Source: Eledone cirrhosa
Lineage: Eukaryota
Direction of reading: 5' to 3'
Assembly: GCA_964016885.1 (NCBI GenBank)
Contig: OZ024752.1
Span: 5,394,001 to 5,458,000, forward strand
DNA length: 64,000 nt
Made by a program: the position numbers and the translations under genes
Notes under the pieces: model-generated
Told to the model about the DNA's origin: nothing
Databases searched by the model: none
Seen by the model: the letters and a program-made list of their open reading frames with translations, nothing else
Shown here: positions 1 through 64,000 of the stretch, one piece after another
Numbering within the stretch: position 1 is the stretch's first letter
How the letters are laid out: each line of letters begins with the position of its first letter

Positions 1-5
1 CCACA

Positions 6-224
6 ATGGAAGCCATGACTCGTCAAACGGCGGAGTTGTGCCAGGGATTCAGGTCCTTTGGACGGCAGAGGAGCGGCTCACGATGTTATTCAACTCCTCG
101 CCACCGTAGCCCTTCCAAAACACCAAAACCACCATATTGTTATTACCATGACAAATATGGTGACAAAGCCGCCCGTTGTAGGCCTCCTTGTGCTTACATG
201 GGAAACGACGACCAGAGTCACTAA
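6..224 (+). pseudogene. gag C-terminus with atypical Cys/His knuckle
   Basis: CYYH...CRPPC motif immediately upstream of pol; overlaps pol in the -1 frame. Confidence 0.8.
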
Positions 225-3200
225 CGGCGGATAGTGTGCTCTGCGAAACATCATCCAACCGCCACTTTTTCAGTGAGGACCTCCTATCAGGTAGAGCCTT
301 TCTGGTTGACACAGGTGCAGTTTGTTCAATATGGCCTGTGTGTTGTATGAAGGAGACTCCCCCTGAGACACCTATTGAGTTGCAGGCAGTAAATTGTTCG
401 CCGATTCGAACCTTTGGACAAATCTCGCTACCTTTGCAGTTCCGTAACCTGCGGCGTGAATTTAAATGGATATTTACTGTCGCTGCCTTGCCGTATCCGA
501 TTCTAGGCGCGGATTTTCTCTACCATTTTTCATTGACGGTGGACCTCCGTCGTAAACGCCTAATTGACGGCATCACTGGTTTAACTGTTGTTGGCAAGGC
601 AGCAGAAGTTCCAGCGGTTAGCCCCACCTTTTTTCTTGCTAACACCGGTGATACTTACCATGCGTTGTTAAACTCGTTCCCGCAACTGACTTAGGGAAAT
701 TTTCGAGTTGATGAGCGAACTCATACCACGGAGCACTTCATATCTACAACTGGTGCTCCCGTTTTTTCTCGTCCTCTTCGCTTGCCTCCGGACAAACTCA
801 AAGCAGCACGATCAGAGTTTGATCATATGCTGCAGTTGGAGATTATTCGTCCATCCATGAGCCCGTGGGCGTCCCCATTACACATGGTACCGAAAGCGAC
901 TGGCGATTGGAGACCTACTGGAGATTATCGACGCCTAAATTCGATAACGGAACCGGACCGTTATCCTATCCCTCATCTGCAAGACTTTGCGTCTTCGTTG
1001 CAGGGATGCAAGATATTCTCCAAACTGGATTTAATTCGTGCGTACCATCAAATTCCTGTCCATAAAAATGACATTCCAAAAACGGCTATAGTTACGCCAT
1101 TTGGGTCATTTGAGTTTTTGACCATGCCGTTCGGATTAAGGAATGCCGCTAGTACGTTTCAGCGGTTTATGGATGAGGTTATTCGTGGCCTCGATTTCGT
1201 CTATACCTATATTGACGACCTGCTCATTGCTAGTTCTTCTCAAGAGCAACATACACACCATTTGAATCTTCTTTTCTGCCGATTGAAGGCGTATAACGTG
1301 TAGATTAATGCACCCAAATGTGTTTTTGGTGCTGAGTCACTGACTTTCTTGGGTCCCGTCATCGACGCCGACGGTATTCGACCCCGGCCTGAGCGAGTTA
1401 AGGTCATAGAGGATTTGCCTCCACCGACCTCACTACGTCAGTTACGCCAGTTCTTAGGCCTGATTAACTTTTATAGGCGTTTCGTGCCAAATTGTGCAAG
1501 ATTGCTTTTCTCCCTGACAGAAATTTAAAGAAATTGTCGGAAGAGGAACAAAGACATTTCTTTGACCGACACTCAACTTGCTAATTTTCAGCACGCCAAA
1601 ACTGCTTTGGCTAATGCTTCGTTACTGACTCACCCGGTACCCGGTGCAAAGCTAACGCTTTGTGTTGATGCATCGGATATCGCTGTGGGCGCAGTGCTAC
1701 AGCAAAACATCAATGGTTACCAGCAACCGCTGGAGTTTTTTTCCAGAAAGCTGAAACCTGCTGAGACGCGCTACAGCACCTTTGGAAGAGAGCTTTTGGC
1801 CATCTATTTGGCCGTGAAACATTTTTCACATATGCTAGAGGGTAGACTATATACTATCCTCACTGACCATAAACCATTGACTTTTGCGTTGAGAGCGAAG
1901 GTTGATAAATACTCGCCCAGAGAGACGAGACACCTTGATTTCATCTCGCAATATACGAATGATATCCAACACATTCCGGGTTCACTAAATACAGCGGCCG
2001 ATGCCTTGTCCCGCTTACCCGTGACAGCGATCTCGTCACCCTCTGACATAGATCTGACTCGTTTGGCTGGGGATCAGCCTCCCCTTGAGTCATTGGATGT
2101 TACATCGCCCGAATTTGCGAATTGCGAGATGAAATACTTGCCTCTGTCGACTGCAGTTGGCCAAATTCTCTGCGACGTCTCTTTGGACGTGCCTAGGCCC
2201 TTCGTTCCAGAGAATCATCGTCGGACCGTGTTTCTGGCATTACATGGTTTCTCGCATCCAGGATCTTCTGCCACAGCAAAGCTCATATCAGCTAGATTTT
2301 TCTGGCCAAATATGAGGCGTGAAATTGCTGCTTGGTGGCGTTCCTGCTTCTCTTGCCAGAAATCAAAGGTCCATCGACACGTCAAGGCTCCCCTGGGTAC
2401 CTTTACTAACCCAGATGCGCGTTTTTCGCACATCCATATTGATATAGTGGGACCTTGGCCTGTCAGCGTGGTTATTCTTATCTGCTGACCATAATTGACC
2501 GTTTTTCGAGATGGCCTGAAGCCATCCCCTTGAAAAACATCACCGCTGAGACAACAGCGCGTGCTCTTGTGTCTGGATGGATCTCTCGTTATGGAGTTCC
2601 ATCCACAGTAACTACCGACCGTGGTCAAGCCTTTTCCTCGAACTCTCAAAATTAATTGGTGCTAAACGCATCAGAACTACGGCGTACCATCCCGCTTCGA
2701 ATGGTATGGTAGAGCGTTTTCACCGACAACTGAAGGCCTCCTTAATGGCCTCGGTGCATTGGAGCAAGTACCTCCCTATTGTGCTACTAGGGATTCGGTC
2801 AACGGTGAAGGTCGACTTTGGATTTTCACCGGCCGAAGTACTGTACGGTGCCCCTCTGACATTGCCCGGGCAAATGCTTGCCCCTATCGATCTTGATGCC
2901 CAAGATCACGCTTCCTACGTGTCCCGTTTGCGCTCCTATTTCCAGGATTTGCCGCCAATGGACACTAGGAAAGAAACTGTCAAGACTGCTGTCCCGAGGG
3001 ATGTTGCCTCGTGGACGCATGTCTTTGTAAGGAAAGATTCTGTGAAGCCCCCGCTCACACAGCCTTACACTGGACCTTACCGTGTCTTAGCGCGCTCGGC
3101 TAAGCATTTCACTTTAGATATTAAAGGGTCCAGGGAGACAGTTACAATAGACAGGCTTAAGCAGGCGCACCTTGACACGAACGCTGTGGTTCCTGATCCA

Positions 3201-3359
3201 CGAACCCCTTCGTATTTGTCTGTTGAGCGAACGCCTGTTCCTGAACCACCATCATCGCCTGTCCCTACACCACCACTATCGCCACGTTACAAGACCACGA
3301 CCCGTTCAGGTCATAGGTTCCACTGGCCCAAAAGATTTTGCAGCACCGTCTATATTTAG
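200..3359 (+). pseudogene. Gypsy pol polyprotein (disrupted)
   Basis: ORF pieces 188-694, 782-1303, 1562-2488, 2455-2655 and 2577-3359 carry consecutive PR, RT, RH and IN motifs. Confidence 0.93.
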
Positions 3360-3583
3360 ACTATGTTAGCTGCACCCTTTTTTTTGCTTCTGTGTTTCTG
3401 CTTTTTCTTTGCCTGTTTTTTATGCATGCACGCTGTTTTTTTTTGTTTTTTTTTCAAATCCTTATTTTGGATTTAATGATTGGTAGAGCGAATAGCTCCC
3501 CCTTGTTGCATTGTTCGCCATCTTACTCCACGTGTGAGTAATAACATCGATTTTCGATGATTTGAAAATCTGGCAGGAGATAC

Positions 3584-3967
3584 TGTAGTAAGACGCCTCA
3601 CGCCTCCTGGCGGATAATGGTACAACCCTAGTTGTCTCCCCCTGGTGGAGAACACCAGAGGTAGACAGAGACAGCCACTGAAAAGCAGACGGAACACATG
3701 CCACAGAAAACAACCTCTGTACCACAAAACGATAAACAGCCAAGGGAACAGCAAACAGCAAACCCCACAATACCTTTGTAATTGTAATACGCTCCTTTCA
3801 CCACAACTGACCGCGTCTATATTTGGTATGTTCCATTTGTAATATAATAAACACATATAAACAAAATAGACATCACCATTATTTACAATTGTTGAATACA
3901 ACTCTCGTTGTGGTTATTGTCTTGTTTACGCACACACCCACTCACTTTGTTATAATTCTCACTTACA
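3584..3967 (+). repeat. Putative 3' LTR of the Gypsy element
   Basis: Purine-rich tract ggcaggaga followed by TGTAG at 3584; AATAAA at about 3846; candidate end TTACA at 3967. No second LTR in the window to confirm the boundaries. Confidence 0.4.
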
Positions 3968-4046
3968 AAAATGGTAAATAGACGAGGGACCTTCCCTCAC
4001 GTCTATGTCGATAAACAATCCAACTAGGATACATTCATTTTACCAC

Positions 4047-7000
4047 AAGACCACCAAAACTGCAATATGGTGAGAGCTAAGAAAAAGAACCATACTGCAT
4101 TGTCTTTCACATTGAATATCAAGGGATGTATTCAGGCCTTAGACAGTGGGGCATGTTCAAAGAATATATTAGTCTCCATTACATGCCGTGAAAACTGGTG
4201 ATGTGTCTGCAACCTGTCCTGGGAGGAGTGGCATGGATGCACAAAGATTGTGTATCTCGAGACTCCAAAGAGTGTTTGAAATGGAGCAATCATTGACTGT
4301 TTGGTATTTAGTTTTTCAAATATATATATACCTGGCATTCGTCGATCTTGAGAAAGCCTTTGACAGAGTTCCACGTGCTGTAATGTGGTGGACTCTTAGA
4401 AAACTAGGAGTAGATGAATGGCTTGTGAAAGCGGTACAGGCCATGTATAGGGGAGCAGTCAGCAAAGTTAGGATTAGCAATGAGTATAGCGAGGGATTTA
4501 GCGTACAGGTTGGGGTCCACCAGGGCTCTGTTCTTAGCCCCCTCCTGTTCATCATAGTCCTGCAGGCAATAACGGAAGAGTTTAAGACCGGAGGAGTTTA
4601 AGACCGGATGCCCATGGGAAATCCTGTACGCTGATGACCTCGCACTTATAGCTGAATCTATGGTAGAACTAGAGAAGAAATTCCAAACTTGGAAGCAAGG
4701 AGTAGAAAGAAAGGGTCTCAAAGTCAACATGACAAAGACTAACGTCCTTGTAAGTAGACGAAAAAACAGAACCTAGATATCCTCAGGGAAATGGCACTTG
4801 CTCAGTATGTAGGAAAGGTGTAGGTAGGAACTCCATTCTCTGCCCCAAATGCAAACAATGGGTACACAAGAGATGTAGCGGGATCTCAGGAAGCTTAATT
4901 AAGAACGTAGGCTTCACATGCAGCAGCTGTGCTGGGACAGCAAGCAGCAAACAGCCACAGGAAACAAGTACCACCAATCTCTGGGTGGGCTCTGTAGAAA
5001 CAGTAGACAGCTTCTGCAACCTAGGTGACCGAATTAGCAGCGGAGGTGGGTGTTCAGAAAGTACAATAACTAGGGTAAGAACGGGATGGAAGAAGTTTAG
5101 GGAACTACTACCACTGCTAGCTGCAAAAGGCTTCTCCCTCAAAATGAAAGGCAGACTGTATGATGCGTGTATCCGAACAGCGATGTTGCATGGTAGAGAG
5201 ACCTGGGCGCTGAAGGTGGAAGATTTATGTAGATTAGAGAGAAACGAAGCCTGCATGCTCCGACGGATGTGTAATAGTAATATACGCGAACAACAAAGCA
5301 TAAATGAATTTAGCGAGAGACTGAGCATAAGAGGAATCAAATGCTGTGTGAAGGAGAGGCAGTTGCGTTGGTATGGACATGTGATGCGTATGAAGGATGA
5401 CAGCTGCATAAAAAGGTGCAGAGCACTAGAAGTCGATGGAAACCACGGAATGGGTAGACCCAAGATGACCTGGGATGAGGTGATCAAAGCCGTCCTTACC
5501 CAATTACACCTCTCAGAGTCGATGACACACGACTGTGACCTCTGGCGTCACGCAGTAATACAGAGTACCCGACCTCCCATGGGTACAAGCTGTAGCATAT
5601 AAACAATATGCCCCCACACACCCCACTGCAAGGTGGTCGTGGAGGTGCCACGGCAAAAAAAGCACCCAGCCCATACTGTAAAGTGGACGTGTAGGCGCCA
5701 CGAAAATGCACCCAGCACTCACTGTAAATGAGGTTGGTGTTAGGAAGGGCATCCAGCTGTAGAAATCAAGCCAAATCAGTTCCTGTATGAGCAAGGCATG
5801 GTCAGCCGACCAGACACTGCCCACAACAGGACAACCCCTCTAACCCATGGTAGCGTGGAAGAACGGACGTAAAACGGTGATGATGATGATGATGATGATG
5901 ATGCATAGCACAGAGATTAGAATAGCTACTGTTAGGGCCATTACTTCTCTGATAGTATGGACATGAGATCAGAATGTTAAAGTAAAGAATCATTCCACAA
6001 ATTTTATAGGAAAAACCAACTGGCAGAACACCCAGTGGTAGACCCCACAAACAAGATGTTTGGATGAGATTCATGAGCTCAACTAGTAATGCTTGGGGAT
6101 TCAGCTGGATCAATTGAAAACATTTCCTTCTGACAGGATCCACTCGAAGGCATGCTTCAGGATTTGCCTCCATGACCCTCTCAGGAATAAGTTGAAGAAG
6201 AGGAAAATGAAGAAGAGAATTGAGAAGGTGGTGGTGGTGGAGAGGAAGACGATTAGTTTGAGTCTCATTAGTTGTATCTTAGAAACAATTAATAGTAGGC
6301 TCAAAATAATACTCAACATTCCATATACACAACAAATACTTAGCCTTTAAATTCTCCAAGTGGTTAACTTATAGCTGTACTCCAGTAGTTCAGATAAAAA
6401 GAAAAATACCGCCTAGAATACCTGGAGAAAGTCACCTTTCTCCCAAAACTGGGCAGTGTTCTTCCAGCATCATAACTTTTGTAAATCTACTATTCAAAGT
6501 GAGAAGGGAGCCTCTCTATATAAAAGAGCTCTCAAAATTTTCTAGCTTCCCAAACAGCATTTAATTTGCCTGGTTTCTTGCTAAAATTATGGCTACCAAT
6601 TTTTCAGAATTCTCATTTCCTCTACTCCTCAAACAATAGTTCTGTGAACAGCTCTCTCAAGGAGAAAGCCTTCACCTTTGCTGTCCACTTTGTATGCGAC
6701 TCCACCCTACACATACATAGTGAATCTCCTCTCAACCTATCCACTCTATCCCATATGAAACACTGCCCTTCATTCATCAACACCAAATACCATGTTGCTT
6801 TGTTTCATAACAACAAGGCCACTGGCCCTGACAATGAATATGTTTCCCTTGTTCACCCTGACATCCTAAACAACATCTAGAAAATAGCTACTCTGCTATT
6901 CAATTTAAAGTCACTCATTGACACACTACAGTCTCAGATCCACAGACATGATGTCTTCCCTCTCTCTGTCTCTTATACCATTACTGCAATGATCTCTTCT

Positions 7001-7592
7001 CCTTGAAACTTGCTAGTTTCATACCACCTCAACACTTAATTCCCTTACCTCTCCTTGTTGTGTCCAGGCCTCACACTAACCACTACCCTCAGTCCTTCGT
7101 ACCCACAAATTTATATTATGGAACTCAACTCCTCTTCATGTCTTTCCAGTTGGAGTGGACATGAACAATCTTAAACAAAACACCAATAGCATCAATCTCT
7201 TTGGTCCCTGAAGACCTGTTAAGGCCTTGGGAAATGTCCCTTCTTACAGACCTACCAAGTAAAACAATAAATACTTACTTTTAGGAGTGTTTGGATCATT
7301 AACATAAATATCCCTGGCAGCAGCAGAGGCTTGATCTATAAGAGATGAAATGAAAAATGAGTAAATGTACTGCTTGTGGTGCTTGATATCTGAAGGCTAC
7401 AGGGAAATGAAGTGGGCATGATCATATGGATGTGTGATGTTAATGTACATGATTGACAAAGCATGGATGAGTTGAGAGGAAAACTATGTATAAGAGGAAT
7501 CAAATGGAAGATGATCATTGAAGCAAGAAATGTTAAGAGAGACAAGAGGAAGAAAGATGCAGTAGAGAAAGACTGAGGAGGGCTGAGGAGGT
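4047..7592 (+). repeat. Local segmental duplication, copy 1 (contains an RTE insertion)
   Basis: Near-identical to 9099-10795 apart from the 4331-5903 insertion, the 7232-7469 segment and small indels; the same spurious ORFs appear twice in the track. Confidence 0.93.
4331..5903 (+). mobile_element. 5'-truncated RTE-clade LINE
   Basis: AFVDLEKAFDRV, GVHQGSVLSPLLF, YADD, LRWYGHVMRM, GRPKMTW; 3' UTR ending in a (TGA)n tail; frameshifting duplication near 4580-4610. Confidence 0.93.
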
Positions 7593-7681
7593 GAATGGAG
7601 AGCGACAAATAGACAAAAGTATTTTCCAAGCCTAAAGAAGAAATCAGTTTGGTTATTCTTCCTCTTCTTATTATTATTAGT

Positions 7682-7840
7682 GGTTTGGCAGGATTGGTAG
7701 AGCATCAGACACCGTGTTTTGCGGTATAGAGTTATGGCTCTTTACGTTCTGAGTTCAAATCCCGTCGAGGTTAACTTTGCCTTTCATCCTTACATGATGA
7801 ATGGCACTGGGTAATTGCTGGCCTCGTGCCAAAAGTATAA
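7682..7840 (+). mobile_element. tRNA-derived SINE (family repeated at 17.3, 49.0, 53.1, 53.3 and 59.0 kb)
   Basis: A-box-like tggcaggattgg, B-box gagttcaaatccc, shared body aactttgcctttcatcct. Confidence 0.75.
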
Positions 7841-8089
7841 ATATCATCATCATCATTTTACGTCCACTTTTCCCTACTTGCAAGGGTGGGACGGGAACTA
7901 ATTCTGGCTTGATTTCTACAGCTGGATGCCCTTCCTAACACCAACCTCATTTACAGTCAGTGCTGGGTGCTTTTTTTCTGTGGCGCCTACACATCCACTT
8001 TACAGTGTGGGCTGGGTGCTTTCATTGCCGTGGCAACTCCACGACCACTTTCAAGTGGAATGATAGGGATCCCAGTCCCTATCATCTCA

Positions 8090-8226
8090 TTTCTACAGCT
8101 GAGTAAACTGGAGCAATGTGAAATAAAGTGTTTTGCACAAAGAAACAACACATCACCCGGTCTGAGAATTGAACTCACAACCTTTCGATTGCAAGGCCAA
8201 TGCTCTAACCACTAAGCCATGTGCCT
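8090..8226 (-). mobile_element. tRNA-derived SINE, second family
   Basis: Reverse complement reads ggcttagtggttagagc...gagttcaattctcagacc...cactttatttcacattgctcc, similar to 11596-11715 (+). Confidence 0.65.
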
Positions 8227-9098
8227 CCATTAACAATTATTATTATTATTATTATTATTATTATCATCATCTACTTCTTTTTCACCCACATATTCCTGGG
8301 ATGGTCATGGGAGCAAAGTCCTAAAGCATGCCTTTCATACTATTGGCATGCAGTTAGAATATCTCAAGAAAGAAACGCTGGACAGATTTTATGGGCAAAA
8401 CCAACCTTCTTCTTTGCTCACATATTTCTGAGAGAGTCATGGGGGAAGAGTTCTTAAACACTCCTTCGGGTGAGTCTGGTCAGAAGCAAGCATTTCCAAC
8501 AAATCTGGCTGGATCTCCAAGCACCACCCACTATGTTCATGCATTTTATCCAACCATCTCACCCGGGGTCTACTCTGGATCTTGTGCTGGTTGGTTTTGC
8601 CTATAAAATATGTCCAGCAATTCTTTCTTGAGACATTCTAACATGCCCAAATTATTGAAGTTGTGATGTCCCAATCTAGAGAAATAACATCTCTACCTGT
8701 AGTGCCTCTCTGATCTCTGAGCTATGCATTCTATTAAGTAACATTACTCAAAAGACCTTTCAGAGGAACCACATTTCGGCCCCTTGTTTTCACAATCGTA
8801 TTCTTTCTCAGCAGAGCTGTTCTCCTAGAGAACGGGACCGCAGGTAGCAAATGGCAATAAGGTCACCAGATACAATGGTTAGTTGCAATATAATCTAGTA
8901 GCTGCCAGATGTACAAGCAAACCCGGACAAAGAGCGGTACATTACGAGGGGATATGAAGCAATGGCTGACACCTGTAGCTCACAAGAAAACTGTCACAAC
9001 CCTGTGATATAGATATGATGAGGTGAGTAAAGACCACCTCTAAAAAAGACTAGTCTTGACGGGTTTGAGAAAATACCAGATTATTGACTGGCATGAAT

Positions 9099-10795
9099 AA
9101 GACCACCAAAGCTGCAATATGGTGAGAGCTAAGAAAAAAAATCATACTGCATTGTCTTTCACATTGAATATCAAGGGATGTATTCAGGCCTTAGACAGTG
9201 GGGCATGTTCAAAGAATATATTAGTCTCCATTACATGCCGTGAAAACTGGTGATGTGTCTGCAACCTGTCCTGGGAGGAGTGGCATGGATGCACAAAGAT
9301 TGTGTATCTCGAGACTCCAAAGAGTGATCGAAATTGAGCAAACATTGACTGTTTGGTATTTAGTTTTTCAAATATATATATATGCATAGCCCAGAGATTA
9401 GAATAGCTACTATTAGGGCCATTACTTCTCTGATAGTATGGACATGAGATCAGAATGTTTAAGTAAAGAATCATTCCACAGAATTTATAGGAAAAACCAA
9501 CTGGCAGAACACCCAGTGGTAGACCCCACAAACAAGATGTTTGGATGAGATTCATGAGCTCAACTAGTAATGCTTGGGGATCCACTCGAAGGCATGCTTC
9601 AGGATTTGCCTCCATGACCCTCTCAGGAATAAGTTGAAGAAGAGGAAAATGAAGAAGAGAATTGAGAAGGTGATGGTGGTGGAGAGGAAGAAGACGAAGA
9701 CGATTAGTTTGAGTCTCATTAGTTGTATCTTAGAAACAATTAATAGTAGGCTCAAAATAATACTCAACATTCCATATACACAACAAATACTTAGCCTTTA
9801 AATTCTCCAAGTGGTTAACTTATAGCTGTACTCCAGTAGTTCAGATAGAAAGAAAAATACCGCCTAGAATACCTGCAGAAAGTCACCTTTCTCCCAAAAC
9901 TGAGCAGTGTTCTTCCAGCATCATAACTTTTGTATGTGTGAAGGGAGCCTCTCTATATAAAAGAGCTCTCAAAGCTTTCTAGCTTCCCAAACAGCATTTA
10001 ATTTGCCTGGTTTCTTGCTAAAATTATGGCTACCAATTTTTCAGAATTCTCATTTCCTCTACTCCTCAAACAATAGTTCTGTGAACAGCTCTCTCAAGGA
10101 GAAAACCTTCACCTTTGCTGTCCACTTTGTATGCGACTCCACCCTACACATACATAGTGAATCTCCTCTCAACCTATCCACTCTATCCCATATGAAACCC
10201 TGCCCTTCATTCCTAAACACCAAATACCATGTTGCTTTGTTACATAACAACAAGGCCACTGGCCCTGACAATGAATATGTTTCCCTTGTTCACCCTGACA
10301 TCCTAAACAACATCTAGAAAATAGCTACTCTGCTATTCAATTTAAAGTCACTCATTGACACACACTAGTCTCAGATCCACAGACATGATGTCTTCCCTCT
10401 CTCTGTCTCTTATACCATTACTGCAATGATCTCTTCTCCTTGAAACTTGCTAGTTTCATACCACCTCAACACTTAATTCCCTTACCTCTCCTTGTTGTGT
10501 CCAGGCCTCACACTAACCACTACCCTCAGTCCTTCTTGCCCACAACATTTATATTATGGAACTCAACCCCTCTTCATATCTTTCTAGATGGAGTGGACAT
10601 GAACAATCTTAAACAAAACACCAATAGCATCAATCTCTTTGGTCCCTGAAGACCTGTTAAGGCCTTGGGCACTGAATTGAGAGGAAAACTTTGTATAAGA
10701 GGAATCAAATGGAAGATGATCATTGAAGGAAGAAATGTTAAGAGAGACAATGGGAAGAAAGATGCAGTAGAGGAAGACTGAGGAGGGCTTAGGTA
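9099..10795 (+). repeat. Local segmental duplication, copy 2 (empty RTE site at about 9372-9385)
   Basis: Direct near-identity with 4047-7592. Confidence 0.93.
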
Positions 10796-11595
10796 GATTT
10801 GGAGAGATCTGATCTCAGCAGACTGAAGCTCAGAGAAAAGATTATGAATGTATGATATAAAGTAGAAGGAAACTGTGCTTGAAAGGTCCCATACAGCCCA
10901 TGAAAGCATGAAAAAATAGATGTAAAAAGGAACTGACCAAAGGTCAACAATCTGTTGGGGGAGAGAGGAAGAAATACAAAGACAAAGTTGCTGTCATCTT
11001 GTGGAAATGGAACATTGCTCCTACAGGTGTGGAAACTCTTCCTGCAGATTGAAGCAGATGGCTAATCCTTTGACATCAAGCTTGCGAAATTATTGAGACA
11101 AAGTGTTGTCAATGGCTCAATGGATGTTGAGTGAAGTGTGGTGCAACCACTGCTAGATCACCTCCAACACCCAGCTAATTGATTACTTGACTGACTTGTG
11201 GGAAACTCTGCTACTGGGCTTTTGGTCTCTGCTCACATCAGAACTGAGGGAACTCCAAGCTAAGTTAATTTCACATTTAGAAAAATAACATCTAAATCAT
11301 TTTCTAAATGTATGTATAAAAACGAAGAATATAGCCAAATACCTTGCATTTCTAACTGTTGATTATGCCTGTCACCCACAGAGTCAATATTGTTAATTGC
11401 TGAAAAACAAATCAATAGAATATATTAACTCAAATAGAAATGACAAAATTATGAAGAAACACTAAAGAAATTTCTTTTTAAATTAGCAACTCCTTTTTTT
11501 ATCTTTCAGACTCTTCACCTTATTTCATAATCTATTTTATAACATCTCTTCACATGGGCATGGTATACAACATGTGTTGGTATACATCAGATTGT

Positions 11596-11715
11596 GAAGG
11601 CGCATGGTTGAGTGGTTAGAGAATTGGATTTGCAATCTTGAGATTGTGATTTTGATTCCCGGACCGGGCAATGCGTTATGTCCTTGGGCAAGACACTTTA
11701 TTTCATGTTGCTCCT
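11596..11715 (+). mobile_element. tRNA-derived SINE, second family
   Basis: ggcgcatggttgagtggttag, ttgattcccggacc, gtccttgggcaagacactttatttca. Confidence 0.65.
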
Positions 11716-11895
11716 TCTGCCTGGAACTGTGATCAACAGATAGTATTAGCAATTGGAAAGACCAATGGAAACATTGTTTCTTCAGTCCGATTTGACAAGC
11801 TCCACCCCACTCGTTAAGCAAATGAGGTCCGGGATCTTGTCGATACATCAGACAGGATTGTCAGTAGTATTTTGGCATCAGCATTGATAACATTT

Positions 11896-14800
11896 ATCAT
11901 CATCATCATCGTTTAACGTCCATATTCCATGCTTGCATGGATTTGGACGGGAGTTTTCCCACTTGAGGCAAGAGTGGTTGTCTTGCTCGCATAGGACTGT
12001 CTGGCGGGTTTTCTACGGCTGGATGCCCTTCCTAACACCAACCACATTTACAGTGTGGAACTGGGAGGTTTTTACCGTGTTACCTACACGGCCACATTAC
12101 AGCGTGGACTGTGTGTTTTTTTGTCGTGACACCTACACGACCTCATTTGTTTCGGGCTGGATGTTGTGGTACCAACATAACTTTACATTGAAAGGGGTGG
12201 GGGTAGTGTGATGGGGGTGTATTTTGTTAGAGGTGCTTTGTATTTAGGTAAGGCGGGTCTTCTCTATTACTGTGTAGCGCCAAAGATCTTGGTCCAGTGA
12301 CATTGTCTTTGAGAGGTGTAAGTGTGTGAGGTTGGAATTTATCAAGTCGTCCCAGGTTTTTCTGGGTCTGCCTACTCCGTGGCTACCGTCTATTTTTATT
12401 GCCCTGCACTTTTTTATACAGCTGTCGTCTTTCATGCGCATCACGTGACCATACCAACGTAGCCTTCTCTCGGGTAAACAACATCTGATCCCTCTTATTT
12501 CTAATTTTTCCCTTAGTTCGTTTATGCTTTGCCGTTCATGTATATTACTATTACACATCCAGCGGAGCATGCAAGCTTCATTCCTCTCTAGTCTGCGTAT
12601 ATCCTCTGCACACAGCCTGGGAATCGAACTCACGATCTCATGATTGTGAATCCAACTCCCTAGACACTAAGCCACAAGAATTGTGTGAAGACTTGTGCAG
12701 CTTTTGAGTTGAAATATGTAATATTTGGATCAAACTTTGATGTAGCATTACGATGTGTCAGTGGGCAAATGCCTGCTATACATGTCATAGTTTATCCACC
12801 TGTGATTATGTGTTCCTTGTTTGAAACTCTTTTTGAGAAATTAGAAATGAGATTTTTAAGTTTATGGTCTAGGGCCTGGCTGGAAGGAACGATTGGCACC
12901 TGCTTGGGAAAATCATAGCTTTGTACAGGGCAGGTTATGACTGAGAATGGTGGTGGTAGTAGTGACGATTGTGGTGGTGGTAGTGGTGATGATTGTTGTG
13001 GTGGTAGTGGTGATGATGATGACAGCAAAAATGGCATTAATAAGTTCTTCTCATTTGATGAGATGTTTCTACTTTATCCTATGTAGAGTTACAACTTGTA
13101 GCTTCTAGCCAATATATTAAAGTTTCAAACCTGATACTCTAGCACTAAGCAGACTGGGGCATGTAACCACTTATCTCAATTTGTCAAACATGAGCTTGTT
13201 GAAATGTATGTGTGTGCCTATATATAATTTTACATCTGCTTCCCATGATGGGGGAGGGTTAGACAGGTTGTCATGATATGAGATGAGACTGGTTGGGGAA
13301 TCATATGTTGCTCATAGGTTCTATATTTTGGCATGGTTTCTCTGGTTGAGTGCCCTTTCTAATGCCAACTACTTTAAAGGGAGTATTGAGTGCTTTTATC
13401 ATCACATCAGCATTTTCACTTTACAAGGTTCAATGGGTGCACTTCATCATGACACCCACAATACCACTGGGTAACGGAAGCTGTCCACTATTTCTATAGA
13501 ACCATCTGTGCAATTGAAAGAGCTAGTATTCTGTGGGCACTTGCTGCTACTTATTGCACAAGAGCACCAGCCACATATAAATCTATGTTCTTAGTTAGCT
13601 TACCTGTGATCCCACTACATCTTTTATGCACCCATACTTTGCATTTGGGACATAAAATAGAGTTTCTACCTACTCCTTTCCTACACACTGAGCATGGCCA
13701 TTTCCCGGATGGGACCGGTGCCCTATTTTTCTTCCTACAAACTAGAACTTTAGTCTTAGACAGGTGAATTTTAAGGCCTTTTGATTCTAGGCCGTGCTTC
13801 CATGTTTGGAATTTCTTCTCTCGTTCGGCCATTGATTCAGCTCTGAGTGTTAGATCATCTGCATATAAGAGTTCCCATGGGCAGCCGATCTTGAACACCA
13901 CTGTTATAGCCTGAAGGGCAATAATAAATAGTAGGGGGCTAAGAACGGACCCCTGATGAACACCAACTTTTACGCTAAACTCTTCACTATATTCGTTGTT
14001 AATTCTAACCTTGCTGACTGTTTCTTTATACATGGCTTGTATAGCTCTCACAAGCCATTCATCAACACCTAGTTTTCTAAGAGCCCACCAGATAATGGAA
14101 TGGGGGACTCTGTCGAAGGCTTTCTCCAAGTCGACAAAAGCTAAGTATAGGGGTTTACTTTTAGCTAGGTACTTCTCCTGTAGTTGTCGTACAATGAAAA
14201 GAGCGTCTGTGGTACTTTTGCCTGAGAACTGATCTAGATGAAAAGCACAAACTGCATTCCATCTAGATCAATTCTCTCTCTGATTAGTTGCGCTATTACT
14301 TTTTCTGTGACCTTCATGACCTGGTCAATTAATTTAATGCCTCTATAGTTACTCCTATCTAGGGCATCTCCTTTACCCTTGTAGCAGTTAATGATGATGC
14401 TGCTACGCCAGTCCTTCGGAACAACCCCATTCTGTATGACTTGGTTTACTATCCCGGTGACCATGGTGTGTCCCACCGTTCCAGAATCTTTCAGCATTTC
14501 AGCAACTATTTCCGAAGGCCCAGCCGCCTTACCCGTCTTCATATCTTTGATTGCCTTACTTATTATACTACCTTCGACTAACACTGCTGGTCCCTTTATT
14601 GGGTCAATGTGGGGGAGACTGTCTTTCTCCCATTTATTCTCCTCATTTAGTAGCCTTTCGTAGTGACACTTCCAAGCTACCTTCTTATCAGCGTCAGTGA
14701 TGGCAAGTACACCATCATCATTAAGTACACACTTCTCCCCGACAATATCATGGTTTTCCTTGACACATTGCCTAGCAATCCTGAACACCTCACGTTTTTG

Positions 14801-16413
14801 GTCCTCGCGTTGTAGAACATGCTTGAACTTTCTTTCCTCTGCTTCCCTTCTTGCAAAGTACACTTGTCTCCTAGCTTCCCTCCTGGCCACTTGATAGTCT
14901 TCTCTACTTCCCCCATCCCGCCATACTTTCCAAGCCTGCTTCTTGGCCTTAATTGACTCCTCCACCACCATGTTACTCTTCTCCTGCCTATAGGCCTGCT
15001 CCAGCCACAGACTTCGTCTTCCGCCATCAGCAGGTTTGCTTTCAGGAATTCCCACTGTTCCTCTATATTGTACGACTCTAAATGCTCTTCCTTACTCTCG
15101 AAAGCATCAAGTAATATGCTTTTAAATTTATTTCTGGCTGTGGGGTCCTTTAGCTTCCATATTTTTCTCCTGAGGATAGTCCTCTTCTGCTGTCGAGTAC
15201 GTCTCGTCCTGACTATAAGGTCGCTAATTATCAGTCTATGTTGGGAAGTGCATTCTTCATGGGGGAGGGATTTAGTGTTTACAACAGACACTCTGTCACG
15301 TCTTCTGGTAAGGATATAATCTACCTGGCTGGTATGTTCCCCTGATCTGTAGGTGATCAAGTGATTGTCTCGTTTTTTGAAGTTAGTGTTACAGATAGTT
15401 AGGTTATTTGCATCACAGAATTCCAGGATACTGGAGCCTTCCCCATTTCTAGTACCAAACCCATAGCCTCCGTGGATTCCATCATAGCCGTCACAATGTT
15501 GTCCAACGTGACCATTTAGGTCGCCAGCAATAATTATATAGTCACTGTCGGTTATTTGGGAGGTAGTGAGCATCAGTGTCTCATAGAAACTGTCTTTTAT
15601 AGCGCCAGGCAGTCCGGATTGGGGCGCGTACGCAGATATTACCATCACAGTAGTTCTATTTAGAACAAGTCTTATTTTAATTATTCTGTCATTCACTCTA
15701 TTTACGTCTATTATCTTATCCACCCATTTTTCTGCTAACATGAATCCTACCTCCACCCAGCCCATTGTCATTTCCCACCCAGAAAAGCTTATAGCATCGT
15801 TTTTTACCCACAATGAATCTAGTATCTCTTGGATACAGCAAACATCAACCTCCTTACGTTCAAGCATTTCTACAACCTCGTTAGAGCGGCCTTTTAAGGT
15901 GCCTACATTCATGGTACCAACCCTGAAGTTTTGGATTGTTGGTGAGTGGGGCGCAGGGAGGGGTGAGGGGGATGGAGTTGGGGTTATGTTGGCCATCTGC
16001 GGCCGCAACAAAGAGGAGAGGGCCTTGCCCTTTCATCCGGCAGCATGAGGTGAATTTGTCGTTATCTTTGGCATTATCTTCGAGTGTCCAGATTCTTCAC
16101 TCTCCAGAAATTCCTTAGTCCATCCATCATATCGAAAAGCAACCAGAAGTGATAGCATAGGCCGTTGACTTGTGATTGGTCCAACTAATAAAGGTGGAGA
16201 GTGGGGGCGGGGGAGTATAAGGTAGTTAGCGAGGGGCAGGCTTATTTATATTTGGTGCGAGTAGGGAGTGAGAGAGAGATTGAGAGAGCTACGTATATGA
16301 TAGAGAGAGTGGGGGTGATAGCGATTTTAGAGGACCGGGAGAGAGAGAAGCCATTTTTATGAATCCTGGAAAAGTTTTCGGCCAAAATGGTAGCGAGAAG
16401 ATTATTTAGAACT
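11896..16413 (-). mobile_element. Near full-length RTE LINE (APE endonuclease + RT), frameshifted and interrupted at about 12616-13469
   Basis: GTMNVGTL, CCIQE, SAYAPQ, GDLNGHVG, VDYIL, SQHRL, RGIKL, EKAFDRV, YADD; tail (CAT)n on + at about 11897; highly similar to the 59446-62846 copy. Confidence 0.92.
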
Positions 16414-16611
16414 TATATATATATATATATATATATATAATAATAGTAATAATTACAATTATATATAGAATTATAAATAAGATAAGGGTAATATTGTATA
16501 TTACCTGATTACCAGTAAGATAATTAGCTCAATATAAATACTCAATATAATTAGCTCAATATAAAAACTCTAGATGCAGCTTGCCTCAGTTGAAGCACAG
16601 CCTTTCTTTAA

Positions 16612-16877
16612 CCCTTTAGCATTTACATTACTTTATATATACTATTGTATTTTCATGGTAAAGGCTTTATCTCACATAACATTTACATTACTTTGTATTT
16701 ACTATTGTATTTTCATGGTAAAGGCTTTATTTCACATAATATAGACTATGGGATTTTGATATTATTTATTTTGAGAACAATACCTTAAAGTCTGTATAAG
16801 GGGATAGTTACGGCTGGTTTGAACAGAAAGAGGTGAGGGAATTCTGGCTGGATATAGCCAGTTTAAATGCTAAAGGG
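16612..16877. mobile_element. piggyBac-type MITE
   Basis: TIR CCCTTTAGCATTTA...TAAATGCTAAAGGG flanked by TTAA at 16608-16611 and 16878-16881; internal ~60-bp duplication. Confidence 0.88.
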
Positions 16878-17014
16878 TTAAAGTGCAAAAGTGTTAGCAA
16901 GCAAATCACTAATTAAACATACTGAATTACATAAGATAAAGTTAATCTCTTAAAGTTAACCTCATATGTTAAACTCTATTTTTCAAGTCAATAGCAAATA
17001 AATATTTCATATAT

Positions 17015-17034
17015 TTACATATCTTTTTTGATAG
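17015..17034 (-). CDS. Terminal coding exon (AIKKDM*)
   Basis: Strong pyrimidine tract ttttattttatttttttcag; phase 1 matches the TM exon; TAA at 17017-17015. Confidence 0.6.
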
Positions 17035-18153
17035 CTGAAAAAAATAAAATAAAATATGGAAGATATCTTTCAATATAAACAGTTATAACAGGAATAATAC
17101 TTTCTATTATTGCCGAAGCGCTGAAAAGTTCCAGAATCTGAGATGGGGAATATGTTGAATAAAATTTATAATTAACTGATCCTCCTGTATTTTCTTTTAA
17201 CTGATCTTCTTGCATTTTCTTTTGCCCAAAGCCAGAAACTGTTCTGCACCCTGGTATAAGGGTTTCTGATTAAGGCACAGACCAACAATTTTCAGGGACG
17301 GGAAAGTCGATTAAATCCATCTCAACATGTTACTGGTACTTTATTTTACTGAGCTCATAAGTATGAAAGGCAAAGCTAACCATGGCAGGATTTGAACTTA
17401 GAATGTGAAGGGCCATAACTATATGCCACAAAGCATTTTGTCTGATGTTCTACTGATTCTGCCAATCCTTTTCTATTATTATAATAGGAATAATACTTTT
17501 CTCCACACATGTAAATATCATTTTTCACAATATAAATAAAGTACTTATATACATCTGTTGTGATCATCATTATGCAACAATATATAATATAGAGCAGACA
17601 TGAGAAACATGCAGCCCGTGGGCCACATGCAGCCTGCACAAAGGTTTTTACAGTGCGAGCGTAATATAAAATAAAAAAATATTAGTTGTCATGTGTGCAA
17701 TTAGTTGTCATGTGTGGCCCTCAGACAACACATATGGGACCCATGTGACCCTCGGGAGACCCTCAGTTTGACATGTCTGATATAGAGGGGTCACTTTAGA
17801 CCTGACAGACAATATAGAGGGGTCACTTTAGACTTGACAGACAATATAGAGGGGTCACTTTAGACCTGACAGACAATATAGAAGGGTCACTTTAGACTTG
17901 ACAGACAATATAGAGGGGTCACTTTAGACCTGACAGACAATATAGAAGGGTCACTTTAGACTTGACAGACAATATAGAGGGGTCACTTTAGACTTGACAG
18001 ACAATATAGAGGGGTCACTTTAAACTTGACAGACAATATAGAGGGGGTCACTTTAGACTTGACAGGCAATCCCTCTAGTGCTTAGAGTATGATAAAATGT
18101 ATACAATCCATGCTGGTGATAGAAAACTCATGCTAAAACTATGAACAGTACAT

Positions 18154-18185
<32 letters not shown>

Positions 18186-21100
18186 TTTACGTCCGCTTTT
18201 TCCTGCTTGGAAGGGTGGGATGGGTCCTCTTCAGCCCAGCATCTCTCCATATGTCACGGTCCTTCGTCATCTCCTTTGTGAGCATCAACGATCTGAGGTC
18301 AGCTCTCACCACCTCCGCCCATGTTTCCCAGGTCTTCCCCTAGTGCATCTTCCTTCCACTGGGATCACCTGGCACTGCCACTTCTTCACCCAGTGGTCAT
18401 CCCTCATGCGCATCAAATGGCTATACCAACAGTCTTCTCTCCTACACACTACAGTTTATTTCTTTTATACACAGTTTCTGTCTCACTTTATTCATGCTTG
18501 GTCTTTCATGCACATTGTTACATATATAGTAACAATTCCTAGCTGTGTATACAGAGCTAACAAAATCAATGTTTGTCCTGTACATGGTAGTGGGATGGTT
18601 AAGTTGAAATATCTAGCCATATATGAAAATCCCTTAGCCATTATCAAATCATTAAAAACTTCTTTCTATGTACAGAAATCAGGTCAAAAGATGATTCAAT
18701 GATGTGCAAAAATGAGATGGAGGAGAGCTTCAACCAGATTCCCTCATAAGCAAAGAGATAAGTGGGAGAGCACACTATTAACAGAAATAGAGAGGTAGTG
18801 TATTTAAAATAGATATCTTTCTTTATTTGCCACAGGGGTGTACAAAAATGGGACATTACAAGACGTGACGGTGGGGGTTTTACATAAAATCTTTAACAAT
18901 GTTCAATAACAAACTATATAAAAATAAAACAATTGAAATCCCCTTTAGGGTGGGGTAGGGGGGCGGGCGACGCTACTGCGGGGTTGTTTTACACCTCGTG
19001 GATAGAACAACCCTCAACACCAGGAACACGTTTTGTAGGTGTTCCCGTCTTCCCTCTGTTTAATGTATTTAAGTTAGATAGTGGTTGCAACAGAATTATT
19101 AGGCCTAGACTAGTCATTGGCATTATAACAACTATTGCTATTTCAATCTACTATATCATAATCAGGACTGATTAATGAATAAAAGAATCTTTTCTATGAG
19201 AACCTCCCTTGAAGACTATCTCCATAACAAGTGACTGCGGCTACATTATTATGGCTGGTGACTTTAAGGGACATGTTAGGAAGTACCAGGATGGCTATTC
19301 TGGAGTAATTGGTGATGAATATGGCTCAAGATGGACTGGGCACTTTTTGTTGTGTCGCCATCATGACCACTTTACAGCGTGGGCTGGGCACTTTTTGTTG
19401 TGTTGCCATCACGACCACTTTACAGTGTGGGCTGGGCACTTTGTGTCAACAACAACACCACCACCACCACCACCACCACCATCACCACTGTATTACAAAG
19501 GTATTTATGTCACGGTAATTGATAAAGCTTTAAAATATGTAAAAATATACCAACCTCTTATCCGGTGGCATCTATAAATAAGAATTCCCAAAATTATTAA
19601 CAATATTACCATTGCTACAGTACAACCAATAATTAGTGTCAAATGATTTTCTGTTTTTACTGAAAATATATATAAAATAAACCAAACATCATCAAACAAG
19701 AAAAATAATTAAAGTAAGGATTATGATGAATCATTCACTAGTCATAATTTGTCTAATATTTTGCAAAGTTCAGTGGTGTATTGGTAGAGGTGCATGGTAG
19801 TGCAGCTGCACACTCCCAAAAATTGTTGTCTGAAAATTATGAATGTCTGTTAGGAGAATACACTTATGGCAAGGTTAGTATATGCATTGGTATGAGTTGG
19901 ACAATCTTTTATATGTCTCAAACCTGTATCATCTTTTCTTTAAGTCACAATCTTTTAAAATCATGTTTGAATATTTCTTTTTCTTTAACCAGTCTAGTGT
20001 CAGACTCGTCAAATTCTTGCCAGCTTGGAAAGCAAATATATGATGGTGATGATGATGATTATCTTCATAACATTGTTTCATTTTGTTACAAATTAGTTAT
20101 CTTCAGGATGAAGTGGTTGGGAGGACTCTTAAGTCCCATCAGGGATATGATAATCTCTGAAGTGCTGCTACCATAATACACTACATAAAATGGTTGGTGT
20201 TGAGAAGGGCATCAGGTCATAGAAAACTTGCCAATTATCCTTATTATTGGAACTTTCCACTGTAAACTCATTATCACAATGTCATTTCTTTCTACTTATA
20301 TTCTTGATTACAATTAATGTATCAATATAAGAAATAACTTTTTATAAACTTTTATTGAATCTTACTGAATGAATATTGTTGAAGGTCTTAAAGTTTTTAT
20401 GGTCGAATCTGTCAAAAAATTATGACAAATGTTCTGGAGACTACATGATTAAAAGTCAACATGAAATTTGCAGTTTGTTCAAATCCAAAAATAACTGGAT
20501 CTTTTGACATTTTGCATAGTGATAAATTTCAGTTTATCAACCAGAATATATTTTAATAATTATGGTCTAGACCAAGAATGAAGAAACCTTCACATGTATT
20601 CAAATTTGTAACTGCCTAATGTCAAAGTCTCTTAAATCACATATGAACAAAATCAGTTTAATCCTTAAGACTAAAACATCATCATCTTCATCATTATCAT
20701 CATTTTATGTCTGTTGTATCAATATAATAATCTTTAAGAGCATAAATTTTTAACAAGAAGACACAGTCAACTCCTGTACTTGGTATTCTTTTATTTACTA
20801 TATAGGGGGACGGATTGTCAGGATCGGTAGGGCATCAGACAATTTGGGCAATCTACAGGTGCAATCTACAGATGCAAGCTCAGAGCAGGTCTTTTCACTC
20901 GGAGTATGTTCGCCACTCTCACCCCCACCTTTCAAAAAACTGGTTTAAAAGTCACTCTCCACCCTGATTTTCCTCATCAAGGGAAACCTGTAAAAGTTAA
21001 TCAGGACTTCACCAAAGAAGAAAGTGCTTGTCTTCAATCCTTTTAAATGTGTCCACCACATGACATCATATGTCATGGCCACCACACAGATAAAAACTGC

Positions 21101-22851
21101 CTGTCTTTCCTGGTTAAAGGAAGGCAGCAGGGTGATCTTGATGATGGACTCAGCTAATAACCGGATTCGTTCTACATGTAATAGAAGGTGTTTGGCATTA
21201 AGCAAGTAAGTTAATGGAGTTAAGTAAATGGAATTAAGCAAGTAAGTTAACATTGAATGAAAGAGGAGAGAAAGCAACAGATAAAGAAAGCAAAGAAAGT
21301 GAGTGACATGCATTTTGATTTATGGAAACACTACTCAAAATAGCATTTGTGAAACTTGTAATTTTTTTTTGCATATTCATTTCTGTTATTATTTTGTTGT
21401 TTCTGAAAGATAACTGAAAGTTAATCCAGTGAGTCCTCATTTAATGAAAAATTGACTCAAACCTTATCTTTTAGAAACAATAACCAATAACTAACTGAAA
21501 GTTAATGCAGTGTGTCCTCATTCAACGAAAATTTGTCTCAAACCTTAGCTTTTGGTCATTGTTTCTAAAAAAAAACTGAAATGTGATGCAGTAAGTCTTT
21601 ATTCAACAAAATTTGACTTGACTTACATCCAACATTAATACAATTTAAAAGAGTACAGATCCCAATTAGACTAAGTTTTGCAATGTTCATCAACAAATCT
21701 TAGAGACAGACATTATCAGTAACTGGTTTGCAATTAGAGGAGCTTTGCTTCTCTCATGAACAATTGTATGTTGGATGCTCATGTATTAGTAGTTCAAAAA
21801 ATCTTTTAATTTATACTCCATTGGGAAAAACTCAATGTATATAAAGAAATTTTGTCATAATTTTGTCATAATAGAGCGGTCACCTAGATGGAACCACCCG
21901 GCGGGCAGGCGCTGCAAAATAACACCCAGGAAACAATCCTTGCATACCAGACCCAGCCTCAGACAAACAGATGCGGCTAAAAAAAAAATAAATTTGCCCG
22001 GGAAAGACTGCCCTAACACTGGCCAGAGTTACCACCCTTGACCTGCTGCAAAATCAAAACAAGATATTTTTGCGAGCAATGAAACTTGTTGTGGATTTAA
22101 CCCCAAAAACTCTTTCCGAGCAATATAAGGAACACTTGTGATTATTTATACCCTTGAGAAGCCCAACTGGGTGAAACGTACGTAGGTGCTGTTTTAAATA
22201 AACATGTTTTAACGGTCTATTCTCCGATTTTTTACTTTCCCACGTGCATATACATACATACATATATATATATACATACATACACATACATACATATATA
22301 TATACATACATACACATACATACATATATATATACATACATACATATATATATATATGTACATACATATATATATATATATATGTACATATATATATATA
22401 TATACATATATATACATACATATATATATATATATACATACATACAAATACATACATATATATACATACATACATATACATACATACATATACACACAAA
22501 CGTACATATACACACAACCATATATACACACAAACATATATATACATATATATAAACATACATAATATATACATACATATATATACACATACATATATAT
22601 AAACATACATATATACACATACATATATATAAACATACATATATACACATACATATATATAAACATACATATATACAAAGATACATAATATATACATACA
22701 TATATATAAACATACATATATATATACACATACATATATATAAACATACATATATACACATACATATATATACACATACATATATATAAACATACATATA
22801 TACACATACATATATATAAACATACATATATACAAACATACATATATATAC

Positions 22852-22885
<34 letters not shown>

Positions 22886-25033
22886 ATACATAAACACACA
22901 CACACATATATACCCTCACACACAGATATTCATATACACCCACATATATATTTTTAAAATTAACTTACCATATACTGTGATGTGGTACATGCTACCATGT
23001 ACATTAGATATGCAAATAATACTCATGTTGTCTTCCTGTATAGTTATATTAATGATAGTCAATGTACAGATAGTATTTTGACAACTAGTTATTTGACGGT
23101 TGCCAAAATATTTATCAAAGCCTGGGTCATTCAATCCATAATATACAGCAATAAGTGATCCATCTCCAGTACGCCAATCTGTAATATCTCCCCTCTTTCT
23201 TACACATTTCAATGTGAAGTTTTTATCTTCTATAGCATTTGGTGTTTCAGAACTTGGGTAAAGATTCTTCCCAGTCTCATCTAAAAACACAAATTAAGAC
23301 GAGATAAAATAAGAATTAATCCAAAATTTAAGAGAAATTTTAACAATAAATTGAAACAAGCCTAATAGTTCATATTCCATTTGTGTGAAGACAGGCAGGG
23401 CTGTGCTGTTTAGCCCATGGAAGCAGGGAAAGCAGATGCAAAGTATGTTGATGATGATGATGATGATAGTGATGATGAGCATAGTATTAGGGGGAGTGGG
23501 GTGTTATATGGAATTGACTTAGATTTTTAGTTGTTTCTTATGTTACATCACCAGTAGCAGCAGCACCACGACCCCCCCAACATCATCATCACTACTACTA
23601 CCACCACCACCAGCACCATCCACCCCCACCACATTCATAGCCATCACTACCACCATCACAACCGCCGCCGCCGTCATCACCACCACCACCACCAACACCA
23701 TCATCAGCATCACCACCAACATCATCACCATCACCATCACCACCACCATCACTGCCAACACCATCATCACCACCACCACCACCACCACCACCACCATCAT
23801 CACCATCACCACCAACATCATCACCACCACCATCACCATCACCACCACCATCACTGCCAACACCATCATCACCATCACCACCACCACCACCATCACTGCC
23901 AACACCACCATCATCATAAATAATACATAAAATAAATTATATTCAGATATAAGATAAATCTAAATGTGCTAAACATGTCACAAAAGAGATTTTATGGAGG
24001 GAAGAGTAAATGGAATGATTCTGAGCAAGAATCATGAGATACAAAATTCAAGTTCAATTTATAATGTGTCACATTAATAGATTTAATAAATGATTTTAAT
24101 GACAATATATAGAGGGCTGATAACTTATTAATATAACTGTTTCTTGTAAAAATATGCTCTTACCAATATACAATAAAATTGTGGTATTAGATAATAATCA
24201 AACTGTAATATCCTGTATCTGTGTGTAGACATACAAAATATATTGTAATACTTTATAAGATCTACAAAATCATTGTTGCTTTATAAGAGAAAGGCAACTT
24301 TCTAACAATAGGAAGTTGAGGGAACAGTGTTAGTTTTTTCAACATTGTTGCTGATATTGTGAGAAATAGCAGCCAAATCTCACCTTACTGTTTTTCAGAT
24401 CATTGTTTAAATCTAGTGACATGAAAATAATATATTAGATAAGGGTCATCTTAACTAAACTGTAATCCTTATAGGTTTGCTTCATTAGGGATGACTTAGG
24501 AATACATAACAACAAATAGGGAGAGGGAAAACAGATTTTATCAAAGAACAAATGAATAATTGAGTAGTTTCTACTGTGTTTTCGGATGAACCAATTAACT
24601 TCAACTGTAAACATTATTTTTAGTTGTTTTACTTCTTTTACATCTAAAATTGAGTTTATGCATTGAATTCTTCAAATCCAGAATTATTCAGGAATAATGT
24701 ACCTGGTGACAATCAAAAGAAGCGAGGTAGGTGTAAAAGCCAAACTCACTATCTTCAATTTGGTATTCATGCCAACCCTTATCTATGGCCATAAATCTTG
24801 GGTAATGACCAAAATACAATCGCAAATACAAGTGGCCGAAATGGGGTTCCTCTGAAGGGTCTTTGGAGTAACGTTACTCGATAGAGTGTATAGCTCAGAG
24901 ATCAGAGAGTCACTCCAGGTAGAACTGCTACTTCTCCAGATTGAGAGATCACAGCTCTGATAATATGGGCATATGGTTAGAATGTCTCAGGGAAGAATTG
25001 GTGAGCAAGAAGAAGGAGGAGAAGAAGAAGGAG

Positions 25034-25085
<52 letters not shown>

Positions 25086-27505
25086 ATGTGTTGATTTTTG
25101 ACAGCTATGGTATAAATGTCTGTAATTTCAAGCTATCTATATTGTCAGGATATTTGTTAGGGAAAAAATGTGAAATGTTATTATGTAAACATTATTTATT
25201 TCAATATAATAAAGAAATATTATTAGAAAGATGAAAACACAAATATAAATGATATAAATAATTATAATTTAGTACTTACTAAATAATGCACGTACTACAA
25301 ATACCATGGTCGCAGTCTTGTTGTGACAGGAAATGTATAAGTTAGTAGCGGAAAGAAGGGTGAAGTGTAAAATATTTGGTTTACTGGACTCCACAGATGC
25401 GTTAAACTTATTATGTACAATAGGCTTCCAATTAGGACTATTAGTTTGCACACCTCGCACCTCCCAGGATGTAATTGTCTCTGGATCATCAATAGGACAT
25501 TGGAAAATTAGGTTTTCATTTACCCTGAGAAATCTTGTACCAACTCTTGTGGTAGGAACTGAAAAAGAACAAAACAAAATATATATATATATACAATTGA
25601 TTACGTTCTTTAATTTTTCTAATGGAAGAGGAACAATTTGAAATAAATTAAAATATTATGGATTACACAGAATTAATTGGAAAATAAATGTTTTATGTAT
25701 ATTTTAAAGCTAAATACAGATATAGTTATTGAGGACTAATGGAATGGAATAAAGTATGAATGTCAGGTTGAAATCCTGCCAATATTTCACAATGGATATC
25801 GAAAATATCACATTGGTGTGAAAGACTAAAAAACTATAATGACATCTACTGATAATAGGAAACAATGTTTGTAAAATAAATGGAAATATCAGCCTGAAAG
25901 CAGACATTCGAATATTAAAGGACATACAACTAATGAACTGGGCATAATTTTGGTCAGAACTGGGCATCCCACAAGATGGTCATCCTGGTGACATAAGAAA
26001 AAAGCACCCTGTCCATCATGTAACATGGATGTGCTGGTGACACCAAAAAGGTATCCAGTCTGCCCTGTAAGATGGTTGTGCTGGTGACATGATGAAAAAG
26101 CACTAAGTCCAGCCTGTTAGATGACCTTTCTGGTGCCACAATAAAAGCACCCAGTCCACACTGTAACAGGTTTGGCCTTAGAAAGATCATCCAGATGAAG
26201 AACCAAACCAAAATACAAATACAAGACATGGTCATTTTATATAATAAACTACTGGATATTGGAGGAAACAGTGTGATATTTCACACACTCCACTTTATAC
26301 AATAAACTACTGGATATTGGAGGAAACAGTGTGATATTTCACACATTCCACCTTATACAATAAACTACTGGATATTGGAGGAAACAGTGTGATATTTCAC
26401 ACATTCCACCTTATACAATAAACTACTGGATATTGGAGGAAACAGTGTGATATTTCACACATTCCACCTCATACAATAAACTACTGGATATTGGAGGAAA
26501 CAGTGTGATATTTCACACATTCCACCTCATACAATAAACTACTGGATATTGGAGGAAACAGTGTGATATTTCACACATTCCACCTTATACAATAAACTAC
26601 TGGATGTTGGAGGAAACAGTGTGATATTTCACACATTCCACCTTATACAATAAACTACTGGATGTTGGAGGAAACAGTGTGATATTTCACACATTCCACC
26701 TTATACAATAAACTACTGGATATTGGAGGAAACAGTGTGATATTTCACACATTCCACCTTATACAATAAACTACTGGATATTGGAGGAAACAGTGCGATA
26801 TTTCACACATTCCACCTCATACAATAAACTACTGGATATTGGAGGAAACAGTGTGATATTTCACACATTCCACCTTATACAATAAACTACTGGATATTGG
26901 AGGAAACAGTGTGATATTTCACACATTCCACCTTATACAATAAACTACTGGATATTGGAGGAAACAGTGTGATATTTCACACATTCCACCTTATACAATA
27001 AACTACTGGATATTGGAGGAAACAGTGTGATATTTCACACATTCCACCTTATACAATAAACTACTGGATGTTGGAGGAAACAGTGTGATATTTCACACAT
27101 TCCACCTCATACAATAAACTACTGGATATTGGAGGAAACAGTGTGATATTTCACACATTCTACCTTATACAATAAACTACTGGATATTGGAGGAAACAAT
27201 GTGATATTTCACACACTCCACCTTATACAATAAACTACTGGATGGTGTTGTTATATGCACCATTTTCTAATTTTGTCGTGCGTAATGCTAAGAGCACTAA
27301 TTGAGGTTCTTCGCCACTTTTGAATGCCTTTTTTATTGTCTGTATATTTCTCTCAAAGTGTATAGCTCAGAGATCAGAGAGTCACTCCAGGTAGAACTGC
27401 TACTTCTCCAGATTGAGAGATCACAGCTCTGATAATATGGGCATATGGTTAGAATGTCTCAGGGAAGAATTGGTGAGCAAGAAGAAGGAGGAGAAGAAGA
27501 AGGAG

Positions 27506-27572
<67 letters not shown>

Positions 27573-27609
27573 CATACATATATATATATACATACATATA
27601 TATATATAT

Positions 27610-27654
<45 letters not shown>

Positions 27655-30600
27655 CATATATATATATATGTACATACATATATATATATATATATATGTA
27701 CATATATATATATATATACATATATATACATACATATATATATATATATATACATACATACAAATACATACATATATATATATACATACATACATATATG
27801 GTGGCTGCCAACTCGTTTTCGAGTACGGCCACTACTTTATATTCATGTAGGAGAACCCATACCGATGCGCTGAACGTGTGTGACTTTTTAGTCCAGCCAG
27901 CGACTTGAAAACTCTGGTACAAACATTACACTTGTGATAATCATTGACACATAGTGCTGGTCCCATGTGACAACAAGTGCAGAGAGATCTCCAGATATAA
28001 AGCAATGCCTGTGCCATGAAGCTTTTATAGTGAGCAAAGGCAGTGCACAAGGCCAGTCCCACTCTCTTGACCAAGATGATATTTACCAAAAAGAAGAACA
28101 AGTCAACATCATTTGATACCATCAGGGTTGCAGGTGTTATATCAGAGTTTTCCTTCTCCTAGAATTCTGCCTTGACAAAGGCTAAGGGATCATCTCTCCC
28201 GGTGATTTTGGATGGCCATTGACTCTTAAGAGCTCCTTTGCCCTTTGACAGGTTTTGTTTTTTAGTCCTGCAGGATGTCCAAAGTCACCCTCCTCACCAA
28301 GAAACCTTGGTGGGGTTGCCAGTTTAGTCGCCAACAACCCGACCATGAGACAGGTTGTACTGGGATACATGTTACCAGTAGCACCAACTGGTGACCTGAC
28401 ATATATATATATATACATACATACAAATACATACATATATATATATACATACATACATATACATACATACATATACACACAAACGTACATATACACACAA
28501 CCATATATACACACAAACATATATATACATATATATAAACATACATAATATATACATACATATATATACACATACATATATATAAACATACATATATACA
28601 CATACATATATATAAACATACATATATACAAAGATACATAATATATACATACATATATATAAACATACATATATATATACACATACATATATATAAACAT
28701 ACATATATACACATACATATATATACACATACATATATATAAACATACATATATACACATACATATATACAAACATACATATATATACATACATACATAT
28801 ATATACATACACATACATATATATACATAAACACACACACACATATATACCCTCACACACAGATATTCATATACACCCACATATATATTTTTAAAATTAA
28901 CTTACCATATACTGTGATGTGGTACATGCTACCATGTACACTAGATCTGCAAATAATACTCATGTTGTCTTCCTGTATAGTTATATTAATGATAGTCAAT
29001 GTACAGATAGTATTTTGACAACTAGTTATTTGACGGTTGCCAAAATATTTATCATTGCCTATGTCATTCAATCCAATATATACAGCAATAAGTGATCCAT
29101 CTCCAGTACGCCATATTGTAATATCTCCCCTCTTTCTTACACATTTCAATGTGAAGTTTTTATCTTCTATAGCATTTGGTGTTTCAGAACTTGGGTAAAG
29201 ATTCTTCCCAGTCTCATCTAAAAACACAAATTAAGACGAGATAAAATAAGAATTAATCCAAAATTTAAGAGAAATTTTAACAATAAATTGAAACAAGCCT
29301 AATAGTTCATATTCCATTTGTGTGAAGACAGGCAGGGCTGTGCTGTTTAGCCCATGGAAGCAGGGAAAGCAGATGCAAAGTATGTTGATGATGATGATGA
29401 TGATAGTGATGATGAGCATAGTATTAGGGGGAGTGGGGTGTTATATGGAATTGACTTAGATTTTTAGTTGTTTCTTATGTTACATCACCAGTAGCAGCAG
29501 CACCACGACCCCCCCAACATCATCATCACTACTACTACCACCACCACCAGCACCATCGACCCCCACCACATTCATAGCCATCACTACCACCATCACAACC
29601 GCCGCCGCCGTCATCACCACCACCACCACCAACACCATCATCAGCATCACCACCAACATCATCACCATCACCACCACCATCACTGCCAACACCATCATCA
29701 CCACCACCACCACCACCACCACCACCAACACCATCATCACCATCACCACCAACATCATCACCACCACCATCACCATCACCACCACCATCACTGCCAACAC
29801 CACCACCACCACCACCACCATCACTGCCAACACCACCATCATCATAAATAATACAAAAAATAAATTATATTCAGATATAAGATAAATCTAAATGTGCTAA
29901 ACATGTCACAAAAGAGATTTTATGGAGGGAAGAGTAAATGGAATGATTCTGAGCAAGAATCATGAGATACAAAATTCAAGTTCAATTTATAATGTGTCAC
30001 ATTAATAGATTTAATAAATGATTTTAATGACAATATATAGAGGGCTGATAACTTATTAATATAACTGTTTCTTGTAAAAATATGCTCTTACCAATATACA
30101 ATAAAATTGTGGTATTAGATAATAATCAAACTGTAATATCCTGTATCTGTGTGTAGACATACAAAATATATTGTAATACTTTATAAGATCTACAAAATCA
30201 TTGTTGCTTTATAAGAGAAAGGCAACTTTCTAACAATAGGAAGTTGAGGGAACAGTGTTAGTTTTTTCAACATTGTTGCTGATATTGTGAGAAATAGCAG
30301 CCAAATCTCACCTTACTGTTTTTCAGATCATTGTTTAAATCTAGTGACATGAAAATAATATATTAGATAAGGGTCATCTTAACTAAACTGTAATCCTTAT
30401 AGGTTTGCTTCATTAGGGATGACTTAGGAATACATAACAACAAATAGGGAGAGGGAAAACAGATTTTATCAAAGAACAAATGAATAATTGAGTAGTTTCT
30501 ACTGTGTTTTCGGATGAACCAATTAACTTCAACTGTAAACATTATTTTTAGTTGTTTTACTTCTTTTACATCTAAAATTGAGTTTATGCATTGAATTCTT

Positions 30601-30951
30601 CAAATCCAGAATTATTCAGGAATAATGTACCTGGTGACAATCAAAAGAAGCGAGGTAGGTGTAAAAGCCAAACTCATTATCTTCAATTTGGTATTCATGC
30701 CAACCCTTATAAATCTTGGGTAATGACCAAAATACAATCGCAAATACAAGTGGCCGAAATGGGGTTCCTCTGAAGGGTCTTTGGAGTAACGTTACTCGAT
30801 AGAGTGTATAGCTCAGAGATCAGAGAGTCACTCCAGGTAGAACTGCTACTTCTCCAGATTGAGAGATCACAGCTCTGATAATATGGGCATATGGTTAGAA
30901 TGTCTCAGGGAAGAATTGGTGAGCAAGAAGAAGGAGGAGAAGAAGAAGGAG

Positions 30952-31007
<56 letters not shown>

Positions 31008-34000
31008 ATGTGTTGATTTTTGACAGCTATGGTATAAATGTCTGTAATTTCAAGCTATCTATATTGTCAGGATATTTGTTAGGGAAAAAATGTGAAATGT
31101 TATTATGTAAACATTATTTATTTCAATATAATAAAGAAATATTATTAGAAAGATGAAAACACAAATATAAATGATATAAATAATTATAATTTAGTACTTA
31201 CTAAATAATGCACGTACTACAAATTCCATGGTCGCAGTCTTGTTGTGACAGGAAATGTATGAGTTAGTAGCGGAAAGAAGGGTGAAGTGTAAAATATTTG
31301 GTTTACTGGACTCCACAGATGCGTTAAACTTATTATGTACAATAGGCTTCCAATTAGGACTATTAGTTTGCACACCTCGCACCTCCCAGGATGTAATTGT
31401 CTCTGGATCATCAATAGGACATTGGAAAATTAGGTTTTCATTTACCCTGAGAAATCTTGTACCAACTCTTGTGGTAGGAACTGAAAAAGAACAAAACAAA
31501 ATATATATATATATACAATTGATTACGTTCTTTAATTTTTCTAATGGAAGAGGAACAATTTGAAATAAATTAAAATATTATGGATTACACAGAATTAATT
31601 GGAAAATAAATGTTTTATGTATATTTTAAAGCTAAATACAGATATAGTTATTGAGGACTAATGGAATGGAATAAAGTATGAATGTCAGGTTGAAATCCTG
31701 CCAATATTTCACAATGGATATCGAAAATATCACATTGGTGTGAAAGACTAAAAAACTATAATGACATCTACTGATAATAGGAAACAATGTTTGTAAAATA
31801 AATGGAAATATCAGCCTGGAAGCAGACATTCGAATATTAAAGGTCATACAACTGCTGAACTGGGCATAATTTTGGTCAGAACTGGGCATCCCACAAGATG
31901 GTCATCCTGGTGACATAAGAAAAAAGCACCCTGTCCATCATGTAACATGGATGTGCTGGTGACACCAAAAAGGTATCCAGTCTGCCCTGTAAGATGGTTG
32001 TGCTGGTGACATGATGAAAAAGCACTAAGTCCAGCCTGTTAGATGACCTTTCTGGTGCCACAATAAAAGCACCCAGTCCACACTGTAACAGGTTTGGCCT
32101 TAGAAAGATCATCCAGATGAAGAACCAAACCAAAATACAAATACAAGACATGGTCATTTTATATAATAAACTACTGGATATTGGAGGAAACAGTGTGATA
32201 TTTCACACACTCCACTTTATACAATAAACTACTGGATATTGGAGGAAACAGTGTGATATTTCACACACTCCACCTTATACAATAAACTACTGGATATTGG
32301 AGGAAACAGTGTGATATTTCACACATTCCACCTTATACAATAAACTACTGGATGTTGGAGGAAACAGTGTGATATTTCACACATTCCACCTTATACAATA
32401 AACTACTGGATATTGGAGGAAACAGTGTGATATTTCACACATTCCACCTTATACAATAAACTACTGGATATTGGAGGAAACAGTGTGATATTTCACACAC
32501 TCCACCTTATACAATAAACTACTGGATATTGGAGGAAACAGTGTGATATTTCACACATTCCACCTTATACAATAAACTACTGGATGTTGGAGGAAACAGT
32601 GCGATATTTCACACATTCCACCTTATACAATAAACTACTGGATGTTGGAGGAAACAGTGTGATATTTCACACATTCCACCTTATACAATAAACTACTGGA
32701 TGTTGGAGGAAACAGTGTGATATTTCACACATTCCACCTTATACAATAAACTACTGAATGTTGGAGGAAGCAGTGTGATATTTCACACACTCCACCTTAT
32801 ACAATAAACTACTGGATGTTGGAGGAAACAGTGCGATATTTCACACATTCCACCTTATACAATAAACTACTGGATATTGGAGGAAACAGTGTGATATTTC
32901 ACACACTCCACCTCATACAATAAACTACTGGATATTGGAGGAAACAATGTGATATTTCACACACTCCACCTTATACAATAAACTACTGGATATTGGAGGA
33001 AACAGTGTGATATTTCACACATTCCACCTTATGTGATATTTCACACATTCCACCTTATACAATAAACTACTGGATATTGGAGGAAACAGTGTGATATTTC
33101 ACACACTCCACCTTATACAATAAACTACTGGATGTTGGAGGAAACAGTGTGATATTTCACACACTCCACCTTATACAATAAACTACTGGATATTGGAGGA
33201 AACAGTGTGATATTTCACACATTCCACCTTATACAATAAACTACTGGATATTGGAGGAAACAGTGTGATATTTCACACACTCCACCTTATACAATAAACT
33301 ACTGGATGTTGGAGGAAACAGTGTGATATTTCACACACTCCACCTTATACAATAAACTACTGGATATTGGAGGAAACAGTGTGATATTTCACACACTCCA
33401 CCTTATACAATAAACTACTGGATATTGGAGGAAACAGTGTGATATTTCACACACTCCACCTTATACAATAAACTACTGGATGTTGGAGGAAACAGTGTGA
33501 TATTTCACACATTCCACCTTATACAATAAACTACTGGATATTGGAGGAAACAGTGTGATATTTCACACACTCCACCTTATACAATAAACTACTGGATATT
33601 GGAGGAAACAGTGTGATATTTCACACATTCCACCTCATACAATAAACTACTGGATGTTGGAGGAAACAATGTGATATTTCACACATTCCACCTTATACAA
33701 TAAACTACTGGATATTGGAGGAAACAGTGTGATATTTCACACATTCCACCTTATACAATAAACTACTGGATGTTGGAGGAAACAGTGTGATATTTCACAC
33801 ATTCCACCTTATACAATAAACTACTGGATATTGGAGGAAACAGTGTGATATTTCACACATTCCACCTTATACAATAAACTACTGGATATTGGAGGAAACA
33901 GTGTGATATTTCACACATTCCACCTTATACAATAAACTACTGGATGTTGGAGGAAACAGTGTGATATTTCACACATTCCACCTTATACAATAAACTACTG

Positions 34001-35193
34001 GATATTGGAGGAAACAGTGTGATATTTCACACACTCCACCTTATACAATAAACTACTGGATATTGGAGGAAACAGTGTGATATTTCACACATTCCACCTC
34101 ATACAATAAACTACTGGATATTGGAGGAAACAATGTGATATTTCACACATTCCACCTTATACAATAAACTACTGGATATTGGAGGAAACAGTGTGATATT
34201 TCACACATTCCACCTTATACAATAAACTACTGGATGTTGGAGGAAACAGTGTGATATTTCACACATTCCACCTTATACAATAAACTACTGGATATTGGAG
34301 GAAACAGTGTGATATTTCACACATTCCACCTTATACAATAAACTACTGGATATTGGAGGAAACAATGTGATATTTCACACATTCCACCTTATACAATAAA
34401 CTACTGGATATTGGAGGAAACAGTGTGATATTTCACACATTCCACCTTATACAATAAACTACTGGATGTTGGAGGAAACAGTGTGATATTTCACACATTC
34501 CACCTTATACAATAAACTACTGGATATTGGAGGAAACAGTGTGATATTTCACACATTCCACCTTATACAATAAACTACTGGATATTGGAGGAAACAGTGT
34601 GATATTTCACACATTCCACCTCATACAATAAACTACTGGATATTGGAGGAAACAGTGCGATATTTCACACACTCCACCTTATACAATAAACTACTGGATA
34701 TTGGAGGAAACAGTGTGATAATTCACACATTCCACCTTATACAATAAACTACTGGATGTTGGAGGAAACAGTGTGATATTTCACACATTCCACCTTATAT
34801 AATAAACTACTGGATGTTGGAGGAAACAGTGTGATATTTCACACATTCCACCTTATACAATAAACTACTGGATATTGGAGGAAACAGTGTGATATTTCAC
34901 ACACTCCACCTTATACAATAAACTACTGGATGGTGTTGTTATATGCACCATTTTCTAATTTTGTCGTGCGTAATGCTAAGAGCACTAATTGAGGTTCTTC
35001 GCCACTTTTGAATGCCTTTTTTATTGTCTGTATATTTCTCTCAAAGTGTATAGCTCAGAGATCAGAGAGTCACTCCAGGTAGAACTGCTACTTCTCCAGA
35101 TTGAGAGATCACAGCTCTGATAATATGGGCATATGGTTAGAATGTCTCAGGGAAGAATTGGTGAGCAAGAAGAAGGAGGAGAAGAAGAAGGAG

Positions 35194-35274
<81 letters not shown>

Positions 35275-35311
35275 CATACATATATATATATACATACATA
35301 TATATATATAT

Positions 35312-35356
<45 letters not shown>

Positions 35357-38300
35357 CATATATATATATATGTACATACATATATATATATATATATATG
35401 TACATATATATATATATATACATATATATACATACATATATATATATATACATACATACAAATACATACATATATATATATACATACATACATATATGGT
35501 GGCTGCCAACTCGTTTTCGAGTACGGCCACTACTTTATATTCATGTAGGAGAACCCATACCGATGCGCTGAACGTGTGTGACTTTTTAGTCCAGCCAGCG
35601 ACTTGAAAACTCTGGTACAAACATTACACTTGTGATAATCATTGACACATAGTGCTGGTCCCATGTGACAACAAGTGCAGAGAGATCTCCAGATATAAAG
35701 CAATGCCTGTGCCATGAAGCTTTTATAGTGAGCAAAGGCAGTGCACAAGGCCAGTCCCACTCTCTTGACCAAGATGATATTTACCAAAAAGAAGAACAAG
35801 TCAACATCATTTGATACCATCAGGGTTGCAGGTGTTATATCAGAGTTTTCCTTCTCCTAGAATTCTGCCTTGACAAAGGCTAAGGGATCATCTCTCCCGG
35901 TGATTTTGGATGGCCATTGACTCTTAAGAGCTCCTTTGCCCTTTGACAGGTTTTGTTTTTTAGTCCTGCAGGATGTCCAAAGTCACCCTCCTCACCAAGA
36001 AACCTTGGTGGGGTTGCCAGTTTAGTCGCCAACAACCCGACCATGAGACAGGTTGTACTGGGATACATGTTACCAGTAGCACCAACTGGTGACCTGACAT
36101 ATATATATATATACATACATACAAATACATACATATATATATATACATACATACATATACATACATACATATACACACAAACGTACATATACACACAACC
36201 ATATATACACACAAACATATATATACATATATATAAACATACATAATATATACATACATATATATACACATACATATATATAAACATACATATATACACA
36301 TACATATATATAAACATACATATATACAAAGATACATAATATATACATACATATATATAAACATACATATATATATACACATACATATATATAAACATAC
36401 ATATATACACATACATATATATACACATACATATATATAAACATACATATATACACATACATATATACAAACATACATATATATACATACATACATATAT
36501 ATACATACACATACATATATATACATAAACACACACACACATATATACCCTCACACACAGATATTCATATACACCCACATATATATTTTTAAAATTAACT
36601 TACCATATACTGTGATGTTGTACATGCTACTATGTACACTAGATATGCAAATAATACTCATGTTGTCTTCCTGTATAGTTATATTAATGATAGTCAATGT
36701 ACAGATAGTATTTTGACAACTAGTTATTTGACGGTTGCCAAAATATTTATCAAAGCCTGGGTCATTCAATCCATAATATACAGCAATAAGTGATCCATCT
36801 CCAGTAAACCAATATGTATAATCTCCCCTCTTTCTTACACATTTCAATGTGAAGTTTTTATCTTCTATAGCATTTGGTGTTTCAGAACTTGGGTAAAGAT
36901 TCTTCCCAGTCTCATCTAAAAACACAAATTAAGACGAGATAAAATAAGAATTAATCCAAAATTTAAGAGAAATTTTAACAATAAATTGAAACAAGCCTAA
37001 TAGTTCATATTCCATTTGTGTGAAGACAGGCAGGGCTGTGCTGTTTAGCCCATGGAAGCAGGGAAAGCAGATGCAAAGTATGTTGATGATGATGATGATG
37101 ATAGTGATGATGAGCATAGTATTAGGGGGAGTGGGGTGTTATATGGAATTGACTTAGATTTTTAGTTGTTTCTTATGTTACATCACCAGTAGCAGCAGCA
37201 CCACGACCCCCCCAACATCATCATCACTACTACTACCACCACCACCAGCACCATCCACCCCCACCACATTCATAGCCATCACTACCACCATCACAACCGC
37301 CGCCGCCGTCATCACCACCACCACCACCAACACCATCATCAGCATCACCACCAACATCATCACCATCACCATCACCACCACCATCACTGCCAACACCATC
37401 ATCACCACCACCACCACCACCACCACCACCATCATCACCATCACCACCAACATCATCACCACCACCATCACCATCACCACCACCATCACTGCCAACACCA
37501 TCATCACCATCACCACCACCACCACCATCACTGCCAACACCACCATCATCATAAATAATACATAAAATAAATTATATTCAGATATAAGATAAATCTAAAT
37601 GTGCTAAACATGTCACAAAAGAGATTTTATGGAGGGAAGAGTAAATGGAATGATTCTGAGCAAGAATCATGAGATACAAAATTCAAGTTCAATTTATAAT
37701 GTGTCACATTAATAGATTTAATAAATGATTTTAATGACAATATATAGAGGGCTGATAACTTATTAATATAACTGTTTCTTGTAAAAATATGCTCTTACCA
37801 ATATACAATAAAATTGTGGTATTAGATAATAATCAAACTGTAATATCCTGTATCTGTGTGTAGACATACAAAATATATTGTAATACTTTATAAGATCTAC
37901 AAAATCATTGTTGCTTTATAAGAGAAAGGCAACTTTCTAACAATAGGAAGTTGAGGGAACAGTGTTAGTTTTTTCAACATTGTTGCTGATATTGTGAGAA
38001 ATAGCAGCCAAATCTCACCTTACTGTTTTTCAGATCATTGTTTAAATCTAGTGACATGAAAATAATATATTAGATAAGGGTCATCTTAACTAAACTGTAA
38101 TCCTTATAGGTTTGCTTCATTAGGGATGACTTAGGAATACATAACAACAAATAGGGAGAGGGAAAACAGATTTTATCAAAGAACAAATGAATAATTGAGT
38201 AGTTTCTACTGTGTTTTCGGATGAACCAATTAACTTCAACTGTAAACATTATTTTTAGTTGTTTTACTTCTTTTACATCTAAAATTGAGTTTATGCATTG

Positions 38301-38668
38301 AATTCTTCAAATCCAGAATTATTCAGGAATAATGTACCTGGTGACAATCAAAAGAAGCGAGGTAGGTGTAAAAGCCAAACTCACTATCTTCAATTTGGTA
38401 TTCATGCCAACCCTTATCTATGGCCATAAATCTTGGGTAATGACCAAAATACAATCGCAAATACAAGTGGCCGAAATGGGGTTCCTCTGAAGGGTCTTTG
38501 GAGTAACGTTACTCGATAGAGTGTATAGCTCAGAGATCAGAGAGTCACTCCAGGTAGAACTGCTACTTCTCCAGATTGAGAGATCACAGCTCTGATAATA
38601 TGGGCATATGGTTAGAATGTCTCAGGGAAGAATTGGTGAGCAAGAAGAAGGAGGAGAAGAAGAAGGAG

Positions 38669-38722
<54 letters not shown>

Positions 38723-41700
38723 ATGTGTTGATTTTTGACAGCTATGGTATAAATGTCTGTAATTTCAAGCTATCTATATTGTCAGGATATTTGTTAGGGA
38801 AAAAATGTGAAATGTTATTATGTAAACATTATTTATTTCAATATAATAAAGAAATATTATTAGAAAGATGAAAACACAAATATAAATGATATAAATAATT
38901 ATAATTTAGTACTTACTAAATAATGCACGTACTAGAAATACCATGGTCGCAGTCTTGTTGTGACAGGAAATGTGAAAGTATCCAGCGGAAAAAAGGGTGA
39001 AGTGTAAAATATTTGGTTTACTGGACTCCACAGATGCGTTAAACTTATTATGTACAATAGGCGTCCAATTAGGACTTTTAGTGTACACACCTCCCACCTT
39101 CCAGGATGTAATTGTCTCTGGATCATCAATAGGACATTGGAAAATTAGGTTTTCATTTACCCTGAGAAATCTTGTACCAACTCTTGTGGTAGGAACTGAA
39201 AAAGAACAAAACAAAATATATATATATATACAATTGATTACGTTCTTTAATTTTTCTAATGGAAGAGGAACAATTTGAAATAAATTAAAATATTATGGAT
39301 TACACAGAATTAATTGGAAAATAAATGTTTTATGTATATTTTAAAGCTAAATACAGATATAGTTATTGAGGACTAATGGAATGGAATAAAGTATGAATGT
39401 CAGGTTGAAATCCTGCCAATATTTCACAATGGATATCGAAAATATCACATTGGTGTGAAAGACTAAAAAACTATAATGACATCTACTGATAATAGGAAAC
39501 AATGTTTGTAAAATAAATGGAAATATCAGCCTGGAAGCAGACATTCGAATATTAAAGGTCATACAACTGCTGAACTGGGCATAATTTTGGTCAGAACTGG
39601 GCATCCCACAAGATGGTCATCCTGGTGACATAAGAAAAAAGCACCCTGTCCATCATGTAACATGGATGTGCTGGTGACACCAAAAAGGTATCCAGTCTGC
39701 CCTGTAAGATGGTTGTGCTGGTGACATGATGAAAAAGCACTAAGTCCAGCCTGTTAGATGACCTTTCTGGTGCCACAATAAAAGCACCCAGTCCACACTG
39801 TAACAGGTTTGGCCTTAGAAAGATCATCCAGATGAAGAACCAAACCAAAATACAAATACAAGACATGGTCATTTTATATAATAAACTACTGGATATTGGA
39901 GGAAACAGTGTGATATTTCACACACTCCACTTTATACAATAAACTACTGGATATTGGAGGAAACAGTGTGATATTTCACACACTCCACCTTATACAATAA
40001 ACTACTGGATATTGGAGGAAACAGTGTGATATTTCACACATTCCACCTTATACAATAAACTACTGGATGTTGGAGGAAACAGTGTGATATTTCACACATT
40101 CCACCTTATACAATAAACTACTGGATATTGGAGGAAACAGTGTGATATTTCACACATTCCACCTTATACAATAAACTACTGGATATTGGAGGAAACAGTG
40201 TGATATTTCACACACTCCACCTTATACAATAAACTACTGGATATTGGAGGAAACAGTGTGATATTTCACACATTCCACCTTATACAATAAACTACTGGAT
40301 GTTGGAGGAAACAGTGCGATATTTCACACATTCCACCTTATACAATAAACTACTGGATGTTGGAGGAAACAGTGTGATATTTCACACATTCCACCTTATA
40401 CAATAAACTACTGGATGTTGGAGGAAACAGTGTGATATTTCACACATTCCACCTTATACAATAAACTACTGGATGTTGGAGGAAGCAGTGTGATATTTCA
40501 CACACTCCACCTTATACAATAAACTACTGGATGTTGGAGGAAACAGTGTGATATTTCACACATTCCACCTCATACAATAAACTACTGGATGTTGGAGGAA
40601 ACAGTGTGATATTTCACACATTCCACCTTATACAATAAACTACTGGATGTTGGAGGAAACAGTGTGATATTTCACACATTCCACCTTATACAATAAACTA
40701 CTGGATGGTGTTGTTATATGCACCATTTTGTAATTTTGTCGTGCGTAATGCTAAGAGCACTAATTGAGGTTCTTCGCCACTTTTGAATGCCTTTTTTATT
40801 GTCTGTATATTTCTCTCAACCATGCCATTTGCTTGATGATAATGTGGGCTTGTTTTCGTGTGATAAAAATGCCAATTTTTTGCAAACTTTTTAAATTCAG
40901 CCGAATTGAACTCTGGACCGTTGTCACTGACAACTGTTTGTGGAATGCCGAATTTGGCAAAAGTTTCTTTTATTATTTTGATTACAGTTTTTGACTGGCA
41001 ATCATTTATTTCGTGTAAATCAAAAAATCTTGTTGTATAGTCAATGATTGTGACATACGAATTTCCAGACAGGTGAAATATGTCTGTACCTACTTTGGTC
41101 CATGGTGTAGTAGGTATTTCATGATTTATTAGTGGTTCGGCTGGTTGTTGATTTTTCTAATCGATGCAGTATGAGCATGTGTTAATCATGTCTTTGATTT
41201 GAGCGTTAATGCCGGGCCAGTATATACATTCCTTGGCTCGCTCTGTGCATTTTTCAATACCCATGTGTCCGGTATGTATTTCCTGTAGAGCTTCTCTACG
41301 TAATGACTTAGGTACAATGATTCTTGGACCTTTTAGAACGAGGCCATTGACGATCGATATTTCATCACGAACAGAGACGAATGGTTTAATGTTTGTTGGT
41401 ATTTTGTCTTTTGGGGGCCATTCTGTTCTTGTATATGTGATGAGTGTCTGTAGTGACGAGTCGTGTGCAGTGGCTTCTTTGTACTCGTTTAATTTAGTGT
41501 CGGTTATGGGGTAATTTTTTATTACTGCATGTATGTGCGATTTCATATCTTCGTCTGATACTTCTGGAGTATTTTGTTCAAGGTATGCACGTGATAGAGT
41601 ATCTGCAACAACTGATTCTTTACCAGGTATGTAGTTTAGGTCAAAATCGTATCTTTGTAATTGCTAGTAGAAATCTTTGGATTCTGGGGGGGCATTTAGT

Positions 41701-44700
41701 GATCGATTTTTTTGAATATTTGCTTCAACGGTTTATGGTCGTTTTCGATTCTGAAATGAGTTCCGTATATAAAGTGATGAAATTTCTTGCATGCAAAAAC
41801 CAAACTGAGAGCTTCGCTCTCTATCGGACAGTAGTTTTGTTCCGCTTGAGTTGTTGCACGAGATGTAAACGAAACAGGTAGCCATCTTTCGTTGTGTTTC
41901 TGCTCAAGTATAGCTCCGAGCCCATGCTTACTAGCATCTGTAGTTATTTTTACTGGTAGATCTGGATCATAAAATTGTAGCACTGGTTTTCTGGTAATCA
42001 TTTCTTTTAGCTTTTTTATTGCTTCGATTTGAGGTTTGTCGAGTGACCATAACGTGTCACTCTGTAGAAGCTGGCGTAATGGTGCTGTAACTTCGGAGTA
42101 GTTTGGTAAAAATTTACATAGGTAATTTGTCATACCTAGGAATCTTTGTAATTCTTTTTTGCCTGTAGGTAGTGGCATGTGAATGATTGCTTGCACTTTG
42201 GTTGGATCTTGTTTTATCCCTTCGCTGGTTAATAGATGCCCAAGCTACGTTATTTGTGATGCATTGAAGATACACTTTGATTTATTTAACTTTAATCCGT
42301 GCTTTCGGATTCGTTCGAAAACTTGTTGTAATCTATTTGTGTGTTCTTCTAAAGTGCTGGACCAGATTATAATGTCATCCTGTGAATTTCTTGCTCCTTC
42401 TATGCCATCTATTATTTTTGCGATTTCTTTTTGGAAAACTTCACTGGCGCTGTGAATTCCATAGGGCAGTCGTGTGAAGCGATATCTTCCAAAAGGTGTG
42501 TTGAACGTTAACAGGTGGGAGCTTTCTTCGTCAACTGGAATTTGCCAGTATCCATTAGATGCATCGAGTTTCGAGAAATATTTTGGTTTATGCATTTGTG
42601 CAAAAATGTCCTCCGCTGTAGGGAGTTTTAAATGTTGCCTTTTTATGGCTTTGTTTAGATTCTTGGGGTCCAAACAGAGTCGGAGTTTTCCGTTGGCTTT
42701 TTCAACGATGACTAGGGAATTTACCCAGTCTGTAGGTTCACTAACGGGTTTTATGATTCCTAATTGTCATTTTTTTTAGTTCTTTTTTGAGTTTTTCTTT
42801 TATAGAAAAAGGAACCGATCTTGGTGGATGAATTACAGGAGTTATTTGTGGATCCACTGTGATATGATGTGTTATTGGCAGAGTGCCGATTTCTCCGAAA
42901 CAGTCTTCATATTTTTCTGTTATGTCGTTTGCGTTCGACGAATTTATTTTTAAAATTCTCTGAATTAAGTTCAGATCTTGTGCTGTCTTTGCATCTATAA
43001 CTGCGTGCGAGTTTGTTTTTGCAACAATGAATTTTGTTTGTTTTGATACTTTTTTGTATTTAACGACTGCTGTGCATTTTCCTAGCACTTTTATAGCTGT
43101 GTTATTGTAGGCTGATAATCGAGTTGAGGTTTTTTGCAGTTGGGGTTTTGGAATAATATTTTTATATTCTCTGAATGGCAGTACGGTCACGTCTGCTCCA
43201 GTATCAATTTTGAATGTTACATTCGAGTTATTCACTTTTAGTTCGACCGTCCAAATGTCTTTTGGAGTCTTGAACTTTTCGATTTTATGCACGCGGGATT
43301 TATTTAAAGTGATCACTTTGAGTGCATGTATATCGTCATCTGATTCATCGTCGGAATGTGTCTCCACTTTATGTACAAATTTTCTTGATTTGCACATTTT
43401 TGCATAGTGTCCTTTTTTTCTTGCATTTTTCACATATCTTGTGGAATGCTGGGCACTTATTTCTTTGGTGATTGTAACCACAATAGTGACAGTTAGTGAC
43501 GTATGTTGACTTGGCGCTTGAAATTTCGCGCGCTTTCTATCACTTCCGCCTTGCCCGTTTTGACGTCTCGATTGCATATGGCGAGTTATCTGTGTTATGG
43601 CGCCTTTTCCGCTTGTCCACATGTGAAGAATTTGTGTCTCAGGAAAGTTATGTTTTTTCTGGGTTCACAATATGCAGCGAATTTTTCGATTACTGTTTGA
43701 AGGTTCATTTCTTCGTCGGGTGAATCGAAATCCAGAGTAGAATGGATGTCTCGGCCTTTGGAACTGATGCAAGTTAAAAACATTGAAGTTTTTACTTTGT
43801 CTGGCTTTATGTCACATTCTGTTGCTATCAAAAAGAGATTGAATTCTTTTTTCCACTTTTTCCATGCTGCGGCTAGATTTTCTTGATTAAAATCTAGGTC
43901 TTTTGGATGCGGTAGATTTTCCATTTCGTCTTCCAAGTATGATTTCAACTTCTTTTTTCTTTTCGTTTCTGTAGGATGGGTTCTTTTAGTATTCTGACAC
44001 CATGTTGTTGTTATATAAATATATATAAGTTGTGTATGAAAGGAAATAGTGAGTACTTAGTATGAAAGAGCAAGAACGTGAGAGAGACTGAAAAGACGTG
44101 TAAACAATACGATATACTTTATTATACTGTGTCTATACAAGGTGTCTCCTCGGGCAGGAGATTTCCTTATTGTCTCTGTATCAAGGGAGATAATGGGCGA
44201 CGTTAGTTGGTCTTGTCTATGATGATGCTTAACATGAACAGATGGTGGGGGAAACAGTGTGATATTTCACACATTCCACCTTATACAATAAACTACTGGA
44301 TGTTGGAGGAAACAGTGTGATATTTCACACATTTCACCTTATACAATAAACTACTGGATGTTGGAGGAAACAGTGTGATATTTCACACATTCCACCTTAT
44401 ACAATAAACTACTGGATGTTGGAGGAAACAGTGTGATATTTCACACATTCCACCTTATACAATAAACTACTGGATATTGGAGGAAACAGTGTGATATTTC
44501 ACACATTCCACCTTATACAATAAACTACTGGATATTGGAGGAAACAGTGTGATATTTCACACATTCCACCTTATACAATAAACTACTGGATATTGGAGGA
44601 AACAGTGTGATATTTCACACATTCCACCTTATACAATAAACTACTGGATGTTGGAGGAAACAGTGTGATATTTCTCACATTCCACCTTATACAATAAATT

Positions 44701-47700
44701 ACTGGATATTGGAGGAAACAGTGTGATATTTCACACATTCCACCTTATACAATAAACTACTGGATATTGGAGGAAACAGTGTGATATTTCACACATTCCA
44801 CCTTATACAATAAACTACTGGATATTGGAGGAAACAGTGTGATATTTCACACATTCCACCTTATACAATAAACTACTGGATGTTGGAGGAAACAGTGTGA
44901 TATTTCACACATTCCACCTTATACAATAAACTACTGGATATTGGAGGAAACAGTGTGATATTTCACACATTCCACCTTATACAATAAACTACTGGATATT
45001 GGAGGAAACAGTGTGATATTTCACACATTCCACCTTATACAATAAACTACTGGATAATGGAGGAAACAGTGTGATATTTCACACATTCCACCTTATACAA
45101 TAAACTACTGGATGTTGGAGGAAACAGTGTGATATTTCTCACATTCCACCTTATACAATAAATTACTGGATATTGGAGGAAACAGTGTGATATTTCACAC
45201 ATTCCACCTTATACAATAAACTACTGGATATTGGAGGAAACAGTGTGATATTTCACACATTCCACCTTATACAATAAATTACTGGATATTGGAGGAAACA
45301 GTGTGATATTTCACACATTCCACCTTATACAATAAACTACTGGATATTGGAGGAAACAGTGTGATATTTCACACATTCCACCTTATACAATAAACTACTG
45401 GATATTGGAGGAAACAGTGTGATATTTCACACATTCCACCTTATACAATAAACTACTGGATGTTGGAGGAAACAGTGTGATATTTCACACACTCCACCTT
45501 ATACAATAAACTACTCGATGTTGGAGGAAACAGTGTGATATTTCACACATTCCACCTTATACAATAAACTACTGGATATTGGAGGAAACAATGTGATATT
45601 TCACACATTTGTGTATTATTCTATGTACTATATTGACGAGTTGTAGTGCACCTGAGCACTTTACACAATAATTTCATTATTATTATATTCCACCTTATAC
45701 AATAAACTACTGGATATTGGAGGAAACAGTGTGATATTTCACACACTCCACCTTATACAATAAACTACTGGATGTTGGAGGAAACAGTGTGATATTTCAC
45801 ACATTCCACCTTATACAATAAACTACTGGATATTGGAGGAAACAATGTGATATTTCACACATTTGTGTATTATTCTATGTACTATATTGACGAGTTGTAG
45901 TGCACCTGAGCACTTTACACAATAATTTCATTATTATTATATTCCACCTTATACAATAAACTACTGGATATTGGAGGAAACAGTGTGATATTTCACACAC
46001 TCCACCTTATACAATAAACTACTGGATGTTGGAGGAAACAGTGTGATATTTCACACACTCCACCTTATACAATAAACTACTGGATATTGGAGGAAACAGT
46101 GTGATATTTCACACACTCCACCTTATACAATAAACTACTGGATATTGGAGGAAACAGTGTGATATTTCACACACTCCACCTTATACAATAAACTACTGGA
46201 TGTTGGAGGAAACAGTGTGATATTTCACACATTCCACCTTATACAATAAACTACTGGATATTGGAGGAAACAGTGTGATATTTCACACACTCCACCTTAT
46301 ACAATAAACTACTGGATATTGGAGGAAACAGTGTGATATTTCACACATTCCACCTTATATAATAAACTACTGAATGTTGGAGGAAACAGTGTGATATTTC
46401 ACACATTCCACCTTATACAATAAACTACTGGATGTTGGATGAAACAGTGTGATATTTCACACATTTCACCTTATACAATAAACTACTGGATGTTGGAGGA
46501 AACAGTGTGATATTTCTCACATTCCACCTTAAACAATAAACTACTGGATATTGGAGGAAACAGTGTGATATTTCACACATTTCACCTTATACAAGAAACT
46601 ACTGGATGTTGGAGGAAACAGTGTGATACTTCACACATTTCACCTTATACAATTAACTACTGGATATTGGAGGAAACAGTGTGATATTTCACACATTCCA
46701 CCTTATACAATAAACTACTGGATATTGGAGGAAACAGTGTGATATTTCACACATTCCACCTTATACAATAAACTACTGGATATTGGAGGAAACAGTGTGA
46801 TATTTCACACATTCCACCTTATACAATAAACTACTGGATGTTGGAGGAAACAGTGTGATATTTCACACACTCCACCTTATACAATAAACTACTCGATGTT
46901 GGAGGAAACAGTGTGATATTTCACACATTCCACCTTATACAATAAACTACTGGATATTGGAGGAAACAATGTGATATTTCACACATTTGTGTATTATTCT
47001 ATGTACTATATTGACGAGTTGTAGTGCACCTGAGCACTTTACACAATAATTTCATTATTATTATATTCCACCTTATACAATAAACTACTGGATATTGGAG
47101 GAAACAGTGTGATATTTCACACACTCCACCTTATACAATAAACTACTGGATGTTGGAGGAAACAGTGTGATATTTCACACATTCCACCTTATACAATAAA
47201 CTACTGGATATTGGAGGAAACAGTGTGATATTTCACACACTCCACCTTATACAATAAACTACTGGATATTGGAGGAAACAGTGTGATATTTCACACACTC
47301 CACCTTATACAATAAACTACTGGATATTGGAGGAAACAGTGTGATATTTCACACACTCCACCTTATACAATAAACTACTGGATGTTGGAGGAAACAGTGT
47401 GATATTTCACACATTCCACCTTATACAATAAACTACTGGATATTGGAGGAAACAGTGTGATATTTCACACACTCCACCTTATACAATAAACTACTGGATA
47501 TTGGAGGAAACAGTGTGATATTTCACACACTCCACCTTATACAATAAACTACTGGATATTGGAGGAAACAGTGTGATATTTCACACACTCCACCTTATAC
47601 AATAAACTACTGGATATTGGAGGAAACAGTGTGATATTTCACACATTCCACCTTATACAATAAACTACTGAATGTTGGAGGAAACAGTGTGATATTTCAC

Positions 47701-50700
47701 ACATTCCACCTTATACAATAAACTACTGGATATTGGATGAAACAGTGTGATATTTCACACATTTCACCTTATACAATAAACTACTGGATGTTGGAGGAAA
47801 CAGTGTGATATTTCTCACATTCCACCTTAAACAATAAACTACTGGATATTGGAGGAAACAGTGTGATATTTCACACATTTCACCTTATACAAGAAACTAC
47901 TGGATGTTGGAGGAAACAGTGTGATACTTCACACATTTCACCTTATACAATTAACTACTGGATATTGGAGGAAACAGTGTGATATTTCACACATTCCACC
48001 TTATACAATAAACTACTGGATGTTGGAGGAAACAGTGTGATATTTCACACATTTCACCTTATACAATAAACTACTGGATGTTGGAGGAAACAGTGTGATA
48101 TTTCTCACATTCCACCTTAAACAATAAACTACTGGATGTTGAAGGAAACAGTTTGGTCTTTCACAAAGTGAAAGTAGAGTATATTTAGAACAGATCTGTT
48201 AATTACATCAAGTCAATTAATTACCTACCTATACTGTATTGATAAAATTGTTAGCACATTTAAAATACCTGTAATAAGTAGTTATGTTTCTTTTTCTACG
48301 AAGTTTATATTCTATCATACTAACAATACCTTCTGTGGTTGATCAACTAAAGTACCAGTCAAGTATTGGAGATCAATTTAATATAACTAAAAGGCAACAA
48401 TCTGTCCTGACAAATCTTTCCCATTACATTTGTATAGATGTGTTTTGATATATATTGTCATGTTTTTTCTACATTCTCTATCTCACTTTTTACATCTTTT
48501 TCTGTTTCCTTCTTTACAAATTCTGTGTTCAACCAACTGCATAATATCTAATTATATAATGGTTCACTTAATACAATCCTGAATCTATACAGTAGTTGTG
48601 ATAACAGTTGTAAACAGTCAGGTTCAAATAACTATATAGTTGCCTAATCTGTAAGACATAGTAACAAAAGGAATCATGTGTGTGAGAAATATAATACCCA
48701 TGTCTGGAACAACATTAATCCTAGATCTGTTTGATCAGTGTTAACTTTAGGATCAAATAACAGAATCACTGATGAGTTTCTTAATTCTATCAACAAATGA
48801 GACTTTCTCATAAGTAATTGTTTTGAAAAATAAATTCGATCTTTATATTAGAAACATATTACCTACCGTAGCTGTGTAATTGTGAGATTTGTGTGATTAA
48901 CAAAAGTTTCAAAAATAACAGATTCAATTCCATTATCTGTATATAAAAGAAAAATGTTGATATGAATAACAATATTTTCTACAAATAAAGAACATCTAGT
49001 CAATGAAAGGACAATGTAAAGAATCATTTGACATTAATGGTTTCTGATTTAGGCACAAGGTCAACAATTATGGGTGAGGGGAATATCAATTAAATCAATC
49101 TCAGTGCATTACTGGTACTTTATTTTGTTGACAATGTAAGGATGAAAGGCAAAGTTAACCTTGGTAGGATTTGAACTCAGAACATAGCAGGCCATAATTA
49201 TATGCCACAATAATTATATGCCACATAATTATATGACCCCCAAATACAGGTCCATAATCCATTACTGATATAAAAAGATTATATTTTACAGGGTAACTCT
49301 TGTTGACATGTTAAAAAATAATAATTGATTTATGTCTGGACTATATGAAGGTGTCTGACTGCCACTCATGGATACTAGAGTCACTATGCCTTGTTAAATT
49401 TCCATGACCATAGCTGAAGCCATTCAAAAACTGACTGTTATATGTCCACTCAGCTGTATTGAATAACTACTTCAGTTTTAGTCACAGACAGAATTGGTGT
49501 ATTGACAGGAATATTTCATGGTGACAGCTTGTCTGTAATAATATTTGTGCTGACTGTGACTCTATTGTTAGCCCTGTTACATGCTTGTCAGTATAGAAGA
49601 CAGAAAGGTTAATATCACTTATACCTTTTTCATGATGTCCTTAAGTACCAAGAGAAAGTTACATCAGGTCACAGCATCTCACAGGTCATAATAACAGAAG
49701 TACAATAGATTTGGTAGTAAACTGTGGTAAATTGTCAAGAGGAGACTATGTATGTCAATGGCCTGTCTATTTCACCTATCTCCAGTGGTGAATGCTACAA
49801 GTAACTTGGAATAGATGAGAATATTATATATGATGTTTGTTCCAAATGTAAAGGTACTGATGTTTCATTTAAATGTGTATTAGACATATATGAAATTACA
49901 AGTTAGCTCCTTCAAAATACAGTAGTTCTAATATTTATTCCGTTGATCATAGCAGCCTGGAAGTAATTTTCTGTGAGTGTCCTTATCTCATCAGTTTCAA
50001 TTTTTTTTCAACAGTCCCAAAATGATGACCCTTTAGCTGCAATTTCAACTTAGGAAAGAGGTAGAAACCACACAGAGCTCAATCTGAGCTGTTGTAAAGA
50101 TGTGGAATAATGGGAATGTTTTTCTTTGCTAGAAATTCTCAAATTGAAAATGCTGTGTTTGGGCACTACCTTTGCACAAATTTTTCACATGTGCAAATGG
50201 TGTGTTAAAATTCTGTGAACTCCATTTTAATCCAAGCACATAATCAGCAATCTTTCCTCATCACCCCTCATACTACTTCTACATTGTGTTCATTTGTTGA
50301 CGAGATTGACCTTCCAGAATGAGATCAGTCTTCAACATTTTCCTGGCCCTGTTTGAAAGCTGTGTACCTCTTAAAAACTTTAGGAGATTAGTATCGGTGT
50401 ACATATAACATAAAATAAAAGACAGTAAATACCGGTGTGTGTTGTAATAATGTTTTACTTCATAGAAGTCAAAGGTATTAAATATTAAGGATTCGTTACC
50501 CGATGGTCACAACTCCAGGCTGAAGTTGGTAGAGAAAAGAAGAGATCTTTTCTAGCTGGTATTAACATGTTAGGCTCTCAGGCTGCAAGTTGCATTGTTC
50601 TTGGTAGCGAAGGATTATCAAAAATGAATCATCTCAAGCTAAGGTCGCAGGTGTTACCACTTCGGAAATCAGGAGGCAAGAGGGAGATATCATGGTGACC

Positions 50701-53700
50701 TGTTCCTTTTATAGGAGGTGACCGGAAGTGACCAACAGGGAGTCTGTCAATCCCAAAGGGAAGCAACTCCAGCTACTTCCTGTCTAGAGAGCGGTGATGA
50801 GATTGTCATGACCAGGGAGGCAACTCTTGCTACAAAACCTTACTTTCCAATAGAGTGGCATCTTCATAATCTTGTGTTAAAGAATTATATGTTTCAATGG
50901 AAGATTTGTTGAGTTTCACATAAAATTTGATTGTGTTCTATTATTTGATTTTTTTCTTGCATCGCAAACGTAACAGACATTATAAACACATCTGTACATA
51001 AACATCAATAATTCCTGATTGGTTTAATTAATCATGTTGAAACAAGTATGCATGTGTAGCCAAGGTCATAACCAACACACTTATATACATAACCGAGGTG
51101 CTGCATTACCGTGTTAAACATATAAAAACCAGTAGTTTTGTGATAAGCCTCATATGTTGGCGTTGTGAATAAAGTCAGAATGACCAAGAAATACCTCAGT
51201 GGACATAAAATATTATAAATGTCAGAGTTGTTTATATTCAATGAGACACAACTCATATTGCTGGTATGGGTGTGTGGTACATATGAAAGAGAGCTGAATA
51301 AAATAGTGCAGGGAAAATATAGAAGAATTAGACTAAAGAAAATTTGGGATGTAATGGTAATGGCTGACCTCACAAAGCTGAACCTTATGAAGGATACGAC
51401 ACAGGATCAAGTTATCTGGAAATATGTGATGCTGCAGAAGACTTAACTTCCCACATGAACAGGATAGAACGTGTAAGGAGAGAGTGGTGGTACAAACGTA
51501 GGCTGACTATAAAGGAATGGTGCTAGAGCTGTGAAATCTTGCATGCATTAATTTCAACTTTTCTTATTCACAACTGCATTATTTCTTTCCATGGAATATG
51601 TTGGAAAATTAACCTCATTTGGTCATTCCATGAGAGTATCTTGGTCAGACAATGAATTTTTCTGCTGGCCCTCATAATAGCAGAAGGTACAATATTTAGA
51701 TCTCTACCCACCTGCTAAATATGTCCTTGACATTTCCATACCTCATCCACCTAGCTATCCCCATCACATATAATCTTATCCCCCCCCCCCCCACACACAT
51801 TCCATTTCACCACCTGAGTCTTCCCACTCATCCCACAACTCTGATTCCTCCTTTCTTGTTCAATCCACGCCAGCAGGGAAAGATGGATGTACTTCCCTGA
51901 CACAGTGTACTGTCAAATGTCATTTCTTCACATTCTCACTCAATGGTACATACCTCTCCCCACTACCAATATTCCCCCTCCATCTCTCCCCCTAGGTCAC
52001 TACCAAACCTCCCTATCTTTCCCCCTCTTCTCAAACTCTTTCTCTGCCACCTTAGTAATCCCATCCTCCTTGATCCTCAGTTTTTAGTTCAACTTTCCAA
52101 TCCAATAGTTTCAAGTTGATATTAATTATCAAAATTTTTTTTTTATATTACTTAAAAAATGTAAAATAGATGTTTATTGTCAATACATGTGTTTCACTCC
52201 CAAAGTTGGCTTAAACATCATTGATACGTAAATATGAAAATAATAGATAAAAACAAAATAAAAAAATGAGAAAAAGTGGAAGAGGTAAAGTAGGGCAGAT
52301 GTGGCTGTATGGGAATGTAGCAGAAAGGACTCTAAATGCCATAAATGAAAGGAAAAGCATGGTAAAAGCAAGAACTCTTGGGTCACAGAAAAAAGGGAGG
52401 GGGAAAAGGAGAGGGTGATGGGCTCTGAGCTTAGGGCACAGTTTGGGCTGCACCCTGTGGACTCACTATCTCTTTTACTTCTTTACTATTAAATAATTAA
52501 ATATTTATTTATCCTTCCCCTACAATTTACTTACCCCTTAACCCTTTAGCATTTAAACCGGCCGTATCTAGCCAGAACATTCTCACCTCTTTCTGTTCAG
52601 ACTGGCTGTAACTGACCGCTCAAACCTACATTAAGGATTTGTTCTCAAAATAAATAACATCAAAATCTTGTGGATTTGATATTACAGGAGATAATTATGT
52701 AAGATAAAGCCTTTACTGCGAAAATACAATAGTAAATATAGAATAATGTAAATGCTAAAGGGTGAACATTTAATATAGTTCTTCTGAATTATAATAATTA
52801 CACGAGGTACATACTACATATTGTAAATTTTACTCTTACTCTACATCTTACTTTTTTATAATTTTATATTTTCCCTATGTATCATATTTTATCTTATAGT
52901 ATATCATTTTATAGTTATTTGATACTCCATATGTAATCTGATATTAAGCAACCCATTCAACTTAACACTAGCTACTCACTTAATTTAATTTATCTTCAAT
53001 TTTACCTTCAGCTGTGTACATGCATTTTTTTATCTACACTATGTAATTTTATCACCATTATCATTCAGTATCGGTAGGATGTCAGACGCCATGCTTTGCA
53101 GCATAGTTATGGCCCTTTACGTTCTGAGTTGAAATCTCACTGAGGTTAACTTTGCCTTTCATCCTTAGAGGGTCGATAAAATAAAGCACCAGTAATGCAC
53201 TGGGGTCCATTTAATTAAACGCCCCCCCCCCCCCAGCATTGCTGACCTTGTACCTAGAGTAGAAATCATTATAATTACTTTGCGGTGGATTGGCAGTATC
53301 GGTAGAGGGTCGGACGCCATGCTTTGTTGCACAGTTACGTCCCTTTACGAACAGAGTTAAAATCCCGCCGAGGTTAACTTTACCTTTCATCCTTACAGGG
53401 TCGATAAAATAAAGTACCAGTAATACACTGGGATAATTGCTGGCCTTGTGCCAAAAGTAGAAACAATTATAATTACTTTGTAATATTTATATTCATATTT
53501 CTTCTTAATTTATTGCGGTGGATTGGCAGTATTGGTAGAGGCTTCAGGAGTAAACCCCGAGGATAAATCCAGCTGCTGAAGAACTGTGCAGAGCCATTTA
53601 TAGCTTGCCTGCTGGAAAGGCACCAGGAATGGAAGGCATCCTCTCAGAGGTCATCAGGTGTGCAAAGGGAGTGCTACATAGCGGGAGAGTTGGATGAGCA

Positions 53701-56241
53701 GCCTCCACATATGCCAGGCTGACGAAGAAGAGTCTGAGAGAACAGAAAACTAACTACAAACACCAATATTACTGTCTACAAGGCGTGTGTCCTCAGCACA
53801 CTACCTTATAACAGTGAGAGATGAAGCCTCTACACCTGACATGATTGGTGTCTCAATGTCTTACACCTTTGTAGCCTGAGACACATTCTGGATATCAAGT
53901 AGACTGACCGGGTCATAAACATTGAGGTCCTCAACTACGCCAAGATACTCAGCATATACACCCTGCTCCAACAGTGCCATCTGCACTGGCTCGATCATGT
54001 GCATTACATGCCGGACAGGAGGATCCCCAAACACCTACCATTTAGGGAACTGGCCACTGGCACAAGAACACGAGAACGACTTCATTTTCACATCAAAGAC
54101 ACCCAAAGCAGGGATATGAAGTTGATAGAACTGGACACCCAGAGATGGGAGGAAGTCGCTAGTGACACCTACAGGAGGGATATGAAGTTGATAGAACTGG
54201 ACACCCAGAGATGGGAGGAAGTCGCTAGTGACACCTACAGGAGGGATATGAAGTTGATAGAACTGGACACCCAGAGATGGGAGGAAGTCGCTAGTGACAC
54301 CTACAGGAGGGATATGAAGTTGATAGAACTGGACACCCAGAGATGGGAGGAAGTCGCTAGTGACACCTACAGGAGGGATATGAAGTTGATAGAACTGGAC
54401 ACCCAGAGATGGGAGGAAGTCGCTAGTGACACCTACAGGAGGGATATGAAGTTGATAGAACTGGACACCCAGAGATGGGAGGAAGTCACTAGTGACACCT
54501 ACAGGAGGGATATGAAGTTGATAGAACTGGACACCCAGAGATGGGAGGAAGTCGCTAGTGACACCTACAGGAGGGATATGAAGTTGATAGAACTGGACAC
54601 CCAGAGATGGGAGGAAGTCGCTAGTGACACCTACAGGAGGGATATGAAGTTGATAGAACTGGACACCCAGAGATGGGAGGAAGTCGCTAGTGACACCTAC
54701 AGGAGGGATATGAAGTTGATAGAACTGGACACCCAGAGATGGGAGGAAGTCGCTAGTGACATCTACAGGAGAGATATGCTCGAAAAAAGAACAACACAGT
54801 TGCACCAGAAGAGAGCAGCCTCTAGCCTGCCAAATCTCTGTCCTTGATAACCTGTCCTTCCCATACCAACATTGAAAGCAGACGTAAAATGACAATGTCT
54901 GCTTATGTCTAACGAAACCATTGGTAACGTATGAATAAATCAAATTGTTAATACAAATGTGTGTGTGTGTGTGTGAGTGTGTGAGTCTGTTTGTGTATAC
55001 CTATATAGAAATATATACTAAAAGAAAAGAGAGAATATAAAACAAGATCAAAACAAAAAGAAGACACAGGGTAAGAAGAAAAGCCACTGAGAAGGTCACA
55101 AGACGTGGATTAGGTAGATAATAAAACTGAAGTGAAACTAAACAGGTACGTGTGTTATATTGACAGCATGACCCTCCCAAAGTATCACTATATATACACA
55201 CATACGTACATATATACATATATACTGGCAAAAGGACTCTCCCAAAGTATAACTATATATACACACTTATGTACATCCAGCCTGTAGCTTTCGAGACGTT
55301 TGGGGGAGTCGGGCCGCTGACTACGAGTTTCCTCTCTTCACTGGCGGCTCGCTTAATAGAGGTAACTGGCGAATCTCGCGAGGGCACTTGGCTGTTTCAG
55401 CGCATTAGCCTCGCCATCACCCGAGGTAACGCTGCTAGTGTGCTGGCTTGCCTAAAAAATCATTAGAGAGGTTGCCCAGTACTCCTCGCGACGTTGCTGT
55501 CTTTTGCTCTGGTGTTGGCTCCGTTGTTCACCCCTTCCTTTACATTTTCTTTAATATTGCAACATTAAAGGAATATATCCTTCTGAAAGGATCGCGAGCA
55601 ATTTATGTCATTTAAGCATTTGTAATGTTATTTATATATATATATATATATTTAAAACATATTTGTTATGTTATTCTACTGTAAATTTATTTATATGCTT
55701 TGTATATATCATATGTAAACATACATATTGGCAAAATGACTCTCCCAAAGTATAACTATATATACACATATACGGCAAAATGACTCTCCCAAAGTATAAC
55801 TATATATACACATATACGTACATATATACACATATACGGCAAAAAGACTCCCCCCAAAGTATAACTATATACACACCCATACAAACACAATAATTTTCAT
55901 TATTATCATAATATATACATGTTATGGTATGCTTCCGTAACTCTTGATGGAGTCGTAGGGGTGCCGTAGTGAAATACGGCTTTTCTTGGGCATCTTAAGC
56001 CTGGCAGAGTCCTTCCCTCTCCAGGAATACATACATACATAGGTATTTATATACATACACACAGTGTGTATATATATATCCTTTTATGCCTTCATGTGGA
56101 ACGAGTTTATGGAAGTACGTAAGAGTACTTCAGAGAAATATGAATTTAAACTTTTCAAGCTAGACATTAAAAATCACGAATAAAGTTATACTTTTTTGAA
56201 TTTAAGTTTTACGACAATATTAAACAATGTTTACTCACCAT
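17015..56241 (-). CDS. Spliced gene model: type I membrane immunoglobulin-superfamily receptor, SP-(IgA-IgB)x3-TM-short tail, about 656 aa
   Basis: Exons 56241-56239, 48936-48867, 39195-38917, 36915-36604, 31480-31202, 29217-28906, 25558-25280, 23280-22969, 19659-19555, 17034-17015. All GT-AG and phase-compatible; total 1971 nt with no internal stop. Confidence 0.8.
17262..17468 (-). mobile_element. tRNA-derived SINE (first family)
   Basis: Reverse complement of the 7682/53068-type SINE body. Confidence 0.7.
17595..17779. mobile_element. hAT-type MITE with 8-bp TSD ATATAGAG
   Basis: TIRs CAGACATGAGAAAC / GTTTGACATGTCTG; ATATAGAG at 17587-17594 and 17780-17787; internal ggccc/gggcc subterminal motifs. 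Confidence 0.85.
17780..18069. repeat. 32-bp minisatellite, about 9 copies
   Basis: Unit atatagaggggtcactttagacytgacagaca. Confidence 0.95.
19555..19659 (-). CDS. Transmembrane exon ([35 protein letters not shown])
   Basis: Acceptor tatattttcag, donor AG|GTTGGT, 105 nt, phase 1-1; hydrophobic helix followed by a basic stop-transfer segment. Confidence 0.85.
20362..20408 (-). CDS. Candidate alternative terminal exon ([15 protein letters not shown]) for a secreted isoform
   Basis: Acceptor ttttttgacag in phase 1, S/T/P-rich reading, TAA then AATAAA 5 nt later. Confidence 0.3.
21870..22247 (+). mobile_element. Penelope-like element terminal fragment
   Basis: Contains a minimal hammerhead-like motif; inverted homolog at about 63757-63960; ends in a TA/TACA microsatellite. 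Left boundary is approximate. Confidence 0.55.
22149..22189 (+). ncRNA. Minimal type I hammerhead ribozyme-like motif (U3-A8 variant)
   Basis: CCC-UUGAGAA-GCCCA ac UGGGU-GAA-AC GUAC GU-A-GGUG. Confidence 0.6.
22244..22925. repeat. Compound (TA)/(TACA)/(CA) microsatellite
   Basis: Direct; related tracts at 27507-27797, 28399-28860, 35195-35497 and 36097-36558. Confidence 0.97.
22969..23280 (-). CDS. Ig-like domain B exon, copy 1 (membrane-proximal)
   Basis: gtgtttttag acceptor, G|GTAAGT donor, 312 nt, phase 1-1; FTLKC, W at C+10, [15 protein letters not shown]. Confidence 0.9.
23543..23917. repeat. (CAC/CAT)n trinucleotide tract (also 29480-29845 and 37178-37552)
   Basis: Direct. Confidence 0.95.
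24740..25010 (+). mobile_element. RTE LINE fragment in intron (copies at about 30.7 and 38.4 kb; partial copies at both duplication junctions)
   Basis: Degenerate [46 protein letters not shown]. Confidence 0.75.
25280..25558 (-). CDS. Ig-like domain A exon, copy 1
   Basis: ttttgttctttttcag acceptor, A|GTAAGT donor, 279 nt, phase 1-1; LIFQC, W at C+11, LHFT, YISC. Confidence 0.88.
26237..27245. repeat. 58-bp satellite array 1 (about 17 copies)
   Basis: Unit ccaccttatacaataaactactggatrttggaggaaacagtgtgatatttcacacayt. Confidence 0.97.
27246..27356 (-). mobile_element. 111-bp copied end of the Mag element at duplication junction 1
   Basis: Matches 40709-40819. Confidence 0.9.
27797..28398 (-). 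mobile_element. Non-autonomous RTE-derived element (5' UTR joined to 3' zinc-finger end) inside microsatellite
   Basis: Identical copy at 35495-36096 and diverged copy at 62989-63525; [22 protein letters not shown] zinc-finger remnant; ctaggagaaggaaaactctga motif of RTE-type 5' UTRs. Confidence 0.6.
28906..29217 (-). CDS. Ig-like domain B exon, copy 2
   Basis: Same splice sites and length as B1; 6 amino-acid differences. Confidence 0.9.
31202..31480 (-). CDS. Ig-like domain A exon, copy 2
   Basis: Same splice sites and length as A1; 2 amino-acid differences. Confidence 0.88.
32159..34933. repeat. 58-bp satellite array 2 (about 48 copies)
   Basis: Same unit as array 1. Confidence 0.97.
34934..35044 (-). 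mobile_element. 111-bp copied end of the Mag element at duplication junction 2
   Basis: Matches 27246-27356 and 40709-40819. Confidence 0.9.
35495..36096 (-). mobile_element. Non-autonomous RTE-derived element, duplicated copy
   Basis: Matches 27797-28398. Confidence 0.6.
36604..36915 (-). CDS. Ig-like domain B exon, copy 3
   Basis: Same splice sites and length; 6 amino-acid differences from B1. Confidence 0.9.
38917..39195 (-). CDS. Ig-like domain A exon, copy 3 (N-terminal, membrane-distal)
   Basis: Same splice sites and length; 11 amino-acid differences from A1. Confidence 0.88.
39874..40708. repeat. 58-bp satellite array 3 (about 14 copies)
   Basis: Same unit. Confidence 0.97.
40709..44240 (-). 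mobile_element. Mag-type Ty3/Gypsy LTR retrotransposon, internally deleted, inserted in the satellite with 5-bp TSD GATGG
   Basis: 5' LTR 44240-44006 (TG...CA); PBS TGGTGTCAGAA; gag with two Cys/His knuckles; KIDTGA protease; [15 protein letters not shown]; RNase H DASKHG, NDHKPL; integrase HxxH...CxxC; TSD at 40704-40708 and 44241-44245. Confidence 0.93.
44006..44240 (-). repeat. 5' LTR (235 bp) of the Mag element
   Basis: Starts TGTTCATG, ends TATAACAACA; contains AATAAA; followed 3 nt later by a tRNA-Leu-type PBS. Confidence 0.85.
44241..48151. repeat. 58-bp satellite array 4 (about 63 copies, higher-order structure, three 77-bp inserts)
   Basis: Same unit; inserts at 45610-45686, 45864-45940 and 46988-47064. 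Confidence 0.97.
48867..48936 (-). CDS. Signal-peptide exon ([23 protein letters not shown])
   Basis: Acceptor tttttcttttatatacag, donor G|GTAGGT, 70 nt, phase 0->1; Leu-rich core; joins exon A3 in frame (Y-V-P-T-T). Confidence 0.78.
49018..49200 (-). mobile_element. tRNA-derived SINE (first family)
   Basis: Matches 17262-17468. Confidence 0.65.
49300..49850 (+). mobile_element. Highly degenerate non-LTR RT fragment (R4/NeSL-like)
   Basis: [13 protein letters not shown] reading at about 49508-49552, resembling GIFQGDSLSPLLF. Confidence 0.4.
52542..52762. mobile_element. piggyBac-type MITE, inverted relative to the 16612 copy
   Basis: Same TIRs; TTAA on the left, TGAA on the right. Confidence 0.82.
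53068..53470 (+). mobile_element. Two tandem tRNA-derived SINEs (a third truncated head at about 53515)
   Basis: Repeated gagttgaaatctc/gagttaaaatccc...aactttgcctttcatcc...ggtcgataaaataaag. Confidence 0.75.
53545..54850 (+). mobile_element. Decayed RTE LINE fragment (second family) containing a 66-bp minisatellite
   Basis: GKAPG..GI..EV; [10 protein letters not shown]; [23 protein letters not shown]. Confidence 0.75.
54109..54776 (+). repeat. 66-bp minisatellite x10 ([22 protein letters not shown])
   Basis: Direct; nearly perfect copies. Confidence 0.97.
55267..55720 (+). mobile_element. 3' fragment of a CRE-like non-LTR retrotransposon (restriction-like endonuclease C-terminus + 3' UTR)
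   Basis: [11 protein letters not shown]...FL..LA.RL....[20 protein letters not shown]; flanked on both sides by a gactctcccaaagtataactatatatacac tandem repeat. Confidence 0.7.
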
Positions 56242-56335
56242 TAACAACAAAGCTTACATCTGTGTTATATGTTGTAAATGCGGATGTAAAACTGTTCAAA
56301 ACTTAAGTACTTTAGTTTGTTTATCTACTTATATA
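56239..56335 (-). promoter_or_regulatory. Candidate core promoter and first exon (TATA, Inr-like, 5' UTR, ATG|GTGAGT)
   Basis: TATATAAG at 56335-56328; TTAAGTT about 30 nt downstream; ATG at 56241-56239 directly followed by the consensus donor GTGAGTAA. Confidence 0.6.
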
Positions 56336-56341
56336 AGTAAT

Positions 56342-57525
56342 ATAAGTGTCAGTCACAGACAGACACGCCTATAACGGCGGCGACGATTAGAAACCGAATC
56401 TGAGCTTTCCCGCCTATGGTACGTTCAGGAGACTAACCCCTTGCGAGAGGCTAAACACAGGTCAGAGGTGTTTACGCCTGACAGAAAATAGGTCAGAGGA
56501 TATATCCATCTTTCTGACTTGTTTACGTTTGGCAAACTAATCACTTGGGAGACTAACCAAAGTTCAGAGGATATATCTATCCTTCTAACTTCAACTCTTA
56601 TAAAGACAGGGATTGTTTACGCCAAAAATAATATAAGTGTAGGGATTGTGTGTGTATAATGGTGAAATATTGATAAGGCATGTGTATGCCGGAAAAATGA
56701 ACAAGTAGGTGAATGGATTCATTATAAAAATAATTTATTTCACTGGAACTTAATTTGTGGTTATGTACACATCATGCTTTACTACATACAAAAAATGTTA
56801 CTGTTGACAACTGCTACGAGCTGTTAGAAAATAGAACCAGGATACATTTGTGGAACTGGTGTGTTAGAATGAATATGTTTGTGTGAGTGAGTGTGTGTAG
56901 TTCATCTGACACAGTAGGTCTCTCTGTGTGGTGTCAGACCAGTTTTCTGTTTTCGGGTTTCCCTTGACTCTCATATATATAATGTTGCGGTGGCTAGAAT
57001 GATAGACATACCGCAACAGAGTTTCTACGTCCTTCGGTCAATTTGACTTTGGCTTGACCTAGCTGAGGTCGTAGGTCAAAGGGAGGCGATCAATCACTTT
57101 TTGACAGGACAAAGAAAAAACCTTTCTTTGGCGCCTGTCGTCGTGATTTTGAACAGCGAGAATTCTTAGATTCGGTTTCGAATCTAGGCTTGGAGAAGGA
57201 AGTGTTATTTGTTACATAAGTGTCAGTCACAGACAGACACACCTATAACGGCGGCGAAGATTAGAAACCGAATCTGAGCTTTCCCGCCTCTGGGACAAGC
57301 CGTGGTAACTTGTTTACGTTCAGGAGACTAACCCCTTGCGAGAGGCTAAACACAGGTCAGAGGTGTTTACACCTGACAGAAAATAGGTCAGACGATATAT
57401 CCATCTTTCTGACTTGTTTACGTTTGGCAAACTAATCACTTGGGAGACTAACCAAAGTTCAGAGGATATATCTATCCTTCTAACTTCAACTCTTATAAAG
57501 ACAGGGATTGTTTACGCCAAAAATA
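56342..57525. repeat. About 290-310 bp direct repeat pair (56342-56630 and 57216-57525) upstream of exon 1
   Basis: Near-identical; copy 1 lacks about 21 bp. Confidence 0.93.
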
Positions 57526-58997
57526 GAAAAGAAGTGGATACAGACAAGACAAGACGTTTTTACAAGCTCTCGTCACGAAAAACCAGTCTGCCATTTATTC
57601 TCACCTTCCTGGCTGATCGCTGACTCCTGCAATACAAATAAGTAAATATACTCATACGCCGCACACACGCATTCAAAGTGAGTCCAGCATTTGTACACGC
57701 ACCATTCATTTCTGTTTACACATATTATAATCGTATTCTGTGATATTTGAATTTACGTGGCTCGAAGAATCACCAAATTATTGTATGAATATTTTGTGTC
57801 GATTATTTTATCATTCAATATTCAAATTGAATATTGTTGTAATAAAATAAACTTTGTAACAACACTCCTGGTATTTTTCTTTACGCCGAAACCACCATAC
57901 CAACAGTTACATCCATCGATCCACTTGTCGTTACAACCACACATAATATTCTGTTACACACCTATATACTCAAACTTTGCCTCTTCCCCTTCTCTCTTTC
58001 TTTCTCTTATTCAAAATAACTTCACATCTAATCAGGTTATGTTAGACAACTGTGCAAAAGACTTATTCTATTTAAAATGTCATTTTAGTCTCTTCTCTTA
58101 TTTTCACCCTATTTTTTTTATTGTTTCTGTGTAGTTCATACCCCTTTCTTGGTCACCCTGTTTACTCTTCTATTTTACAGTACGGTGAGTGTGGTCTATA
58201 TTTACCACATGTGGCCCGGGGGCCCACAGTAGCATTGCAGAGACCTACTGTAATATTTTAGGGGCCAATGCTTTGCTTTCGAAAAATATCTTTAAAAACA
58301 TGTCTTGGAGAAAGAATAAACATTTTCTAAAAATAAATAAACAAATAAGCAAAGCATTTGGTCAAACAATTCCTTAGGGAATTAATAAAAACCAAAATAT
58401 ATGATAATGCTAACGCTTAGAATGGAGCATACATACATGGACAGACAGACAGACACATGCATATATATATATATAAACAAGCAGTGTAAGTCAACAGAGT
58501 AAAATTAGCTTTGTTTATTTATATTCGCTGCTATATATATTTCATAGCACTACAGTGGAGTAGGTCAACCTGACCAGAATATATATTCAGGCTCCTCCAG
58601 CACATCTCCCTCACCATCCTCCGAGGAAACACCTTCTCCATTCTGTCTGCTGGGGCTGGGCTGTGGGGAGGCGGCCACCACTTGGGACCCCATTTGCTCA
58701 CCATACAGAGATGGGGAGGGCGAGAGAGATGGAAGCAATGACAGTGGGGGGTTAGGATCTTCCATGTTTGGACCATATCCTTGTTGGTTGTGTTCATTAA
58801 GCAGTAAATGAGTCTGTTTATATGTATAGACATATAAACATATAGATACCAGACACAGGCTGATCTGTTTCTAGGAGAATTTCAATAGACTTTCGGCTGG
58901 GTGAGACTTTCAGGTGAGGGCATATCCTTTGGACTCCGAAATTCGTTCATTCTAAACCATACGCTTGCAGTTCCTCTTTTTCTCTCTATATCTTTAT

Positions 58998-59175
58998 TGG
59001 CAGTATCAGTAGGGGGTCGGACACCATGCTTTCCACCATAGTTACGTCCCTTTACGATCTGAGTTCAAATCTCGCCAAGGTTGACTTTGCCTTTCATCCT
59101 TACGGGGTCGATAAAATAAAGTACCAGTAATGCACTGGGTAATTGCTGGCCTTGTGCCTAAAGTAGAAACAATTA
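58998..59175 (+). mobile_element. tRNA-derived SINE (first family)
   Basis: tggcagtatcagtag...gagttcaaatctc...gactttgcctttcatcc...ggtcgataaaataaagtaccag. Confidence 0.75.
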
Positions 59176-59380
59176 TTATTGATGATGTAATTTGAATTTG
59201 TAAATTTGCCGGTTACATATATATTTTTTTAACAGTTTCCAAAGATCTAGTAGAGTTAACATCGTATTTAAAATTGAGTGGCACTGCTTTTAGTGTTCAG
59301 AAATTTTTAGAATTGTTAGATTGCAAATAAATCCCCTTTTTTTGTACTGTTGACCATGTTATTCTTCACTTTTTCAATTT

Positions 59381-59413
<33 letters not shown>

Positions 59414-59445
59414 ATTTACATACATACATATATACATATATATAC

Positions 59446-62400
59446 ATCATCATCATCATCATCATCAACGTTTAACGTCCGTGTTCCACGCTTGCATGGG
59501 TTTGGACGGGGGTAGTCCCACTTGAGGCAAGAGTGATTGTCTTGCTCGCATAGGACTGTCTGGCAGGTTTTCTACAGTTGGATGACCTTCCTAACACCAA
59601 CCACATTTACAGTGTGGGGCTGGGAGGTTTTTACCGTGTTGCCTACACAGCCACATTACAGCGTGGACCGTGTGTTTTTTTGTCGTGACACCTACACGAT
59701 CTCATTTGTTTCGGCCTGGATGGTGTGGCACCAACACAACTTTACATAGAACGGGGTGGCGTGGATGGGTTGGGGGTGGTGGGACGGGGGGGGGGTATTT
59801 TGTTAGAGATGCCTACTGGCTGTAGTAGGTTTTACTATGTATTTAGGTAAGGCGGGTCTTCTCTGTTACTGAGTACCGCCAAAGGTCTCGGTCCAGTGAC
59901 ATTGTCTTGGAGAGGTGTAAGTGTGTGAGGTCGGAGTTTATCAGCTCGTCCCAGGTTTTTCTAGGTCTGCCTATTCCGTGGCTACCGTCTATCTTTATTG
60001 CCCTGCACTTTGTTATACAGCTATCGACTTTCATGCGCATCACGTGCCATACCAACGTAGCCTTCTCTCGAGTAAACAACATCTGATCCCTCTTATTTCT
60101 AATTTTTTCCTTAGTTCGTTTATGCTTTGCCGTTCACGTATATTACTGTTACACATCCAGCGGAGCATGCAAGCTTCGTTCCTCTCTAGTCTGCGTATAT
60201 CCTCTGCACACAGTGCCCAGGTCTCACTGCCATGCAACATTGCTGTTCGTATGCAGGCATCGTACAACCTGCCTTTCATTTTTAGGGAGAACACTTTAGC
60301 AGCTAATAGTGGTATAAGCTCTCTGAACTTTTTCCATCCAGTTCTGACTCTAGCTACTGTACTTTCAGAGCACCCTCCCCCACTGCTGATTTTATCACCC
60401 AGGTAACGGAAGCTGTCCACTATTTCTATAGAACCCTCTGCGCAGTTGAAAGAGCTAGTATTTTGTGGGCACTTGCTGCTACTTATTGCACCAGAGCACC
60501 GGCCACATGTAAAATCTGTGTTCTTAGTTAGCTTACCTGTGATCCCACTACATCTTTTATGCACCCATACTTTGCATTTAGGACATAAAATGGAGTTTCT
60601 ACCTACGCCTTTCCTACACTCTGCGCATGGCCACTTCCCGGAGGGGACCGCCGCCTTGTTTTCTTTCCTACAAACTAGAACTTTAGTCTTAGCCAGGTTA
60701 ATTTTAAGGCCTTTTGATTCTAGGCCGTGCTTCCGTGTTTGGAATTTCTTCTCTAGCTCGGCCATTGATTCCGCTATGAGTGTCAGGTCGTCTGCGTATA
60801 GGAGTTCCCATGGGCAGCCGGTCTTGAACTCCTCTGTTATAGCCTGAAGGGCAATAATAAATAGTAGGGGGCTGAGAACAGAGCCCTGATGGACGCCAAC
60901 TTTTACGCTAAACTCTTCACTATATTCGTTGTTAATTCTAACCTTGCTGACTGTTTCTTTATACATGGCTTGTATAGCTCTCACAAGCCATTCGTCAACG
61001 CCTAGTTTTCTAAGAGCCCACCAGATAATGGAGCGGCGGACTCTGTCGAAGGCTTTCTCCAAGTCGACAAAAGCTAAGTAGAGGGGTTTACCTTTAGCTA
61101 GGTACTTCTCCTGTAGTTGTCGTACAATGAAAAGAGCGTCTGTGGTACTTTTGCCTGACACAAACCCGAACTGCATTTCATCTAGGTCAATTCTCTCTCT
61201 GATTAGTTGTGCTATTACTTTTTCCGTGACCTTCATGACCTGGTTGATTAATTTAATGCCTCTATAGTTACTCCTATCTAGGGCGTCTCCTTTACCCTTA
61301 TAACAGTTAACGATGATGCTGCTATGCCAGTCCTTCGGAACAACCCCATTCTGTATGACTTGGTTAACTATGCGGGTGACCATGGTGTGTCCCACCGTGC
61401 CAGATGCCTTCAGCATCTCAGCAACTATTTCCGAAGGCCCAGCCGCCTTACCCGTCTTCATATCCTTGATTGCCTTACTTATTATACTCCCCTCGACTAA
61501 CACTACTGGTCCCTCTATTGGGTCGATATGGGGGAGACTGTCTTTCTCCCATTTATTCTCCTCATTTAGTAGCCTTTCATAGTGACACTTCCAAGCTACC
61601 TTCTTATCAGCGTCGGTGATGGCAAGTGTGCCATCGTCGTTTAGTACACACTTCTCCCCGACAATATCACGGTTTTCCTTGACGCATTGCCTAGCAATCC
61701 TGAACACCTCACGCTTTTGGTCATCGCGTTGTAGAACATGCTTGAACTTTCTTTCCTCAGCTTCCCTTCTTGCTAAGTACACTTGTCTCCTAGCTTCCCT
61801 CCTGGCCACTTGATAGTCTTCTCTACTTCCCCCATCCTGCCATACTTTCCAAGCCTGCTTTTTGGCCTTAATTGACCCCTCCACCTTACTGTTCCACCAC
61901 CATGTTACTCTCCTCCTGCCTACAGGCCTGCTCCAGCCACAGACTTCGTCTGTCGCCAACAGCAGGTTTGCTTTCAGAAATTCCCACTCTCCCTCTATAT
62001 TGTCCGACTCTAAATGTTCTTCCTTACTGTCGAAAGCATCAAGTAATATGCTTTGAAATTTATTCCTGGCTGTGGGGTCCTTTAGCTTCCATATTTTTCT
62101 CCTGAGGATAGTCCTCTTCTGCTGTCGAGTACGTCTCGTCCTGACTATGAGGTCGCTAATTATCAGTCTATGTTGGGAGGTGCATTCTTCATGGGGGAGG
62201 GATTTAGTGTTTACAACAGACACTCTGTCACGTCTTCTGGTAAGGATATAATCTACCTGGCTTGTGTGTTCCCCGGATCTATAGGTGATCAGGTGATTGT
62301 CACGTTTTTTGAAGTTAGTGTTACAGATAGTTAGGTTATTTGCATCACAGAATTCCAGGATTCTGGAGCCTTCCTCATTTCTAGTACCAAACCCATAGCC

Positions 62401-62846
62401 TCCATGGATTTCGTCGTAGCCGTCACAATGTTGTCCAACGTGACCATTTAGGTCGCCTGCAATAATTATATAGTCACTGTCGGATATTTGGGAGGTAGTT
62501 AGCAACAGTGTCTCATAGAATCTGTCTTTTATAGTGCCAGGCAGTCCGGATTGGGGTGCGTACGCAGATATTACTGTCACCGTAGTTCTATTGAGGACAA
62601 GTCGTATTTTAATTATTCTGTCGTTCACTCTATTAACGTCTATTATCTTATCTGCCCACTTTTCTGCTACCATGATTCCTACTCCACCCAGCCCATCGTC
62701 GTTTCCCACCCAGAAAAGCTTATAACATCGTTTTTTACCCTCAATGAATCTAGCAGACCCACCCCTCCACCTGGTCTCTTGAATACAACAAACATCGACC
62801 TCCTTACGTTCAAGCATTTCTACAACCTCGTTAGCGCGACCCTTAC
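59446..62846 (-). mobile_element. Young RTE LINE, slightly 5'-truncated, with a long open APE-RT frame
   Basis: More than 930 uninterrupted codons (60040-62846) with all APE and RT motifs; single frameshift near WYG; (CAT)n tail at 59446-59466; TA microsatellite on both sides. Confidence 0.96.
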
Positions 62847-62945
<99 letters not shown>

Positions 62946-62988
62946 CACATACACACATACATATACATATATACATACATATACATAT

Positions 62989-63525
62989 ATGATAGCTGCC
63001 TCCTTGTTATCGAGTATGGCCATTGCACGATATACCATTATTAATAATAATTAACTAATTCTATCGTGCAATGCCTGTGCGTGAAGATATTATTTAAAGT
63101 GAGGAAAGACTGTGCACTGAGCCAATCCCACTCTCTGAGCGACAGTAGCTATAACCCGAAAAGAAGAAAGGATCAACATCATCGGTAACTACTGAGCCGC
63201 AGGTTTTATATCGCAGTTATCCCAGTTTCCTGAGTTGCCTTCTCCTAGAAGAATGCCCTGACAAGGGATAGGGGTCCTTCACTCCCAGTGGTTTAACCGC
63301 GCGGTACATGTGTATATACATATTTACACACTTTTGAATGGCCATTGACTCTTATGAGTTCTTCCGCCCTTTGTCAGGTTTTGTTTTTTGTCCTGCAGGG
63401 TGTCCAAAATCACCCTCCTCACCAAGTAAACTTGGTGGGGTTGCCGGTTTAGTTGCCGACGACTCGACCATGCGACAGGTTGTACTGGGTTACATGTTAC
63501 CATTAGCACTCAAGAGTGACCCGAC
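62989..63525 (-). mobile_element. Non-autonomous RTE-derived element (diverged copy)
   Basis: Homologous to 27797-28398; bounded by TA microsatellites. Confidence 0.6.
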
Positions 63526-63583
63526 ATAGATATACATACATATATACATATATATACATACATATATACATATATATACATAC

Positions 63584-63614
<31 letters not shown>

Positions 63615-63658
63615 CATACATATATACATACATATATAAATATATATATATACACATA

Positions 63659-63690
<32 letters not shown>

Positions 63691-63756
63691 GATATATATA
63701 CATATTTATATACATATATATCTATATACATACATATATACGTGTACATATATATA

Positions 63757-64000
63757 TACGTGGAAAAGTAAGAAATCGGAAAATAGACCGTTAAAACATG
63801 TTTATTTAAACCAGCACCTACGTACGTTTCGCCCAGTTGGGCTTCTCAAGGGCATAAATAACCCAAAAGTGTTCCTTATATTGCTCGGAAAGAGTTTTTG
63901 GGGTTAAATTCACGTGAAGGTTCATTGCTCGCAAAAATAGCTTGTTTTAATTTTGCAGCATTTCGAATTGATTGTGCAAGCGCGAGGTTTAGAAATCCAG
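63757..64000 (-). mobile_element. Penelope-like terminal fragment, inverted homolog of 22045-22247
   Basis: Direct reverse-complement similarity. Confidence 0.55.
63814..63853 (-). ncRNA. Minimal hammerhead ribozyme-like motif, copy 2
   Basis: GCCC-UUGAGAA-GCCCA ac UGGGC-GAA-AC GUAC GU-A-GGUGC. Confidence 0.62.

Follow-up and report, generated by a model that had tools for sequence, protein, structure and literature searches.

Selection on the CFG face, a conserved stalk, tyrosine signalling, and gene gain and loss go together in the vertebrate SIRP, CD33-related Siglec and CD2/SLAM receptors. The same properties are described, in the consulted sections of the source, for bat CEACAMs, in which selection falls on a distal V-like domain and each gene has one N domain (PMC5594555). 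Hydractinia Alr1 and Alr2 combine an Ig tip, a transmembrane helix and tyrosine motifs with selection on the C/C' side and exon exchange with neighbours, as far as the consulted parts of the papers go (PMC9546547, PMC8282982). Alr diversity is allelic and homophilic binding has been demonstrated. Alr2 and the bat CEACAMs are selected on the same Ig face as the one discussed below (PMC8282982, PMC5594555). Tandem phase-compatible variable exons upstream of common constant exons characterize Dscam1, chelicerate sDscam and the clustered protocadherins. Two tandem diversified N-terminal Ig domains are found, among invertebrates, in molluscan FREPs and amphioxus VCBPs, which according to the excerpts consulted also carry a fibrinogen or chitin-binding domain (PMC11999971, PMC13428168). 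Our literature searches, including the consulted sections of two recent reviews, found no variable recognition receptor of cephalopods.

Here we describe one gene on the minus strand of a 64-kb stretch of Eledone cirrhosa DNA (the window), with a signal-peptide-like leader, three D1-D2 domain pairs, a transmembrane helix and a tyrosine-motif tail. By analogy, it would work like CEACAM, SIRP or Hydractinia Alr, without being a member of any of these groups. The comparison with CEACAM and SIRP turns on one feature, positive selection acting on the CFG face of the distal domain, and this feature was found in the window gene. Homology to these two families was not detected, and none of five weak matches covered the D2 part alone as CEACAM or SIRP. 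Unlike the bat genes, the window gene has two variable domains, and the pair is repeated within the gene. It differs from Alr, whose D1 is without B-F cysteines, by its intact Cys-Trp-Cys core; the Fn3-like region of Alr was not found, the homologues matching Ig profiles only. In contrast to Dscam1, sDscam and the protocadherins, it has no per-domain exon arrays, no leader for each cassette and no FN3 or cadherin domains, and it has three units only, with an extreme dN/dS. FREPs and VCBPs differ in that the window gene has neither of their additional domains and would instead be a membrane receptor with a tail.

Gene layout and family

The gene model, built from DNA and homology, predicts a type I membrane receptor that falls within an Ig-superfamily family of octopods (Table 1). 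Seven sequencing runs from one study were listed, four of which contain the stretch, with no RNA run among them. All six D1 and D2 exons are phase-1/phase-1 with canonical AG/GT ends and identical splice flanks, and they are free of indels and stops. D1 exons (the 'A' repeats of the initial annotation) measure 279 nt and D2 exons (its 'B' repeats) 312 nt. The leader exon occurs once in the window and four times genome-wide. A further exon between the D2 and transmembrane exons of the window gene was searched for and not found. Tail exons were predicted by a conservation filter across three genes, and their copy number varies between genes; a tblastn tail search with short-query settings returned mainly microsatellite noise. 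Another predicted tail exon, of 36 nt and with two tyrosines, is located outside the window, 3.2 kb ahead of its first position. The predicted tail exons contain one YxN motif and one ITIM-like motif, the latter in the 36-nt exon outside the window; no other tyrosine of the predicted tail matches the ITIM consensus.

Table 1. Features of the window gene, with the location of its two full paralogues (window positions, except where C12 is given)
Feature	Position	Strand	Remarks
Leader exon with ATG, putatively signal-peptide-like	48867..48936	-	phase 1 end; resembles homologue N-termini
D1 exon, unit 3, V-like Ig domain	38917..39195	-	closest to leader
D2 exon, unit 3, V-like Ig domain	36604..36915	-	
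D1 exon, unit 2	31202..31480	-	
D2 exon, unit 2	28906..29217	-	
D1 exon, unit 1	25280..25558	-	
D2 exon, unit 1	22969..23280	-	closest to membrane
Transmembrane exon	19555..19659	-	GTTGGT donor, identical in both paralogues P1/P2
Predicted 57-nt cytoplasmic exon	11343..11399	-	predicted from DNA; 1 copy in each of three full genes
Predicted 57-nt cytoplasmic exon with YVN motif	7279..7335	-	4 copies in P1, 3 in P2
Block upstream of all four leader exons, 96-99% conserved	50834..51296		may be a promoter or a first exon without coding sequence
Spacer between units 1 and 2	27244..28400	.	junction: retrotransposon end joined to D1-D2 intron piece
Spacer between units 2 and 3	34932..36098	.	
58-bp minisatellite array, 17 copies	26237..27243	.	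5' of D1, unit border
58-bp minisatellite array, ~48 copies	32159..34931	.	5' of D1 in unit 2
58-bp arrays in leader-D1 intron	39874..48165	.	flank both sides of the decayed element
Decayed, presumably Ty3/gypsy-like element in leader-D1 intron	40708-44240		ORF translations
Paralogue P1 (sister gene)	C12:9.11-9.23 Mb		
Paralogue P2	C12:39.25-39.29 Mb		

By sequence, the gene is a member of an unnamed octopod Ig-superfamily family that includes Octopus bimaculoides LOC106874069 and LOC106869178. The D2 domains of the octopod homologues (also O. sinensis LOC115212116 and Argonauta GAB1598814, all of them uncharacterised) are 54-58% identical to that of the window gene, and leader, D1, D2, transmembrane segment and tyrosine-rich tail are common to all. 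The nine closest of the proteins examined have a single D1-D2 pair and, in most cases, a stalk behind it, whereas the window gene lacks a stalk and has three pairs; D1-D2-D1-like or repeated layouts occur in a distant octopod subfamily (P0053, P0065, P0084). None of the main texts searched contained any of eight locus identifiers, and topical searches, judged by listings and the openings of abstracts, found no paper on the family.

P2 keeps the ancestral layout of leader, D1-D8, transmembrane helix and tyrosine-motif tail. The stalk domains D3-D8 are all present in P2, D3 alone remains in P1, and none is left in the window gene; a further paralogue, P3, is truncated. Deletion junctions and unit breakpoints show that the window gene and P1 have a common D4-D8 deletion, that the window gene additionally lost D3, and that each multiplied its D1-D2 tip after these deletions, with separate breakpoints. 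It is less likely that P1 is an unmerged haplotype rather than a paralogue: collinearity stops at the gene borders, as judged from 11 kb of P1 flank on one side. If P1 were an allele, allelic divergence would amount to 24-26% of D1 residues. That the tip was multiplied independently in two sister genes whose introns are nearly free of differences makes an unusually clean case of selection against homogenisation within one gene.

Divergence among the copies

The initial annotation had described replacement-only divergence among the three units, and its counts proved exact: 11 nt in 6 codons for B1/B2, 8 in 6 for B1/B3, 2 in 2 for A1/A2 and 14 in 11 for A1/A3. The two pairs it had omitted differ by 16 nt in 9 codons and 16 nt in 12. 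Its statement that silent-only codons are absent holds in all six pairs. All 22 variable codons alter the residue, pathway averaging in multi-hit codons leaves room for between 0 and 1.3 synonymous steps in each pair, and the 173 invariant codons (111 synonymous sites) contain no silent change. The excess of exon over intron divergence that it had noted was also recovered, with 33/591 variable columns in exons vs 6/1923 in non-repeat intron (18-fold, Fisher p=7e-16), or 21/2727 in intron including tandem repeats (p=1e-12). When 33 changes were placed uniformly in simulations, no silent-only codon arose in 0.02-0.06% of 5000 runs per setting, and when the changes were pre-confined to 22 random codons this figure was 9-12%. 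Because of the latter result, the replacement-only pattern by itself carries less weight than the contrast between exons and introns or the structural clustering.

A tree-free lower-bound count gave at least 24 changes at 460 non-synonymous vs 0 at 125 synonymous sites for the window copies (p=0.003), and at least 65/460 vs 2/125 with P1 added (p=8e-6). Whole-domain omega, estimated with custom codon-model code rather than codeml, was 3.4 for D2 (7 copies) and 2.75 for D1 (6 copies), exceeding 1 with p=0.007 and p=0.005, respectively. Site models M2a vs M1a, run with the same code, gave LRT values of 61.6 (D2) and 40.2 (D1), on 6-7 recombining sequences for which such models overstate omega.

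The stalk provides a natural control. Between P1 and P2, D3 differs by 3.1% (9 codons, 2 silent), three introns by 1.3-4.8%, D2 by 8.0% and D1 by 20.5%; thus D3 diverges at the intron rate only, unlike D1 and D2. Between unit 3 and P1, the differences are 11.8-12.5% in D1, 6.1-7.1% in D2 and 0-3.2% in seven intron bins. Silent sites within the D1 and D2 exons change at the intron rate. The variable D1/D2 positions coincide in the two paralogues on the contig, 3.7 and 34 Mb away, and positions with at least three states in the E. cirrhosa copies show greater variability in other octopuses too (p=0.0007 for D2, p=0.004 for D1). When four Octopus proteins were compared, D1 was the least conserved domain in five of six pairs, the exception being P0002/P0031, in which D4 and D5 are conserved less well than D1.

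A predicted binding face under selection

Both D1 and D2 have the B-strand Cys, C-strand Trp, F-strand Cys and two-sheet beta-sandwich that define a V-like Ig domain. The core residues are invariant (C25/W35/C89 in 22 D2 rows, C20/W31/C77 in 18 D1 rows), the AlphaFold2 domain models reach pLDDT 92.5 and 94.6, and Foldseek matches the models to TCR V-beta, antibody V, TREM-1 and CD84. None of the four window domains scored above the cut-off of the Pfam Ig profile, with one weak 'ig' match (E=0.031), and full-length octopod homologues do match Pfam Ig, via the stalk. Profile comparison detected no similarity between D1 and D2.

On these models the changes cluster on the A'GFCC' side of each V-like domain, which points outward. 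Residues that vary among the window copies occupy 7/13 outward GFCC' positions vs 0/33 other strand positions in D2 (p=3e-5), and 7/17 vs 1/37 in D1 (p=7e-4), faces being assigned from DSSP strings and residue parity rather than coordinates, with a partly circular reliance on conservation for the parity of strands C' and G.

Many of the exon changes are adjacent doublets, which would suit a targeted mutator, a local mutation hotspot or assembly consensus errors without any selection. Multi-nucleotide mutation can yield such doublets and bias codon tests. However, adjacent changes in D2 never cross a codon boundary, most being at positions 1+2 (D1 has two boundary-straddling pairs in each of two comparisons), silent sites keep to the intron rate, and the changes alternate along strands on one face. 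Indels and stops are absent, and the same positions vary in the distant paralogues and in other species. The reading without selection is therefore largely refuted and extremely improbable; the consensus errors that the initial annotation had raised as an alternative are judged very improbable on the same grounds. Uniform exon hypermutation is ruled out by the intron-rate silent sites and the one-face clustering.

Diversifying selection on a recognition receptor, as initially proposed, is supported by dN/dS, the exon/intron contrast, the one-face clustering, the stalk control and the receptor architecture, and we consider it very probable that this selection acts on a predicted binding face. 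Copies that differ almost solely in likely binding-face residues, in surrounding DNA that is nearly identical, carry the signature of a recognition protein under strong selection for change.

Probable exchange between copies

Between units 2 and 3, 2/2798 non-coding sites differ vs 32/591 exon sites (76-fold). Genealogies conflict along the unit, with incompatible shared-derived sites, and identical codons recur across genes. In D2, 57/136 site pairs are incompatible, a count to which repeated mutation at hypervariable codons can also contribute. Because of the contrast between units 2 and 3 and the conflicting genealogies, fresh mutation after duplication is unlikely to suffice, and gene conversion or unequal exchange probably acts alongside selection.

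Possible ligands and use of the units

On the whole, we lean towards an account that joins a type I receptor, a selected binding face, a pathogen or parasite partner, exchange between copies and a six-domain chain. On the A'GFCC' side of D1 and D2, which points outward, the receptor would contact a rapidly changing partner. This would most likely be a protein of a pathogen or parasite, either sensed by the receptor or exploiting it. Signalling from the tail would go through phosphotyrosines. Exchange among units, paralogues and alleles, by conversion and unequal crossing-over, would leave the introns almost without differences and redistribute short variant patches, with selection preserving different binding faces. 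Three different tips in one gene would fix several specificities on one haplotype, and default splicing may place all six exons in series in a single six-domain chain. The gene is a concrete candidate with which recognition of pathogens or non-self by octopuses becomes directly testable: about 25 residues of the predicted face are named, the stalk serves as a natural control, and orthologues exist in species used in laboratories and aquaculture.

The face could instead serve as a self/non-self tag of the Hydractinia Alr kind, D1-D2 tips binding matching tips on other cells and rare specificities being favoured, which we regard as unlikely. The outline architecture (Ig tip, transmembrane helix, tyrosine tail) and the selected face are as in Alr, exon shuffling with neighbours resembles that described in the consulted part of the Alr2 source, and variability of both D1 and D2 would suit an antiparallel tip-to-tip contact. 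On the other hand, the gene is not an Alr by sequence, given its intact core and absent Fn3-like region, and stalk loss and a changing domain number would fit a strict homophilic geometry poorly. For the solitary octopuses we know of no tissue-fusion system to supply the selection, which also counts against a tag. A homodimer prediction for the D1-D2 tip of O. bimaculoides P0002 (residues 22-216, two copies, alignment unused) scored 0.00 and is evidence neither way.

Tandem-repeat fertilisation receptors with concerted evolution are exemplified by VERL and zonadhesin, and such proteins typically show domains repeated in tandem, homogenised introns and positive selection, as does the window gene. 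A gamete or mate recognition protein under sexual conflict is nevertheless very unlikely, as the tyrosine-motif tail, paralogue gain and loss, and within-genome paralogue divergence fit immune-type receptors better.

As to the chain itself, the leader might be spliced to one D1-D2 pair (or to a D1 and a D2 from different units), which would in turn be joined to the transmembrane exon, so that one gene would yield a number of short receptors. The shared phase and identical splice flanks mean that any skip stays in frame, the face changes in membrane-proximal units are easier to explain if each unit can be the tip, and a large number of isoforms are annotated for the family in O. bimaculoides. 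Yet the exons alternate as D1, D2, D1, D2 instead of being grouped in Dscam1-type arrays, and identical flanks offer no obvious selector. Splicing in series yields six Ig domains in both the window gene and P1, near the ancestral eight, and the O. bimaculoides isoform tails that were compared differ in the cytoplasmic part. Such alternative use is thus rather improbable, and we retain the six-domain chain. Among 215 candidates for D2 (near length) and 1480 for D1 (longer proteins), no short or transcript-derived form was found. Alternative use of the units concerns their splicing and is compatible with either ligand hypothesis. Promoter-choice cassettes of the sDscam or protocadherin type are ruled out by the single leader.

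A wider scheme would give octopods a combinatorial recognition system of their own. One gene would carry several hypervariable D1-D2 tips, conversion between units, paralogues and alleles would reshuffle them, and splicing would combine them, giving every animal or cell a particular set of faces with which to tell self from non-self. This scheme is distinctly doubtful. If it held, cephalopod allorecognition or variable immune recognition would have its first molecular candidate, and self-recognition behaviour of octopus skin and suckers would be a possible use for it.

The spacer junction between units 1 and 2 is absent from P1 and P2, and the two inter-unit spacers show no difference at 875 non-repeat positions. 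The decayed element in the leader-D1 intron is one that we take to be Ty3/gypsy-like from protease, RT and integrase motifs in its ORF translations.

Three repeat units differ by amino acid replacement

The window (OZ024752.1:5394001-5458000) holds three near-identical units between about 22.4 and 40.7 kb. Every unit contains a pair of open minus-strand exons with canonical splice sites and phase 1/1. These encode the outer V-like Ig domains, D1 (279 nt) and D2 (312 nt), called 'A' and 'B' in the initial annotation and numbered here in protein order. The four difference counts reported there between unit exons were exact on recount; two further pairs differ by 16 nt in 9 codons and 16 nt in 12 codons, and the claimed lack of silent-only codons holds in all six exon pairs. 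With uniform mutation, about 7 silent-only codons are expected (P(0)=0.0002-0.0006); with changes limited to 22 codons, the probability of finding none is 0.09-0.12. Alignment of the three units also bore out an exon divergence above that of introns: 33/591 exon columns vary versus 6/1923 in non-repeat intron (18-fold, p=7e-16; 804 tandem-repeat columns excluded), and with tandem-repeat columns added (21/2727) the contrast still gives p=1e-12. That a mutational or assembly artefact produced the exon differences is very improbable.

Selection on the outer domains

The 3.0-Gb genome contains at least 7 D2, 6 D1 and 4 leader exons, all on contig OZ024752.1 (C12), which carries three paralogues: P1 (the sister gene), P2 (ancestral layout) and P3 (a fragmentary copy). 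Unit 3, nearest the leader, differs from the two complete P1 units by 11.8 and 12.5% in D1, by 7.1 and 6.1% in D2 and by 0-3.2% in intron bins. Among seven D2 copies, 29 codon columns vary, 2 of them purely silently, and position 34 takes five residues. Purpose-written codon models gave whole-domain omega values of 3.4 (D2) and 2.75 (D1) and M2a versus M1a likelihood ratio statistics of 61.6 and 40.2, all inflated by recombination and small samples. A tree-free lower-bound count was therefore added: window copies changed at 24/460 non-synonymous versus 0/125 synonymous sites (p=0.003), rising to 65/460 versus 2/125 with P1 (p=8e-6) and 103/450 versus 7/120 with P2 (p=4e-6). Between P1 and P2, the D3 stalk domain (3.1%) behaves as a control should, diverging as expected of background (transmembrane exon 3.8%, three introns 1.3-4.8%); D2 differs by 8.0% and D1 by 20.5%.

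AlphaFold2 predicted confident V-like Ig folds for the two domains (pLDDT 92.5 and 94.6), neither of which Pfam recognised. On these models, strands C, C', F and G (also A' in D1) bear variable residues at alternating positions. With outward faces assigned from DSSP strings and parity, in part guided by conservation, window copies vary at 7/13 outward versus 0/33 other positions in D2 and 7/17 versus 1/37 in D1; for all copies the figures are 9/13 versus 2/33 and 14/17 versus 11/37. Variable sites at D2 position 99 and D1 position 44 gain or lose an N-glycosylation sequon from copy to copy.

Probable exchange among units

Units 2 and 3 differ at 2/2798 non-coding sites (upper 95% bound 0.26%) and at 32/591 exon sites, 76-fold more, with several codons changed two or three times; fresh mutation alone would probably require implausibly high rates. 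When P1 and P2 serve as outgroups, the grouping given by shared-derived sites shifts along the unit: 2+3 upstream of D1, 1+2 within D1 (four sites), and 1+3 both in the D1-D2 intron and in mid-D2. The four-gamete test fails for 57/136 informative site pairs in D2 and 36/210 in D1, and identical codons recur in window and paralogue copies. Part of this conflict could stem from repeated mutation at hypervariable codons. Either homogenisation is acting on the introns while selection guards patches of exon, or the units were put together from alleles that had already diverged.

All four family loci carry a 58-bp minisatellite in the leader-D1 intron, and each repeated unit has it at its 5' border; it may promote the unequal exchanges. 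In the window gene and in P1 a Ty3/gypsy-like element is inserted within this minisatellite.

Gene layout and locus history

Coordinates of gene features and repeats on C12 (window positions unless marked C12; tail exons are predicted)
Feature	Position	Strand	Remark
Leader exon with ATG	48867-48936	minus	
Transmembrane exon	19555-19659	minus	
Small phase-1 tail exon	11343-11399	minus	kept in all three full genes
Small phase-1 tail exon, YVN motif	7279-7335	minus	kept in all three full genes
Small phase-1 tail exon, two tyrosines, one ITIM-like	just beyond window	minus	kept in all three full genes
58-bp minisatellite	26237-27243, 32159-34931, 39874-40707, 44241-48165		
Inverted promoter-like block, window gene	C12:5380079-5383048		
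Inverted promoter-like block, P1	C12:9118061-9120184		

P2 (39.25-39.29 Mb) has the complete layout of leader, D1-D8 and transmembrane exon. P1 (9.11-9.23 Mb) reads leader, D2, D1, D2, D1, D2, D3, transmembrane; its first unit (C12:9211469-9222658) has lost its D1 exon, so that the protein would begin with D2. P3 (C12:39184477-39190621), which follows the transmembrane exon of P2 some 65 kb downstream, is truncated: it retains a leader exon, the 58-bp array and a promoter-like block, with no D1 or D2. The junction left by the loss of D4-D8 is common to the window gene and P1, and D3 is also absent from the window gene. Since their inter-unit spacers comprise different pieces, each gene multiplied the tip on its own. 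Across four distal non-coding blocks they differ by only 0.6-1.8%, and similarity ends near the gene borders (one P1 flank compared spans only 11 kb). The promoter-like block that precedes the gene (window 49.3-52 kb) recurs in inverted orientation downstream of it, both in the window gene and in P1.

The cytoplasmic tail regions (window 3582-11000; C12:9.12-9.16 Mb; C12:39.22-39.25 Mb) are built by tandem duplication, and the number of tyrosine-motif exons accordingly differs, with one YVN exon in the window gene, four in P1 and three in P2. A Ty3/gypsy-like element and two copies of a LINE-like element, typed by their motifs and with long open frames, lie inside and upstream of the gene (1-3300, 13470-16045, 59797-63006). 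A 66-bp repeat (54098-54778; 10.3 copies, 98% identity) encodes in frame a 22-residue repeat closing a LINE-like reading frame.

Possible function and relatives

The reading we rank most likely, at somewhat better than even, is an immune-type receptor: one chain would carry three different tips in series, contact a fast-changing foreign partner and signal through its phosphotyrosine tail. The unit exons match in phase, have the same flanks and depend on a single leader, so the DNA fits a serial chain or splice cassettes alike; we consider cassettes, a question separate from that of the ligand, unlikely. The evolutionary signature itself is already familiar, similar selection being described in the accessible parts of reports on Hydractinia Alr2 (PMC8282982) and bat CEACAMs (PMC5594555). 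An Alr-like self tag is a rather doubtful alternative, and gamete recognition is less probable still. Identity with Hydractinia Alr was ruled out: relative to the Alr features in the available text of PMC9546547, the Cys-Trp-Cys core here is intact and the Fn3-like region absent. No homology to CEACAM or SIRP was detected, and the hallmarks of Dscam, sDscam, FREP and VCBP in exon and domain layout are absent. For the invertebrate immune family Sp185/333, the available text of PMC5103432 describes duplications bordered by repeats.

The family appears undescribed. Eight of its locus identifiers are absent from the main texts of the papers searched; a 2025 review on IgSF proteins of invertebrates mentions neither octopus, squid nor cephalopods (PMC11999971), in the accessible part of a 2026 review cephalopods appear for haematopoiesis only (PMC13428168), and PMC11703226 had no bearing on the family. 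What is unusual is that a hypervariable tip of two domains has been multiplied within one gene, repeatedly and independently.

A D2 protein search found two Octopus bimaculoides proteins among 31 candidates (58% and 54% identity), and a profile search 122 proteins at E<=0.001, 21 of them at E<=1e-30. Among 22 proteins with names checked, close relatives came from O. bimaculoides, O. sinensis, O. vulgaris, Argonauta hians and, for the stalk only, the cuttlefish Acanthosepion pharaonis, all annotated 'uncharacterised'. Positions variable here also vary more in other octopuses, and in five of the six pairs formed by four Octopus proteins D1 shows the lowest conservation of any domain. The layout is not fully novel, because a distant octopod subfamily includes D1-D2-D1-like proteins. 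A distant relative with a compact D1-D2-D1-like layout, at C1:171631673-171634503 in this genome, matches O. bimaculoides LOC106876419 and is a possible slow-evolving outgroup.

Follow-up and report, generated by a model that had tools for sequence, protein, structure and literature searches.

The window that we analyzed, a stretch of 64,000 nt from the 3.0-Gb genome of Eledone cirrhosa (contig OZ024752.1, 5394001-5458000), is part of one minus-strand gene, G1. The gene comprises one signal exon, three tandem two-exon immunoglobulin (Ig) modules (A plus B), one transmembrane (TM) exon, and tail exons with tyrosine motifs; the signal, TM, and tail exons are predicted. The Ig exons follow one another in the gene as A3, B3, A2, B2, A1, and B1. 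Unless a contig position is given, the features below are numbered from the start of the window.

48867..48936, minus strand: predicted signal-peptide exon; ends in phase 1, AG/GT ends, similar to the N-termini of homologues
38917..39195, minus strand: Ig exon A3; 279 nt, phase 1-1, open
36604..36915, minus strand: Ig exon B3; 312 nt, phase 1-1, open
31202..31480, minus strand: Ig exon A2; 279 nt, phase 1-1, open
28906..29217, minus strand: Ig exon B2; 312 nt, phase 1-1, open
25280..25558, minus strand: Ig exon A1; 279 nt, phase 1-1, open
22969..23280, minus strand: Ig exon B1; 312 nt, phase 1-1, open, V-like predicted fold, extra Cys66/Cys71 pair
19555..19659, minus strand: predicted TM exon; phase 1-1, matches the TM segment of homologue P0001
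11343..11399, minus strand: predicted cytoplasmic exon 1; splice sites, conserved in both paralogs
7279..7335, minus strand: predicted cytoplasmic exon with a YxN motif; four copies in paralog G2 and three in G3
OZ024752.1:5390803-5390838, just beyond the window: predicted tail exon with an ITIM-consensus hexamer
21873..40820, minus strand: three tandem genomic units, each with one A and one B exon (~21873-27356, ~27357-35044, and ~35045-40820)
26237..48165 (span): 58-bp intronic satellite arrays upstream of each A exon (26237-27243, 32159-34931, 39874-40707, and 44241-48165)

Modules, paralogs, and history of the gene

The signal exon is present once in the window, and each of the three paralogous genes, G1 included, has one. 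The TM exon is likewise present once in the window, and it is 96-99% identical to the TM exons of both paralogs. As they share a single signal exon and a single TM exon, the units are modules within one gene, and we ruled out that each unit is a separate gene. The AG/GT surroundings are identical around all six Ig exons. We looked for the last tail exon of G1 and did not find it. The units are ~5.5 to 7.7 kb long, and their introns are ~99.8% identical outside simple repeats. The 58-bp satellite arrays are a possible substrate for unequal crossing-over.

The contig also carries two recent paralogs of G1. In G3 (39.25-39.29 Mb), eight Ig exons precede the TM exon: A, B, C2, and a further five. 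The Ig exons of G2 (9.16-9.22 Mb) are three of type B, two of type A, and C2, with an assembly gap that possibly hides a third A; this gene keeps only the A-B units and C2, and G1 is without C2 as well. G1 and G2 share ~77 kb at 94-98% identity. We ruled out G2 as a second haplotype of G1, as the homology is local and the unrelated flanks differ over 80-100 kb on each side. Judging from the intron breakpoints, the simplest order of events would start from a G3-like ancestor that lost its middle Ig exons; A-B would then have been triplicated, and G1 would last have lost C2. The exon counts of the three genes point to fast birth and domain loss in the family. No one tree accommodates 52/136 of the informative site pairs in B, a pattern consistent with sequence exchange among the copies or with recurrent mutation; each copy looks like a mosaic of the others. 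In a tree of 21 B domains that was mostly unresolved, the B copies of this genome clustered apart from those of other species with weak support (55/94). A lone distant B-like exon lies on another contig (C1).

Divergence of the copies and its place on the fold

An AlphaFold2 model of B1 (mean pLDDT of 78, with residues 1-15 unreliable) has seven strands, at residues 21-26, 32-37, 42-47, 62-67, 70-75, 85-90, and 95-100. Its best structural match is CD4 D1 (Z of 11.2 and rmsd of 2.3 over 92 residues), and all of its Foldseek matches are V-type. V-set domains are characterized by a C'' strand and a D-x-G/A-x-Y-x-C motif. B1 has V-type domains as its best structural matches, but it lacks the tyrosine corner, and its model shows no clear C'' strand. 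For domain A, an Ig-like fold is seen in the model of the Octopus bimaculoides homologue P0033 (pLDDT of 75-88 over that domain); the top matches are nearly all Ig domains, at a Z of about 6, weaker than for B1. We transferred the strands of A from this model at 32% identity; the model is confident only over domain A, and the rest of it, including the B part, is unusable (mean pLDDT of 41.6 for the model). The B-strand Cys, C-strand Trp, and F-strand Cys are present in both domains (C21, W32, and C78 in A; C25, W35, and C89 in B), and no genome copy departs from this triad, which homologues keep with few or no exceptions. With the triad and a predicted two-sheet beta-sandwich, A and B would belong to the immunoglobulin superfamily (IgSF). 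None of the six exons matched a Pfam Ig profile above the cut-off, the only weak match being A3 (ig, E of 0.031), and downstream domains of homologues passed it. A complex prediction of A1 with B1, made with alignments unused, gave a score of 0.13 (mark of 0.34), which is no evidence either way.

We compared the three copies codon by codon. B is numbered from the first full codon of B1, with anchors W35 and C89. The differences between B1, B2, and B3 are I/I/Y32 (W-3), D/I/Y34 (W-1), and R/R/F36 (W+1) near the Trp; Y/I/Y47, P/I/P52, and F/N/F54 in mid-domain; and I/R/I90 (C+1), N/S/S92 (C+3), G/G/S95, and H/H/N99 from the second Cys onward. In A, with anchors W32 and C78, the variable sites are 33 (W+1), 35 (W+3), 38 (W+6), 40 (W+8), 45, 69, 72-75, 86, and 88, and most of this variation sits in A3. 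The changes that a first-pass annotation had listed for B, at W-3, W-1, W+1, C+1, and C+3, in the next strand and loop, and in the G strand, all match this alignment. Its list for A was right about W+1, W+3, W+6, W+8, the residues before the second Cys, and the G strand but missed sites 45 and 69. Exon A3 falls outside the span 22969..36915 that this annotation covered.

The exons have diverged far more than the introns: 33/591 columns vary in exons and 5/2204 in introns outside microsatellites (Fisher P of 4e-18), and the replacement rate is ~30 times the intron rate. Every one of the 22 variable codons, 10 in B and 12 in A, alters the residue (P of about 0.005), with at most 2 silent steps among 33 (P of about 0.018). 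At least two bases are changed in nine codons, and 0/100,000 random draws gave as much. That silent-only changes are absent (0/22 codons; P of about 0.005) means that neither neutral drift nor homogenized introns alone explain the divergence of the exons. Two of the variants create glycosylation sequons: H99N in B3 adds an N-glycosylation sequon on the G strand, and N43 in A3 makes a second, at or beside the G-F-C-C' face.

These numbers bear on the reading that the pattern is an artifact of assembly errors or a neutral outcome, with conversion-homogenized introns around freely drifting exons. The unit structure does rest on the assembly, and the region is rich in repeats. However, besides the lack of silent-only codons, there is no stop or frameshift in the 13 A/B exons of the genome, the variation is strongly biased to one face (below), and letters of B2, A2, and the 3' end of B3 are found in separate contigs of DNA-like sequencing runs: the two variant letters of A2 fit a contig of run X4, and B2-type letters are present in contigs of run X3. 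The unrelated flanks of G1 and G2 also mean that G2 is not simply a second haplotype. We regard this reading as largely refuted already and very improbable.

The first-pass annotation had claimed that the variable residues alternate around the conserved Trp and Cys and so define one face of a sheet, and it had proposed structure prediction as a check. In both the V-type model of B1 and the Ig-like domain A of the homologue, the variable sites fell on outward positions of the G-F-C-C' sheet. Here "outward" is a parity counted from inward anchor residues, not solvent accessibility, and the C' and G anchors were picked by their conservation and by the register of the hairpins, a partly circular procedure; on this count 13/14 strand sites are outward on G-F-C-C' (7/7 in B, P of 3e-5; 6/7 in A, P of 6e-4), and 0/39 positions on the A', B, D, and E strands vary. 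On the C and F strands alone, which are anchored on the Trp and Cys, 6/7 sites are outward. The claimed invariance of the core stood apart from one site: A74 (C-4; L/S/F) varies with inward parity, being hydrophobic in homologues and Ser in A2. The claim that diversity lies on the sheet rather than on CDR-like loops was borne out for the B-C (CDR1-like) loop, which is invariant among the three window copies, but about a third of the sites (8/22) are in loops: B52 and B54 (C'-D), B92 (F-G), A35, A45, A69, A72, and A73. The loops hit are C'-D, F-G, and E-F.

The bias toward this face extends across all genome copies, with 9/11 strand sites in B (n = 7; P of 2e-5) and 10/23 in A (n = 6; P of 0.008). 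Among other Octopus species the enrichment holds for domain A (P of 0.002); for domain B it was not significant among homologues of other species (P of 0.25). Positive selection has likely reshaped the predicted outward G-F-C-C' face of both domains. By analogy with other IgSF families, the selection signal suggests that this face may be a binding surface.

Homologues, transcripts, and exon choice

Protein searches returned 2, 11, and 11 matches, and the credible ones were only from octopods (Octopus and Argonauta), named "uncharacterized" or "Ig-like." We dropped the WD40 matches (2/11 in one protein search) as spurious. The relatives are LOC106874069, LOC106869178, LOC106879981, and LOC128247863/4 in O. 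bimaculoides, LOC115212114/116 and LOC118763632 in O. vulgaris and O. sinensis, and GAB1598814.1 in Argonauta hians. Identity to the octopod homologues is 50-58% for B and 23-35% for A, with 44% for the B domain of Argonauta. The homologues are of the same family, with a signal-A-B-C2-Ig(n)-TM-tyrosine tail layout, and the same face positions vary. They have one A-B pair and then more Ig domains, whereas in G1 the three A-B pairs are the only Ig exons ahead of the TM exon. Tyrosine motifs abound in the tails of the family; only some tails have strict ITIM or ITSM matches, and no ITAM was found in eight homologue tails. Only unnamed or generic Ig clusters came from the protein atlas. Literature searches, run outside supplements and subscription journals, returned no paper on the family, and gene identifiers may stand in tables there.

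Four sequencing runs hold B1, and none of them is recorded as RNA. In run X1, however, a contig contains B1 end to end with 0 differences and runs straight into the end of A1; no such A1-B1 join was found in the three DNA-like runs. As judged from the exon-exact join, we take this contig to be a spliced A1-B1 transcript. The RNA-like join covers A1-B1 only, and the signal exon, the TM exon, and the full six-domain order are read from the genome. Letters specific to A2, A3, B2, or B3 were not seen among the X1 contigs listed; contigs drop variants, and the missing letters are not evidence that those copies are silent.

The X1 contigs also bear on whether the A-B units are alternative cassettes between one signal and one TM exon, with one or a few isoforms per cell, as in Dscam and the clustered protocadherins. 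The single signal and TM exons fit this arrangement, and so do the six Ig exons, which are all of phase 1-1, multiples of 3 in length, and bounded by the same splice sites, so that any ordered subset would be in frame. However, X1 contigs that extend past the B exon break at the second and third bases of the next exon. The TM exon begins with TA, the A exon with TTC, and C2 with TTT, so the breaks lie where these exons diverge and would fit B joined to more than one kind of exon, including read-through from B to A. In addition, the annotation of distant relatives places A-B repeats in a single chain (gene model P0043), and identical splice sites offer no obvious way of choosing. We therefore consider exclusive cassettes distinctly unlikely. 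Arthropod Dscam1 and the clustered protocadherins resemble G1 in that extracellular exons recur in tandem as variants, followed by membrane and tail exons that are shared. Dscam is built of 10 Ig domains plus 6 Fn3 domains. In contrast, G1 has only three units, no Fn3, whole two-domain modules as the repeated element, and no sign of exclusive choice in the assembled contigs.

Candidate ligands and what the family may do

Three known systems with selection on a sheet face were compared with G1. The first is the vertebrate CEACAMs, for which PMC8860441 describes selection at surfaces bound by bacteria together with gene conversion, and PMC7042247 describes selection on the CFG face. The likeness to G1 lies in selection on this face, conversion between paralogs, introns that in some cases are homogenized while Ig exons diverge, and tails with tyrosine motifs. 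We found no sequence relationship to CEACAMs, the credible homologues being octopod only. The variable binding domain of CEACAMs is the N domain only, which is without the B-F disulfide. In G1, by contrast, both domains vary and keep both cysteines. The second system is the VCBPs of amphioxus and Ciona, in which, as in A-B, two V-like domains lie in tandem and the hypervariable sites sit on the surfaces of beta-sheets and not on loops (PMC7916673 and PMC12051499). Those accounts also describe VCBPs as secreted with a C-terminal chitin-binding domain, whereas the G1 product is predicted to be membrane bound; no chitin-binding Pfam family was found in the homologues. Sheet-to-sheet packing of the two domains, as in VCBP3, is a possible arrangement for A and B.

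The third system is Alr1/Alr2 of Hydractinia. According to PMC8282982, the selected sites and specificity mutations of Alr2 lie on the C/C' side of domain 1, and Alr genes have one exon per domain, a TM exon, and tails with tyrosine motifs (PMC9546547). Further likenesses in these accounts are divergent Ig domains barely seen by Pfam and clustered duplicates. One exon per Ig domain, a single-pass TM segment, and a tyrosine-motif tail were all found in G1, the TM and tail exons being predicted. Alr2, a homophilic self-recognition protein, is reported to carry the same signature, and the pattern by itself does not identify the driver.

Because selection in Alr2 falls on the C/C' side, homophilic self-recognition is the main rival reading: G1 would be a polymorphic self/non-self adhesion receptor whose faces bind identical or matching faces on another cell, so that new variants are new identities. 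Besides the likeness in selected sites and gene anatomy, X1 and X4 share at least two unassembled A variants, matching none of the six assembled A exons, which may be alleles. However, one extra A variant could lie in the 200-N gap of G2, and the variation in G1, unlike that of Alr, is mainly between paralogous copies within one genome and even within one gene. There is also no Fn3-like juxtamembrane domain: no exon for such a spacer lies between B1 and the TM exon, and no Fn3 Pfam family was found in P0001 or P0002. The protein searches gave no cnidarian matches, and domains this divergent may escape such searches. To our knowledge, octopuses do not fuse as colonies, which also counts against this reading. 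On balance we find it unlikely, if worth weighing. A tie to the self-recognition of octopus skin is without support here, and we left it out of the explanations.

A wider version of this idea would make the family an octopod polymorphic recognition system, in which gene conversion shuffles the A-B cassettes and splicing selects or omits them, so that every animal or cell has its own set of G-F-C-C' faces, read homophilically. We think this quite unlikely; if true, cephalopods would have their own equivalent of Alr or Dscam, and self-recognition would have a molecular candidate.

The excess of replacements could also come from a role in reproduction, with G1 as a sperm-egg or male-female recognition protein under sexual conflict. 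Such an excess is seen in reproductive recognition proteins. PMC7042247 describes a testis-specific CEACAM that arose by recent duplication and shows selection on the CFG face. However, a tail rich in signaling tyrosines and four to six paralogs per species would be more typical of immune receptors, and we give this role a slim chance.

Our preferred explanation, to which we assign a probability of about 0.5, is that G1 is an octopod-restricted IgSF gene in which the A-B module was triplicated very recently and selection acts on the G-F-C-C' face of both domains, most likely through a microbial or parasite ligand. We rank such a ligand first because of the diversity between copies in one genome, the quick gain and loss of domains, the two variants that add sequons, and the precedent of CEACAMs with the same mix. 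Under this explanation, unequal crossing-over or gene conversion would copy and mix A-B modules, with the repeats probably promoting unequal exchange between units, and selection would keep new residues on the sheet face. The product would be a type I receptor of the form signal-(A-B)x3-TM, and exon skipping could yield shorter forms in the same frame. Up to three A-B pairs, no two with the same outward face, would be exposed on this receptor, and the signal would pass through the tyrosine motifs of the predicted tail. G1 does not show features that define Alr, CEACAM, VCBP, and Dscam; thus, we place it in none of these families. Its mode of action likely parallels that of CEACAMs, Hydractinia Alr2, or amphioxus VCBP, with selection on a sheet face.

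Selection on the G-F-C-C' face is already known as a general principle. What is new is the octopod family and the diversification of both domains of a repeated module within one gene; variation on both domains is unusual among known analogues. Our literature searches, with supplements outside their scope, found no diversified cephalopod recognition receptor. The present analysis names a candidate family and narrows the residues of interest to 22. The copies are very young, with introns still nearly identical and the predicted binding face changing much faster, and swaps between copies could therefore show the origin of new specificities.

Domain B and its distant relatives

Domain B, an Ig-domain exon of the repeated module, carries an extra pair of cysteines in its D-E hairpin, Cys66 (window 23082) and Cys71 (window 23067), numbered from the first full codon of B1. 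The pair is conserved in most family members and likely forms a second disulphide. Among distant relatives, the octopod gene models P0043 (O. vulgaris CAI9723261.1) and P0045 (O. sinensis LOC118763565) repeat A-like and B-like domains in one chain. We also found a lone B-like exon elsewhere in the genome, around which no further family exon was found within 120 kb:

G000:C1:171633786-171634052 (L070), distant B-like Ig exon, 31-37% identity

The possible 5' end of G1 and repeats in the window

The minus-strand gene G1 possibly begins with a short ATG-bearing exon that is 98% conserved in its paralog G3. This upstream region has an inverted copy at G000:C12:5381286-5381414, ~13 kb outside the window start, and a second inverted copy lies next to the paralog G2. 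In the stretch from the predicted signal exon to A3, an LTR-retrotransposon-like element splits the 58-bp satellite, and G2 carries the same insertion. One of several RTE-like LINE copies retains a 988-codon open frame encoding endonuclease and RT.

Window 51195-51206, candidate first exon
Window 40820-44240, LTR-retrotransposon-like element; stops interrupt its protease, RT and integrase-like frames
Window 49-3359, another Ty3/gypsy-like pol, at the window start, with broken frames for protease, RT, RNase H and integrase
Window 60040-63006, 13551-16032 and 4173-5602, RTE-like LINE copies
Window 53903-54847, 66-bp tandem repeat, 10 copies; open frame within an RTE-like LINE tail

Tail exons

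The predicted tail exons with tyrosine motifs sit in intron blocks:

Window 3582-11560
C12:9133879-9156613
C12:39225676-39245362

In G2 and G3 these blocks are tandemly repeated 3 to 4 times. Thus, tail length also varies through tandem duplication.

Follow-up and report, generated by a model that had tools for sequence, protein, structure and literature searches.

Clustered codon differences among young tandem immunoglobulin-domain modules of a predicted octopod receptor gene in Eledone cirrhosa

Organization of the locus

The window (the whole 64,000-nucleotide stretch analysed) carries on its minus strand what is predicted, from its letters, to be an octopod receptor-like gene with a signal exon, three tandem pairs of Ig-like domains (B followed by A), a transmembrane exon and a tail with tyrosine motifs (Table 1). 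The in-frame duplicated two-domain modules read through 650 codons with no stop. Splicing of the signal-peptide exon is a prediction, and this exon and the transmembrane exon are kept at both paralogous loci. The candidate tail exons, also predicted to be spliced into the transcript, carry Y-V-N and I-D-Y-L-E-V/L, the latter a fit to the ITIM consensus; an extra candidate of 36 nt (I-D-Y-L-E-V) lies ∼3.2 kb ahead of the window's first base, and no full ITAM was seen among them. The 58-bp satellite between the exons occurs at all three paralogous loci.

Table 1. Features of the predicted gene, in window coordinates
Feature	Position	Strand	Remarks
Predicted signal-peptide exon	48867..48936	-	ATG at 48933; end phase 1; from tblastn with octopus homologue N-termini and an AG/GT scan
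Exon B3, Ig-like domain	38917..39195	-	Phase 1-1; Pfam ig E=0.031, below cut-off
Exon A3, V-set-like Ig domain	36604..36915	-	Phase 1-1
Exon B2	31202..31480	-	B2 variants found in DNA-like contigs
Exon A2	28906..29217	-	A2 patches found in DNA-like contigs
Exon B1	25280..25558	-	Contig of run X4 joins B1 to A1
Exon B1 variable patches	25425-25463 (codons 33-45), 25335-25355 (69-75), 25296-25304 (86-88)	-	
Exon A1	22969..23280	-	One X4 contig spans A1 end to end, 0 differences
Exon A1 variable patches	23171-23185 (codons 33-37), 23117-23140 (48-55), 22982-23011 (91-100)	-	
Predicted transmembrane exon	19555..19659	-	Phase 1-1; 60% identity over 30 aa to the transmembrane stretch of homologue P0002, E=5.8e-5
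Candidate cytoplasmic exon, 57 nt	11343..11399	-	In-frame AG/GT exon, conserved at all 3 loci; splicing predicted
Candidate cytoplasmic exon with Tyr-x-Asn motif	7279..7335	-	3-4 repeats of the exon at paralogous loci
Junction 1, between module copies 1 and 2	27240..28905	.	0 differences to junction 2 in 3 compared blocks, 1,372 bases
Junction 2, between module copies 2 and 3	34928..36603	.	Compared with junction 1
58-bp satellite block, intron upstream of B1	26299..27227	.	∼16 units by span
Further 58-bp satellite blocks	32221-34915, 39936-40690, 44285-48121	.	∼46, 13, 66 units by span

Domain A is assigned to the immunoglobulin superfamily, as a predicted V-set-like beta-sandwich with a B-strand Cys, a C-strand Trp and an F-strand Cys. 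These residues (C26, W36 and C90) are invariant in 20 sequences, and the model of exon A1 (pLDDT 66.4) has seven strands; its best Foldseek match is CAR domain 1 (E=7.6e-4), followed by CRTAM and ZIG-8 in a list mostly of V-set domains. Domain B likely has an Ig-like fold, to judge from the B1 model (pLDDT 86.5), for which VIA placed CD58 first (Z 7.2, rmsd 2.7, 82 aligned), then CEACAM15 and nectin-1, all with Z<8. Foldseek gave no match for domain B at E<=0.001 (the top rows were FimH, with poor TM-score), and in a Pfam search of four proteins A1, A2 and B1 had no match and B3 the one weak match in Table 1. ESM Atlas neighbours, useful as a lead, are unnamed clusters, some molluscan, and then generic Ig clusters. 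Predicting a homodimer of domain A without an alignment gave a score of 0.01 against a mark of 0.32, which is evidence neither way.

Codon differences between the module copies

The original prediction listed seven codon swaps of two or three bases, and all seven are real, lying between the three tandem copies when read on the minus strand. Exon A has GAT/ATA at codon 35 (23177-23179 in copy 1), CGT/TTT at 37, TAT/ATT at 48, CCA/ATA at 53 and TTT/AAT at 55, plus an additional swap, ATT/TAT, at codon 33; exon B has CAA/TAC at codon 38 and ACT/GGA at codon 72. Exon A contributes 17 variable columns and exon B another 16, together 33 of the 585 in-frame bases, and the introns differ at 7 of 2,528 sites, a count that leaves out the CAC repeat and a microsatellite. 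There is an excess of replacement changes: none of the 22 variable codons is purely silent, and nine are multi-nucleotide. With variable bases spread evenly over the exons, 1.7 codons with two or three of them would be expected, and none of 200,000 shuffles reached nine. When the shuffle is confined to the 26 codons with at least three states in the family, 10.0 multi-base codons are expected (P=0.89), so that the clustering is in large part a matter of a few very fast codons.

Selection and the predicted binding face

Codon models were fitted to 13 exons, apparently from one individual. The site-model LRT for omega>1 was 140, and omega was still 18.7 with double hits allowed. Three-class fits, which included the window copies and used fixed trees that ignore recombination, gave omega 12-16 and 154-179 for the two fast classes. 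A double-hit term was favoured (LRT 3.8-11.3), with a share of 7-12% of events (P=0.025, 0.003), while a triple-hit term brought no gain.

The selected sites of domain A (A33, 35, 37, 46, 48, 51, 53, 55, 93, 96 and 100) lie on or adjoining strands C, C', F and G of the model, and no codon varies among the window copies in predicted strands B, D and E (22-27, 63-68, 71-76); the strand letters are our own assignment from the Cys and Trp positions, on a model of moderate confidence (pLDDT 66). The variable codons fall on a predicted GFCC' sheet. The same positions are also the more variable ones in 12 homologous domains from Octopus (three species), with 3.6 states against 1.9 elsewhere (P=0.001).

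Origin of the multi-nucleotide differences

Plain single point mutations, accumulating in place under strong selection after the triplication and without exchange, would account for part of this pattern. Copies 1 and 2 show 13 differences where 14 are expected, and the clustering is as expected with changes restricted to the fastest codons. Stepwise intermediates, which the original prediction had named, jointly with an absence of donors, as evidence against conversion, turned up in part, an on-path single-step state being found for four of the ten multi-nucleotide pairs. However, between copies 2 and 3 there are 32 exon differences (∼7 expected) and 3 among 2,528 intron bases, and in an in-situ simulation of single hits, run with a generous omega mixture and an intron clock, the probability was 0.017 for 33 variable columns, 0.005 for nine multi-nucleotide codons and 0.003 for both together. 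This bears out the earlier claim that so many multi-base changes are unlikely by point mutation in young duplicates. Two-base codon differences between the loci number 13-15, against ∼6 expected under single hits, which means that single hits do not explain everything. With the double-hit term and the conflicting intron sites described below also against it, we regard this explanation as very unlikely.

The main source could instead be mutations that change several nucleotides in one event, through error-prone repair or a locus-directed mutator, with selection keeping the useful ones. The double-hit share agrees with this, as do the flanks, where 10 of 124 mismatches fall in adjacent pairs and 2.7 are expected; such mutations are, in the available part of one study, nearly always non-synonymous (10.1101/165969). 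On the other hand, most events are single hits, omega is far above 1 even with double hits allowed, and the patches show no change at their silent sites, a point against a local mutator; the mosaic introns would also be left unexplained. Template switching from nearby repeats was rejected, there being no excess of such repeats (the longest arm over the nine swaps averaged 5.2 bases, and 5.3 in 300 random controls). As the main source these mutations are improbable, if somewhat less so than single hits.

Exchange between copies and the age of the patches

All three pairings of the copies alternate along the module, and every pairing has derived shared sites, with conflicting intron sites among them: intron positions 25897 and 25922 group copies 2 and 3, intron position 23928 groups copies 1 and 3, and sites in exon B group copies 1 and 2. 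Exchange has therefore occurred. Parsimony for exon A takes 66 steps on the best of 945 trees (minimum 51), and exon B alone is nearly tree-like, with 4 extra steps over 80. At the codon level a near-versus-far incompatibility test gave no significance (P=0.35 in exon A, 0.29 in exon B), and at the base level its signal was only modest (P=0.034 and 0.016). Mosaic copies, together with the low probability of the single-hit simulation, call for either exchange or homogenisation of the flanks. To this extent the original prediction holds, but old and diverged donors, as in one of its two alternatives, are unsupported.

Chicken Ig genes are diversified by conversion from pseudogene donors, and analogous micro-conversion from old, diverged and unseen donors (pseudogenes or ancient alleles) into the young duplicates could likewise make the copies mosaic. 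Two paralogous loci on the same contig hold four more A and three more B exons; these paralogues are 0.9-3.4% apart in their introns, and some codon states are shared. The locus at 9.2 Mb carries a separate array of three A exons whose junction sequence differs, the window's junction arrangement not being found there, and an assembly gap (G000:C12:9212578-9212777) falls at the place expected for a sixth-module B exon. Genome searches at the DNA and protein levels, with every candidate scored, gave 7 A and 6 B exons, window included, but no diverged donor; a single distant Ig exon on C1, 30% identical, was the sole diverged candidate. Diverged pseudogene donors matching the patches, silent sites included, were not found in this assembly, which may be incomplete given the gap and the unassembled read variants.

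Old donors would also be expected to leave silent changes. In amino-acid-invariant codons inside the patches there are none, either in the 13.6 silent sites counted for the family, where neutral old tracts would give 7 (P=0.0009), or in the 16 counted for the window, where 3.9 would be expected (P=0.019). For none of the ten multi-nucleotide pairs do both states occur outside the window, and for five one end does, mostly the ancestral state. As 30 of the 46 window codon states also have no copy outside, a point that could favour unseen donors, no donor-recipient pair is seen for a whole patch. We consider old donors quite unlikely, between the two mutational explanations above. Conversion probably moves the swap codons but leaves their origin unexplained; that origin is accounted for by recurrent selected hits together with a share of double mutations.

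Contigs from sequencing runs

The original prediction had pointed to reads as a place where the patches might recur, and contigs from DNA-like runs do contain each of the A1, A2, A3 and B2 patches, along with variants absent from the assembly. The patches are therefore not consensus errors, although these runs may be the source of the assembly. Alternatively, the tandem copies could be an assembly artefact, with allelic haplotypes or read errors placed in series: the region is rich in satellite and simple repeats, the junctions are identical over the bases compared, and no read spanning two modules was seen. Yet there are three different copies rather than two, errors would not spare silent sites and introns, and the 9.2 Mb array has junctions of its own. 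An artefact is extremely improbable. In the DNA-like runs, window patches have ∼2x the depth of B7-like variants, a hint that the window array is on both chromosomes.

Run X4 contains a spliced B1-A1 contig with exact exon ends; a run search brought up no RNA run, and X4 is read as spliced from this contig alone. Two B7-like variants were found in X4 contigs, and the A2, A3, B2 and B3 variants and A7 are not listed there; contigs drop variants, so presence is informative and absence is not. One X4 contig branches two bases past an A1/A2-type end, which fits read-through to a further B exon. X4 contig depths of 147, 183 and 206 fit three-module read-through (multiplicities 2.1, 2.5 and 3.0) or uneven one-module cover, and, since parts cannot be ranked by depth, are a hint only. 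RAD-seq run X10 gave three uninformative reads, and run X5 short pieces only.

Interpretation

The swaps are probably codons on a predicted binding face whose rapid change is driven by diversifying selection and which unequal crossing-over and short conversion redistribute among young sister copies and alleles. About one third of codons would evolve at omega ∼15 and ∼5% at ∼160-180, so that the fastest would be hit several times within 1-3% neutral divergence and come to differ by two or three bases. Exchange would then import patches into copies with introns 0.1-0.3% apart, or, equivalently, the flanks would be homogenised while selection retains the patches, two routes not separable here. 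About one tenth of events may be real or apparent double hits. The product is predicted to be a surface receptor whose GFCC' face is caught in an arms race; it may be a receptor that pathogens bind or a decoy for them, or else a marker of self and non-self.

More speculatively, and rather doubtfully, octopods may have an undescribed, highly polymorphic, Alr-like family of self/non-self receptors, in which two paralogues independently lost stalk domains and stacked three modules (six, probably seven domains, vs an ancestral eight), and germ-line patch exchange yields new combined specificities. Literature searches by locus identifiers and topics found no paper on the family, though supplements could list these genes, and no cephalopod polymorphic Ig receptor under comparable selection; the octopus passages of the SPLASH preprint do not mention it. 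The process itself is already known from Hydractinia Alr and paired receptors, and being of a known kind it places the value more in the gene family than in a new mutational process. For recognising pathogens in octopuses, or for telling self from non-self, the family is a concrete and testable candidate whose contact residues evolution has already marked. With introns 0.1-0.3% apart and one protein face saturated, the array is a clean natural case in which to separate point mutation, double mutation and conversion.

Comparison with known systems

The window gene has homologous B, A and transmembrane segments, ordered alike, and on sequence criteria belongs to a LOC115212114-like octopod family of uncharacterised IgSF genes (LOC106874069, LOC106879981, LOC115212114, LOC115212116, LOC118763632, LOC128247863/4 and an Argonauta hians homologue). 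Its members share a signal, B, A, more Ig domains, a transmembrane segment and a tyrosine-repeat tail; in domain A, Octopus species show 53-60% identity and Argonauta 44%, and the same A positions vary. They differ in that a repeated B+A pair is present in 0 of 12 sequences. The full-length homologues and the paralogue at 39.3 Mb have up to eight different Ig domains, whereas the window gene has lost six and triplicated B+A.

Hydractinia Alr1 and Alr2, as described in the available passages, are transmembrane IgSF proteins of an invertebrate, with tyrosine-motif tails and atypical V-set domains each encoded by its own exon; positive selection falls on the C/C' strand side, and exons are shuffled by conversion or unequal crossing-over (PMC8282982; 10.1101/2022.03.04.482883). 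On that description, C/C'-side selection on a V-set domain and exon exchange among paralogues are common to both systems. Alr paralogues average 24% identity, whereas the octopod paralogues are 84-94% identical in domain A, and binding and allorecognition are demonstrated for Alr2 but hypothetical for the octopod gene. No homology to Alr came up in two word-seeded searches, whose matches (3 and 15) were all octopod proteins. Unlike Hydractinia, octopuses are not colonial.

CEACAM, Siglec, PIR/LILR, KIR and SIRP are further receptors of the paired or pathogen-targeted kind. Such vertebrate receptors combine, in the part of the source available, fast-evolving ligand-binding Ig domains, conversion among paralogues and tyrosine-motif tails (PMC3210942). 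In paired receptors, on the same partial account, conversion homogenises the binding domain between partners, whereas in the window array the flanks are homogeneous and the binding face differs. No partner with opposite signalling was found among the three loci, where the transmembrane exon is nearly the same and the tail exon kinds are the same. The V domains of CEACAM, CD58, nectin and CAR are among the nearest folds to the octopod domains, a likeness that is not proof of homology.

Patchwork polymorphism in the MHC arises by interallelic micro-conversion, short replacement motifs at binding residues being common to non-sister alleles; the MHC fold is different and its motifs are often old and trans-species, whereas the window patches are young by their silent sites. 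In Dscam, tandem duplicated Ig exons encode variable surface epitopes and are mutually exclusive, whereas the window gene duplicates whole two-domain modules in frame.

Gene organization and paralogous loci

Each copy of the tandem triplication contains a B exon of 279 nt and an A exon of 312 nt, both of phase 1-1 and on the minus strand. Reading through from the signal peptide via B3-A3-B2-A2-B1-A1 to the transmembrane exon gives 650 codons without a stop. In one contig assembled from sequencing run X4, the last 108 bases of B1 are joined to the whole of A1; the exon ends are exact, there are 0 differences, and because of this joint X4 is read as RNA.

Features of the window
Feature	Position	Strand	Remarks
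Tandem triplication	22.4-40.8 kb		
Predicted signal-peptide exon	ATG 48933	minus	upstream of B/A modules
Predicted transmembrane exon	19659-19555	minus	downstream of modules
Candidate tail exons			short, with tyrosine motifs; downstream of modules
Cytoplasmic tail units	5901-11399 and before base 1		tandem, 4-6 kb, with 57-nt and 36-nt tyrosine-motif exons; also at loci L041, L049-L054
Decayed LTR-retrotransposon-like stretch	40820-44230		gag/pol-like by eye
Open frame of 988 codons	60040-63006	minus	endonuclease and reverse-transcriptase-like sequence
Partial copy of that frame	13470-15894		92% identical; within the gene's tail region
Tandem repeat, 66-base unit	54098-54778		open for >300 codons in both directions
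Tandem repeat, 32-base unit	17780-18070		

The copy number of the tail units varies by locus (1+1 in the window gene, 4+4 and 3+3 at the two paralogues). The LTR-like stretch interrupts a 58-bp satellite in the first intron and is common to the 9.2 Mb locus at 98.5%; the 988-codon frame is presumably LINE-like.

DNA and protein searches of the 3.0 Gb genome, with every candidate scored, found seven A and six B exons, all on C12, the contig that holds the window (5394001-5458000). The extra copies lie in paralogous genes at 9.18-9.21 Mb and 39.29 Mb, with module introns 0.9-1.4% and 3.1%, respectively, from those of the window. One further A-like exon, only distantly related (30% identity, E=0.003), lies on another contig (G000:C1:171633780-171634040, L021). 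The paralogue at 9.11-9.23 Mb (loci L028-L035, L041, L052-L055) is ~98-99% identical to the window in unique flanks; it carries a separate array, three A and two B exons whose junction sequence is unlike the window's, and keeps one further Ig exon. An assembly gap (G000:C12:9212578-9212777) falls where a third B exon of this array would be. The paralogue at 39.20-39.30 Mb (L036-L038, L042, L048) keeps the full eight Ig exons, as in the longest Octopus and Argonauta homologues. Most stalk exons are lost in the 9.2 Mb and window genes, each of which has amplified B+A with different junctions, and this suggests that one chain may contain all the modules. Though their content differs, the three loci have similar predicted ectodomain lengths (6, probably 7, and 8 domains).

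Variation among the copies and age of the patches

Among copies 1-3, exon A has 17 variable columns and exon B has 16; the changes fall in 22 codons, of which none is purely silent. The introns of the copies differ at 7 of 2,528 sites (leaving out the CAC repeat and a microsatellite), and the junctions at none of 1,372 bases. All seven codon swaps originally noticed (GAT/ATA, ACT/GGA, TTT/AAT, CCA/ATA, TAT/ATT, CGT/TTT and CAA/TAC) are present when read between these copies. Nine codons carry two or three variable bases, against 1.7 expected under an even spread (0 of 200,000 shuffles), 5.5 if change is restricted to the 55 codons that vary within the family (P=0.029), and 10.0 if restricted to the 26 with at least three states (P=0.89). 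The A1, A2, A3 and B2 patches were found in contigs of the DNA-like runs X1-X3, which are one sample and may be the assembly's source.

The original prediction allowed that the patches were copied from older alleles or paralogues. Tracts from an old donor would carry changes at bases one to three positions away; there are none at silent sites, so that, judged from sequence, the patches are not old. In patch codons with an invariant amino acid, the family as a whole has 13.6 silent sites and 0 silent changes vs 7.1 expected (P=0.0009), and the window has 16 such sites and 0 changes vs 3.9 expected (P=0.019), the expectations assuming neutrally diverged tracts. This speaks against an old source, and the depth of codon change reflects rate, not age.

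Selection and the predicted binding face

A two-class codon model gives an omega of 25.7 for 17% of codons (LRT 140 vs omega=1), and a three-class model gives 12-16 for about one third and 154-179 for 3-5%. In all of these fits the trees were fixed and recombination was ignored; the first nine codons of B (where B7 is unalignable) and one inserted A7 codon were dropped. Double hits can mimic selection (10.1101/165969). When they are allowed, omega is still 18.7 (two classes) or 15-16 and 161-168 (three classes), and their share is 7-12% of events (LRT 11.3 with two classes, 3.8 and 7.3 with three). When the window's flanks are compared with the 9.2 Mb locus, 10 of 124 mismatches are in adjacent pairs vs 2.7 expected, which points to double mutation in the background; against the 39.3 Mb locus there is no such excess (7 of 92 vs 5.6).

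Selected sites are 33, 35, 37, 46, 48, 51, 53, 55, 93, 96 and 100 in A, and 38, 72, 74, 75, 84, 86 and 88 in B. The model of domain A is a V-set-like Ig sandwich (pLDDT 66), with CAR D1, CRTAM and ZIG-8 as its best matches among solved structures. The model of domain B is good (pLDDT 86.5); CD58, CEACAM15 and nectin-1 come nearest to it, at a Z of at most 7.2, and this is no more than suggestive. In these models the selected sites lie on or beside strands C, C', F and G (our own assignment), often at two-residue spacing. In many adhesion-type V domains this is the binding face. In three Octopus species, 12 distinct domains homologous to A also show more variation at the selected A positions (3.6 states vs 1.9, P=0.001). 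In Hydractinia Alr2 the C/C' side is the selected side (PMC8282982).

Probable exchange between copies and the search for donors

Point mutation was held to be unlikely to give so many 2-3 nt changes in young duplicates, and simulation bears this out. In 1,500 runs that used the fitted omega mixture, allowed single hits alone and sampled the age from the 7 intron differences, variable columns averaged 15.9 and multi-nucleotide codons 2.3; at least 33 columns were reached in 1.7%, at least nine such codons in 0.5%, and both in 0.3%. Derived sites, polarised by the paralogues, are mosaic: copies 2+3 are paired by 25897 and 25922 (upstream of B) and A93 (exon A, codon 93), copies 1+2 by exon B and A37, and copies 1+3 by 23928 (B-A intron), A55 and A91. 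At 1% divergence, recurrent mutation can hardly account for the conflict in the introns. The best tree for exon A is 15 steps longer than the minimum. Two results count against exchange: a recombination distance test is significant at base level (P=0.034 for A, 0.016 for B) but not at codon level (P=0.35 and 0.29), and exon B is close to tree-like. Taken together, exchange is probably needed. Micro-conversion from unseen donors thus survives in part: exchange, likely from young sister copies and alleles, is favored by the simulations and mosaic sites, while the silent sites speak against old donors. Patches may have been pasted in or flanks homogenised around them, as both fit data from one individual.

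In the search for other patch-bearing exons, 16 of the 46 window codon states are also present outside the window, and five of the ten multi-nucleotide pairs have one end there (ATT33, ATA35 in each of two pairs, AAT55 and TAC38), but among the A/B exons found in the genome no pair has both. Transfer or old polymorphism is most plausible for ATA35 (A2, A6), AAC100 (A3, A5, A7) and ACG45 (B3, B7). The variant pool is larger than seen, because reads carry variants absent from the assembly. Contig exon variants without an assembly counterpart match window 23006-23073 (an A variant changed at 23038) and 25262-25491; by hand reading, among the matches listed, there are two B7-like variants vs one assembled, and probably more B variants. 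Stepwise intermediates, taken beforehand as evidence against donors, exist in the family for four of the ten pairs (TTT at A33, AAT at A48, TTT for A35 ATA/TAT, TTA at B74). The multi-nucleotide differences are mainly the work of selection rather than of conversion.

The array would have been built very recently by unequal crossing-over. Replacement changes on the predicted binding face would be fixed by selection at tens to >100 times the neutral rate, and because of that rate the fastest codons could take on several states in turn while neutral divergence reaches 1-3%. Later exchange would bring together modules and patches of different alleles and of sister loci, with a minority of double mutations adding jumps. 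As to the ligand, an arms race with pathogens and recognition of self versus non-self are each compatible.

Comparison with known systems

Among proteins, the gene's closest relatives occur in Octopus species and Argonauta, and by sequence it belongs to an octopod family called uncharacterised in databases. Searches by locus identifiers and topic, with supplements and most subscription journals outside their scope, found no paper on it. In Hydractinia, new Alr specificities arise from point mutations, and exons are moved by conversion or unequal crossing-over (PMC8282982; 10.1101/2022.03.04.482883). The octopod gene resembles the Alr genes in this way of working, point change plus exon exchange, and it also resembles vertebrate paired receptors, with no membership of either family implied. 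In the paired receptors, however, the homogenised part is the binding domain (PMC3210942).
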